Assembly (NCBI GenBank): GCA_044892525.1
Contig: CM097885.1
Location: 24,554,001-24,618,000 of the forward strand
DNA length: 64,000 nucleotides
Source of the DNA: Schmidtea polychroa
Taxonomy: Eukaryota
Direction of reading: 5' to 3'
Shown here: positions 1 to 64,000 of the stretch, piece by piece
How the letters are laid out: each line of letters begins with the position of its first letter
Numbering within the stretch: the first letter of the stretch is position 1
Notes under the pieces: model-generated
The model's input: the letters and a program-made list of their open reading frames with translations, nothing else
Databases searched by the model: none
What the model was told of the DNA's origin: nothing
Made by a program: the position numbers and the translations under genes

Positions 1-232
1 TATAATTGTCGAGCACTCTATGGGTTCACGGACGCCGATAGAAGGCACGTGTCCGATTTATTTCGGTCCCTCATCGAGATTGTTTTCCCAAATGCCTTTC
101 TGTCGTCCATCTTGTTCTAGACAATCGCAAAGTTTAATCACATACTCATTAGACAACAAGAATCATTTATTTAATCACTACTATATTACAAGGTCTGTTT
201 TACTCAGGAGGGGTCGCACTCTCGAATATTCC

Positions 233-700
233 TCAGGATCGTGGAATGGCTGCAGGCTCTTTCGATTTTTCTTGCTCGGCCAGCCAGGCCCTTTTCAATT
301 TGTCTCTTGTATTCCGCCCCAGTCGTTTACGTTTCGGCTTGCTTGCCTGGGCAGGTGGATATATCTTGGCCAGCTTTACCGGAAGTGGGCGAATCTGCTC
401 ACAGAGAGTGTCCTGGATGAACCTTTCGTTCAGTTTACTCTCGAGCGAGCGCACTTGTAGCTTCAGCGCTCGGATTTCGAGTTGATCTTGCTCCGCCTGG
501 GTCTGGAGTTGTGAGATGTGTGTTGTCCGTTTCTTCATCTCAGCCGGACTGAACCAAGTACCTTTGAGTTCTTGGCACTTGACCTTGAGCTTCTCGACCC
601 GACTTCGAAGGTCTTTGGCTTGTTGCTGGGCCTGTTCGCGGTCCTTTCGTAGATTTTCGAGGAATTTGTACACTAAACGAAGATAATAATGAAGTTCCAT
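233..700 (-). CDS. Orphan coiled-coil protein (155 aa) with basic NLS-like patch; probably mobile-element cargo
   Basis: ATG-initiated ORF rich in heptad-like Q/E/K/L, with KPKRKR. GC is higher than the flanks. No recognisable family. Confidence 0.45.
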   Translation of the reverse strand: MELHYYLRLVYKFLENLRKDREQAQQQAKDLRSRVEKLKVKCQELKGTWFSPAEMKKRTTHISQLQTQAEQDQLEIRALKLQVRSLESKLNERFIQDTLCEQIRPLPVKLAKIYPPAQASKPKRKRLGRNTRDKLKRAWLAEQEKSKEPAAIPRS

Positions 701-997
701 AACTAGCCTTCATATGCGTAAAAGTGATTCGATTAATTGTATAGAATTAATAGATGAAGGATAGGGAGGGTCATCTCGTCCCTGGGGACACCCCATACGC
801 AATAAGACCTATATGCAATGACTAAAAGATGATCTATTATACGACGAATATGCACGATGAACAATAATATAAAAGTTCTAATAATAAAAATTTCACAAAT
901 TGTCATAATTGCTACAAAAACAGAAAAATCAAACGCAACACAGTATCACTAATTGTATCACTCAAATAATTTCGTCCGAATTGTCACTACTGATGAG

Positions 998-1408
998 TTA
1001 GACCGGGTTCTTGCGGGGCCTTCCTCGTTTTCGTGGAGGGGCATCTGCCTCCTCCAGCTCTTCGGGGGTTACTCCCTCTGCTTCGGCTCTGAGCTGGAGT
1101 TCGAGTCTCCTCAGCCGCATCTGGGCCACTTCTACTTCGACGGCCGCTCGATCGCGGGCTTCTCGCAACTCATTGTTGGTGGGCTCTGTTTTCACCCACG
1201 CCGGGGCATCGGGCTCTGGGCCACTTCGGATGACCGGACCGTAATTATCTAGGTCCAACCCCCGGTTCCAATCGTGGATCCGGTACCAGATGTACCGGGT
1301 TCGGAGTCGCGTGATCATTTGATTGTAGGCTTCATCACCGTTAGAGTCGTCAGAGTGAGACATTCTATAATACACAGCCTGATATGAGTCTTTAAGGGAC
1401 TCGGACAA
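998..1408 (-). CDS. Orphan protein with short coiled coil and C-terminal AT-hook; start uncertain
   Basis: GC-rich ORF ending PPRKRGRPRKNPV (RGRP AT-hook core). Starts at TTG; the nearest upstream ATG (~1418) is out of frame. Confidence 0.45.
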   Translation of the reverse strand: MSESLKDSYQAVYYRMSHSDDSNGDEAYNQMITRLRTRYIWYRIHDWNRGLDLDNYGPVIRSGPEPDAPAWVKTEPTNNELREARDRAAVEVEVAQMRLRRLELQLRAEAEGVTPEELEEADAPPRKRGRPRKNPV

Positions 1409-1453
1409 CGGAGTTCATAATTAAAACCTTGCATTCAAAGTTAATCATTTTCG

Positions 1454-2597
1454 ATAGTTGTAACTTGAAAAAAAAATTTAATGAAGTTGTATGACTAGAG
1501 AAACGACTGCAATTACAACCTGGATTTCCGCAATTAATTTTTAGTTAAAAAGAAATTCAAAAGTCCTGCGTAAATTTTTAGTAAATCTTACGCTTTAACT
1601 GAATATATCCTAAAATTGATAACTAAACATATCCTAAAATTGATTAGCAATTAACTTTGTTTAATTTAATCATTTAAATTTTCAGAATCTTATTTACCAC
1701 TAGATGGTAATTCAAAATTTTATACATTAATTTTTCCTACTAATTTATGAAATTAGACCATTTTGGTAATTCACCACTAAATTCGGGTGCACTGGGGCGA
1801 TAAGTATTAGTGACGAGCTTAGTTTCTCGTTTACTTACTGCTCCCTCGGTTGTGCTCGTCGTGAGTAGTATAATCTTCTCTGGCTAGCTTGGAAGTAATT
1901 TATTTATTAACAATAAATTTTCAATTTCAGGTACGTTTGGTGGGAATGGCCGATTTTAACTTTTGAGAGATTGTCATACGACTCCTTGCTGGTACTTTTG
2001 TTTTATAGTTTATATCCAATACACATAGTTGTAACTTGAAAAAAAAATTTAATGAAGTTGTATGACTAGAGAAACGACTGCAATTACAACCTGGATTTCC
2101 GCAATTAATTTTTAGTTAAAAAGAAATTCAAAAGTCCTGCGTAAATTTTTAGTAAATCTTACGCTTTAACTGAATATATCCTAAAATTGATAACTAAACA
2201 TATCCTAAAATTGATTAGCAATTAACTTTGTTTAATTTAATCATTTAAATTTTCAGAATCTTATTTACCACTAGATGGTAATTCAAAATTTTATACATTA
2301 ATTTTTCCTACTAATTTATGAAATTAGACCATTTTGGTAATTCACCACTAAATTCGGGTGCACTGGGGCGATAAGTATTAGTGACGAGCTTAGTTTCTCG
2401 TTTACTTACTGCTCCCTCGGTTGTGCTCGTCGTGAGTAGTATAATCTTCTCTGGCTAGCTTGGAAGTAATTTATTTATTAACAATAAATTTTCAATTTCA
2501 GGTACGTTTGGTGGGAATGGCCGATTTTAACTTTTGAGAGATTGTCATACGACTCCTTGCTGGTACTTTTGTTTTATAGTTTATATCCAATACACAT
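1454..2597. repeat. Perfect tandem duplication, 2 x 571 bp
   Basis: 1454-2024 is repeated at 2025-2595 with no difference visible by eye; AT microhomology at the junction. Confidence 0.95.
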
Positions 2598-3479
2598 TTA
2601 CATTTCGTTAATAATAAAGTTTAGTATTTTCTTTTGGTAATGCTTTTATATTTCATATAAAGTATGTATTCGTAATTTATTAATAATTTATAAAGTTGTT
2701 TTTTAGGTATTGCGGTAATCTGTACTATTTTCTCGATGCTTTACTGGTGGTTCAAGTAAACCTGATTAATCATTCCAAGTTATTAAGGTAAGTTTATCTA
2801 ACTCTTAATTTCTGGGGCTACTAAGTTGACTAAAATTTTTCCATCAACTGATAACCTTGGGTTAAATTAAATTATTATATACATGTAGACGCCTATACTT
2901 ACACCTATACCCAAATATATACATCCGCACATATTCTTAACTAAAATTAATAATTCTAACATCGTCTTCGGGGCTGTTACTAAAAATAGAGTTTGGTAAT
3001 TGCGAAGGTTTTTATTGGAGCAAAAGGGTATTCATTCTAAATTTAATCATGAGGGGGAATCATAATTTTTTGATAGTTTAATTTTTATAAAATAATGATA
3101 ACCATTTAATAATATATTAATAATCATGATAATAGCAATCATAATGAGGCTAATGGTAATAAGACTGCTACTGATAATAATATTAAAAATGCTAATAATA
3201 ATAATGGTAGAGCTATACTCCTATCAGATTACTATCTATGAGAGGGTCATTCATAAAAAATTAACAATTTGTATTCTATATATATATTGCAAACATTAAG
3301 GTAAATTCATAAACTATAACTTAGAAATAACTTAAACACCTATGCGATTCTTAAGTATAATACAAATTTGGAGGTAGTGTATACTTATAAATTATATTTG
3401 AAGTTTAATATTAAATTATATTTTATATTTTAAGCATATGATGCATTTAAAATTAGATATTATATTTTGTGATTTAGAC

Positions 3480-4480
3480 ACATTAGCCATCTATGAATTA
3501 TATATTTAAGTATAACATAAATTCATATTTTATAAATTTGGCATATTAGACTTTTATAAATTAGGCATATTAGACATTTATAAATTATATATTTAGGCAT
3601 AATATAAAATTATATTTTATAAATTAGGCATATTAGACCTTTATAAATTATATATTTAGGCATAATATAAAATTATATTTTATAAACTAGGCATATTAGA
3701 CATTTATAAATTATATATTTAGGCATAATATAAAATTATATTTTATAAATTAGGCATATTAGACATTTATAAGTTATATATTTAGGCATAATATAAGATT
3801 ATATTTTATGAATTAGGCATATTAGACATTTATAAACTATATATTTAAGTATAATATAAAATTATATTTTCTAATTTAGGACTATTGTACATTTATACAT
3901 TATATTTTTGAGTATCATATTAAGTTACATTTTACAGTTTAAGTATGTTCTGCATTTACCAATTATATCTTTAGGTATAATATAAAGTTATATTTTCTCC
4001 TTTCGTGCTATCATACATTTATACATTCTATTTTTAAAGATGTATTTTATAATTTAATTTTTATAGATTCTAAATCAAGTTCTATTTTATAATTTAGTAC
4101 TATTACCCAATCCTACATTATATTTTTAAGTATAATATAAAGATGCATTTTATAATTTAATATTTATAGATTATATTTTTAAGTACAATTTTTTAAGTTA
4201 TTTTCCTAATTTACGAATATTTCGCAATTATAAGTTATATTTTAAGCACAATACTAAGTTATATTTTATAATTTAGGGCAATACATATTTACAAATTATA
4301 TCTCTGAGAATAATTTTAGGTTATATTCTATAATTCAGGGATACTACATGTTTATAATTTTTATTTTTAAGGGCAATATCAAGTTATATGTTACCATTGA
4401 GGAACGCTATCTATTTAGAAATCATATAATATAAAATTCTATTTTTTAAATTAAGATGATTATACATTTAGAGATCATGT
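3480..4480. repeat. AT-rich minisatellite, 63-bp period, degenerating rightwards
   Basis: GGCATAATATAA recurs at 3596, 3659, 3722 and 3785. Confidence 0.9.
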
Positions 4481-6399
4481 GTTATTCAAAATTATATTTT
4501 ATAGTTCGGCATATTGTACATCTACAGATTAATAATTTAATGGTAATATGAGGTTACGTTTCACAATTTACTAACATGAGGCCTTCATGAGCTATTCCTT
4601 CCTGATTATATTCTACGATATAATTAACTGAGTCTTTTCATTTTATTATTTACGCCTGTCGAACTTCTTTATGAGGATTAATGCTTTTAATTCTGAGAAA
4701 GATCTTTACAATGACACGAAAATTCTATATATCAATGAGGTTCGACAAACGTTTAGGTATAACGTGGGTTCCTTAATGATATCCAACCGACTGCATTACT
4801 AAATTGTAAGATGATGTTTATTTAAGTCTGAGTTCTACTCAATTATGACCTTAGTGGAAGACTATTGTATGAGATTTTTAATGTTGAGTTTAATTGTGTT
4901 CTGCATTCGAACTCGGGAAGAATGCTTGCTTACACGGCCTTACTGTGACCGCTACGGCAAGCCCTACTGTAGTGTTGAGTCGAAACATCACTGTCGACCG
5001 ATAAATAAATATATGGAGCCATAGCGAAGGGGTTTTATCGACACAACTCCATGGCAGAACCATGAAGTGGCCGACCTCCGATGACCGAACAAAAAAAAAT
5101 ATATAAAGGATATTGCATGTCTGCATGTTTCATTTTAGAAAAATTCATTACCATCAAATGTAGGACTAAATAGAGACGCTCTGAGACGCCGCTGATCAGT
5201 CGTATTTAAAGAAATAAAAAATTAAATAAAATAAAAATAAAAAAATAGGTCTAAAAAAATGATTTACATTAAAATAATTACATAAGTGCTTATTCATAGA
5301 TAAAACATATATAAATCAAAAAATACCTACTATTAATTTTTCGGCAAAATTTTCGTCAACAAAAAATTGGCATAAAGTGATTGATTGTGACTGAAACGTG
5401 TCAGTATATATACCTATTTTGTACACGTGTATGTATTGATGCATTAAAACAAACTCGAATTCTTTTTATTCCAGAATTTTCTATTTCGCGATTTTGATAT
5501 TTTTAATGGCAATTTTTGTGCCATAATTTTTGTTTTTATTTTTAAATTTTTATTTTTTAATTATTTTTCATTAATTTTACGTCCATGGTGGATTTGGAAC
5601 GGTTCCAGAACATTCTATATTACTTTTAATTTAATTTTTATTTTAACTGATGTTTTATGAATTTCTTTTTAAGATTTTTTTTATTTTTATTACTAATTTA
5701 TTTATTTTTCTAAATTTTATTGTTTAAGGTAGCTTTTATGATGGTCATCGCCATTTTTATGGAATGTTCTGGGTTTTTCTGGAATTTTTTACTGTTTTTA
5801 CCATCTTTTAAGTTATTCGAGTTTGCTTTTTGTAATTCTATGTTTATTTGGTTATTTTTGAGTTAGATTTTGCATAACTTCTTGCTTTTGTATAATTTTT
5901 ATTTAATTTCTGTGTTTATATTTTTTGTTGTTTCTCTTTTAATCATTATTGTTTATTTGATGTAATTTTAATATTTAACTATACTTTTTGCTTTTTGCAT
6001 GCTGTGTACTTACACATTTCAGTCACAATTATAAGTTTGGGTCTAGAATTCAGTTCTAGCCCAACATAAAACACTCGGGGGCCCATAAAATTGCGACCCG
6101 CAATTTAAATCAGAAGATAAATAAGATTATTTTCAGAATACTTGCACTATATTACAAGTGCCTACATGCAAATTGGGTCCACGAGCTACAGGGTCGTGAC
6201 CTCAATACCCACATACATAAAAATGCTACTATTACACTACATTTTACAGATGGGTTGAAAGATGAAGAAAAAGAACGACCGAGGTCGGTCCACATTAAAA
6301 TAAAATTATCATGCTCAGGAATCAATGTTATCAGTCATAATCAGTCTCAGTCTTTAAAATCACAATTGTTTGATAATGTTTTATAATGTCACGAAATGT

Positions 6400-7407
6400 T
6401 TATACTGTCGTGATGTCACAATAATAGAATTCGGTTGTTCGGGATCTCGTCTCGATGACGGCTCTGGTTTCAATGTTTGGGGAAGATTTGAAGTATCTTG
6501 GTTGGTTCGTTGTTTGGACTAGCTGTTCTTCCATTGGGATACGAATACTTCTTGATTGTTCTTTTAGTTTGAGGGTTTTGCTTCTTTCTTTACTGGGATT
6601 GGGTTTGAGTGCAATCAGGCTCAGTACGGTGATGTTTATCATTAGGCTTGCCGCTAATAGGATCAATATTGTGAGGGGTTCAGATTCTCTTAATTCTACT
6701 ATTTTGGGCTTGTTCATCATTTCTCCCAATTGGGTTGTATCTGCAATTTCTGATTTTTCGGGTTTGTTGAATTTGTTTTCTTCCGAGGTGACAACTTTCT
6801 TTATTTCCTCTAGGGTTTTAATCATCTTCTCGGAGTTCATTGGGTTTTTGTTTATGGTAGTTAGGATTTCTCTTGTCATTTTTTTCAAGGTCTTCGTTAC
6901 CTCGTTTTAAATGCTGGGTTCCTCTTTGATGGTGGAAATTATTTTTCCTCTCATTTCCTTTAAAGATTTTACTACTATTTCGCAATTGCTTGAACGTCCA
7001 TTGGCGGCTGTTGTTACCTGTTGTTTTATTTCCTCTAATATTATTACCATCATTCTCATTGCGGCTGGGTCTGTTTGGGATTCTCTCTTTGCTTTCTGAC
7101 TTTGACATTGTTTGGCTAATGTTGCTATCAGGGTTCTGATAACTTTCAGTTCTTGTTCTAAGATTGTTTTTATTGTCTGAGCCATTTGCACTTCCGTCGA
7201 ACTTTCAGTTGTTGGTGGACATTGCGAACATTGCAACTTGATTTGTTCGCATTCCTCATTGGGTTTTTCGCAGATTGATTTAAAGCTACTACATGTGCTA
7301 TCTTCTCTGCGATATGGGTATTCTTTTTGACATCTAATCATTGATTCTTCAGCTTGCAGGATTCTTGGCATTGTCATTATAATCATCACCACGATTAGGC
7401 TTCTCAT
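6400..7407 (-). pseudogene. Type-I membrane protein (~335 aa): signal peptide, Cys-rich domain, helical stalk, TM, tail with PMEE; one in-frame stop; TNFR-like or env-position gene
   Basis: ORFs 6907-7407 and 6400-6888 share a frame and are separated only by TAA at 6907-6909. Signal MRSLIVVMIIMTMPRILQA, six clustered Cys, TM LTILILLAASLMINITVLSLIAL. Confidence 0.65.
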
Positions 7408-7483
7408 CTTTACATATACATATACATTAACAATAATTACTTGGCTTTATTTACAATTTATTTACACAGTTATTTTGTCTCAT

Positions 7484-8251
7484 TTATTGGGAGTCACCGA
7501 CCTCATCTCTTAATTTTACGGGAGGTTCAGGTGCTCGTCTTTTGCTCAACTCGTTCATTCTTATTACTTCGAGTTGCGTTGCTATCAACTGTCTTTTTAA
7601 TTCTGGTATTCCTTGTAATTGCTTCTCTTTACTTTTCCATTTTCTCTGTCTGATGGTCATTGTCGTCTGCAGTGTTTGCATGCTTCGTCGTTTTTGATTT
7701 AAAATTCTCCGGTAATTTTCTTTCAACTTCCATTGTTTTTCTGTTTCCTCTCTTTGTTCCTTGATCTCTTCCTTGAGTTTTGCATTTCTCTTCTCGACTC
7801 GTTTACTTTCTTGCATTCTCGTTTTTGCATAAGCATATTGTGCTTCTAACTGTTCGATATAAACTTGATCGATATTTACAATCTTTTTCAACTTCCTTGT
7901 TTCTGATTTCCAATAATCTTCGATTACTACCTGAGCTCTCAATTCCATTATCTCCTGTCTCAGGTTTTTATTTTCTGTCTCTTTTCGTTTCGATTCATTT
8001 GTTTCCCTCAAAATTTCTTGCTTGACAGTGTTTATTAATCGTCTTGATTGAACAATTTGCTGTCTCAATCTCGTAGTCTCTACATTTTGATTTGCAATTT
8101 TCGTTTTGAACAAATTCCTGCTGACTCTCCATTTATTACTATAATATTTCATCGATTCTTGTTTGATTGGCATCGTATTCTGGCTTTGTTCAGGTTGGTC
8201 GTTTGACCTTCTTTCGTTACTTGTTGATTCTCTTTCTTTTAAATAATTCAT
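7484..8251 (-). CDS. Orphan basic coiled-coil protein (~255 aa)
   Basis: Open frame from the ATG at 8251; K/R/E/Q-rich heptads. Confidence 0.55.
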   Translation of the reverse strand: MNYLKERESTSNERRSNDQPEQSQNTMPIKQESMKYYSNKWRVSRNLFKTKIANQNVETTRLRQQIVQSRRLINTVKQEILRETNESKRKETENKNLRQEIMELRAQVVIEDYWKSETRKLKKIVNIDQVYIEQLEAQYAYAKTRMQESKRVEKRNAKLKEEIKEQREETEKQWKLKENYRRILNQKRRSMQTLQTTMTIRQRKWKSKEKQLQGIPELKRQLIATQLEVIRMNELSKRRAPEPPVKLRDEVGDSQ

Positions 8252-8434
8252 ATCTACAAAAATATACACATCATATTTCCTTTCGTCTTCTTTTTATTTT
8301 GAATTTTTGATTTTGTAGTTTTTATTTTTATTTTTATTTTTATTTTTTTTATTTTATTTTTTTTATTTTTTTTTTTTTTGAAATCATTCTTTTTTTTGAA
8401 ATCAATCTTATTTACAGGCAACATCTCTCTTCGA

Positions 8435-10032
8435 CTAAATCCATGTTGCGTTATTTTGTTCGTTATTTTTTTCGAAGCCTTCATCTGTTGTGACTTCGGC
8501 AGGCTGTGGCACTTGCAACGGGAACGGGTAGAGTGGCATTAATAATATTGGTGGTTGTCTCCTTAACCGATCTAATTCCTCCCGCAATTCCGTTGAGATG
8601 TTTATTTCTTCATCCAACAAAAACGTTAATCTACTTTCGTTTTCTATCATTTCGTCTAATTCCTCTTCCAATCGTTGGGTTCTTTCCAGCGCTTTTAGCT
8701 TCTCGATTTCTGCCCTCAGATTCGCTTCGTTTCCTTCGAAGCATCGTTTTATTATTTCGGTTTCCTGTTTGGCTTGTTGAATTGCCTTATCGCACTCTTC
8801 TCTACATTTCGCATTAAGCTCAATCTGATGCTTCCAATTTACATCCCTTTAAGTGTACATACCTATATATCCGTTCATCTCTTGATTGGCCTCGTCCACT
8901 TCCGTTCGTAATTGTCGGATCTGTCGAGCTTGGTCTGTCAATTGTTGTTCCCATCTCTTTTCTTGGTATTCATACCTTCTTATCTCTCGAGTCTGTTTCT
9001 TTATGACTCTCCGTCTACCGTCGCTGGTCCGCGTCTTGATTCTATGTTCTCTACTCAGTCGGCTGATCTCATCTTTTTGGTTTTCTATCGTTTCCCACAT
9101 TTTGAATTCGTCTCTTTCCATCAGTTTCATTGGCAACTGTCTTAACTCTTCTTTGGTCTCTTTCCAATTCTTTTTCCATTTTCGGGCTTGATGCTTGAGA
9201 CACTTTTCGGTTTCCTCAGATTTCTGCTGTCGTTTTCTCCACTCTACTTCTTCTTCTTCTCGCTGTGTAGCCCTCGTTTCGTAAAATTCTTGGTCTGCTT
9301 TTCGTAGTCTCAGTTGTTCCTTGCTACTGATTTTCCAATAGAGCACTTGAGTTTGACTTCCTAGATATTTATACTTCCATTTCTGAGCTTGTATTTTTAT
9401 TTGTGTGTTAATTCGCTCTAATACGTTATCCTTAATGATGGGTTCTCTGTGCGGTGTTCTCCTCCCTTGACCCCTGACTTCGTTTAGGGTCTTTTTGCAT
9501 CTTTCCCATTTTTCTTTCATCATTGCGCATTTGCCCTTTACTTCTTCTAGTTCTGCCTTATAACCTCGTATTTGATGTTCGTGACTATAATTCTGCCTTG
9601 TTTGGAGTGTTTCGTATTTTCGCTTCCATTGTTGCGCTTGTAGTTTTATTCGTTCCGTTTTACGCTGTTCCTCCTCGCATTGCTCTTTTGCTTCTCTAAG
9701 TTGTTCTTTTTGCATTATTATTTCTCCGCATAACCCAACTATCTCCATAATCCGTTGAGTTCGTAAATTCGAGAGCTCTTCCTCTAATTCTTGGTATGTT
9801 GAGGTATTTCTCACATCCTCGGTTAATTCCTCTACCTGTTTCATCCATTTCTCTTTTGTTGCTAGCGCTTCCGCCTTCTCCACTTCTAACTCTTGTTGCT
9901 TTTCTCATACATGGTTTTGTACATTTCTATTTCTCTCTTTACTCTTTCTGCTTCGTAAGCTTGTATGATGGATTTGTACTGTTCAAGTTGTTGCATCTCG
10001 GTCTCCACATAGGTTTGCGATTCCTTATTCAT
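8435..10032 (-). pseudogene. Orphan long coiled-coil protein (~530 aa) with one frameshift and one in-frame stop
   Basis: ATG at 10032 (MNKESQTYVETE...), frameshift near 9900, ORF 8849-9883, then in-frame continuation past TAA 8849-8851 to the stop at 8435. Confidence 0.6.
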
Positions 10033-10114
10033 TGTCTAAATAATTACACTATTACTACTACTATTATTTCATATATTTATTATCTACACTTTATACACGG
10101 AATTTTAATTTTTG

Positions 10115-11294
10115 TTATTGATCGGAGTAGCGAAATCCTTTGATTCGCTGCGCAATCCTCTGTCTACACATTGGACATTCCTTTACTTTTCTACTACACG
10201 TGGCACATGCGATCAAATGTCCGCATTGCATATGAATAACTTCTACACTCCTCTCCCAACACATAGTACATTTGATATCTCGTAAGATAGCTGCTTTGAC
10301 CATTGATTCTTCTTTTATTTTTGTTTCAGGTTTTTCTCTATACTGAGTTATCGCTCTGATCATATCGTACGTTGTTGTTGGTATATGCACGTTTTTCTGT
10401 AGTTTCTCTCTAATCATTTTCTTTACCCTTGTCGTGCCTATTCCGGCTACTTTCAACGCTCTGCGCATGTTGGGCTTGTCTACGACTTCGTCGACCTCTT
10501 CTTCTGTTACCAGTACTTCTGGATATTCGGTTTCTTGTTCGCTGTGATATAGGCACCATGCTTGATGTCTTATTTCTGGCATGCCTTCTTCTGGTAATCT
10601 CTGTTGACTTTCGCATCTTTCACACTTGAGTATTTGCTTTTCTGTTAGATAGAATCCTCTTATTGCTAGTTCAGGTCCTCTCGTATCATCTCCGAACGTT
10701 TTCATTCTATTATCTGCTATTTGCGTGAGGAATTCGCCTTCACAAGTTGGAACATATTCGTCAACGATTCTGGTTATCGCGATTGTCATTTTCCCTCCTT
10801 TTTCGTCTTCAGTTTTCAATTTCTCCAGTGCTTCGTATTTTATTTCAGGTTTGTTGTATACATCAAATCCCATTACGAATGGACAATTTGGGAATCGTTT
10901 GCGATGTTCTTCCTTTGGGTGCTCTCCTTTTTTCCATTCTGCTAATTTCCCGTTACAGAAGCGGCACGTTACTTGATCGGGTATCTCTGGTTTTCCGGTG
11001 AAGAAAAATCTGTTGAGTGCCAGCGCTCGACTCTGTTCCTCGGTGAAAATGGTCTGGTGTTCAAATGACAGGTATCTCTGGTTTTCACATCTGAATTGCT
11101 CATTGCTCCCCTGCCTCAAATCTCCCTGCACTAAGCTATAACCATTTCCCACAATTCTTCGATAGTACGTGAAGCCACTGGGTTTTGTTCTGCTGACTTC
11201 CGAATTTCCTACCTTTTCTCCGGATGACGTATCGTACTCCTTCTTTCATTGTGATCGTTTTCTTTCGGATATTCGGTCTCGCTTGATTAATCAT
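10115..11294 (-). CDS. Inhibitor of apoptosis (IAP/BIRC-like): BIR + degenerate BIR + C-terminal RING
   Basis: Canonical BIR C-x2-C-x16-H-x6-C (CRFC...EEHRKRFPNCPFV), a second BIR-like unit (RMKTF...GFY...CERC...H..C) and an IAP-type RING CTMC...CGHLIACATC...CPMCR. Open frame 10115-11152; the upstream ATG at 11294 is frameshifted relative to it. Confidence 0.9.
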
Positions 11295-11435
11295 CTATAA
11301 TAAATTTCATCATTTCTTTTTGCATTTTTCTTTTTCTAATTTTTATGGTTTTGGTGAATTATGTTACTTTATACAATAGCTTTATAATTACTTTACATCG
11401 TTTTTACAAAATATTTACAGTTTCCCTCTATCCGT

Positions 11436-12791
11436 CTATCGTATTTCTATTGTTGGTCCTTCCTCGTCTAGTTCGATTAGGAAGAATATAGTGTCCTTTT
11501 CTATGTAGGAACCGTCATTAAACTGGTATAACTGCATAAACTCTGCTGCTCCTACTGCAGTATTAACCTCTGTAATTGGTTTATTCCGTGCTGGACTTGA
11601 TGCGTGAAAGTATATTATGTGCGTCCGTTCTCTTCCTAAGAGAGATATTCTTACTTTGTGTCGGAATGGCCAGACTATTAGGTCATCGAAGTCTCCTTTA
11701 CAGATCTGCATATATAAGGACATGCACCGATCTTTAAACTTTCCCTCGCCATTTGGAAACCATATCAATTTCATCTTGTATCCATGTTTCTTGGCGTAGA
11801 ATGGTTTGCTCACTATCGTTGTCTGGATTCCTTGCTTTGCTCGCTCCATTATTTCTGTTATTCCTTGGATTTTCCACATATATGGTAATATTGGTAGTTC
11901 CTCTGTTGTCAGTTCCTTTGCCGTCCATTTGGTTTGTAGTTTAGTTACTTCGACTAATTTGTCGTCTAATTTCAACATTCTTTGTATTACGGCTTCTCTC
12001 GTATTCTCGAAGCTTTCCTGTGAGCTCAGCATTTCTTTTATCATGATTTTATGTGATTTGAGTTCGTCTTTGACGTCTTCGATTGCCCTTGCTGTTAACT
12101 CTATTGCTCTCATCATCTTTTGCATGTGTTCGAATGTATTCTCCTCCACATGCTTCTTCATTTCTTCTGCTGGTAATTGTGCTCTACAATCGAATGTCAC
12201 CATTGGGCATTTTATTGCTTTTCTCGCGCATATCTCCCAATGTTCCTTTAATCTGACGTTGTTAATTTCTCCACACTCGTTTGGGCATCTCCCTGTATAT
12301 TCGTCGCAAATCCGTCTTTCTACTGCGTTTCGATGTTCCATTTCGATCTCTCTCCAATTAGCAGTTTCTCCGCAAAATTCACATTTTTCCGTCCGTGCTT
12401 CGCATTCTCCTTTATGTTTGGTTTTCTCTTTTCGTAAAAACTTTACTGTACATGCTTCGCATTCTAATTCTACATTTTCACATACGTCGGTATGAGCACT
12501 TAACTCCTTTACTCGACCTGTCCATTCGCATGACCTTTGAGGACATCTTATTTTTACTTCTCTGATTTCTCGGTTCATTGCTTTATCCGGTATTGTGCCA
12601 GTGGGAACCAACTTAAATGCTTCTCCACACCCTGGACAAGTTTCTCGCTTTAGCTTGGCTAATCTTATATCACACCCTCGGCACAATCTACAACCGCATC
12701 GAGTTTGACTTGCTCCAATTAATAGTCTTCTACATGCTGCATCTACAATTATAACTTTTAAATCTTGGGATTCTACTTGGTTATACTCTAT
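11436..12791 (-). CDS. TNF receptor-associated factor (TRAF): RING, TRAF zinc fingers, coiled coil, MATH
   Basis: RING-like QTRCGCRLCRGC...CPGC, DKAMNREI, CEWTG, Zn fingers, and MATH motifs WKI, SKPFY..GYKM, NGEG, KGDFDDLIVWPF. Frame is open to an ATA codon at 12791 (possibly a mutated ATG). Intronless. Confidence 0.9.
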   Translation of the reverse strand: MEYNQVESQDLKVIIVDAACRRLLIGASQTRCGCRLCRGCDIRLAKLKRETCPGCGEAFKLVPTGTIPDKAMNREIREVKIRCPQRSCEWTGRVKELSAHTDVCENVELECEACTVKFLRKEKTKHKGECEARTEKCEFCGETANWREIEMEHRNAVERRICDEYTGRCPNECGEINNVRLKEHWEICARKAIKCPMVTFDCRAQLPAEEMKKHVEENTFEHMQKMMRAIELTARAIEDVKDELKSHKIMIKEMLSSQESFENTREAVIQRMLKLDDKLVEVTKLQTKWTAKELTTEELPILPYMWKIQGITEIMERAKQGIQTTIVSKPFYAKKHGYKMKLIWFPNGEGKFKDRCMSLYMQICKGDFDDLIVWPFRHKVRISLLGRERTHIIYFHASSPARNKPITEVNTAVGAAEFMQLYQFNDGSYIEKDTIFFLIELDEEGPTIEIR

Positions 12792-13289
12792 TTATTTACA
12801 AGATTATTTACATTTTACTCCTTTCTCTTACTCATTTTACTCTGGGGGGGGGGGGGGGGGGTACTGAACTTTGATTTCAAATCTAATTCAGGTACAAAGT
12901 CGATTGTAATGGTTGTGGTTTGGTCTAACTGCATATTGCCGAGGACAGCATCTGTGTTTAATATAACTTTAGAAACTATCCTAGAGCGGATGAGCATTTG
13001 TAGCCTTGGAAACGAAAAAAAAGTCAACAGCCGAAACAATGCATTACGATTGATCTATACTCAAGGTAATTATCTATTTAAAAATGATTGCCATTATTTG
13101 AAAATTTCGTTTTAGTATTATAAAATTTTAAAAACTCTAAACATAAATTTTGTATTTTACTAATATCAACTTTTTTAAAAAATATTAACAAAAGTTTTGA
13201 TTTTACAAATATCAAAATATTTTTCAATTTGTTTAAGTGTATTAAAATAACAATTTCTTTTGAATTTTTTAAAATTTTTAATAAAATTA

Positions 13290-14786
13290 ATGACCAAGGC
13301 AGAAAATCAGAGAACAACTAAAGCATCCGACTTCAAATTTGGAAAAGAAATCGGTCATGGGTCGTTCTCAACTGTAATGATAGCTAAGGAAATTTCATCC
13401 AATAAACATTATGCTGCAAAAATTATTGATAAAGTTTTTATTTCTAAGCAGCGAATGGTTAATACTGTTATGATTGAAAAAGAAGTTCTTCGAAGAATAA
13501 ATCATCAGTTTTTTGTATGTCTCAATTATACATTCCAAGATCCAGAAAGATTGTATTTTATTATATCATATGCTGAGCGAGGAGAACTTTTATCTCATTT
13601 AACAAGACTTTCGTGTTTTGATTTAACGTGTACACAATTTTATTCCGCGGAAATAATTCTTGCATTAGAATATTTACATGGAATTAACGTTGTTCATCGA
13701 GATATAAAACCAGAAAATATTTTATTGAGTGAAAATATGCATATAAAAATTTGTGATTTTGGCAGTGCAATTATTATCGATAGACCAGATCTCAAGCCTT
13801 CTTCTTTTACAGGTACAGCTCAATTTGTTTCTCCAGAAATGCTGGGATTCAGTAAAGAAACACGTGATAATAGCAATTCAGATGAACCGAACTCTGATTC
13901 AGAGGAACATAGCGAAATTGAAGTTAAACGAACCAGTTCACCTGATAATTCTAGGGAAATATTATACCTAATGGACTTTTGGGCATTAGGATGTATCGTC
14001 TACCAAATGTTATCTGGACGAATGCCATTTCACGTCAGGCATTCACGGCATGAATACGAAATTTTCCAAAAGATCCGTGGTTTAAAATATGAGTTCCCAG
14101 TTGGGTTTGATGATACTGCTAAAGATTTTGTCTCTAAACTTCTTGTATTGAACCCACTGGAAAGATTAGGAAATCCATCCAGTGGAAAACATGCTGCTTT
14201 GAAAGCCCACCCCCTTTTCAGTTCAATTAATTTCGAAATTATCGGATCACAAAAACCTCCGTTATTACTTCCCAACATTGAACCCATAGTTCACAGTAAT
14301 TGGGACGAAATTCCTGTTGGTTTTGAAGAAGCTTGGAAATTCAATATCAAAAAAGAATTTCAAGAAATGGAAAAAGCTGATAAACAGAAATTATTGCAAA
14401 ACCAAGAAAAACTAAATCCATTTCATAGATTTGTACGAAATCGATTGATCATAAAACAAGGCATTTTGTACAAACGACGTGGATTATTTACTCGTAAAAG
14501 GATGTTTCTATTAACTGAAGGACCTCATTTATTTTATGTCGATCCCGATGCAATGCAATTTAAAAAAGAAGTCAATCTTAGCCTAATTACTGGCATAGAA
14601 GTAAAAAATGACAAAGTATTCTATATCGTTACTAAAAAGCGAACATATTTTCTTGAAGATCCTTCAGCAAAGGCTGACGAATGGAGACAGAGTATCGAAT
14701 CGATTTGTTTAGAATATTATGGATCATTTAAATTGTCCCCTGGCACTTCCACTCAAACGTCTGTAGTTACATTACCTGAATCATAA
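13290..14786 (+). CDS. PDPK1: 3-phosphoinositide-dependent protein kinase 1 (AGC kinase + C-terminal PH domain), intronless
   Basis: DFKFGKEIGHGSFSTV, HRDIKPENILL, DFGSA, SFTGTAQFVSPE; PH domain KRRGLFTRKRMFLLTEGPHLFYVDP is typical of PDK1. First ATG at 13290. Confidence 0.93.
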   Translation: MTKAENQRTTKASDFKFGKEIGHGSFSTVMIAKEISSNKHYAAKIIDKVFISKQRMVNTVMIEKEVLRRINHQFFVCLNYTFQDPERLYFIISYAERGELLSHLTRLSCFDLTCTQFYSAEIILALEYLHGINVVHRDIKPENILLSENMHIKICDFGSAIIIDRPDLKPSSFTGTAQFVSPEMLGFSKETRDNSNSDEPNSDSEEHSEIEVKRTSSPDNSREILYLMDFWALGCIVYQMLSGRMPFHVRHSRHEYEIFQKIRGLKYEFPVGFDDTAKDFVSKLLVLNPLERLGNPSSGKHAALKAHPLFSSINFEIIGSQKPPLLLPNIEPIVHSNWDEIPVGFEEAWKFNIKKEFQEMEKADKQKLLQNQEKLNPFHRFVRNRLIIKQGILYKRRGLFTRKRMFLLTEGPHLFYVDPDAMQFKKEVNLSLITGIEVKNDKVFYIVTKKRTYFLEDPSAKADEWRQSIESICLEYYGSFKLSPGTSTQTSVVTLPES

Positions 14787-15135
14787 CTTTTGTTTTTATC
14801 TAAATTTATTTGTCATATAGAAAAAATGTGAATTTGAACGGGTTTTAATATAATAATTTAATATTGGTTTGTTTTTATTTTAAATTAAATGAATAAAATC
14901 ATATATATACATATTAATAATTATAAATATAATCGCATTGTTTTAATATTGCCTTTATTTCGTAATTGATAAATTTTACGTTGTGAATGTATTTTACAAC
15001 TGATTTAAATGAAACCAATAGGAAACGAGTGGTTCGATGTCATGTGAATCTGCGTGCAACCAATCATAATTTTATGATTCACTACATTAAATTCATTTTT
15101 AAAACAAATTAAATCACTTAATTAATTTTTAGACA

Positions 15136-16590
15136 ATGTCACAATTTTATGGCGGATCCACAATATTGGCACCTCTATCGAACATCATGGGTATTCCAGT
15201 GGATCAAATTAATTTTATTGTGTGCAGTTTATTGTCAATCGGATTGGGTCAGATTATGCGACATAAATTCCCTCCTTCCAAATTCTCAGGAAGCACAAGA
15301 GGAATCATAGAAGCATTTTTTGGAATACTAATTGCTCTTTTTTGCTTTGGATACCAAGTCAAGTATTTATTGCTACAGTCAACAGTTTCCTATGTAATAT
15401 TATTATTCTTGCCTTCACAAATATCAGCGCATTTGGTAACGTATTGGTGCATGGCTTTCATGGCGGTGGTTCATTTATACAGAATGCATTACGATTACGG
15501 AGGTTATACTCTTGATATATCTGGTCCGGTTATGATTCAAACCCAAAAACTGACCAGTCTTGCATTTAATCTTCTTGATGGGCATAGAATAAATCAAGGA
15601 ATGAAACTGGATCAGAAGAATCATGAATCTCATGCTGTGAGAAAACTACCAGACGCAATTAAGTTTTTCGGTTACACATTCTACTTTCATGGTGTATTAG
15701 CGGGTCCTTTTGTATTCTATAATGAATATAAAGAATATATCACTGGATATGATGACAAGCATATCCCATGTTCTAAAAAGCAGTTATCTTCAGCACTTTG
15801 TTTATCAGTAATTCATGGATTATTAACAGCATATGTTGCACCACAGTTTCCTTATATATTTGTTTGCAGCACCGATTACCAACGGATGCATATGACTCGT
15901 CGAATAATGTTCACAATGATTTCTTTTTTCCTGGTGAGACAAAAATATTACTTTGCCTGGTCAATGGTTGAAGCCGGCGCTCTTAGTACTGGATTAGGAT
16001 ATTGCGGAAAGGATAAAAACGGGGAGAATAATTGGTCAAAAGTTAAAAATTACGATTTCATGGCAATTGAAAGCGGAAGCAGTTTGAAAGTGTTGGTAGA
16101 CGGATGGAATATCTCCACGACAAGATGGCTCAGAGAATTGATTTATGAACGAGCTCCGTTGTTCTGTCGGACGATTCTAGTCTTCACTGTCAGTGCATTT
16201 TGGCATGGATTTTATCCGGGATATTATTTGATGTTTTTGACATTTTCTCTCTTTACATTTTGCGCTAGATCCGCCCGGAAACACATTCGGCCATTGTTCG
16301 TTGTCAGTCCGATTACGCTTCAACTTTATCATGTTCTAACGAAAATTTTCACGAATTTGGCTTTGAATTACGGGCAGGGGCCATTTTATTTGCTGGAATT
16401 TCAATCGGGGCTTTTGTTTTGGAAGCCATATTACTTTTTCGGACACGTTTTGGCAATGTTCTGCGTATTGACCTTGCAGTTCCGGCCAATAATCAACGAC
16501 AAAGTCAACCAAATGAACAATGTTTTTACCAGAAAAGCCCAATATCGATTTCAGAAATTAAAGATCCATTTGCAGAATAAGTTGAGATGA
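15136..16590 (+). CDS. MBOAT-family lysophospholipid acyltransferase (MBOAT1/2-like), intronless
   Basis: Multi-TM protein with YTLDISGPVMIQTQKLTSLAF, AGP, KYYFAW, WNISTTRWLR and catalytic SAFWHGFYPGYY. Confidence 0.92.
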   Translation: MSQFYGGSTILAPLSNIMGIPVDQINFIVCSLLSIGLGQIMRHKFPPSKFSGSTRGIIEAFFGILIALFCFGYQVKYLLLQSTVSYVILLFLPSQISAHLVTYWCMAFMAVVHLYRMHYDYGGYTLDISGPVMIQTQKLTSLAFNLLDGHRINQGMKLDQKNHESHAVRKLPDAIKFFGYTFYFHGVLAGPFVFYNEYKEYITGYDDKHIPCSKKQLSSALCLSVIHGLLTAYVAPQFPYIFVCSTDYQRMHMTRRIMFTMISFFLVRQKYYFAWSMVEAGALSTGLGYCGKDKNGENNWSKVKNYDFMAIESGSSLKVLVDGWNISTTRWLRELIYERAPLFCRTILVFTVSAFWHGFYPGYYLMFLTFSLFTFCARSARKHIRPLFVVSPITLQLYHVLTKIFTNLALNYGQGPFYLLEFQSGLLFWKPYYFFGHVLAMFCVLTLQFRPIINDKVNQMNNVFTRKAQYRFQKLKIHLQNKLR

Positions 16591-18904
16591 AATTTTATTG
16601 ATTGTGATGATTTATATTAAATATTATAATTTCGTTTTATTTTTATATCGAAGAATTTTTAATAAATGCCCGTTAAATATTTGAGCTGAAATGAATTATT
16701 ATCATTAATTCGGTTTTTAATTGTTCATTTTAATAAATTTGTTTTGATTTTCGAAAATGGCGGTTATTTTAAATTTTGCTTTTAAACTATTTTCAGAATG
16801 AGAAAAATTTGGGAATCTGTAAAGAATGAATGTAAAGTTAAAAGTGAAATTTATTTTTAATTCTGAAATATATTAGTGAAAATGATTTATTAATTAGTGA
16901 CAATTTATTTGTCATTTTTGTACTTGATTGAGTAATTGAGTTGCAATTTACTTGGAATTAGAGAAATGGAATAGTTTGACAATTTTTGTGTTGTGCAGAG
17001 AATATTCTATTCATTAAAATTAGGTCTAAGCTATTTGTGCTGCTCTTCCATACAACACATACAAATGCAAATGTTGATATTTATTTAAGCAATATTTATG
17101 GGTTTCTAAAACTACCAGATTATTAAAAATTGTAGGACAAGGCAAATTTGCAAAATCATATAAATGATAAAAAAAATAAATAAGAAAATATTATTTATAA
17201 TTACATAATAATCACATTACATTTTAATAAGCTTATTTTCGTTAATATATAAATACGAAACCGGAACAATGCCAGCTGAGAATAAAAATAGAATGAGACT
17301 TATTTTAGTGGATCTAATAGTACAAAATATGACAGTCAGTGTGTAAATGTTTCTTCGTGCAGCCTTTAAATGCCATAAAATCTAATACGTAATTTATGAC
17401 CGCCCCCCAGCTTGTGCCGTAATAATTAATAATCACGTGATTAAGTCTTCATATCTAAATTCATTTCAACAATAAAACAAATAATAACAATTATTAATAA
17501 GTAATTCGCAATTTCATGACCCAATGCATAATAATGCATTATTCATCACAAGTCATCTCATATCTCATATGGATCAAAATTCAAGACTTAAAATTTACTT
17601 AAAATTAAATATCTTACCTGAAAGCCATTTCTAAAATGGCTAAAATAAATTACCAAAAAACATTCATTGGTAAATTGGTGAGTGAATTGCTTTTACGCCA
17701 ACCATCACTATAGAGAACGTACCTCAGTGGTGTTTGGTGTAAAACACATCCGTAATTGGTATCATAATTTTAATCAAACAATTGAAATTTATTTTAAAAA
17801 AAATATTTAAATTAAATTGAGTAGTGTTGGAATAACCTTATTCAATTTCTACATGAAAATATCTAATTGCCTTAAAAAATTAAAATCTCAATTGTGTTTG
17901 AAATTTTACAATGAGAATAAATTTAAACAATAAATAATTATTTCTGACTCCATTTGTCCTGCATTAAAACTTTAAAATTAATTTTCAAATAACAATAGTC
18001 ACAATTTTATGCCAACAATTCTTTTTTTATTAGAACGTTAATTCTAGTTTAATATTTCTTCGACTTTTCTTCGATAATCCTGGCAATTCTAACTGAATCA
18101 CATTCCTTTTTATTGGACGTACCCTCATCCACCATTTCTCATTAGTGAGATTTTCTGAAACTAATTAAATTATTATTTTCTATAAATAAAATATTAAAAA
18201 ATTAATTAAAATATAAAATATTGTTGGGTATTAATTAAGATAATAATGAAAACTTTTATTGATACGCACTCTGAATCCAATCGTGTTCTTGGTTATCAAA
18301 TTAACGAACTCCCAACACCAAATAAATTTATTAATATCACAAATTACAAAAACAAAAAAATAACACTAAGGTCCAAAATTTGTAAATAAATTGTAAGCAA
18401 TTATAGAACTTATAGCAATTATAAGCAACGGCTATTAAATGCAATGCTGAAATGACCCTGCCATTAAAATAGTTATCCTTTGCCATCTTATTATCATTAA
18501 AATTTGATAAAAACTCCGATTAGTCGACTGAGATTTAAAAAATATTTTTGTAAGTACCCTTGTGTCTACATTTTCTCGTCATGTTTCTTTACCATATTCC
18601 CCAGTTAAGAATGGTTCAAATAATCATTTCCCTCATGCCCATCTTCAAATTTAACATTTAGGAAATGATTCAAGGAGCGATTTGGATGTTCAAAATTTTA
18701 TTTTTGAACCCATTTCAGAAAACAGTTTAAATAAGTACTTTTTAAAATTAATTTCGATCTCTGCGTATCTTCTTTTACTTTAGGTTTATAAGTTAATGTT
18801 TAAAATTATTCTTTAAATTTTATTTATTTTTACTATTTGGTTATATTCAGATCAATTTCCTTATTTCGATTCACCCTAAAATAACTTCGAGGTGAGAAGT
18901 ATTT

Positions 18905-19085
18905 TTACTCTTTCTATATAATAACTTCGCTGATGTTTGTATGTGCCACGCAAATTTTGTGGGGCCAAATTAACCTTTATCGGATTGAGCTGAAATTTGA
19001 CAAGTAGATTAGATGTCGAGAACACTGCACGCTACCAAAATTTATGAACGATCCGATCACGGAAAGTGGGTTAATTAAAAAAATA
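18905..19085 (+). repeat. Dispersed non-autonomous repeat, possibly Helitron-like; related copy at 38640-38800
   Basis: Shared core ATGTTTGTATG.GCCAC.CAAAT...AAATTAAC...ATCGGAT..AGCTGAAATTTG...GTCGAGAACA. Confidence 0.5.
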
Positions 19086-19599
19086 TTGATATGTCAAATC
19101 TAGTGTTATCTCCTTTTTTCAATATAAATTCTCATCTATTCATTAACGCCGAATTAAAGAGATAACGTAATTATATCTAAAATATGTTGAAATTAAGAGA
19201 TGGTGGAAAGATGTTGGTAAGAAATATGTTGATATAGAGAGTTTATAGTTGATTCTTAAATAATTCATTTATTTATTATAAAACCCCACCAATATAACAT
19301 ATTCATTCCTCTATAAAATTAGACAATTAATAACAGAAAAAAATATTAATTAGAGAAAAGGAAAAAAATATTTTCGCATTTAAATTAAAATGGCAAAATC
19401 AAAAACTTGCTTTAAATGAAGAGACTCATTGAAAAGTATGGACTGATTGGTTTTGAGGCCAGTGCTGTATCTCAATGGTGGAAAGACATTGAGTAGAGAG
19501 TAGGTAAATTCTTTAATTTGAAATTCAAAGAACATTTAAATTCAAAATATAATTATTAAACCAAAAGGTTCAAATTAAATAAAATTTTAATTAATATAA

Positions 19600-19790
19600 C
19601 TTTAAACAGTTAAATGATAAGTTAGGTCTTTTGCTGCGAAGTATATATTTAATAAAATCAAAGAATTTTCAACTATAAAAATTCTTTAATTTTATCAAAT
19701 ATATACTTCACAGCAAAAGGCTTAAATCATCATTTAATTGTTTATCAATTAATTAATGCTGCTACCAAGAAATCATCACTTTATAATAAT
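19600..19790 (-). repeat. Palindromic fragment of the Helitron-like family at 52029-52390
   Basis: Long hairpin CTTTTGCTG...CAGCAAAAG plus TGCTGCTACCAAGAAAT, the inverse of ~52124-52140. Confidence 0.55.
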
Positions 19791-22419
19791 ATAACTTTAA
19801 CAATATTTAAATTTTACTTAATTATTTAAGTTACAGAACTATTACTACTTATTAATTAATTTTAACTATTTATTGGGTTGTTAAATTAAAATGACGTAAT
19901 TAAAAATGGAATATTGAAAAATTCAAAATCAAGAGATCAACAAATTATCGAATTAAAATTTGAAAAACGGGTCAGATGCAAATGAGATGATGGGAAAGAT
20001 CATGGTGAGAACGGTTTCATCAAAATATATCCAGGTAGGGTCAAAACACAGGAAAACGAACAAAACAGAAAATTGTTAAATAACTAATTAATTAAGGACA
20101 ACCCGAGTTAAGTAAACAAAGTAGATTCCGGAAAAAAATTATCATGAAAACACGAGTAATAGTAAAAGGCAAAGAAATTATCACAATGGAGATGCACGGT
20201 GGGTCAATTAATTATTTCTTTCGAAAAAGAAAAGATGAAAAGGCCGAGAGGCAAAGCTTGTCAAAAAGAGACCATATAGTTGAAATACCTTAATCAATGC
20301 GATTATTTTAACTATATAAGGGAGCTCAAATTAAGAAACAATTGGCATTTTGCCTCAGGTAGGGAAGAAGAAATCGACAGTAAGGCAAAAAAGGAAAAAT
20401 TAAAGATAGAAGTTAGAACTGGCGGAAAAGTAAAACAAGTGATTATTAGTGCAGAACGTGCTGAGCCAGAGCGGTTACAGCGAGACTTATTGAATAGTCA
20501 GAATATACATAGTATTGCGATATTAGGAGTTTTGTAAATTGTAGTTTATACGAATTTGATCACAACTATAAGTTGAGTGTTGTTTAGCAAATTATTTTTT
20601 ACAGAACGCATGGATAAAACAATCAAAAGACGAAAACTCGATACATTCAACTTAAGACTCGTCGAAATAAGGATAGAAATTGTCTCTCAATGAACAAGGA
20701 AATTTTTTGCAAGAAGATAATATTATGATTGGAAGAGGTTTAGATTAATTAAGAATCATTGACCACCCAAAGATGGAACATGATTTGAAAAAATCCCTTC
20801 AGATTATCAAAATAGATATTTCAAAATAAAATATTAGGAAATTAGAATTGCCAAATTCCTCATTGGATAAATCAAGAATATTAATATACTAAATGAAAAA
20901 CTCCAAAATTCAATTTTGTATTCAAATGAAGTTTGAAAAGAATGAGGAAATTCAAGTTATATATATGTCAAATCGTGCTTTTCCAAGTTGATGAAGGTAT
21001 TTAAAGTTTAATTGAAAACCTTTTGGTACTAAAAACTAGGAAGCAATTGAATTCTAAATAGAATAACGGAAATAGCTAGTTTGTATTTTTGTAATTACGT
21101 TATTTAGAGACTCCCCATCGACTTATAATTATTAAATTCATATTTATCTTTTCCTCTGTTATCTTTTCATACTTCACCAGTGCAAGTATTAATTTTTCCA
21201 TTTATACTTCAATTATTTTTTGAATTGCTTTGCACCCGAATCTCTGTTTATTCAAATTGTATCATATTCATTTTTATAACCCCAATATTTTTTTCGAGGT
21301 TTTTTATACATCATTTCCATTTGATTTTTTGTCGTATTTGTGTTATAAGCTCTCAACACAGTAAAAAAAACGACAATTTTAAAGTATTTTAATCCAACCT
21401 TTTTAAAATACGAAATATTTTGTAAATTTTATATTTAAATACGTTTTTTAATGTTTTAAATATTTTCCGAATAATTTTAATTTTTAATATATTTTTTACA
21501 ACTAAATCTTTTATATTGTTTAATATTTTTTATAGCTTAGACTCTAAGCCTTAGACCTCATTTGTATTCATCTCATGTAAATGTTACACAATCAATTTTT
21601 AATAAGATGACCACATAAAGTTATTTTCATGTAGAGAATAAAGAATTTTCACATTGAAAATGTTTCCAATATTTTCTTTAAAAATATTTAGGTTCATAGT
21701 TCTGATCATTTTACCGGACCTTGAATATTTAAAAAAATTATTTTATTTTATATAATAAACGGAGATTAATATACTATTTAACATTTTAACACTTAAAAAA
21801 TTTTTTTAAATTTCAAATTGTGTTTACACATTTTTAAAATTTTAAAAGGACTTCATAATTGTATGAACTTAATTTTGCGATCTACGTGACTTATTATGTA
21901 TTGGAGTATAATATAATAGTTTTTTATATGAAAATTAACGTTTAAACTTAAATAAGATAAAGTTAAACATGAATTTAATTTACAAGTGTAAAATTTCAAG
22001 TGGTTGAAATTCGTAATTAATTGTAGCTTATTGAAATTATCAATTTTTATTTATAAAAATATTATATTTACCGTCTGAATTAACTTGAAATAAAAATGTC
22101 AAATAAGTTCCGTTTCATTCTTTTTGTTTAATTATATCAAATTTCTTATTTCCATAGAAATAAAGCTTAATTTGAAATAAAATTTTAATTTATTTTGTGA
22201 AATATTTATCAATAAGTTCAAATACTTGAATTTTCAAGGTAATAAAATAAATTTAAATTTAATTGTTTTTTTTTAATATAAAATTTAATACCATGCATTG
22301 TTTGATAATCTATAAAAAAGCGAATGTTTTAATATTAAATATTTATTTCAAAATCAATAATTGCATAGATATAATCTATCAATATATTTTTATATATTCT
22401 GTTAAAATATGAGCCAAAA

Positions 22420-25400
22420 ATGAATCGTGATCATTATACGATGGATCATTTTGAGGTGCTGTTGGGCAGTAATAACAATGCTCAAATGCTCGGCACTCAC
22501 CATCCACATTTTGATCACTATGGATCATGGAATTACTTGCATGGCAAAATGCATTCATTAATTGATGTTGTTCAGCCTTCTACTGGAATGAGTGCCAACG
22601 TCGATTTCCGACACAAAGATGAACTGATTCCTTGCCCAGCTGGACGCCCTCCGACTCATTTGGATCCGATCAAAATATTTAGAGGTGAAGATGCTGAAAC
22701 AGTTTGGAAATTAAGATCAGATATTCCATATCTAACTAAAGTTGAAATTAGCGAGTAAGATCTTTTCATTTCAATACGGCTTTCAACAATTTTATCCAGT
22801 TAAACAAAAAAATCTGGGGGAGGGGAATATATATATATATCTTACATTTAACAAGAAACCTGCAATTTTTCTACTAGTAAATAAAATATTCAATTTTGCT
22901 CATTTATATTCATTTGAAAGACTCGATAAATATTACGATTTCGCTGGTTTTCTTTTTTTTAGACAACCGACGGGGTCATTAGGATTGTTGATTCCAATAA
23001 AAATTTCATACATCAACTAAATAAACTGATAAAGTTTGCATTTCATTTCCTATAACGTTAGTAATAAGTGATTGAAGCTTTTTCTCTTGTTTCATCGATT
23101 TCTGGAACTCTTAAGAATCCTTTTCCATGACAGTATTTGAATACCTAACGGGTGCATAATCATTTATGTGGCCATGAGTTGGCATCAAGGGTCATGAGGA
23201 TCACTTATTTGAAAGAATCTCAAAATCCATGTTGTTTTCAAATTATCCTTAATAAAATATGCAATAAATTCGGTTTTTCATTATACAATTTCTTTAAACT
23301 TATTCTCAATTAGGAAATCCTCTGTAGATATAATATTGCTGCTACTTCCAGACAGAAATGTTTTAAAATATCTACAGAAATTACACGTTACTAAATTGCA
23401 CGTTACTGATTACATTATTAGTAGTTAGTTGTTGATCGGGCATTACTTAGATAGCTGTGAGATCGACGAAATCGACAATTTCGATGATGGAATGGATTCG
23501 GAAATTAAAAGCAATGATGAAATCGAACAGGAAGAAGTGGATTATCATGAGTTTCTAGAGAATTCAAGAAAACTTGTGAGATTTATCAAGAAATCAACGG
23601 TTCGCAACAGTGTCTTTCAAAACAAAGTTAAGCATGAATTTGGCCATGAGATAGGACTTCATCTCGATGTCAAGACCCGATGGAATTCTATTCCCACCAT
23701 GATTGGGGACTAATCAAGACGGAAACAGCCTTTCGCAAAACTTTAACTGAATTCAAGACGTCGGATAAAATAGTAGCACTGGAATTTTCTGCTTTAAAAA
23801 TACTTATCAAGGCCATGGAACCCGTTAAATTAGCTGTTGAGAATTTAAGTCACGAGGACGCAACTTTAGTGAGTGCTGAAAAAATATTACAATTCATGTT
23901 CAATAAACTTACGGATTTGAACAGCGACATTAGTAATAAGCTCATAGAAAATTTGAAAATTCATGTAAATCAATGAAGACGTTATGAAGTTATTACGAAG
24001 CCTCAAGTCTGCCGCAATCCATCAAAGGCCACTATTGATGAAAATGAAAATCTATCGCTACAGGATGAATTGAATATGTTACTCCAGTAAGAATTGTCGT
24101 CGGCGCAATTTTGAGGATCCGACTTCAAATGGCTCAAATCAGAATTCATGCATTTCAAGAACACCGGTAAAAGAACAGAAAATCTGCAAAAATTATATGA
24201 CGCACTTCTTTGCATAAAACCAACATCAACTGATGTTGAACGTGTATTTTGGATATGCACAAATTTTTGTACCAAGATAAGATCAAGTGTTCTTGAAGTT
24301 TTATTATAAGAAGTAAAAATGTTGTATTATCAAAAAATATTATCAATGTATATTATTAATATATTATCAATGTTAAAATAATTATTTTTTTATTTTTAAA
24401 ATTCAAGAAAAATAAAAACAGTAACAGCTGTTTTTTTGAAAAGTACTGTTTTTGAAAAAACCTAATTACAATTTACAAAGTCAAAAGTTAATTTTATGTA
24501 TGTTAGACGCAATTAAATTCAAATCTTCTTCAAGCATTTATTTTTTATAACAACTTCAAAATTGTGCCGTTTACTAGCGTATTTAAACACCGAGGCGTGA
24601 TAATTATTAATATTAATGTAATTACTGGTCATAAATTTAATTGATTTAATTTAATATAATTTAATACAGGGTTTTTCATCATATTTTGACATTTTGTCAA
24701 TCAATTTTGACATTTTGTTAATCAATTTTGACATTTTGTTAATTTTAGAAGAAAATTAAAAATTAAATTAAAAATTAAATTAAAAATTAAATTAAAAATT
24801 AAATTAAAAATTAAATTAAAAATTAAATTAAAAATTAAATTAAAAATTAAATTAAAAAATAAATTAATAAATAAATTAATAAAATTAAAAAAAAATGAGA
24901 AAGTAAATAAAAATACTACTTTTATTCATCAATAACCGGCTCATTTCTTATGAAAAAAGGTAAAAACCCTAACATATGCCTAAAATAATTTTTACAATCA
25001 TCAGATGAAATAAGGGAAGAACCATTCTCAATATTTTCGAATAACTGATCTTCACCTTCAGGTCTCGAACTACGTATAAATTGTTTCCATTTTGAAAATA
25101 GGTTCTCTATAGGGTTAAGAAATGGAGAATAAGGTGGCAAAAATAGGATTCTATGTCCTGATATTTCAATTTCTTCTTTTATTGCAATATTTTTATGAAA
25201 TGGAACATTGTCCATGATAAAAATTGCACCTGAAATATTCAAAGATGACATTTATTCAATTATTAAGCGTATAAACTCAAGAAAACTTTGTGTATTATAC
25301 GATTTAGTCTGAGGAAAATATTTAAAAATCCCTTCTTTGTTCATGGCACAGCAAACAGATATATTCCGTGCTCTTATAGAAGAAACATTTTGAACAGCAC

Positions 25401-28400
25401 GTTTATTTTTCAAAGATCTTCCTCTTCGTGATCTTATAGAAACATTGAATCCGACTTCATCCATAAAAAAAATTTTTAGAATCATCGATAGTTGACAATA
25501 ATTCCATAAAACGATTCGCATATTGGGCTCTAAGTTCAATAACTTCCACGGTATTCCTTTTTATCGGCATTATATTGATGCGCTTCATACTATAACCAAA
25601 TCCACCTATACATCTATTAATCGTGCTTTGACTTACTACCACACCTCTCTCAAGCTCAATCTTCGACTTTATTTGCTTTAAAGTAAGCGCGCAATTTTCA
25701 TCAATCCATCCTCTGATTGCTTCTTTATCTTGCTCTGACAAGCTTTTTCTCCGCTGACCTCCCCTTTGCTTTTTTTCAATAGATTCATGGTTTTTATACT
25801 TTTTTATTATGCTATAAATAGTGGTTCTTTTAAAACCCAAAATTGATGATAAATCCGAGGCACTATGCCCTTTTATATAGGCTTGTATAATGCGATTTCT
25901 GTCTTCGTTATTAATGTTTTGGTTTTTCATTAGAAAATGTCAAAATTGATTGACAAAATGTCAAAATTGATTGACAAAATGTCAAAATTGATTGACAAAA
26001 TGTCAAAATATGATGAAAAACCCTGTATAATATGATAGAATTCAATATAGAATTTAAATATAAAAATTTAACAGAAATAATTATTTCTACTAACTGATCT
26101 CACTTCTACAATTTAACCATAATAATTTTATATAGAGATTTACTAACTCCTTACAATGTATTCATTATTTTTTTATGGATACCTCTTTGTTTGTAGGTTT
26201 CAAAGTCAGAATCATCGCCTAATATCAAATCTGGAACTCATAATAATTCTAATTAAAGTAAAAAGGCATTCTATGCTTCATGAGGAAGTTGATTTGTTTG
26301 AGATACATCTTTCTGAATCGTAAAATTTGCAATCGAGATTTCTATTTTTTCTGAACTTTTCTGAGTATAATTTTGATAATAATAACGATAATAAAAAGTT
26401 AATAAATTATACTCCTAACAAACATAAAAGGTTCACCACACCAGCACAAGTTGCAATGTTTTTTTCTGAGATTAGTTTGTAAACAAAGTCTAAAATGAAA
26501 AATAGATTTGTTTCTTTTAGAATTTCATTTATCGTTATCTAGATTTCGACTACAGATCAATGTTTTTTCAATTTAAGTATAATAAAGAAAAAAAAACATT
26601 GATCCGCAGTGGAAATTTAAATGAAGATAAATAAAATCCATATCGTAACTATTAATAACTTCTAAAATTTATTGAGTATAAAATTGTAATTTCGCGATCT
26701 GAATCCCATCTGATGGTAATAATGATTTGATTTCAATACTAGTTCCGGATGAAAAATTGCTTCTGAATTATTGGTATAATTTTATTGCTGTGCTTCATCT
26801 CTTCTTTATCTTCTTGTTACTATTTATTTCGAAAGTAATTTTTGTTTCTTATTCTGATTATTTAAACTAGTGTTTTATAATACTTTTATTTTCTCTATAT
26901 TATAGTATATTATAATATAATATATCTATATAAATAAATATATAAATATGAATAAAGTGGAGGCACTACAACCCAAAGAGGAAAAACAGATCAAAGGTGA
27001 ACATAAAAAAGATTTTTTTCTGATTATTTTACTATAGTTTTTAGAAGTCCAATTAAATAATTTTATTTAGTTATCGCAACTCATTCTATCAGAATTTATG
27101 TCTTTGCATGATATCAAAAGGTTACCATCGGGCATTTTCAGAACTTTTTCATTTAATAGATAAACAAGAGAAAGAGCGTGAAGTAGCAGGTCCAGATTCC
27201 ATTTTATGGAGCATGTCTCCGATATCGATGCAAGAAGACAAATTAACATTGCTCAAAGATTGCCTCAGTGCTGCAGAGGATTATTATCGAATAGATGATT
27301 TCAAAGGAATGTATTACAGCTATTTTCGATTAGCCGTCTTCTTTAAAGTATTCATAAAAACAGACGAAAAAGCTATAAAACTTGGTCATTAATTTAGAGT
27401 TATCCCGAAGATAAATGGCTAGTTGATCATTTCTTGAAGTATTGCTGGACGGTATCAAAGAAAATCCTCGACGATGAGAATCTCAAACACGCGGAAGCGA
27501 ACTATTATCTCGGACTGGCGATCGAACAGAACAGTAATATAATATAATTTTAACTTATGATAAACGAATTATCAAAATAACATTTCGATAATATATTATT
27601 TTTATTTTCAAAGAAATTTGTCTAAACTAAATAAAGATTTTTTTAATCTTAATTTTTTATTATTTTACCATTTTGTGACACTAAGCCTAAAATGTATATA
27701 AAAATCATACAATAAAATGAGTTTTTAAATTAATTATTCATTAAAACAAATTATTTTGGTAACAGCAATGCGAATTAATAATTAAAGGTGCATTGAAAAG
27801 TGTATATAAAAGATATCTTAATAATTTTTTTAACTTTTCAGTTGTAAGGAAAACATCCTTTTCAGCATTATTATAACGCATATCCAACATCTATATATAG
27901 AGTGGCGGATTATACGGTAAGCGGACTAAGCGGCCACGGGGGATCCTACATTAAAAAAATTGCCTATTGTATTAAAGTATTTTGTTAAAAAATTTTTTAT
28001 AACTCTTGTATTCAATTTATTCAAGCAAGAGCTGAAATAAGAGAGAGAGAGAGAATCAAGAGATCGACTCCGCGAGTTCTTACAATATAATTGTTGATTC
28101 AGCTCCTGATATTTCAAATGTGGATTAACTAACCTTTGTAATAAGATATGTTTCTTCATCTGGTGGCATAAAGGAAAGATTTTTGGAATTAATTCCCATA
28201 GATAAACACAAGAAGTATTGCAAATATTAATAAAATATGATTTGTATATATAGTGGCGGATAATTCAAGTTAGGGCTCTAAGCGGTAAAATTAACATTGC
28301 CCTTAAAATCATAAAATTTCACTCAACTGCATTTTCTTTAATTAAAAAAAATCTATAAATCAATCATATACGCGTTTGCATGGAATTTAAACTTTATAAT

Positions 28401-31400
28401 ATAAAAAAATTCAATAAAGTTATATTATTGAAACACACAAACTTAGATGTATATAAAAATTTAATGTTTCATGGAATACCAAATATGTTCATTTATTTTT
28501 ATAATTTACAAATTTGGAGAGAACTGTAATGTTTAAAAATACCTAAAAACATTATTTAATAAATATTCGCCAAATAAAAATATGTGGCTAATAATATAGG
28601 GCATTAAATTTAAGTTAAAAAATATTAAGTTACTTTGAATTGTAAAAAATCCAACAAAAAATTAAATTCATAAATTAAATGAAAATAATTGATGACAAAT
28701 CATGAGTCATTCATAGATTTGCACACCAACCTGAATTAGGATTCTAACTTTGCCAGAGAAATAAATTTTCTCCCACCACAAAATTCTTATAATAGAAAAC
28801 ACTACAAATCAAGTGATACAAAAATAAATGCACTCGATAGCACCCAAATAAGATTTTTTATGAAAATTATTTTTAAAAGAAATTTGTAATGATAAAATCT
28901 TTTTATTATTTACTGCTAATAATTTACTCAATTCAATTTTTTCATACTATTTGTAACCTAAAAAGAAAAGTATGTTTAATTCAACTCATAGAGGAAAAAT
29001 CTCTAAAAAGCCAGAGCGATTGTTGATGTTGTATGATATGAGATATGAATTTGCTTAACAAAATTCAAGTCTAGATCGGAATTAGAGGGTTATGCATTTT
29101 TATATACCCATATATGAGTGTTTAAATTTAATAAATTAAAAATTTACAACAAAAACAAGTCCACTCATCTCATTAAATTCAAAACTTAAAAATTCATTTG
29201 ATAAAAGACCGAACATTTTAGCTCTCGGCTCATAAAATATATGCCAAAGTACGAATAAAAAAGGACTCCTTTTGGTCTAAATAATTGGAAAAATATTTTT
29301 TTAAAAATAAATATTCAACTATATTTAAATAAATAAAATTTAGGTTGAACTTCGGGACGCAAAAATTAATTTCTAAATTGTTGCTTCCAGTGTAATTTGA
29401 AATGGAGATAAAGTGTTAAAAGAAGTATAGACCATTACCTGGCGACAAGTACCCTTGGTAACAGTAACCCTAGGGGGTCAAATTATCTTGTTAGATAAGC
29501 ACTAGTATATATAATAAAACGAAACAATGTAACACTATTTATTGAACATGTAGAGGCATTATTTTTTGAGTTCCGTATACTATAGTTACTTCAAAATTAA
29601 TTTTATTTTCTGGTGTTTCTTTACAAAAACCCGTTTTCATCGGACATGGCTGATCATACGAAGCTTTAACTCGATGTCGTTATCACAAAAATATAATTAT
29701 TTCTCCGTTATTTTAAACTGTTTATTCAATTTTTTTTAATATTCCAACATTTTTTATCCACGAATTTCCCACCAATAAACAAAAACTTCGTAATTTTGAT
29801 GGGTTATTGCTAGTTCATTATATAATTATAGGATCAGGGCCGTAACAAGGGTGGTGAGAGCGGTGCAGTCGCACAGGTTACACCTCTGAAAGGGGCACAA
29901 TTTTTTAATGTTACCAAAAAATTAAAAAATATATAAAAAAAATTATCAAATGCACGAAAAAGCGACATCCTAGCTAGTCTATCTTTAACATGACTGGTTG
30001 GACTGGTCCATTAGCGTGGCTTCGTAGGTGTGTATTTTGTAAAATGTTAATCCACAAAATGGTTTCCTGTCATTCTTTCAATTAGCCACAGTGGTTTAAA
30101 TAAAATAGTATGTTTAAATAAATTATTGTGTTTTATAAAAAATAGTAAATTTTAACAAGTTGCTTTATTTTAAGCCATAAATGTCTAAAATTAGACAGAA
30201 ACCCATTATAGATCCTAATGAGATTTATTCCGATAAAGAAATCTTCAATATGAATTTAGTGATATTTTTTTTCCTTAAATTTTTGAATCTAAAGAATTAA
30301 CATTAAAAAATATGGCAATGCTGAAAATTATCAAAAACGAACAAATATGCCAAAAGTGTCCAACGTTTCCATAATTAGGATTACAAAAAAAACAAAGGTA
30401 TAATTGACAGTTACAGATTGAGTTGTGTAAGATCTTGCCGATACACTTGTTCCGTCAGAAAAGGGAGCTGATTGTCGGAGAGTGAACTCCCGATGGTAAT
30501 TATTTTAAAAATATTCTACAAATATATTTTGGGAATAGAGATTAACGACATCGCTCATGATTTAGGCGTTAACAGAGCAACTGTAAGTATGTGGGGTAAG
30601 TTTTTAAAGTAAGCAATCGCATTCGCAGTTGAAGTAAACAATCAAAGAATTGGTGGCTATGACCAACATAACATTTCAAAAATAGTTGAAATTGACGAGA
30701 ACCTCTTTTTAAGCGCAAGTATAACCGAGGCCGAATATTAGAAAATCAATGGTTTGTCGGCGGCATTGAACGAGGATCTAGGAATTGTTTTATAGTGTCG
30801 GTTGAAAACAGAAACGCTCAAACTATGATAGCCATTATATCCAATAATGTTCTCCCTGGAACTACTATTATTACTGATAAATGGCGAGCATACAGTCGAG
30901 CTATTAATGAAATGAAAATTATGCAGCACCTTTTGGTGAATCATTCAATGAATTTTGTTGATCAAAAATGATGCATCAATACATTCGCAAAATATCGAAG
31001 ACTTATGGTCAAGGTCAAAATATTTTATACGAAAAAAACGAGGAATTACAAAGGAACAGCAATCCGAGCTACTTATTCAGTTTATTTGGGAGTATTCGAT
31101 TGAAAAAAGAAAAAGATTTTCTGCTTTGCTTATTTTAATTCAATCCAAATAAATTTCTAGTTTTTAAATTATTTGAGTTTTTTTTAATAATTTATTTAAA
31201 ACATACTATTCTATTTAAACATACTATTTTATTTAAACCACACTATTTCTAGCATCTACCGAATTTTAAGAGCATTACTACCTATTATAATAGCTGAAGA
31301 TTAATACATAGTTAACAATGTTAACATGAACATTAAAATTATTATAGTAGGCTGTTTTGAATTCGCGCGTTGTGGGCGCTAGATATATGGACCGCACAAG

Positions 31401-34126
31401 GCGCAATAATGCCTAGTTACGGCCCTGTATAGGATACGACAGTGTTTTCTTTTAAATTTATTTGACCAATCGTTTTATTAGTCAACCACTTTTTGTGTTA
31501 AGAAAATGGAACGGACATTATTTCACTCACTTAATATACTATCGAATGCAAATGAAAATTAAATAAAATGAACAAAATATATTTATGGATAAAATAATAA
31601 ATAAATAATAATAAATAATTGTATCAATATTATAATTAATAAATCTATGAAATTATTGATCTGAAAATTTCATTATCATTTATTTATTAAACAATAAGAT
31701 CACTATTTGAATAAATATATTTTATTAAAAAGCTTCATTCAGCCAGTGTTCGAATGATGGCGCAAAAGTCAAGAGTACTAATTATTGGGAATTGTTCTCC
31801 ATAATCACTTAAGATACTCACTTAGAGATTAAAGAGTCGAGTCGGTTAAACATGTTAATTGTGCGTCGCATATTGCAGCACGTGGCCAATAGAAATGTGA
31901 CTGTGTGTATGTATTTGTGTATGTGTACGTTGATGTGGAATCGGGAGATTAAGATGAATTCTGGATCATTCATAAGAAAATTTGAATACGAATAAGGCAT
32001 ACAATTCTTTAAATTTCTATAAAAATATTAAAGTTAGAAAAAATGAATTTTCTACATCATTTTCAAATTCAATATGCTAAAGTAAGAAAATTATGCTTAG
32101 TGCGGAACGCATGTATACTTATTTATTAGTGGAATATAGAGAAAACCACGAAACGAATACGAAATACATCACACTTTTTCACATTCATATAAAGATAAAT
32201 GAGCATATAAAATTAGTTAATTGCGCATTGAAGTATTTTCTAAAACCACCAAAAATGTCACATGAGTTTGACTTACTAATTGTCAGCTTAGAGTAGATTC
32301 AATTTGGAAATAGTGTTAACAACATATCTTAAATTCAATAATTTTGTTTTAATGTAATATATTATTGTCATTCGGTGATATTCAAAGTTTTTATGACACA
32401 GCTGATTTTTGCATTGTAATTCATTTTCTTTTTTTTGATAAAATAAAAGAAAAATTATTTAACCGATTCAAGAAAATTATATTGAAGGCGTATCATTTTT
32501 ATTCTACTGATCAGGTGTCGTTGTGAAAGTCACAAGTAGGAAATCTGTGAAAAATTGGTAGCAAACAATTGGAAAGTTGAAGAAAGCTGTGGTATAAAGA
32601 CATCTTTCAAACGAGTTATATTTATGACCATATAGTTATATACAGCTTCTTTTAAAATAACTGAGAATTATCTAGTTCTATAATAAGTTAGTTCCACGTT
32701 TTTGAGTTGCTACGTGAAAACAAACTTTGTTTAATGGGTGATGTTTGCAACATTTTTCTTGAAAATAAACATTTAAGTCATTATTTCTCATTTTAATTGA
32801 AAATCTCAGGAGGTAGTTCAACGACCAAGGAAGCCGCCAAATTTGCATTGTTTCATGTCTTCTGATATTCTACTCGGATTACCGCATTTATTTGATCAAT
32901 AAAGTCAGGATCCTACGAAAAAAGTTTCACATTCTGGATCCTAATTTACTCCATACCAACAATTTTTCCAACAGACTCTATTCAATACAAAAAGTAGCGT
33001 AAAAATAAGGGCTACTCCATTCCAGATGTTACGATTACCTAATTTTTAAAATTGAACATCATATAAGAGCTTTATCGGGTTACATAATCGAATCCAAAAA
33101 AGTTTTAAAGCAAAATGTGGAGAAATTTCTCCCAGAAAGTAACGTGATTTATTAGAAACACAATAAAATTACTGATTGTTGCTGAAGAAAGTGTAAAAAT
33201 GTCAATGAAAATTATTTAGAGACATAGAACATTGGTTCTCACTGGGTTTTTAATTTTTATGAGTCTAAACCAGCGCTTCTCAACCTTTCTGTTATTGCGA
33301 CCCAGTTTACCAACGTAAATATTCTCGTGCCCCCCTTTTTTGATCTATCGAAAATTATGGTGTCATAATGAGAAGTTAAATGTCTTGAATCTTCAACTTC
33401 AAGGAACAAATACATATATTTTGGAAACAAATGATAAAGTCAATGCTTTTTGTAGGAAATTGGATTTGTGGCTTAGAAATTTAAAAGAAAATAAATTGGT
33501 TCTATGTTTCCGAATATAAATGAATTTGTAAAGACATACAAAACCGAAGAAGTACGTATAAACGTGATTTTATTAGCTATAAACAAACATCTAAGCATGC
33601 TAGCAAAAGATTTTAAAAAATACTTTTTTGCTGAAGAAAAATTTCTAGCAAGTTACGAGTGGGTTAGGGACCCATATCACAATCTTCCACAAGGTCTCTC
33701 GACTTCTGAAGAGGAAACTTTTATTGATTTTACAAGAAACAGTGAAATCAAAAGACAATTTAATAAGAAATCGATTTTTGAATTTTGGGCTGGTTTGGGT
33801 GACGAGTTTGCGACATTAAAACGAAGAGCTTTTCAAATACTTTTACCGTTTTCAACATCTTATCTTTGCGAAACCGGATTTTCTGCGGTGGGTTCGTTGA
33901 AAACAAAATACAGATCACAGCTAAATATAGAAAAAGAACTTAGGGTATCCATATCTGGTATTACTCCTTCATTCCAAAAACTTTGCAATGAGAAACAGGC
34001 TCAAGGAAGTCATTAATTAATAACATAACATATTTAACTAGTATTTGTTTCATAGTAATAAACTTAAATAATAATTATAATAAATTATTTATTGGTAATA
34101 TGTAATTATAAACTGTATTCTTATTT

Positions 34127-34219
<93 letters not shown>

Positions 34220-37200
34220 TTTGTTTTTAAATATACTCGCTGCTCTAAACACTTTTAGCCTCACCACGTAAGATACACAACACATATAGACAATACAATG
34301 AAAAATATACATCCATCAACAATACAGTGGAAATAAATACAATATGAATAATTTAATAATTAATACAATTTATTGAGGATTTTTAAAGTTTTTTAAAAGA
34401 ACATATATTTTACAAATTTTTTAGTACAAATATTTTAAAAATATAATAACAGTTGGAAAATTTCCCTTATCCCCGACATCAGGCCCGACGCTAGAGTATT
34501 TGGCGCCCTAGGCAAACTAAAAAAATGGCGCCTCTAGTCTAGAAACAAACCCAATAATTAAAGAAGTAAATGAAAATAAAATAACTATACTTCATTTATT
34601 TATTACACAAAAATATATATGAAAACAAAAACCATTTAAAATTTAATTTTTCGTGCTTTTAGTTTAGTGAAATCTTCAAGCAGCAACTTCGTATCTATAT
34701 CACGCGCCATTTCGTGTTCAATCGACAATATTGCTAATCCCACAAGCCGTTCTTGTGACATTGTAGATCTTATATATGTTTTGATCTGTTTAAGCTTCGA
34801 AAAGCTTCGTTCACCGCTTGCCACAGAAACTGGTAGGGTTAATAAAATTCGCAAAGCAACAAATATATTTGGAACGCTGTCCACTATATTATTTTTACAA
34901 ATATAATTAAGTACATCTTCCGGCAATAAGTTTTTTGGAATATGTCTAGCTATAAATATCAATTCGTTCAATAAATCTGTACCATCAATATCTTTAGAAT
35001 CATCGTGCCGTAAAAAATTTTCCAGTTTAAGACAATCCTCTAATATTTTCTTTGACGAAATATATTGCAAATTATGTATGTTGTATAGAAATCCAAATGT
35101 TGAATTTATCGTTGACATTTGGGTGAATCTTTGCTCAACAGATTTTAAAGCTCTATCCAAAACTGCGAAGTAAAAGCTGATCTTAAATTTTTCTTTTGGG
35201 TTCTGAATGGGCTCATCGTTGGCTTCATATTCGAACTGTTTTTTTTGTTTTCTGATACGCTGAGTTTGTTTAAAGATTGGGGAAATTTCTGATTCTTCAG
35301 CAAGTTCTCGCGCATCTACCAATATTCTTTCAAAACCTTCATCATTTCGGGAGTTGAATAGAAATTTTTTGGTATTTTCTAGTAGCTTCATAGCATCTTG
35401 AATATTAATTTTCTCAGATTGAAGTTGTTTTCTTGTAATATTTATGTTGAAAAGAATATCATACCAGATAATAACAGAAACTACAAACTCGAAATTCGAA
35501 ATAGCTTTAGCAAGGCCCTGTGCTTCTATACGTGAAGTATTACCAGAAACTCCTGTTTGAGAAGTATCTTGAAAAATATCAATAAGTGCAGCAATAACTT
35601 TACTTAGCTGATAGCGTAGAGGTTTAAGGGCATCGATTCGGCTCTCCCATCTTGTATCGCTCAATGGCTTCACTGTCAAGTTTGAAGCATGACGTTTTAA
35701 AACTTCCCATCGACGTGTTGAAGCGGCAAAATAGACATATATTCGTTGCACTAACATAAAAAATGATGTAGCATCTAAACAACAGCTTACAGCGTCATTA
35801 ACAACCAGATTCAAAGAATGCGCAGAACAAGGAACAAATAGTGCTCGTGGATTTAGATTCAGAATTCGCCGTTGCACGCCATTTTCTTTGCCTTTCATAT
35901 TGCTACCATTATCGTATCCTTGGCCACGCAAGTTCTCAATAGGTAATGACATATCTGCTAACATCTGAACGATTTCATCGGTCATACCAGCACCAGTTGT
36001 ATCTGTTAGTTTCACAAATCCCAAAAAATGTTCTCTTATGCATATGGGATCTAAATCACAATTTTCTGTATTTGTATGGACAAAACGAATAATCAACGTC
36101 ATTTGTTCAGTATGGCTAACGTCTGGTGTGCAATCCAGGATTATTGAAAAATATTTAGCCATGGAAATCGATTTTAAAATTTTTGTTTTAATACTCTTAG
36201 ATAAAAGTTGTATTAACTCATTCTGAATATCTTTTCCCAAATAATGAACTTGTGTTTCATTGTTCTTTATTCTGCGAAGATGCTCACCCATAATTGGATC
36301 AAAAGAGGCCAAATATTCTACAAAGCTAAGGAAGTTTCCATTTCCAGGAGAATACAATTTTTCATTGCTTCCGCGAAATGCAATATTTTGCGTAGCAAGC
36401 AATTTAACTAGACCTATAAGACGCTCTAAGACTTGTTGCCAGTGTCTCTCTTCTTGTTTTATGAGACGCAAATTATCCTGGTCAATAGTTTTATTCTTTT
36501 TTAAACGCAATTCTAGCTCCTTCCAAGTTTGAAAATTAATTAAATGATCCTTATTTTTCTCATGTCTTTCTAAAATTACAGACATATTTTTCCAATCGCT
36601 TGATCCTTTATCGGAGAGATGTATTACACGCTGGTTATTATTAAAAATTTTGCAACAAAAGCAGAATGCCGAATTAGTTGTTTTGGAATACTGTAGCCAA
36701 TGACGCCGCATTTCTTCTCCATTTGCAAGTCTCCTTCTATAAAAATTCATTGAAAATTTTCTATGGCTCTCATTTTGAGGAAAATCAAATTCTTCAATTT
36801 GTTCTGGTCCGTGTTCAACCAAAATTTGCCTCAAACGGCCAGAACGTAAGTCATGTGAATTTAACCAAGTTGCCGGATCACTATAATCAAGACTCGAATT
36901 TACGCTTTCTAATATTTCCAAAGTTTCATTAATTAAAATTTCTTCAGTGTCTTCTATAGTTTCTAATACAATTTCTTCTATAGGTTCTTCAACAGTTTCT
37001 TCAATTGTTTCAACTTCAGTTTCTTCTATAGTTTCTTCCACATTCGTATGTGGAAACTCAGTCAAAATAGGCACCTCTGCATTTCTAGTTGTAGAGTTCC
37101 TATCCATTTGCTCTTCCAAATTGCAGTCTACTTGTTTTCTCGGAGTCATTTCATTTCGATTTTTATCTTGTGATTGTTGACGACAAATATATTTCAGAAA

Positions 37201-40200
37201 AGCACCTTCTTGCTTTTTTTCTTCATTTTTCTTTTCAGCTTTACGTTTTCTATTTTGTGCGCCAGATAATTTTTTTCTATCTGCCATTATGCTACCTCAA
37301 GTAAAAATTAATAGAATATAATAGATTTAATAATAGGTGTAGAAAAATCCAATATAAATTAAATTACTGTGTTGTATATATGTAAAAATTATACTGGAAG
37401 TACGACCGAAATTATATATACTTTAAATAAAAAAAATTTGAGCCCTGCACTAATTAAATTTTATTTTTTTTTTCACTTTCTGTTTATTTATTTTTTAACT
37501 TTTTTAACATTTACTTTAGTCTTTTAAAACTTTACTGCATGTGACTTTATTCTTTTAAAATAAAACTAAAAATTATTGCGCAATTTAAAAAAATTTCAGA
37601 GCATGCTATATGCTAAATTTTTTTTAAAACCGCTTTTCAGTTAACTTTTTTGAACTTGCAAAATATTTTTTTAAATCGATTTTCCGTTGTATTTTTTTAA
37701 ATTTTAAAAGAAATAAGTAATCGGTATCGGACTAAAACAACGATGGAATTACATGTTTTACGTACATACAAATTCATATATATACAAATTCATACATAAG
37801 TATATATCAATATAAAGATAGAAAGTTTATAAAATATTTAATTTACTTGATAAAAAAAGCAGAACTATTTGGCGCCCGCTTGTAAATCGGCGCCCTAGGC
37901 TGCTGCCGACGTCGCCTATGCCTAAAACCGGGCCTGCCCGACATTAAAGTAAAATACATATAAGTAATAATAAAAAATCTCTTTAATTTTTTTACTATAA
38001 TTTGATATTTGCTGACGTTTTGATTCTGATAAAGAATAAAGCCTTGGAGAAAATCTATCTTTATGACGGATTGTAAATGTTTACCAGTCAATCTATTTCT
38101 TTTATTAGATGTAATAATTTTCATTTCTGAAAAAACTGCTCACACATGTTGTTAGTATTGCAAAAATTTATCATTTGTCGAATACGAGTATAAATTAAGC
38201 AAATCGGTATCTTCAAATTTTTGCATAAAATTTACTACTTAATTATCATCCTTTGTAAATTTTATTTTAATAACAGTTTCAGCATATTTACAAGGGCCTC
38301 ATAAAATTTTTTTGAAAATCGAATGCAGTCTGTGAACTGTCTGTTTGAGACCCCTGAAATATATTATTGTTTATATTTTTATTCAATTGTATTGAATTTT
38401 AATTATTACTATTTTTTTATAAGAAAAAGGTTGAACTAAAAATTTTTCACAAAACTTTTATCAATTTTTTTTAATGAAAATTAATTTTTGGTTGTTTTTT
38501 TAGACTTTCAGTTTTCATTTCGTTGTAATCGTTCTGGTAGAAAAAAATAAATTTATTAACATAACTTCTTCACCTTTGATTTGTTATTAACGATTGTGTT
38601 TATCTTTGTTTTTTCTTACTAGATCAATGTGTTTTAAAACTTTATATTAACTTCACTTTGTATGTATGTTTGAATGTTTGTATGGGCCACACAAATCTTG
38701 TGATGGCAAATTAACTTTTTCTCGTAATCGGATCAAGCTGAAATTTGGTAGATAGATTCGTCGTCGAGAACAATGTCTTCTTTCCGAATTTCAGATCGGT
38801 CAAAGTACTTTAATTAACTTTTTTGAAAATTTTCAATTTTATTAATATTTTCAAAATTTCTTTCAAAATATTAATAAAATGTTCCTTTCAAAGTAATTTC
38901 TTAACTAGGCTATTTTGCGAAATATTAAATATTTCATAGCATTGAGCACGCATATTGAAATTTTAATTTTGAAAGAATGTAAAAGAGTGAAATATAGAGA
39001 GTTTTAAAAACTATGTTAATTTTTTTTTCTATTTAACTTTTTAATTATTGAACACAACTATAAATTCTCTAAAGAATTATGTTTATTATCAAATTGACTG
39101 AAAAAGACAGTGCCGAAAATTCGTGAATATAAAATAAAACATCGATATATTTACTGATTCATAGTTAAATTTTAATAAATGTAATACCAATTGAAAAGAA
39201 ATCAGGGATGAAAATCGAAAGAAATTCTTATAATTAAATATATTAAAACATTAAAATATTAAAACATTTTTATTTCAATCACCAACTCTTTAATGCTATA
39301 ATTATAATCTGAATTTCTAGAGGAGTATGAAGAAGCTTTTCTATATTTCCACACTCTTTATACATTATCCAAAAATCAAACTTGGAAAAACGAGAATAAC
39401 GTTTTACTTTTCATTGAGGCCTGTGAACATCTAGCCAACATCAGATTATCAATGTCTGAAATTTTTTTAGATAATTTCAAAAATATAGAAATGTCTCAGA
39501 AAATAAGCTATCTAAGAGAAGCACTTGATTATGCCAGAGAAGGTTCGTTTATTTTTATGTTAAAGATTTTATTTTTTAATATAGGGGGAAAGAAGAAATT
39601 AGAAGGAAAATGTAGTTACAAGCTGGGTTTAGCTTACCAAGAGGTTGATAAACCAGATGTAGCGATAAATGTGAGTATTTATTCAAATAAACTATGTAAA
39701 AGGCTATTTTTTTACAATGACTACCACATTTGAATGATTGGCGCAAACATTCCACGTCTCCCTACATGTCCAATTTCATGGTTGATTAATTTCTGCAGTA
39801 CGTAGCATATATTTTTGGATTCTTCAAGTAAAATCATGTCTTAGATAGTTTAAAACAAAGTATTCAAGTGAAGTTCAACCTAGAAATTTAATTTTGCATA
39901 GAAGGAAAATGTAGTTTAACCCTACACTGCATGACTTTTTATATAAGTACTTTGTACACTTTCACTTAAACTGTAAGACTTTTTAAAAATTGATTTGGTA
40001 ATACAAAACTATTGAGAATTACATTACGGTTTTTTTGTATTATATTGCAAATATAGCCAATACAATGTAATATGAGAGAACATTTACCGAGAACAAGAGC
40101 GAGACAGTTTTTATTCTAATAAGATAATTGTGTATCACCAGTGATACAATATGCAGTGTAGGGTTAAGTAACTCGAGGATAAAACAATTTTAACAAATTC

Positions 40201-41395
40201 AGTGCAACATGTTTTTATCAATACAAGTTATTACATCAGTAAAATTTGACAACAATAGTGACTTAATTGTTAAATATTCATTCTTTAGTGCAGGGATGCA
40301 CAGACTTTTCAGTATGGGTGCCACATTTTCTAATAATACATTCTATGAGGGCCACATTTAGAAAAAAACATCATCTGTAAAATTTTAAATTATAACCCGG
40401 TTTCTATATACAAAAAATGCATTTTAATTTAGTTGAAATAATTAATTTAATTTTTTTTTGGAGCAATATGACATTGTTTTTTATAAAAAAGTGCTGCCAT
40501 TTCTAATTTTTTAGTGAAAACTGAAAATGTATTTTTTAGTGCTGCAATTTCTGAAAATTTTTTATATAAATATTTAAATAAATATATTAAATAAATATAC
40601 ACGAGGGCCGCACAAATTATTCAAAAGGGCCGCATGTGGCCCGCGGGCCGCACTTTGTGCATCCCTGCTTTAGTGACTTAAGGACAATCCAATGCGTTAT
40701 TGTAGTAATTGCAAATCAATCACCCTTGGATTACTCACTGACCCGCATAACACACAAACACACACTACAAAATTATTAATTGTTGAAATAGAGTTTATTA
40801 TTTTTTATTCATTTTACTTTTTAACCTAATTTTAATTCCAAATTCATTTTCTTTCAGTATCTAATGCAATATTATAATATTTCCAAAGCAATTTATGATG
40901 ATGAAAATTTATGTATTGCATGCGATGCTCTAGCAAAGGTCTTTCGAAGGTTTATCATGATGCATAGCATGAAACCAACATTAAACATTAATTTTCAGTC
41001 AAAAAAAGTATGAAGAATGCATTAAATATCTCGAAGAATTCGCTGAATGCGCCGAAAGATCTCTTCAAAAAGAAGCTCATAGTCGAGCTTGTCGTGCACT
41101 TGGTGACATTTACAATCATTTAGGAGAATTCAAGAAAGCATCGGGATATTTCTCACGAAGCTTTGGTATTTCAAGAGGCACCAATGACAGCAAAACTATA
41201 GACGAGGCCCGAATACTGTTCGGAGTATCACAAGGTAACAACCTCAACTGTACATTCTCAGAACATGTTTATGTCGCTTCAAAGCAAGCGGTGCAACGTT
41301 TAATCAATTGGAAAAAAGACTGTAAAGAAGAAACCTCAGAAATTGGTAAACCAATTGCCGATAAAAGAAGTTTGATATTAAATTTTCTTCAATAA
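22420..41395 (+). CDS. TTC29: Tetratricopeptide repeat protein 29; exons 22420-22754, 27071-27347, 27398-27533, 39321-39542, 39585-39670, 40858-40949, 40999-~41395 (3' end may splice further)
   Basis: Phase-compatible GT-AG junctions. Peptides YRNSFYQNLCLCMISKGYHRAFSELF, EDKWLVDHF, EACEHL, CDALAKVF, LGDIYN and LINWK are collinear with TTC29 as I recall it. Confidence 0.85.
23420..24463 (+). mobile_element. Degenerate hAT (Ac/hobo-like) transposase 3' fragment
   Basis: LDVKTRWNS motif and C-terminal KPTSTDVERVF; frameshifts and stops. Confidence 0.75.
24667..26025 (-). mobile_element. Tc1/IS630-like DD34E transposon, full length, transposase disrupted (25930-24922)
   Basis: TIR CAGGGTTTTTCATCATATTTTGACATTTTG, TA TSD, HTH N-terminus, FMDE / MDN-x34-E (SPFLNPIE); frameshift ~25460 and stop at 25252. 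Confidence 0.93.
24752..24860. repeat. (AAATTAAATTAA)n 12-mer tandem repeat inside the Tc1 element
   Basis: Directly visible. Confidence 0.9.
27900..28290 (+). mobile_element. hAT remnants: two AGTGGCGGAT end-like motifs and a short transposase relic
   Basis: End-like motifs at ~27901 and ~28252; relic reading roughly DSAPDIS...FVIRYV...ERFLELIP. Confidence 0.45.
29835..31427. mobile_element. Non-autonomous hAT element (host of a nested Merlin)
   Basis: TIR CAGGGCCGTAAC / GTTACGGCCCTG; perfect 8-bp TSD TATAGGAT. Confidence 0.9.
30091..31241 (+). mobile_element. Merlin (IS1595/ISXO2-like) transposon, pseudogenised transposase ~30181-31152
   Basis: ~30-bp TIR GTGGTTTAAATAAAATAGTATGTTTAAATA; VEIDE, KYNRGR, TIITDKWRAY, VNHS and HSQNIEDLW motifs across frameshifts. 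Confidence 0.88.
33271..34016 (+). mobile_element. Internally deleted hAT-Charlie/Buster element; C-terminal transposase fragment 33504-34016
   Basis: End CAGCGCTTCTCAACCTTT; LLPFSTSYLCETGFS...KTKYRSQL...QAQGSH dimerisation domain. Confidence 0.82.
34130..34215. repeat. (TA)n microsatellite
   Basis: Directly visible. Confidence 0.98.
34480..37936 (-). mobile_element. Full-length autonomous hAT transposon (ZMYM1/Tip100-like), 3457 bp
   Basis: TIR CAGGCCCG / CGGGCCTG; perfect 8-bp TSD CCCGACAT (34472-34479, 37937-37944); subterminal GGCGCC repeats. Confidence 0.95.
34636..37287 (-). CDS. Intact hAT transposase, 883 aa (TTF-type Zn finger, DUF4371, dimerisation domain)
   Basis: WLQYS..AFCFCC, SIILDCTPDVSH, GQGYDNGSNM, PCSAHSLNL, TRWESR, SVASGERSFSKL. 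Confidence 0.95.
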   Translation of the reverse strand: MADRKKLSGAQNRKRKAEKKNEEKKQEGAFLKYICRQQSQDKNRNEMTPRKQVDCNLEEQMDRNSTTRNAEVPILTEFPHTNVEETIEETEVETIEETVEEPIEEIVLETIEDTEEILINETLEILESVNSSLDYSDPATWLNSHDLRSGRLRQILVEHGPEQIEEFDFPQNESHRKFSMNFYRRRLANGEEMRRHWLQYSKTTNSAFCFCCKIFNNNQRVIHLSDKGSSDWKNMSVILERHEKNKDHLINFQTWKELELRLKKNKTIDQDNLRLIKQEERHWQQVLERLIGLVKLLATQNIAFRGSNEKLYSPGNGNFLSFVEYLASFDPIMGEHLRRIKNNETQVHYLGKDIQNELIQLLSKSIKTKILKSISMAKYFSIILDCTPDVSHTEQMTLIIRFVHTNTENCDLDPICIREHFLGFVKLTDTTGAGMTDEIVQMLADMSLPIENLRGQGYDNGSNMKGKENGVQRRILNLNPRALFVPCSAHSLNLVVNDAVSCCLDATSFFMLVQRIYVYFAASTRRWEVLKRHASNLTVKPLSDTRWESRIDALKPLRYQLSKVIAALIDIFQDTSQTGVSGNTSRIEAQGLAKAISNFEFVVSVIIWYDILFNINITRKQLQSEKINIQDAMKLLENTKKFLFNSRNDEGFERILVDARELAEESEISPIFKQTQRIRKQKKQFEYEANDEPIQNPKEKFKISFYFAVLDRALKSVEQRFTQMSTINSTFGFLYNIHNLQYISSKKILEDCLKLENFLRHDDSKDIDGTDLLNELIFIARHIPKNLLPEDVLNYICKNNIVDSVPNIFVALRILLTLPVSVASGERSFSKLKQIKTYIRSTMSQERLVGLAILSIEHEMARDIDTKLLLEDFTKLKARKIKF
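37945..38356 (-). mobile_element. Old hAT-Charlie remnant next to, and probably interrupted by, the intact hAT
   Basis: End CAGGGGTCTCAAAC at 38356; relic FSEMKIITSNKRNRLT. Confidence 0.55.
39920..40163. mobile_element. piggyBac-type MITE (244 bp)
   Basis: TTAA|CCCTACACTGCAT ... ATGCAGTGTAGGG|TTAA. Confidence 0.9.
40291..40667. mobile_element. hAT-Charlie MITE (377 bp)
   Basis: TIR CAGGGATGCACA; perfect 8-bp TSD CTTTAGTG; GGGCCGC subterminal motifs. Confidence 0.93.
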
Positions 41396-42312
41396 ATTTC
41401 GAGACAAATTAAAGTAAAGGGTCTCGCAATTCATAAGTTATTAGGCAACTAATTAAGGGACTCGTAAGGAAATGAAGTTTTAATTTTAACATCTATGTAG
41501 GAATATCGCTTACTTTTATCTTTATATTTTGAATATTCAATTTTACCTGTCTCAGACGATTTTGATTGTTTTGTTATTATTAAATAAAATTATTCATCCA
41601 ACAGGAAATTCAAAATCAAGTTTGTTACAAAACAAATTAAACAATATTCTATTATCTTTTTTTACCTTGTCGCCAATTTTTAAAATTAAATGGAATCAAC
41701 CGACAAGACAAAGATTTCCTGATCTCATTTCGTCCGACCGTATCCTATAAATAAATTTGGGACCTTCAAGCAAAAAATGCGATGCTAAGGATAAAACATA
41801 ATTTTGAGACACTTCAAAACAGAAAGCTGAAGAGAAGAAAATATAAAATGTTTTTTTTTCATATTTTTACATTTTTCAAATTTAGACATAATTATATGAA
41901 TAATTAATATAAATATAAATCGTATTTGTCACTAACGGATGAAGTTGGCCAAGAGTCCACAATTTGAATAGGAAATTCGTTTATTTAAAAAATTAAGAAG
42001 ATAAGGCCAAATTTCCTTATAATACCAATAAAACCATTTCTTTATCTTTATATTTGATCTGTTTTTATTTACAATTACATTTATCGTCATTTAGTTTACT
42101 AGCAGAAATTAATGATTGATATTCAATAAAAATATTTCTTTTATTTTCATTCTGACAAAAGATTAAAAGATAATTTATATTCAGCAGAAAATATAATTAT
42201 AAAGTAAATGCAATTTTAAATAATAGAATGTTAGTAGAATGAATTATTTTTCTTGATCAAAATATTAACGTTGATAATAACGTAAAATAATCATTTGTTT
42301 TAGTATTGTTAA

Positions 42313-42525
42313 CTAGGTTTTTCTCGGGCACCTACGGCATCCTTTTTATTCAAAATCCCAAATCCTTCACGTGAATCTTATTGCATGCGTTCGAATCAAA
42401 ATTATTGATAACTAATAATAACTACTTACAATTGTTAATGATATAATTATAACTTTTAAAATAATCATAGTAAACATTGAGCGTTACAGAATAAGTGAGT
42501 GAGTGACTGGGCCTTTATAATATAA
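42313..42525 (-). mobile_element. Non-autonomous Helitron-like element
   Basis: Inverted, internally shorter copy of 52029-52390. Ends in an imperfect hairpin + CTAG|T; (TCAC)n near the 5' end. Confidence 0.7.
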
Positions 42526-43193
42526 ATTTTATAAAGCTTTTAAATTAATAAACACCATAAATACAAGGGCTACACAGTCTAACATGTTGCAAATCTTAAC
42601 TCTTAATTGACATAAACCAGTCTTTGAACGAAACCGCTAAACCATTCAAGTATTTAGACAAATTTAGTTTTGAACCAAAGACCAATCACATAAAAAGAAT
42701 AATTAGTTTGCATTCATGCTAATAATAATTCATAATATGAAATTTAATATTAGAAAATCAAGTGTAATTTAATATGGAAATTAATTTAAATTCTCATTCA
42801 ACATCATAAAAAGCCTAAGACGACTTTCAATGAATAATGTTCACTCCACTCATATATTTAAATTGACCTCCCTCCCAGCCCACTTGAGAACAGCTGCAAA
42901 ATTTTCAATTTTGTCTGATGAGAATAAATCTTTTTCGTATTATTAGATTGACAGAAATTTAATATTTGACAAACATTAAATAAACATAATTTCTAGATTG
43001 TCAAATATCATTATTTATTACCCCCCCCCCCTCCCTCTGTCTTTATGGATATTTACCGATTTTTTTTCCGAAAGGAAAAAACGTTCTTATTTTTCATTGA
43101 TCTTGTTTTTGAAAATAAAAAATAAAAAAATTTCTTAAAAGATTTTGAGTAACGCAAAATTGAATTCAAATAATAATTTTGGATATTTTAATG

Positions 43194-43480
43194 CAGTGTT
43201 GTCCAAACTGTGCGCCGTGGCGGGTGCCCAGGTGTGCCGTGAATTTTTTTAAAAAAAAGTCAAAACTATGTTTTATGAATTTTTCATTCACTAATTTTTC
43301 TAAATTTAAAATTTTTTACATTAAATTTATTTCAAGTAAAGAAGTTTTTCATTTCTTATTAAAAGATTAGTAAAAGTGCAATAAAAAATTGCAAATAAAG
43401 TAAAAAAAAATTTAGGTGTGCCGCGAAAATTTTTAAATCAGCGAAGTGTGCCGTGGCTCAAAAAAGTTTGGATAACACTT
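43194..43480. mobile_element. hAT-Charlie MITE
   Basis: TIR CAGTGTTGTCCAAACT / AGTTTGGATAACACT; GTGTGCCG repeats; degenerate 8-bp TSD. Confidence 0.8.
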
Positions 43481-43894
43481 CTTTAAAGTATTTTATGCAA
43501 TCTGGACGAGAGAAGTTATCTCATAAAACTTATAGGACACAAATATATGATAAGCTGGTCCTTCAAAGACCCACAAGACCATTTATGTTACTCACGTGGA
43601 TATTATAAAGTACAATACAATTAATTATATAAAAAAGTAAACTATTCATTTCAAATATAACTAAATTTGATGAAAATTTTATCGAAAATGGACAGTTTTT
43701 CAATATTTGTACGTTACATTTTTAATCTAACTAAATTCAAATTTAATGATTTTTATATATTTACATAATGATAGAAAAAATTAACACAATCTTGATACCA
43801 CTTGTCAAAAGGGTTTAGATCAAGTTAAAAATTCCTACAGTAAACGTTATTAAGAAAATAAAATATAAATTTCGTAAAAATAATTGGCATTTTT

Positions 43895-44727
43895 AATAAA
43901 AACACTAAAACGCCACACAAACGAAATATATTTCAAGGAAATTATCCGCATCATCAGTCTGCCAGCATAATCTGTGTTAACAGATATAAACGGAAACAAT
44001 AGTGGCATAATAGTCATGATTTAATGGGTTAATAAAATAATCTCAATCAATTCATTGTTGATTGAATGTTAATTGTAAGGATTATGATTTAATCGACAAT
44101 GCCTCACATAAAATTCTTTCTCACTTATTATTAAAATTTTTATATAAACTTTTAAAAGATTTTAAATCAGTTGCCTAAAAAAATTTTCCTATACTCATTA
44201 ATATGTCTCATGCCTTTCAATCGGCTATAATCTTGAACTGTGTGCGGCGATGATGAGAAGTCTTTCCAATGTATGTGACACTTCACCCATTACATGAAAA
44301 CATTATACCTAGATCAGGTACTAAATTTATTGGGGGTGTGAGAATTATTTCTAAACACATTTAATGAATTTAAAGATTTAGACTCTATTTTAATTATACC
44401 GGAATTGCTTAATGATTTCATGACAAAATATTTAAAAATTAAAACAAAATTTTAAAACCTTAAAATCATTCAAAATTTTATATAAAAACTTTAATAATAA
44501 GAGTGGAAGAATTGTATGTGAGGTATTGACAATTAAATCACAATCCCCTACAATTGATATTCAATCAGCGACGAATTGATTGAAATTATTTAATTAAATC
44601 ATAAATTTGACAGCATTATTGTCTCCTTATGTTACTGTTAACATAGATTATGATGGCAGACTGATGATGAGAATAATTTCTTTGAAATATATTTCGTTTA
44701 TTTGGCGTTTGAGTGCTTTTAATAAAT
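43895..44727. mobile_element. Foldback element with ~270-bp diverged inverted arms
   Basis: 43895-44165 is the reverse complement of ~44462-44727 (e.g. CATCATCAGTCTGCCA / TGGCAGACTGATGATG). Confidence 0.75.
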
Positions 44728-44771
44728 AGAGATTTAAATCATTAAAAACAAAATAATTTCTTTTAAAGAAA

Positions 44772-48428
<3,657 letters not shown>

Positions 48429-48470
48429 TTTCCCCCCTCCTTGATCCCTTCTAGCGGATCAACAACCCAT

Positions 48471-50757
48471 TTACTGTAGGGGAACCTTTCTTTTTGCATA
48501 TCTCCAATACCCCTCACACACCCATCTTTCAATGGTATAAGCCGCCGCACCACGCACCTTTTTTGATACATCATGGTGGATTCTCCACCCGCCATCGCCA
48601 TACTCGGCCAAGCCACTGCCACTGTTCATTCTGTTTAGGTGCAATATCTCCATTATTCTTCCTTCATTTTTCGCCAATTCAATATTCAACACTTTTCCCT
48701 GTTGCCTTTCATTTGGTGACCAGTTTTCACTTAATGTTCTTATAAGCCCCCTGCAAAGTCGTTCTTTGATTGCTTCGTGTCTCAATTCCACAATTGACAC
48801 CTTGTCTTTCATGTACATCTTTAGAGGCGTGCCAACGAGTTCAACTGATTCGTGTTGTTTGAAGCTGTCTGATGATTCTTTCAATTTTTCTGGTAAATCC
48901 AAAACTTCTTTGGACCCTTGAAAATTATCACGCTCTTCTTTTAGTCGATTAACTTCCCCTTCATCGACCTGAATATCATTAACCGCCGCCTTGGGCGTTA
49001 GATCCTCTGATACTAGTTTGTCCTTTTCCCAACTACTCAACACTTCCGTTGTCTTTGGTCCCACAATTTTATCTTCAGATAATTTTATGATCTGACCAGC
49101 CCGGCAAGCCTCATCTTGCTTTTCCCTTGTATTCATTTTCCCTTGAATATTTTGTCTGATTGCAATGCCGTTAATAAATTCGTTAGTTTCCCCAGAATTG
49201 GGTATTTGCCCATCTAAATGACTCTGAGCTCCTTGCTCTTCATTAGATGTCTTACTCCTGTCGAGTTTTGTGTCTTCAATTCCCCGAAATGCATGTAACT
49301 CGTCATTTAACATTTCAGTTACTGAAAAATAACTCTGAGCCAAATGCGAACATCTTGGAGCTTGATTTCTTGCAATCCTACCAAGACATGTCCATCCGAG
49401 GGGCGTCAACCTTGCAATTGGTTCATGCTTTGCTCCTGTTACTTCGCGAATAGATCGATGTAGATATGGGTAATCAGAACCAATCAATACATCAATCTGC
49501 GTCCTTGTATTCATAACCGGGAAGTTTATATATCGCAGATGCTTCCATTTCGTCGATAACTTCCTCCAGTTACACATTCCCAGGTCTCCAGTGACCTTTT
49601 TTTACCACCAGGACGTTCAAATTTACTTTTAAATTGTTATTGTTTCTTGCCAATAATACTGTTACTGGCCTCGTTTCCAAAATTTGTGATTGTCCACCAA
49701 TCACGCCAACTGGAATGCTTTGCCACTGTCCTCCCAACTCCAGTTCTTGCGCCGCCCAATCGCTAATATAACTAACATTGCTTGCGTCGTCGAGCAATGC
49801 GTTGATCTTGATCTCCTTTCCTTTATTAATCAACTTCGCTGTAATAGTTCGTAAAGGAACATACATCTTCTGACTCTGTGTATCTTGAACCGTCATCATT
49901 GATGTGTTTTCATTGCTCGGCTCTTGATCTCCATCAATTTTGTTCTTTGAGCCATGGAGCAAATTGTGATGCTTTCGGGTACAATCTCTGTCCTTACAAA
50001 AGCTCGGTTTTTCACATTCTCTAACCATGTGAGCTGTTGTAAGACAATTGTAACAAAGCCGCTTCTTGGTCACAAACTCATTTCGTTCCTTAATATTCAG
50101 CTTTAGAAACTCTGAACATTGATTTAAATAATATTCTGATCCACATTTCACACAAATTGGTTCCTTTTTTCGAGCACTGCTAACCTCTATCTTTCGCCTA
50201 CTATCCGTAAAATTTGTGCCCCTATTCGCATTTCCGAAGTTAGTTGTTGGGGCGACAGTTCTACCTTTTGTCCGCCCTTCTCCAAACAATATGCTCAGTG
50301 CTTGCCGATGCCTATTAGCTTCCGTTTTGATCCAATCGGCTGGCGTTTCCACATTCGCTCCTCTCCCTGAATCACAATGGCGTGACCACTGAATCAACAT
50401 GGTCTCTGGCAGCTTCTTCAGCAGTTGATGATACAACATTCCGTTATTCAACTCGCCTTCTCTCTTCTGTTCCTTGAAATTCAGGATGAGGTTTCCCAGC
50501 AGCTCTTCGAACCGCTCTAGGTCCTCCAATACATTGAGCCTCACTGGAAAGAACCTCTGCACCGCGTCCAGCATCATTGAATAGGATCTTTCTGGTCCCC
50601 CATACCTCTCATCCAGTATTTTCATCGCCGCCTCGAAAGCCTGCGAGCCATATCCAATATAGGCAATCAATTGCAACGGCTTCCCTTCCAAGTACTGTCT
50701 CAGGTACAAGTACTTTCTCTCACTCGGCTCATCTGTGTCCTCGATGCAGGCTCTCAC
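48471..50757 (-). pseudogene. BEL/Pao Gag-protease, frameshifted, with deleted pol
   Basis: ORFs 49570-50757 and 48471-49577 carry the Gag and protease motifs listed for the element. Confidence 0.85.
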
Positions 50758-50899
50758 AATTGCCCTCTATCCAGGATACTCCATCACCTTTCCATTAAAT
50801 ATCGGCAGCTGTAAGGGTTTCAATCCCATTATGAACTTCTGTTTTTCATTGGGCTCTTCACTCCTAAATGATTTCTCTGGGACCTTCCGCGACTCTACT

Positions 50900-51640
<741 letters not shown>

Positions 51641-52028
51641 TCATTGTATCACAAGTTTCAGTATAAGAATCATCTGCAAGTCTGAGTAATAAACAAGATT
51701 TTCCCACACCAGAATCTCCAATTAATAGGAACTTGACTAAATAGTCACACTCTGGATTCATTTGTAGATTCATTTCGAATAACCGATATACCAAAAATTC
51801 CACAAAGAACACTTCCAGAATTCTATCGATTCAAAAAAACCACAGGTTTAAACAATTCTACCAAAATTAATAAGTTCTACAAAACATTTCATCAAAAACT
51901 TACAATTTAGCAATAAAAACCTACTTCTCGCGCCTGTGTGCGCACACCAACAAGAATCGGTCTAACCAGACCGCGCACACAGACGCGATAGAAAAGAAGC
52001 ATGCAACAAACTGCCAGTCAGAGGCAAT

Positions 52029-52390
52029 ATCATAAAGACCCAGGTCACTCAGTCACTCACTGAATCTGTAACACTATTATTTTAAAAAATTATAACTATA
52101 TCATTAACAATTATAAAATGATAATTTCTTGGTAGCAGCATTTATTATTTAAAACAATAAAATGATAATTTCAGCCTTTTGCTGCAAATAATGTATTTAA
52201 TGAAATACATTATTTACATTAAATACATTATTTACAGCAAAAGGCTTAAATTATCATTTTATCATTAACAATTATAAGTAGTTATTATTAGTTAATAATA
52301 ATTTTGATTCGAACGCATGCAATAAGATTCACTTGAAGGATTTGGGATTTTGAATAAAAATGGCGCCGAAGGCGCCCGAGAAAAACTTAG
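52029..52390 (+). mobile_element. Non-autonomous Helitron-like element abutting the truncated BEL 5' LTR
   Basis: 3' hairpin GGCGCC-GAA-GGCGCC followed by CTTAG|T; second copy at 42313-42525; internal palindrome. Confidence 0.72.
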
Positions 52391-54136
52391 TTTTATAATA
52401 AAAGTTTTCTTTAAAATCATATTGAAACAAAATCCAAAATAAATCCATTTTTCCTACTAGAGATTAAATATTAGAATGTTAGATTCAAAACAAATATTTT
52501 AATGATAATTTCAGAAATAAAACTTTATTTTCGATTTTTGTATATAAGCATTAAAACCGCGAGAGCCATCTGCTGTGCCTGTGCGTGATGCCGCCACTGA
52601 GCATTCCATGTAGATTTGGTTCTGCCAAATAAGTAATAATATAATAATATTTGTCAATGTTTAAAAAATCAACCCGAAAGGACACTCACCTAAATTTGGA
52701 TATATTTTGGGCTCAAAATACTGATCAAATCAAAAAAATTTAATTTCATTATTAATTTATGATTTTAACTTACAATTGGATTTCAGTCGTGACAGTCCGA
52801 TCAAGATTCCCAGAAAGAAACATATTTGACCACATTGGAGCCTATCCAAAGCTTTAAGAAGATTGAACATAATCTCTACATTATATGTGTGATATGGTGA
52901 TTTTTCCATTTATCAACTAGTTGATAAATGTTATTTTGATCTTGGCCTGTTGAAAATATAGTAAATTAATATGTGCCTGTTTGATAGTAGTAAAATTAAA
53001 TTAAATACATAGTTTTGTGATTCAATATTTAGCTTACAGTGAACTGGGGTCCCAAAGGCTTCAATAATTCGAAAAAAAAAGTTTTATACAAATTGAATCT
53101 GTCTATTATTTGAGTCGCATTATTAAAACAATAATTTGTGGCAAATGTATAAGAAAAAAAAGTGTAACAAAAGGTTGAACATTTTCATCGCTTTAGATTC
53201 CATTAATTCCTATTTCAGAATAACTAAGAATATTTTTACGCTTAGAAAACAATAAATATCATTTGAACACAAAATCTTTATTTAAATTTTCATACAACCA
53301 AAAATTTTTGCATAAAAAGTGTTTTTATAAACAACTTTTTGTCAGTGAATTTCTTCTTAGGCTTTTTTATAGTGGGGAAGATTTACTTTTAGGTTTTGTC
53401 ATCGGTACCAAGTTCTTTGTGTTTTTTCATTGAAAAATTATTGTTAGGTCTTTTAATGGGAGAATTTATTCTTAAACTTTACTTTTGAGATTGTAAAATC
53501 CCCATAGAAATCGTCGTAAAATTTCTGAGACCAAAAATGCCTGACAATATAGTATGATAAAAATACTGTTCAAATCAATTTAAAAATATTTGACACCACA
53601 ATTCTCTACAAAAACCTGACACTTAAAGTATTTGCAGTTCCTACCTAAAAAATCCAGTTCAATAAAGCCTGAGACCACAAATTTCTGTGCAAAACGCTTG
53701 GCATTATAGTTTTACCAAAAAAAAATCTCACTTTAATGTGACCATTTCCTAAAATTATGTAGAAAAATGTGCACATTAAAGAAATAGATAGGAAAAATAA
53801 TTTTAGCAAAACATTTTATTAAAAAGATATTTGCAAACAATTTTAACAATCAAAATAAATCATAAAATATAAAGATAAATATGTATACAATCACTAAAGG
53901 CAACGTGAGTTTTCAGTAAGGGACTATTAGGATTCTCATCCGTTTTTAAATCACTAAATAATTCCATAAAATTTTATTTAATAAAAGATATCTAAAAAAA
54001 AACTTGTCTGTCCTTATTTTTGTTATTTAAACAAATTTCAGATTTTCTTAAAATATTTCTTTGATAAATTTCTTCTTTTTAAAATATTTTTCAATAAAAA
54101 TATTTTTAAAATTTTTACCAAATTTCTTATTAACCT

Positions 54137-57119
54137 TTAAGAATCTTTTAACTTCCTCATATCCCTCTCCTTAAGAAATTTTTTAAGTTTTTCCACGTTT
54201 CTTTCAATCTTTTTACCATTCTCGTTTCTTAAGATATATCGTCTGTCATGCACTTTCTCGATTACTTTATATGGTCCCTCATATCTGTCCTGGCTTTTGT
54301 TGCGTGTTTCTAATTTTACTAACACATCATCTCCTACGTCAAATTTCCTCCTTGTTTGTTCTTCTTGTTCTTCCTTTACCTGTTTTTCTTTTGACCCGTA
54401 CCATTTCTCCCTGCTAATCCTTTTTCCAAAAACTATCTCTGCCGGGCTTATTCCGGTCGTTTTTTGTTTGGTTGCATTTAATGTAAATTCGACTTCTCGT
54501 AGTATCTCTGCCCAATCCGTCTTCCTTCTGTCTCGTAAAGTAGCATTTATCAGCTCTCGTATTGTCCTGAATTGCCTTTCTATCTGTCCATTTGTTTGGT
54601 GATGGTATGGACTCGAAAAACATAACTTAATATCAAGTTTCTTTGTGAATTCTCTCAACATTCCTGATTCAAACGCCTTCCCACAATCAACTTTTATCTC
54701 CTTTGGACACCCGAATCTTAAAATCCATTTTTCTAAAATCGTTTTTTTATTGTTTCTTCGGCTTGTCTTGTTATAGCTGTCAGGACTTGATACTTACTAT
54801 ACTGGTCTATTATACCCAATATATACTTCTTACGTCCTTTTGTTTCTTGCATTGGTCCACATATATCCACAAAAATAATTTCGAACATTTCGGTTGATTC
54901 TAAATTTTTTACTGGTTCCTTCGTTGTAATTGTTATAGCCTTTGTTTTTTGACAAGTCTCACAACTTCGAATAGTTTCCTGAATCTGACTCCACAGGTTT
55001 TTCCCAATATATCTATCTTTCATATAATCAGCTATCTTCTCGACTCCAGCATGACACAATAGTCTATGTATTTCCTTTATGGTTTCTTGTATCTCGTTTT
55101 CAGGTATCATCGTTTTCTTTCGTAATTCTTCTTCCAAATTTATTTGTTGATTGGTGCTTCTACCTTCTTCTCTCATCGAGTCTAGTAATCTAGTTTTTAT
55201 CTTTCCTTTCTTAGCTTCTTCGTGAGCCATTTGACATTGAACACACGTTTCACATTTAGTTCTGGACACCATGTCTGCATTTTGGTGATTAACACCCTTT
55301 CTATATTCAACGATTATATCCAAACTGCTCAAATAATTGATCCAGGTTTGGAATTGTGAAGTAATTGGCTTCTTGGTTGTCATCATAAACGTGATCGCCT
55401 TGTGGTCTGTCCTTTGCGTGAATCTTCTTCCGTAGAGATAGTGCTTAAAATGAATACAAAAATAGTATACCGCCAATAGTTCCTTCCTTGTAATGCAATA
55501 TCCTTTTTCATGGCTCGTCATCGAGTGTGATCCATACGCAATTACTCTCTCCTTTCCATCTTTATCTCTTTGCGAAAGCACTGCTCCAATGGTATCAAAA
55601 CTGGCATCAGTATCTAAAATGAACTCCTTTCTCAGATCCGGAAAGCATAGAATCGGTGCCGTTGTGAGTGCTAACTTCATTCCCTCGAATACGTTATTCG
55701 TTCCTTCAGTCCATTACAGTTTTTGTTACTCGGACCGCTACATAATTGTTCTAACATCCTTGATTTCTTTGCATACTCACTGATGAATCTTCTATAATAA
55801 TTACAAATGCCTAGAAAGCTTCGAAGTTTCTTTACGCAAATTGACTTCCCAAAGTTTTGTATAGCCTGAATCTTAAAAGGATCGGTTTTTACTCCTTCTT
55901 TACTGATTATGTGTCCTAAGAATCTGATTTCTTTCTTTATTATTTGACACTTTTCTGGGTTAATCTTTAGTCCTGCTTCATCGATCGCTTTTAATACTTC
56001 ACTGAGTATTGTATAATGTTTTTCTTTACTATTCGAATAAATCAGAATGTCATCCAAACAGACCATTGCTCCATTTATTTTGCCTATTACCTTTGTCATC
56101 ATTTCCTGGAACGTACCTGGTGCTGCAGCGATTCCGAACGGCATTCTATTGAAACAGTATTGCCCTTTCTTTGTTGAGAATGCTGTTTTCTCTTGCGATT
56201 CTTTGTCTAACTCCACTTGGTAATATGCATTACCAAGATCGATTGAGCTAAAATAAACGGATCCTCCTAACACATCTAACATCTCGTCTATGTTTGGCAT
56301 TGGGAATGCCTGCCTCTCTGTTACTGCATTCAGCTGTCTGAATGCCAAGCATAGCCTAATATCTTTTTTCTCTTTTTTCCATACGCAGATTAACGGCGTG
56401 TTCCATGGAGAGTTGCATTTCCGTATAATCCCGTTTTCGTACAAATTTTGTATTGCTTCTTCAATTTTTGTTTCCAAATTCAATGATTGACGATATGGTT
56501 TTATGTTTATCGGTTCACCTCTTGTAATTATCTTATGTTTTACCAAATGCGTGCGACCCACATCCCATTTATCCGCCATAAACACGTTTCCACTGTTCGT
56601 TATTATTTCCTTCAATTTACTATCCTCATCAATCTTTAGATGTTCCAACGCTCGCGTCAATCTTTCTCCACCCTTTATTTGTCTGCCGAATTTTGCTTCA
56701 ATGTTACAAATATAGTTCTTGTCTTTTTCACTAGATTCGATATCTTTCGTTTTTGTCAGCCTATATCCAAATGCTTCTTTTAATTCTACTTCTCCAATCA
56801 CCTCTGGTGTCACTTTCTCCGCCACAATGAATCTAACTTCCTTAGACATATCTCCGATAGTTACTTTAACCTTTGTTCTTCCAATTGTCTCTATCGTACT
56901 TTAGTTTGCACATCGTAACTTATCGTCGCTTCTCATCAATTGTTGTCCTCGTAACTTGTTAAAACAGTTCACACTCATTACGTTTATTCGTGCTCCGGTG
57001 TCTAATAAACAGTCGAAAATTTCCCCATTCATCATTACTGTTACACTAGGTCTTCCCTGTAGCTTGTTATATACAATTTCTACCTCCTGCCCCGTTTCAA
57101 TTGTTCCAATTCTTTCCAC
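54137..57119 (-). pseudogene. Gypsy pol (PR, RT, RNase H, IN) broken into 4 ORFs
   Basis: RMPFG, CLDD (variant of YLDD), LDTDASF, ELLAV, HAG..C..C, HQTNGQIER, GPY. Confidence 0.93.
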
Positions 57120-57226
57120 TTCCTCTTCAAACCTTTCTCTCCTTAGGAACCTGTATACTTTCTCACTTACCCTTCCTACATTCTCCCACTTTTCTACCCC
57201 TTGAGGATATCCCGTCGACTTTTCTG

Positions 57227-58310
57227 TTAGGATATGGCTCCAACCAACTCCTCTACTTGTGGAGCCCTTTTGTTTGGGTACGTCCTACTAAAATTATCTT
57301 CATTTGTCTCTACGCACGATTCCATTTCCTTTTCTTCTTCGATTCCATTAATCCGGCTGTATCTGTTTCCTGTCGGTCTTTGTTTCTCGATTGATTTCTT
57401 GTAACTCGACTTTGTATAACATTCTTCTGATCTATGACCATTTTTGTTGCATCTTTTACACCGTATTTCTTGACATAACCTTCTTATATGGCCTTCTTTC
57501 CCACAACCAAAACATCTTGGCACTTTTTTATCTGGACAATTCCTACTGATATGTCCGCTTCTGTGACATGTCCAACACTTTATCTTACTTCTTACTGGAC
57601 ATTCTATTTCGTGTGGCCTATTTTGTGGCATAGCCAGTACTCTGGTTCTTCTCGTCGCCTGACTTCTTCTCTTTCATCTTTCTGCTTGTACTGTCCTCTT
57701 CTCTGTGGATCCTGATAGACCACTCTTGCATAACTTTTCAAAGCATTTATCTGATCTCTCTGTTTGTCCACTTTATCCATCAGAATTAATGTTTCCTTTA
57801 TCTCCTCTGTGCTTTTTATCTTCCGCAATATTACTTCTTTCTCAACTTCTTTATTCTCAGCACATACTATCAACATCTTTGCTGTTATTTTCTCTTTGGT
57901 GAATTCTTTATTCTCAAACAACCTGTCAATAAGGTCCTCCACTTTTTAAAAATATGTTTCAATCTCTTCGCCTCTTCTTTTATAATTCAATAAACTTTCC
58001 ATATCCTTTATTACGTCTCTTTCGTAATCAAATGCCATTCGTAACCTGGCTTGAAATCCTTCTGCTTTTTTAACCGTTTTCGCATATTTCTCCAATAGAT
58101 CCTCGTCGATCATGCATGCGGTTAATCTTTCCTGTTCTTTTTATTGATGCCTTTAGCATCGAAATAGATCTCGGATCTTCTGATTAAGTTTTCCAAGTCA
58201 TCACCTTGACAGAACACTTTTGGCAATAATCTTTCGGTAATCGCGTCGGTGTTTACCGCTGCCACCATATTAGGATTCTCATCCGTTTTTAAATCACTAA
58301 ATAATTCCAT
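57227..58310 (-). pseudogene. Gypsy gag with multiple CCHC zinc knuckles, frameshifted
   Basis: CWTCHRSGHISRNC, CFGCGKEGHIRRLC, CKRCNKNGHRSEEC. Confidence 0.88.
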
Positions 58311-58802
58311 AAAATTTTATTTAATAAAAGATATCTCAAAAAAAACTTGTCTGTCCTTATTTTTGTTATTTAAACAAATTTCAGATTTTCTTAAAATATT
58401 TCTTTGATAAATTTCTTCTTTTTAAAATATTTTTCAATAAAAATATTTTTAAAATTTTTACTAAATTTCTTATTAATCTTTAAGAATCTTTTAACTTCCT
58501 CATAGGGACAATTAATGTGAAATATGTCATTGACGATGTTCTGTTATATCAGGTCTTATACACCTACATCCAGAATATAAAAGTTTCTATAATCTAAAAA
58601 AATACGATAAAATTATAATATAGGAACACACAAACTTACCTGTGTGCAAAATTTAATGTTCCGAATGTTAAAAGTTTTATTATAGGAATTGAGAAAGTGA
58701 TAGAAAAATAAATTTACATACACACAGCACACATAATATAAAATACACGCAAATTTAATATAGGTTTTTTTATTCCGAAAGTAGAAAGTAATTAACATAC
58801 TG

Positions 58803-59921
58803 TTAACATTCTGAGGCAAGTGATTGAATTAGGTCATTTTGTACATCATGACATAAATAAAGTTCATTTTCCTTTTCAAACTTTAGATGATTGTCCAAAG
58901 TGGAATCGTATTTAGCCAATAAAAATAGCAATGCACGAAAATTTCTAGTATTACTACACCTGTCAGAGGCAGAATGTTCTCTGTGTCCTCTAAATGACAA
59001 ACCTTGTTTTGCTAATAGACAAGCCAATTTCTTTCCTCCTTCATACTACCTTTTCCAAAAAATTCATGTACCAAGAAATTTGAAACTTGCGCCCCAATTC
59101 ATCTGTCGGAAATTGAAATGGTTCATTGAGTCCAGGTTGACATGGTCCGATTTCAAACAATTTTCGTATCAGTTTCGAGCTTATGCTTGTATTAATGTAG
59201 AGTCCTGGATCTGTAGGAAAGTCGGATTGAGGAAGAAGTGGTTCTTGTAAAATATCTAAAGCAAGTTGTTTTTCCACTGCATCAAATTCTGAATCACCCT
59301 GATTATGTTTCAAGTCCTGAGCAGGTAATGTTACCGTCTCAATATTCTCTGCACATGAATGTATAGCTGGGTGTTGATCATTAAATACATGCTCACTTTT
59401 AGCAGAAACTTCAGTTGATTGAACTACTGGCAGTTTAGACTGTTTAGTTATAAATGATGTTAACTTAATATATTTGCTAGCATCTGCCTTGAGACTGGCT
59501 TCCTTTGCCAATTTACTCCTAGATGATCCACTTAATTTGGTAATTGCTTTGCTTTTATTAGTATCACCAGCTGACTCAGCCATGGCTATAATTTAAATTT
59601 TATTTTAATTCAATATTGAATATTATTTTAATATTTCAATAGTAACGCAATAATTTGTTTGTCAAAAAAGTCCAAATTGACAATAATTATTATGGTTAGA
59701 TTTATGTACAAACACTATACAAGCTTAAAAACTTCAAACAGTCGCTCTTCACTGGAGCTATGTAATATTATTAATATGATGCAGCATAACAGCTGGAGTT
59801 GCTTAAATCCAGTTGAACTTTGTACACAGACAAAACTGTAATAAGAGAAAAAATTCATAAAATTATCTTTGGGGGGGGAGGGCGAGCCGGCCCCCCACGC
59901 CTATAGCTAAATCCGCTACTG
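58803..59921 (-). mobile_element. Deleted hAT (ZMYM1-like) 5' fragment
   Basis: End CAGTAGCGGATTTAG at 59921; GPCQP...GRKFQ.SWY and LAKQGLSFRGHRE...NFRALL...VQNDLI. Confidence 0.8.
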
Positions 59922-62329
59922 CTTGCAACATGTTGAGTGTGAACAGTACCTTTGTGAGCAATACCAATAGGAGGACAAAATATCTTGTCGGATAAACTTT
60001 AACCATATATAAGAACTTACAATATGCTACCCAAATGGTTTTTTATTGATTGATTTGTTGTATATATTGATACATCAAAATGTCAGATAATACTGATGTT
60101 CATAAATTAACACAAAATACTCAAAATGGCCTAAATGTTTCCTATATGGTATTGTTAAATATTTTAAAATAATAATAATTTTGGATAGTTTTGTAATTTA
60201 TAATAATAATCTTAATAATTTGAAAATAATAATCTTGAAAATAATAATAGTAATAAAACTTATTGCTGATTGAATCCACCCAATGGCGCATGAACGAATT
60301 GTATTGGCCCGTTTTAATTCATGCGTATATGCATTAGCAAATCAAAATGTCAATTCATAAACACAGAAATTTCAATCGTATAATTAAACGTAAGCCCGTT
60401 TATTGACTAATTTTATCTGTACTGTATTATATGAGTCACAAAATCCCAATTAAAGTAATGCACAATGATAAATTTGGCGTTCCTAATGTTGGGCTAGAAC
60501 TGATTTCTAGACCCAAAACCATACTTTGTGACCGAAATGTGTAGGTACATAACATGCAAAAAGCAAAAAGTATAGTTAAATATTAAAAATTACACCAAAT
60601 AAACAATGGTAATTAAAGGAGAAAACAACAAAAAAAAATAAACACAGAAATTAAATAAAATTATACCAAAAGCAAGAAGTTATGCAAAATCGAACTCAAA
60701 AATAACCAAATAAACATAGAGTTACAAAAAACAGACTCGAATAACTTAAAAGACAGTAAAAATTCCAGAAAAACCCAGAACATTCCATAAAAATGGCGAT
60801 GACCATCACAAAAGCCAGCTAGAACAATAAAAGTTAGAAAAAATAAATAAATTAGTATTAAAAGTAAAAAATCTTAAAAAGGAAATTCATAAAACACCAG
60901 TTAAAATAAAAATAAAATTAAAATTAACATGGAATGTTCTGGAACCGTTCCAAATCCATCATGGACGTCAAATTAACGAAAAATAATTAAAAAATTAAAA
61001 ATTAAAAATAAAAACAAAAATTATGGCACAAAAATCGCCATTAAAAATATCAAAATCGCGAAATAGAAAATTCTGGAATAAAAAGAATTCGTGTTTGTTT
61101 TAATGCATCAACACATACACGTGTACTTGCACACACAAAAATAGGTATATATACCGACACGTTTCGGTCACAATTTAATCACTTTGTGCCAAATTTTGAT
61201 CCAGACTTTGTCAACGTCAACAGTGAGTACCTTAGCTTAAATTTTTATTATGTATCTATCCATGATTTATTTATGTTAAGATTAAAGTGGTTTCATATTT
61301 TGGTTTTTTTTAAATTTTCAAGTGATGTACGAATGATCAGCAGCGTACCGGTATTCCTGCGTCGCTGTTCAGTCCTGCATCCAATTTAGTTAAACTTTTA
61401 TAGGACTGCATGCAGACATGCATTATCGATATTATATTGATCTTATATTTAATATATTATATGGTTCTTTTTGTTTGGGTCCTTCGGAGGTCGAACCACT
61501 TCATGGTCCTGCCATGGAGTTAAGTCGAGGAAACCCTCCGTCTGACTCTTCGTATCTATTAAAGGTCAGCCGTAAATGGTTGACTTAATATACAACATTA
61601 AGGTTTGTCCGAGTGGTCACAGTGGGGCTGCGGAGGCAATAATTCTTCCCGACCTTTTACGTAATACACAATTAAAATCAACATTCAAAATCATGAACAA
61701 CAACTCTACACTAAGGTCCTAATTTGAGTAGAACTCATACCTAAACTTACACAATTCTGCAATCACATTAATGTAGTTGGTTGATCAGTAATAGCAATTT
61801 CAGTTATACTTAGACATATGCCGAATTAGATTTTGTAATAGAAGTTTATGGTAAAGTAATAGAAATGAGAGAGATATTCGGCATACGTATAAGTATAACT
61901 TAATCTAGATAGGTTAATTCAATGTAAATGTAGATATTCTAAATCCAAAAGGTTAAATTACGAATTCCCACTTTAAAATATTTATAAAGGTATAAGTACT
62001 TAGTTGTAATATTCTTTTTGTTAATTATAAAGCTATAAGTTATAAATAATTATGAGATTTTAAATACAACTTATGCTGATCCTGAAAATAGAAATTGGTA
62101 ATGGAGAAACTTTGATTATAAACCATGGATGAAGGATAGCAGCGAATAAACTTTAGTATAAAAATTTTAACTTAGAACTAGTTAGATATAGACTATAGAT
62201 GCGATAGAACTCTGAAATTATAACTCACAAATAATACCGAGAAATCTGTAAGAAATTTGAGAAACAATGTTGATCATAAAAAGGAATTCATAAAGAGGTC
62301 GACTATAAAATTATAAATCCGAAGATATA

Positions 62330-62640
62330 GAATTATGAATTATAAAATACAAAATTAGAAATTGTAGAATATAGAATTGTAAATTATAAAATATAAAATT
62401 ATAAATTATGAAATATAAATGTATAAAATATAAAATTATAAATGGTAAAAGGAAAAATTATAAATTATAAAATATAAATTCCTAAATCGTAAAATATAAA
62501 ATTATGAAATGAAAAATTAGAAATTATAAAATATAAATTTGTAAATTATAAAATTATAAATTGAAAAATGGAAAATTATGAATTATAAAAATATAACTTT
62601 ATAAATTTTAAAACATAAAATTATAAATTATAATTATCTA
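62330..62640. repeat. 7-bp (TATAAAA/TATAAAT) degenerate satellite
   Basis: Directly visible. Confidence 0.85.
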
Positions 62641-62759
62641 TATAGGACATGCTCCTAAATATTGACTGTAAATACTTATATAGTTGTCAAACAGGTATAA
62701 GAATAAACTATGAGGATTTACAGTTAATCATTATCAGCATCATAGTAGTACTGCTCATA

Positions 62760-63290
<531 letters not shown>

Positions 63291-64000
63291 GCCCGTTGTT
63301 GTTAACATTCTTATTACTTTCAGTTATCCCGATTATTATTACCATTATTGAGATAGACCCAATTATGAGGACTACCCTTCTCCTAGTTATTATCCTTATT
63401 ATTATTAATATTACGATCAGTATTAAATGACTTAATAATTATTATCAATATTGTTATTAGTTAGTCATATATAGTCGTATATATATCATTTAGTTGAACG
63501 TATAGTTAATTATATATATTATGCTCATATCTATCGGTTAAATATACAAATAATAGATATTAGAGATTATTATTTTTATCGGTGATTGTTAATCCCAAAA
63601 AATCAATATTCCAATCCAATATCGATTTAGGAATTTCCCAAAATTTTAAAATTAGAAATAACCCTTTTGAGCCAATCAGAATTCTGAAAACTATTTTTAG
63701 CAACCCCCCCCCCCGGGAGGAATGTTACCATTATTCAAGTCACCTAGGGATATGGATGAGGGGGTATGATCAACTACACAAGTTAATACCGAATGTATAA
63801 TCCAACATACCATTTTTATCAAACGAACGTAGACAAGAAATTTTATTTATCAAATTTTGTCTTGAGTAACAAATTAACATATACCAGCGTTACAAACCTA
63901 AAAACACTGATCCTCGACTAGGAGCGATAAGCCGAGCTCCAGGAGCTGAACGTCGACATCTTCAGGTGGGAAAATGATCACCAAATTGTCCCTAAATTAG

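Follow-up and report, generated by a model that had tools for sequence, protein, structure and literature searches.

A run of five intronless genes, all on the minus strand, occupies positions 6400-12791 of the window, the 64,000-nucleotide stretch of Schmidtea polychroa DNA analysed here, and raises the question of what carries these genes and what they do for their carrier. A sequence-only reading had proposed a receptor-TRAF-IAP survival cassette carried by a giant retroelement. We find that the region belongs to a giant Gypsy element of the Burro1/GYPSM1 type, of which it forms the 3′ accessory block. The five genes lie where that reading had placed them, and its gene types are borne out: a TRAF, an IAP, two ORFs with neither a Pfam match nor a transmembrane segment (CC1 and CC2), and one protein with a signal peptide, a cysteine-rich domain and a transmembrane segment. 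Their coding strands are A-rich, as described (40-48% A, versus 35% and 29% in two adjoining host-type genes), and the TG-initiated repeat starts at 6066, 334 nt beyond position 6400, where the read-through frame ends. The count of five holds for the window but not for the block, in which a sixth gene, ORF150, precedes TRAF on the upstream side; this copy has lost it. Likewise, the proposed decay holds for the copy in the window, in which four of five genes are broken, but not for the family (dN/dS 0.06-0.31). The 5′ end of this copy is missing from about 12828, and host-type genes on the opposite strand lie beyond the truncation junction. About 112 bp are gone at about 12743, and with them the start of TRAF and its first 34 codons; the IAP has an early stop near the gene start (11246-11248); CC1 has a frameshift at about 9900 and a stop at 8849-8851; and the membrane-protein gene has an internal stop (6907-6909) and has lost its usual stop. 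CC2 is the intact gene. A purine-rich tract directly before the 3′ LTR is absent from the 6067-6399 stretch.

Table 1 Positions of the element's features in the window
Feature	Positions	Strand
3′ LTR; TG start, 63-bp tandem repeats, 571-bp internal duplication	1..6066	-
LTR ORF-B; coiled coil and basic stretch	233..709	-
LTR ORF-A; ~121 aa, coiled coil and C-terminal AT-hook-like motif	998..1363	-
3′ untranslated stretch, with a conserved small inverted repeat at about 6088-6106	6067..6399	-
Type-I membrane protein gene; internal stop in window copy	6400..7407	-
PMEE, candidate TRAF2/3-type motif in receptor tail	6526..6537	-
Transmembrane segment of membrane protein	6607..6675	-
Cysteine-rich domain (CRD); predicted beta-hairpin and two helices, dN/dS 0.09	7219..7332	-
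Post-stop motif, 18 nt past CC2 stop	7459..7466	-
CC2; basic coiled-coil orphan, 255 aa	7484..8251	-
Post-stop motif, 19 nt past CC1 stop	8409..8416	-
CC1; coiled-coil-rich orphan, 532 aa	8435..10032	-
Post-stop motif variant TGTATAAA, 18 nt past IAP stop	10090..10097	-
IAP; BIR, degenerate second BIR, conserved helical segment, C-terminal RING	10115..11294	-
Post-stop motif, 17 nt past TRAF stop	11412..11419	-
Full-length-type TRAF; RING, TRAF zinc fingers, coiled coil, MATH	11436..12743	-
Post-stop motif TGTAAATA of lost ORF150 gene	12805..12812	-
5′ truncation junction of window copy; adjoins G/C run	12828..12862	-
Second LTR of same family, opposite orientation, not partner of window copy; runs on further	60487..63011	+

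The repeat is a true LTR, with the same boundary at position 60487 of the window and in copies with unrelated flanks; the 3′ LTR itself runs ~160 bp beyond the window edge. The cassette recurs in at least 21 other places at 92-95% identity, and 21 of 21 matching places continue into the LTR (22 candidates scored of 1993). The closest other copy (L003) is broken off upstream by a 5S-rDNA-associated insertion and gives no linkage information. Linkage to gag-pol is seen in 12 of the 13 polyprotein-MATH matches listed, each followed ~17 kb downstream, in the same orientation, by the receptor gene; seven of the 13 lie within open frames of 4,785-4,791 aa. One full copy elsewhere, with a complete set of Gypsy and env domains, reads LTR, PBS, RING ORF, polyprotein, ORF150, TRAF, IAP, CC1, CC2, membrane protein, LTR, the PBS-like sequence standing directly behind the LTR boundary. 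Its polyprotein contains, in order, gag, MATH, a BCL2-like stretch, env, PR-RT-RH-IN and ankyrin, with Pfam matches to zf-CCHC, MATH, Monjiviricetes_fusion (E=7e-45) and Ank_2. The BCL2-like stretch between MATH and env matches Bcl-xL weakly (4 of 4 matches, E=0.7-1) and sits where the published map puts the BCL2-like motif. PR-RT-RH-IN is in Gypsy order between paired multi-kb LTRs, for a total above 30 kb; the LTR pair of the full copy is 99.7% identical (1,492 bp compared), and LTR-to-LTR spacing is ~28-35 kb. With gag-pol, env, paired LTRs and cargo together in the full copy, carriage by a giant retroelement is confirmed, and the alternative of a single-copy cassette unlinked to the LTR fails, as copies are many and LTR-linked. 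There are at least 122 element copies, and probably several hundred (122 receptor candidates scored of 831), and 113 of the 122 scored receptor genes are free of internal stops. The element is a young, high-copy Burro1/GYPSM1-type Gypsy that carries an env, and its membership of the Burro/GYPSM1 giant Gypsy group, compared with Burro1-4 by their published description, is hardly in doubt. The LTR also contains two conserved ORFs; between two LTR variants, ORF-A has dN 0.27 and dS 1.86, and ORF-B has pN 0.26 and pS 0.83.

In intact copies the membrane protein is 328 aa long and consists of a signal peptide, one six-cysteine domain, a helical stalk, a transmembrane segment (hydropathy 2.59 for the best 19-residue stretch) and a 61-aa tail; it has the type-I topology and extracellular cysteine-rich domain of the TNF receptor superfamily. 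Among 1.84 billion representatives we found one relative, P0001 (E=5e-6), which shares its six-cysteine spacing, signal peptide and transmembrane segment. P0001 led to 23 non-element exon matches (150 scored of 342) and so to a family of spliced host genes, at least 16 in number, each with a single cysteine-rich domain; in 16 of 16 fetched relatives the exon breaks off at one shared codon with a GT in phase 1. Because this intron is absent from the intronless element gene, we conclude that the membrane protein was captured from a host mRNA. The receptor-like identity proposed earlier stands as to spliced host homologues and TNFR-like topology; the atlas lead to TNF receptors is weak, and HMM and fold searches were blank. 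We slightly favour true membership of the TNF receptor superfamily, and regard it as a serious possibility that the protein is unrelated to TNF receptors and is instead a small cysteine-rich surface protein specific to planarians, which the element took up for a task at the cell surface (for example as a decoy, to block superinfection or to target cells). This second reading fits the blank sequence and fold searches and the status of P0001 as sole relative outside the genome; it sits less well with the single-CRD type-I layout and with the CRD model from a 17-row alignment (pLDDT 71; a poor 58 from the single sequence), in which a beta-hairpin and two helices form the Grindelwald topology, likened to Fn14, BCMA and TACI (PMC8024323). 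Also against it, the top atlas matches are TACI/BCMA CRD clusters for both the element domain (0.79) and the host domain (0.83), although the two are only 42% identical to each other; in its favour, both scores are under 0.9. Of their 10 best family matches, 9 and 10, respectively, fall in one clan, a concentration that also arises in a third of shuffles. A word-index homologue search was insensitive, returning nothing for the receptor or even for TRAF, and only itself for P0001.

The cassette TRAF (474 aa in intact copies; Pfam MATH E=1e-25 plus zf-TRAF) has the RING, zinc fingers, coiled coil and TRAF-type MATH of its family, and its RING/zinc-finger part resembles TRAF6/TRAF2 N-termini. It is a second TRAF module, with a MATH 35% identical to that of the polyprotein. 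At what we take to be the TRAF2/3 receptor-peptide groove positions, residues are partly substituted in the cassette TRAF and retained in the polyprotein MATH, and the groove has a dN/dS of 0.31, versus 0.09-0.18 elsewhere in TRAF. A 14-row MATH tree, with 10 non-element MATH matches as host sampling (from 150 scored of 1551 candidates), resolved the host donor of neither element TRAF. The IAP (392-393 aa in intact copies) pairs a BIR (E=2e-14) with a C-terminal RING (E=2e-11), as IAPs do, and its helical segment may be UBA-like. It is not of cIAP type, having one full and one degenerate BIR and no CARD, and its first BIR scores highest with NAIP and XIAP BIR2/Livin-type BIRs, ahead of the TRAF2-binding cIAP BIR1. 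In the BIR search of the genome, element copies took nearly all of the 150 scored matches, leaving host IAP donors beyond reach. The PMEE motif, a candidate of the TRAF2/3 type, is present in 12 of 13 aligned receptor copies; taken alone it is chance-level, as 31% of shuffles yield it, and it is missing from the one host-relative tail available. A complex prediction of cassette MATH with receptor tail, run without alignments, scored 0.00 and speaks neither for nor against binding.

These observations do not support the proposed chain from receptor through TRAF and cIAP to NF-kB: the tail motif is chance-level, the BIR NAIP/XIAP-like and the TRAF groove diverged. The endpoint, planarian NF-kB, is itself doubtful, since work on S. 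mediterranea did not identify clear orthologues of it (PMC13563047). Our genome domain searches for Rel/NF-kB (PF00554) and TNF (PF00229) were blank, but so were their controls, the genes being intron-split, and these blanks carry no weight. We consider it doubtful that receptor, cassette TRAF and IAP join in one complex. A plausible minority reading is that the cargo consists of selected accessory genes with separate host targets and no pathway, the IAP acting on caspases, TRAF on innate adaptors and the receptor at the surface, brought together only by the tolerance of the 3′ region for insertions. The same three observations favour it, together with three unrelated orphans interspersed among the cargo and the position of TRAF upstream of ORF1 in the Dugesia tigrina element, as given in the text of its description (PMC6431247). 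It has to contend with a conserved receptor tail (dN/dS 0.19) and with the content of the element, since two TRAFs, an IAP, a BCL2-like part, an extra RING ORF and a TNFR-like receptor make up one signalling neighbourhood.

The spacers between the cargo genes are stereotyped. A TGTA-x-ATA-type motif lies 17-21 nt past the stop in 80 of 80 spacer instances, and an acceptor-like YAG precedes most ATGs (7/8 accessory ATGs versus 0/72 internal in-frame ATGs; controls, 5/55 LTR ATGs and 2/120 host non-coding ATGs). This arrangement suggests gene-by-gene spliced mRNAs, one per cargo gene, which we regard as probable: the motifs are present, and their use is predicted. It is improbable that the spacers are instead short internal promoters or translation-reinitiation signals, with the TGTA motif as a TATA/forkhead-like box. 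The variant TGTATAAA and the lack of AATAAA enrichment in spacers (shuffle P 0.2-0.9) would suit such signals, but the spacing of the motif is set by the upstream stop and not by the downstream ATG, to which the distance varies from 58 to 132 nt, and the trinucleotide alternates between TAG and CAG, as expected of an acceptor.

Purifying selection acts on six of six cargo genes, with dN/dS of 0.06 for ORF150 (11 copies), 0.13 for CC1 (8 copies), 0.18 for TRAF (7 copies), 0.20 for IAP (9 copies), 0.24 for CC2 (14 copies) and 0.31 for the receptor (13 copies; 0.09 for the CRD alone). The cargo is maintained through selection on the element, a conclusion we hold with near certainty. That it is neutral and hitch-hiking, or a decaying host gene cluster beside a repeat, as the four broken genes of the window copy might suggest, has a negligible probability and is ruled out by hundreds of linked copies, mostly open frames and dN/dS far below 1.

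In our view, the 3′ accessory block is best explained, with moderate confidence, as selected, host-derived counter-defence cargo of a Burro-type element, and an anti-death or immune-damping role is reasonably likely. Under this explanation, the cargo genes would derive from host mRNAs, and each would obtain its own subgenomic mRNA through the acceptor before its ATG, whether by alternative cis-splicing or by trans-splicing of a spliced leader, and the repeated 3′ element after each stop would presumably serve each mRNA. The products would keep the expressing cell alive and damp TRAF-TAK1-p38/JNK immune and death signalling: the IAP may bind caspases or IAP antagonists and ubiquitinate them, the BCL2-like part may stop mitochondrial death, the two TRAF modules may rival or redirect host TRAFs, and the receptor may be a TNFR-superfamily-like decoy or a self-clustering signal platform. 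A bolder and rather unlikely version is that the retroelement, with a receptor captured from an undescribed, expanded host family of single-CRD TNFR-like genes and its own TRAF, IAP and BCL2-like part, runs a private receptor-to-ubiquitin-ligase survival circuit from an operon-like block expressed gene by gene. Such a circuit would use the repeated splice and 3′-end signals, possibly with the host's spliced leader, in an env-bearing element that is probably still active. If so, element-expressing cells would gain a survival edge among rival stem cells and their progeny.

The cargo headline is known in kind, since TRAF, BIR and BCL2 cargo in Burro has been published (PMC6431247). The report of an IAP in such an element, half remembered in the sequence-only reading, is real: the text of this source gives BIR, MATH_TRAF_C and BCL2-like motifs in Burro/GYPSM1 and proposes meddling with host apoptosis and ubiquitination (PMC6431247). 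By the same text, which sums up Jurka 2007 and Grohme 2018, our element shares several traits with Burro1/GYPSM1 and Burro2-4 of Schmidtea mediterranea (PMC6431247). Both are very high in copy number, exceed 30 kb, have LTRs of several kb that contain tandem repeats, and carry a BIR gene; both encode one giant polyprotein (4,791-aa frames versus 4,873 aa in Burro) that comprises gag, three CCHC knuckles, MATH, a stretch placed like the BCL2-like motif, in-frame env, PR-RT-RH-IN and ankyrin. That text, to which figures and Repbase may add, mentions no stand-alone full-length TRAF beside the polyprotein MATH and no captured receptor, spacer signals or LTR ORFs; in our literature search, Burro cargo was described in this source only, and a receptor or spacer signals in Burro were unreported. 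Two features appear to be new: the cargo includes a surface receptor whose gene was copied from a family of host genes, and the same control signals recur around each cargo gene. The text also describes a Burro-like element of Dugesia tigrina that likewise has TRAF on a separate accessory ORF, but upstream of an ORF1 without MATH (PMC6431247), whereas the S. polychroa element has both MATH and a free TRAF, the latter downstream of pol.

Burro elements fill planarian genomes, and the apoptosis meddling flagged in 2019 as a possibility can now be broken down into parts open to experiment, namely six cargo genes under selection, for which mRNA junctions are predicted, two genes in the LTR and the host family that donated the receptor. 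That family, of at least 16 genes, may be the TNF-receptor-like one that in planarians stands upstream of the TRAF expansion already known (PMC6109357); our literature search for such a family found none reported. With hundreds of element copies in the genome, TRAFs and IAPs will also be overcounted, and studies of the host genes by RNAi or expression can be confounded. The cysteine spacing of the element CRD presumably differs from that of Grindelwald, Fn14, BCMA, TACI and BAFF-R. Like the element receptor, these are type-I proteins with one small cysteine-rich domain (PMC8024323). The predicted hairpin with two helices and the atlas lead add to the likeness, whereas the long helical stalk sets the element receptor apart, and its sequence and fold match to single-CRD TNF receptors is not significant. 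Viral modulators of death and immunity include baculovirus IAPs, herpesvirus LMP1, poxvirus TNFR decoys and viral BCL2, and complex retroviruses express, from spliced mRNAs, accessory genes that lie within the LTR or in the stretch from pol/env to the 3′ LTR. The element resembles these in its host-derived genes of putative anti-death and TRAF-engaging function, in their accessory placement and in their predicted spliced mRNAs, and differs in being a Gypsy retroelement whose cargo includes both a receptor and the TRAF adaptor.

The five ORFs at window positions 6400-12791 lie close together on the minus strand, have no introns and show 40-48% A in their coding strands, in agreement with the packed, A-rich cassette described in the sequence-only reading. 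Pfam assigns the first to TRAF and the second to BIR-RING IAP, and gives no family for the remaining three, which are two coiled-coil orphans (CC1 and CC2) and a membrane protein (the receptor), whose signal peptide and six cysteines are followed by a helical stalk, a single transmembrane segment and a 61-residue tail. The adjoining repeat starting with TG, likewise recognized earlier, begins at 6066 and extends past the window start; a second copy, inverted, begins at 60487. Four of the five genes are broken and the element ends abruptly at ~12828; the window holds a truncated remnant of its family. A PDK1-like kinase and MBOAT gene pair, divergent from the cassette, starts ~460 bp from the truncation point. 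The decay noted earlier holds for this copy but not for the family; 113 of the 122 scored receptor matches in the genome (831 candidates) contain no internal stop.

A genome DNA search with the cassette, suggested earlier for copy number and linkage, found 21 other places with 92-95% identity (22 of 1993 candidates scored); all 21 run on into the LTR, and 17 cover the whole block. One copy read whole has an LTR of ~4.8 kb, a PBS-like sequence (which we take to resemble the 3' end of tRNA-Pro), a 160-residue RING ORF and a polyprotein. The latter carries gag knuckles, a MATH domain, a weak stretch resembling BCL2 and a fusion protein of mononegavirus type, then PR, RT, RNase H and integrase, followed by ankyrins and, C-terminally, a membrane segment. 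Downstream follow ORF150 (a sixth gene), TRAF, IAP, CC1 and CC2, with the membrane protein last before the LTR. The LTR pair is 99.7% identical over the 1,492 bp compared, at a locus rearranged on the 5' side. The linkage to gag-pol recurs, with the receptor ~17 kb downstream of the polyprotein MATH in 12 of the 13 matches listed, several of which lie in open frames of 4,791 residues. The element family is young and mostly intact. Beyond the ankyrins and an acidic region, the polyprotein closes with its C-terminal segment, which has two hydrophobic stretches and a 90-residue tail.

The cassette is a real feature, and its element belongs to the known Burro family. PMC6431247 describes Burro1/GYPSM1 with a 4,873-residue ORF1 containing MATH_TRAF_C, BIR, ankyrin, BCL2-like and in-frame env, as well as a relative from D. 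tigrina whose TRAF lies in an accessory ORF, and proposes interference by Burro with apoptosis and ubiquitination; the BIR described there substantiates the IAP report mentioned earlier. PIWI loss leads to BURRO1 expression in differentiated cells, according to PMC8532177, and excerpts of PMC11410931, PMC6109357, PMC7958881 and PMC13238120 give no further detail of Burro cargo. Anti-apoptotic cargo is already known in kind, and Grohme 2018 or Jurka 2007 may already depict the orphans and the cassette's own (free) TRAF. As far as found, no published account covers the captured receptor or the host family behind it, a second TRAF, the selection evidence, the repeated spacer signals or the ORFs within the LTR.

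Features located in the window, in fetched loci (L) and on sequences C2-C4 of the searched genome (G000)
Feature	Location	Strand	Remarks
PDK1-like kinase and MBOAT genes	window 13251-14786 and 15133-16590	+	single-exon
Non-element TRAF matches	C2 16.19, 16.28, 29.21-29.22, 35.91 Mb; C4 15.01, 28.40 Mb		open frames 454-478 aa
IAP-type RING ORF, 160 aa	L034 5731-6213		leader, between PBS and gag; acceptor-like context in front too
Polyprotein C-terminal segment	L035 ~8900-10000 and L006 1-690		second membrane-protein-like segment
Polinton/Maverick-like genes (ATPase, integrase, capsid-like, polB), 5S-rDNA-associated non-LTR element	L031 2119-9968; L032 6460-8220		beside closest copy
Host single-Cys-domain membrane genes (L036, L040-L054)	C3 ~86.1-86.4, 111.1, 117.5-119.1 Mb; C2 122.7 Mb; C4 18.6 Mb		clustered, common intron position
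Bel/Pao-like element	window 48002-52028	-	paired repeats
Small ordinary Gypsy element	window 53925-58504	-	237-bp LTRs
Two hAT-like transposases	window 34636-37296, 45555-46952	-, -	
Tc1-like element	window 24655-26037		
LTR ORF-A	window 998-1363	-	inside LTR; AT-hook-like motif at C-terminal end
LTR ORF-B	window 233-709	-	inside LTR
Exact 571-bp tandem duplication and 63-bp tandem array	window 1454-2595 and 3400-4160		inside window LTR

The Bel/Pao-like element carries a tandem ubiquitin-like segment (50900-51640), and a Rab1-like fragment (47353-48207) adjoins.

Pairwise dN/dS, another check suggested earlier, was calculated from intact natural copies with near-duplicates removed (7-14 copies per gene), and was 0.18 for TRAF, 0.20 for IAP, 0.13 for CC1, 0.24 for CC2, 0.31 for the receptor and 0.06 for ORF150. 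The ratio was lower for shared changes than for singletons, as expected if source elements are under selection. Constraint is among the strongest in the receptor Cys domain (0.09) and the IAP BIR (0.10), and looser in the TRAF MATH (0.31) and the IAP N-terminus (0.48).

A HMMER scan of 1.84 billion proteins with the receptor found one relative, P0001, which has the cysteine spacing, signal peptide and transmembrane segment in common with it. P0001 led to a host locus whose Cys domain is interrupted by a short intron, and its Cys-domain exon to 23 non-element matches (150 of 342 candidates scored), mostly clustered on one chromosome. All 16 host exons fetched (the first locus and 15 further) contain C-x4-P-[FY]-x6-C-x2-[FY]-x3-C-x-K followed by a phase-1 GT; Pfam gives these genes no family. 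The element receptor has no intron at this position and so derives from a spliced mRNA of the host family by capture. On possible TNFR membership of the family, HMM and fold searches all matched nothing, and the atlas search returned TACI/BCMA clusters for the element and host Cys domains at 0.79 and 0.83, under its evidence mark. The Cys domain is predicted to form a hairpin and two helices, a layout that PMC8024323 reports for Grindelwald, with Fn14, BCMA and TACI as comparisons.

The earlier reading also placed receptor, TRAF and cIAP in one NF-kB pathway; the TRAF and IAP identities stand; the joining of the three proteins into one such chain is not supported so far. The tail motif PMEE, which conforms to the TRAF2/3 consensus, is present in 12 of 13 receptor copies, but such a motif also arises in 31% of shuffles; the P0001 tail contains no motif of this type. 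The free TRAF is full-length; TRAF3 is the solved structure closest to its MATH, which shares just 35% identity with the polyprotein MATH, and the comparison with host TRAFs suggested earlier, run as a small MATH tree, gave no donor. Its groove deviates from TRAF3 at positions where the polyprotein MATH does not, so the latter may be the likeliest to bind a canonical receptor motif. The non-element TRAF matches are nearly intronless full-length TRAFs. The IAP contains one good BIR, one degenerate BIR, a conserved helical segment and a RING, with no CARD found, and its BIR is closer to NAIP and XIAP BIR2 than to cIAP BIR1; this make-up suits a ligase that binds caspases or antagonists better than it suits a cIAP recruited by TRAF. 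An NF-kB output is doubtful, because no clear orthologue has been identified in S. mediterranea, according to PMC13563047. PMC4993586 and PMC7586133 report, respectively, that infection-driven loss of tissue is under the control of TAK1-p38/JNK together with xiap and traf2-1, and that TRAF-like genes affect cell survival. We consider a single pathway of receptor, TRAF and IAP a tentative and rather unlikely hypothesis.

Two ORFs lie inside the LTR. Both, ORF-A and ORF-B, are conserved in protein sequence across LTR variants with ~69% DNA identity, ORF-A has 2765 first-look candidates across the genome, and the two are possible trans-acting regulators. Directly before the 3' LTR, the window copy (6067-6110, minus strand) and six others show no polypurine tract; a conserved short inverted repeat and a GC-rich stretch are found there.

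The accessory gene spacers are built on a common plan. By a rule defined after the pattern had been noticed, a T-rich stretch and YAG lie 0-3 nt before 7/8 accessory ATGs (controls: internal in-frame ATGs 0/72, LTR 5/55, host non-coding 2/120); the exception is the receptor ATG, preceded by AAG. A post-stop motif, which we take to resemble a PUF/Pumilio or 3'-processing element, is TGTAAATA in five of the six inter-gene spacers of one copy, 17-19 nt from the stop, and TGTATAAA in the sixth. It is present in all 80 spacer instances located (17 fetched copies), and within coding DNA it is absent from that copy's 5.8 kb and found once in the window's. The simplest reading of these spacers is that each cargo gene would have its own mRNA. 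Planarians possess spliced-leader trans-splicing, which may provide one route to such mRNAs; the other would be alternative cis-splicing in the style of complex retroviruses.

Follow-up and report, generated by a model that had tools for sequence, protein, structure and literature searches.

A six-cysteine membrane-protein gene in the cargo of a Burro-type giant retroelement of Schmidtea polychroa, with relatives among spliced host genes

Introduction

On the minus strand of the window (the whole 64,000-nucleotide stretch of Schmidtea polychroa DNA analyzed here; contig CM097885.1, positions 24,554,001 to 24,618,000 of the forward strand), a gene at 6400..7407 lies just before a long terminal repeat (LTR), in the position of an envelope gene, and reads as a small membrane receptor. 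Is it the envelope gene of a retroelement, a receptor-like gene taken from the host, or cargo without function? An earlier note, made from the letters of the DNA, had seen in it a captured or mimicked receptor of the TNFR family that docks the neighboring TRAF. Planarian TRAFs are greatly expanded (PMC6109357), and the account in PMC7519573 describes only one TNFR type for the phylum.

Results

The ORF at 6400..7407 (minus strand) is broken in the window; in intact copies it encodes a predicted type I membrane protein of 328 residues, a topology that we infer from hydropathy. As the earlier note had it, two ORFs on the minus strand (6907-7446 and 6400-6906) lie in the same frame, split by a single TAA at codon 167 (6907..6909), a stop that is private to this copy (1 of the 29 copies in register, a set that omits L003 with its indel, and 1 of 43 distinct copies). 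With X at the stop, the read-through of the window copy also has the letters that had been described: a leader, the Cys pattern, a helical stalk, a transmembrane (TM) segment, IRIPMEEQ and a terminal ITTV. The signal peptide (residues 1-19; 7351..7407), predicted from sequence and hydropathy, is of modest hydrophobicity (best 19-residue hydropathy 1.46 in this read-through) and aligns with the hydrophobic N-termini of two related proteins, P0002 and P0003, introduced below. The ectodomain (C26-C63; 7219..7332) has its Cys residues at 26, 39, 46, 53, 60 and 63, in the pattern C-x12-C-x2-F-x3-C-x6-C-x6-C-x2-C. Next come a stalk of four 25-residue amphipathic helical repeats (6751..7050) that start at residues 120, 145, 170 and 195, spaced exactly 25 residues apart (n = 4), the sole predicted TM segment (about residues 244-268; 6604..6678; hydropathy 2.59 at residue 247) and a tail in which PMEE (residues 291-294; 6526..6537), within IRIPMEEQ, fits the Px(Q/E)E motif of TRAF1/2/3/5; all these features are on the minus strand. 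The number of stalk repeats can change, because copy L058 (131-1134, minus strand) carries extra ones. The full-length AlphaFold2 model of the protein has a pLDDT of 38, and an Rfam scan of window positions 1-14000 gave 0 matches.

Two details of the window copy had been interpreted further. The seven-residue read-through extension that ends in ITTV (6400..6423, minus strand) is foreign to the family's protein: 27 of the 29 copies in register stop seven codons earlier, at the usual stop at codon 329, and of the two that read on, the window copy and L019, the latter does not end in ITTV. Nor was the class I PDZ pattern (S/T-x-hydrophobic) found at the C-terminus of copy L002. Since ITTV is a read-through private to the window copy, the idea of a class I PDZ ligand falls. 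The second detail concerns Phe42. The Cys-rich domain (CRD) of TACI is spaced C-x12-C-x2-C-KTI-C, and the Phe of the Burro pattern had been taken for a lost Cys. It is present, however, in 43 of 43 distinct copies, and since Phe or Tyr also stands there in all eight non-Burro rows, position 42 is a feature of the family and no Cys has been lost.

The gene belongs to a giant gypsy element of the Burro type, in which it is the final accessory ORF ahead of the 3' LTR. Four copies were read over 50 kb: one with both LTRs, a second with the same internal order, and two that are partial. In the first (G000:C2:22.75-22.79 Mb), LTRs of about 4.9 kb enclose the whole internal region of an element of more than 30 kb, about 35 kb, in the order LTR, RING ORF, polyprotein, TRAF, IAP, two ORFs, membrane-protein gene, LTR. 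The polyprotein, of about 4,790 residues (with open frames of 4,791 residues in other copies), runs from Gag zinc knuckles (CCHC) through MATH and Env to PR-RT-RH-IN and ankyrin. BIR, MATH, RING and ankyrin make up the apoptosis and ubiquitin cargo of the element. Just after the 5' LTR, L047:1550-1580 resembles what we take to be a tRNA-Pro primer-binding site. The plan, in-frame env included, is that described for Burro in section 7 of PMC6431247, and Burro1/GYPSM1 has in common with the present element its size (~35 kb), ~4.9-kb LTRs, a Gag CCHC-MATH-Env-PR-RT-RH-IN-ankyrin polyprotein and the BIR/IAP cargo; that section, however, names no membrane receptor-like ORF, and the likeness is one of architecture. 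Burro and its TRAF/IAP cargo are already known.

In the window, the 3' LTR (1..6066, minus strand) begins with TG at 6066, seems to continue beyond the first base of the window and contains a 571-bp duplication as well as a 63-bp tandem array. Small ORFs lie inside it (233-709 and 998-1414, minus strand), one coiled-coil-like and one with an AT-hook-like end, and L056, a different element, has similar ORFs. On the other side of the membrane-protein gene are, all on the minus strand, an accessory ORF without a Pfam family (7484..8293), a coiled-coil-like accessory ORF (8435..9904) that is in two pieces here and forms a single 533-residue frame in three other copies, an IAP with BIR and RING (10115..11245; PF00653, E 2e-14; PF13920, E 2e-11) and an accessory TRAF with zinc fingers and a MATH domain (11436..12770). 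Similarity to the full-length copies ends near 12743, so that gag-pol and the 5' LTR are absent, and the window copy is a 5'-truncated relic that spans TRAF to 3' LTR only. A G run (about 12845-12862) stands beside the truncated end, which is flanked by long uninterrupted host-like ORFs on the plus strand (13251-14786 and 15133-16590), one resembling, by eye, a PDK1-like kinase and the other an MBOAT acyltransferase. Four further stretches (33495-37296, 45082-46952, 48002-52028 and 53925-58504) look, by eye, like other mobile elements, among them hAT-like transposases, an element resembling BEL/Pao that has ubiquitin- and Rab-like pieces close to its repeats, and a small gypsy element with 237-bp direct repeats.

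Could the gene encode the element's envelope protein, or a subunit of its fusogen? Its site just upstream of the 3' LTR, its leader, its heptad-like helices and its one TM segment would all suit such a protein. The viral fusion glycoprotein family PF24664, however, matches inside the polyprotein (E 1e-67) and found no match in the last accessory ORF, whose closest relatives are intron-containing host genes (see below). Because the fusogen lies inside the gag-pol polyprotein, the accessory ORF is not env: its description as a gene in the envelope position stands for the location but not for the identity, the product is not a viral fusogen, and the envelope reading is largely refuted, with hardly any probability left to it. 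We read on downstream at ten further Env-bearing loci, most of which proved interrupted or of other kinds, and saw no additional family with an ORF of this sort; among these loci the opposite-strand L058 is a copy of the Burro accessory-gene family. Another Env-bearing element (L055:467-6871, minus strand) has two ORFs of more than 1,000 residues downstream of env, one of them Ulp1-type-protease-like by eye.

A DNA search of the genome with the gene gave 470 candidates, the 40 that were scored being 94-100% identical, and a protein search gave 860, with an open frame in 115 of the best 122, a best-scoring set biased towards intact copies. The gene has hundreds of copies, and most of the others are intact and conserved. 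Motif counts refer to 45 distinct copies from 59 loci, with the copies covering each site as the denominator: all six Cys are kept in 42 of 43 and PMEE in 41 of 42, which bears out the conservation of PMEE across copies. With 7 copies that contain stops set aside, pN/pS was compared pairwise among 19 unique intact copies; over these non-independent pairs it is 0.31 overall; by region it is 0.07 for the Cys domain, 0.18 for the TM segment, 0.30 for the tail, 0.43 for the stalk and 0.54 for the leader. Non-synonymous variants are fewer in the ten codons around PMEE, at 0.30 per codon, than in the two flanks (1.00 and 0.56), on small counts. Being open in most of the best-scoring copies and under purifying selection, the gene is real and more than a chance ORF. 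The copies are 91-100% identical among themselves, however, and the conservation of PMEE is therefore shallow. Could the gene then be neutral cargo that hitch-hikes without a function? The window copy, broken and without a 5' LTR, fits such a description, and open frames may be kept passively in young copies; a regional pN/pS that varies from 0.07 to 0.54 and is lowest in the Cys domain and TM segment speaks against it. For the family this alternative is refuted, its probability close to nil, although it is probably true of the window copy. Reads of RNA run X9 fall in 30 of the 30 bins across the ORF region, a figure to which DNA carry-over from hundreds of copies may contribute. Copies are sometimes paired about 29-32 kb apart (for example, G000:C1:265371970 and 265401127), suggesting tandem elements with a common LTR.

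A HMMER scan of 1.84 billion representatives returned two matches (E 9e-7 and 1e-4), both on the leader and Cys domain. These relatives, P0002 and P0003, are unnamed single-pass proteins with a leader, the same six Cys, a stalk and a TM segment, and the spacing common to them and to Burro is C-x12-C-x6-C-x6/7-C-x6-C-x2-C. When the genome was searched with the two, non-Burro loci ranked first. Eight host first exons were found. Seven, of which two are without the first Cys, lie in a tandem cluster at G000:C3:86.148-86.334 Mb (L112-L131) that also yielded six TM exons; the eighth is at C3:118.678 Mb (L073, L109). The host family comprises no fewer than eight single-pass genes, which contain introns, have very short exons and share an unnamed six-Cys domain. 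Contigs from three of four RNA runs (two studies) skip GT..AG introns of the gene at C3:118.678 Mb, run X9 is one that shows spliced host joints, and two introns of this gene fall inside the Cys domain, where the Burro ORF is uninterrupted. The six-Cys domain was likely captured from the mRNA of a host membrane protein; we infer passage through mRNA, in the direction from host to element, because the Burro ORF is without introns and the host gene is spliced. The proposal of a captured gene is to that extent upheld by an intron-containing, spliced host family that carries the same domain. Homology between Burro and host is limited to the leader and Cys domain, and the stalk and tail have therefore either diverged strongly or come from another source; the tail of the host gene at C3:118.68 Mb is traceable only as scattered weak segments. 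Word-index protein searches with the full protein found nothing, a word-index search with the domain alignment found nothing among proteins of 428-2000 residues, and tblastn against phage records gave no match. In the titles and excerpts of papers on Burro, on giant retrotransposons with IAP and on Burro together with TNFR/TRAF we found neither the ORF nor the host family described, though the primary Burro papers may annotate them. What is new here is the six-Cys domain common to the element and to a spliced host family.

Is this domain related to the small CRDs of TACI and BCMA, as the earlier note had proposed? In a search with ESM Atlas features, TACI-CRD2 and BCMA clusters are the top three for the domains of both P0002 and P0003 (0.83/0.79/0.76 and 0.83/0.80/0.78, the same clan filling 10 and 7 of the ten best), with 136-141 shared features and at scores under 0.9, below the reliable range; one third of shuffled proteins also reach 0.8. 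The two queries are homologs of the Burro protein, mutually non-independent, and they are parts of proteins, whereas the Atlas benchmarks concern whole ones. An AlphaFold2 model of the domain (13 rows; pLDDT 59, pTM 0.32) has short beta bridges and then helices; a beta-then-helix order is described for Grindelwald, TACI and BCMA (PMC8024323). Pfam gave no match to a TNFR-type family, either for the full protein or for any of the 13 aligned domains; the TACI-CRD2, BCMA and TNFR_c6 profiles, run against the genome, picked up neither the Burro copies nor the host family; and sequence searches of the PDB yielded chance matches of Cys spacing only. With the low-confidence domain model of pLDDT 59, no TNFR was listed by Foldseek against the PDB (best E 6.2), by a viral fold search (best E 4.8) or by the wide fold search of VIA (best Z 2.4), and a second look was empty; with such a model these blanks do not count against a TNFR fold. 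The CxxCxxC/CxxCxxxC signature given in 10.1101/2024.07.27.603686 is absent from the domain of Burro, P0002 and P0003, and the C-x3-C..C-x3-C helical module and Asp-x-Leu hairpin motif given in PMC8024323 are absent from the domain as well. This failure of the profiles lowers the TNFR claim without closing it, because Grindelwald counts as a TNFR although its sequence homology is very poor (PMC8024323). The proposed resemblance to TACI and BCMA survives at the level of a lead, through the Atlas features of two homologs, while membership of the family is not established. The domain may be a divergent CRD of the TACI/BCMA/Grindelwald type, the chances that it has a TNFR-type fold being about even, and the TNFR identity of the gene product is only a lead. 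Elsewhere in the genome, a weak classical TNFR_c6-type exon (L072:1342-1587, minus strand; E 0.03, under the cut-off) possibly belongs to the host's conventional TNFR. A genome search with PF00229, for TNF-family ligands, gave matches nowhere, its controls included, and is therefore neutral on a ligand.

Px(Q/E)E is the major motif of TRAF1/2/3/5, and TRAF2 reads it through R393, Y395, a serine triad and a hydrophobic pocket (PMC6125299). By chance, PxQ/EE arises in 7.6% of shuffles of the 60-residue tail (3.6% with a polar next residue), and the looser consensus (P/S/A/T)x(Q/E)E, which the earlier note had used, in 32%. The tail of P0002 is without Px(Q/E)E and aligns with neither the tail nor the stalk of Burro. 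To compare the receptor pockets of the MATH domains, we aligned them on solved TRAF3. In 2 of 2 copies, the MATH domain of the polyprotein (L047:8630-9115) has, besides an S-T-C triad, the equivalents of the Arg and Tyr of TRAF2 (R393, Y395), and the host TRAFs L132-L135 retain a receptor pocket like it. In the adjacent accessory TRAF (window 11436-11900, minus strand), Phe replaces the Tyr in 5 of 5 copies, the Arg is kept in 3 of 5, and the triad loop is shortened. The element carries two TRAF domains of unlike character, with an intact pocket in the polyprotein versus a fast-evolving, degenerate one in the accessory TRAF. In a MATH tree of 28 rows, both Burro MATH domains fall outside a 17-row expanded host clade, at a place where long branches meet, and a word-index protein search with the polyprotein MATH found nothing. 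Its degenerate receptor pocket makes the neighboring TRAF, to which the earlier note had assigned the tail, a less likely partner. Should the tail bind a TRAF domain, better candidates would be the MATH domain of the polyprotein or host TRAF2/3-like proteins, in which the pocket is kept.

An intact pocket within a Gag-MATH-Env-Pol polyprotein that is without TRAF zinc fingers by Pfam, in an element whose fusogen makes an enveloped particle plausible, brings up another role for the tail. The protein could be an adaptor of particle assembly: anchored in the membrane, it would dock the polyprotein MATH with its PMEE tail and tether capsids there, with no host signaling. As MATH is a separate ORF in a related Burro-like element, according to the part of PMC6431247 that treats it, linkage to Gag does not seem to be needed, and the adaptor role would leave the highly constrained ectodomain unexplained; we consider it rather improbable.

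The constraint itself, which peaks in the Cys domain (pN/pS 0.07, compared with 0.30 in the tail), suits a different alternative, in which the gene derives from a planarian-specific surface protein other than a TNFR and works through its ectodomain, as a decoy, in adhesion or in receptor interference against related elements, PMEE being incidental. The blank TNFR profile tests and a motif that arises by chance in about 8% of shuffled tails and is missing from P0002 agree with this, but TACI and BCMA twice come first in the feature search, the motif block is less variable than its flanks, and the element has two TRAF domains, an IAP and a RING gene. We regard a function through the ectodomain as unlikely, though well worth keeping in view.

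Discussion

The gene is real and selected, and is probably host-derived receptor-like cargo. Our preferred reading, which we hold with as much doubt as confidence, is that it is a captured six-Cys gene of Burro, intact copies of which possibly serve as a TNFR-like scaffold that recruits TRAF adaptors via the PMEE tail. The product of an intact copy would carry a small Cys-rich domain on a repeat stalk at the cell surface, and the stalk would cluster the tails and present PMEE to TRAF domains, those of the polyprotein MATH or of host TRAF2/3-like proteins and not that of the adjacent TRAF. Such a receptor-like protein, acting alongside the IAP and RING genes of the element, may tilt the host cell towards survival. 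This agrees with the anti-apoptotic role reported for the IAP of Burro1, which reportedly protects planarian stem cells from apoptosis (work cited in PMC13465017). A bolder form of the proposal, which we find doubtful, is that Burro carries a complete and self-contained survival circuit of TNFR, TRAF and IAP. Its receptor, captured, stalk-clustered and ligand-independent, would be a retroelement analog of LMP1 or UL144, taken from a so far undescribed family of single-CRD TNFRs in planarians.

Known single-CRD receptors (TACI, BCMA, BAFF-R, Fn14 and Drosophila Grindelwald) have in common with the Burro protein a single small Cys-rich ectodomain, one TM segment, a TRAF-type tail motif and no death domain; TACI and BCMA clusters are also the top feature matches of its two relatives, and the order of a short beta part and then helices recurs in the low-confidence model. 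The Burro protein differs from them in having six Cys with another spacing, a conserved aromatic residue where the earlier note had expected a Cys, and a 180-residue repeat stalk, and in being without Asp-x-Leu and without a Pfam match. HCMV UL144, EBV LMP1 and the vTNFRs of poxviruses and fish viruses, as presented in PMC3691878 and PMC1383482, likewise place a receptor-like or TRAF-engaging membrane protein in a mobile genome. These viral mimics, however, sit in large DNA viruses, whereas Burro is an RNA-replicating retroelement with its own TRAF, MATH, IAP and RING. The NGFR-like TNFR of platyhelminths is single-copy and has death domains, according to the account in PMC7519573; the host six-Cys family, in the same phylum, is multi-copy and of unrelated Cys spacing.

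With a captured receptor upstream of TRAF, MATH and IAP, the separate cargo domains would become parts of one signaling pathway and, if true, TNFR mimicry would extend from large DNA viruses to retroelements. The element also leads to a host family, unassigned in Pfam, of eight or more membrane genes with a single Cys domain each. If these are indeed a planarian single-CRD TNFR family, they would supply the missing upstream partners of the expanded planarian TRAFs.
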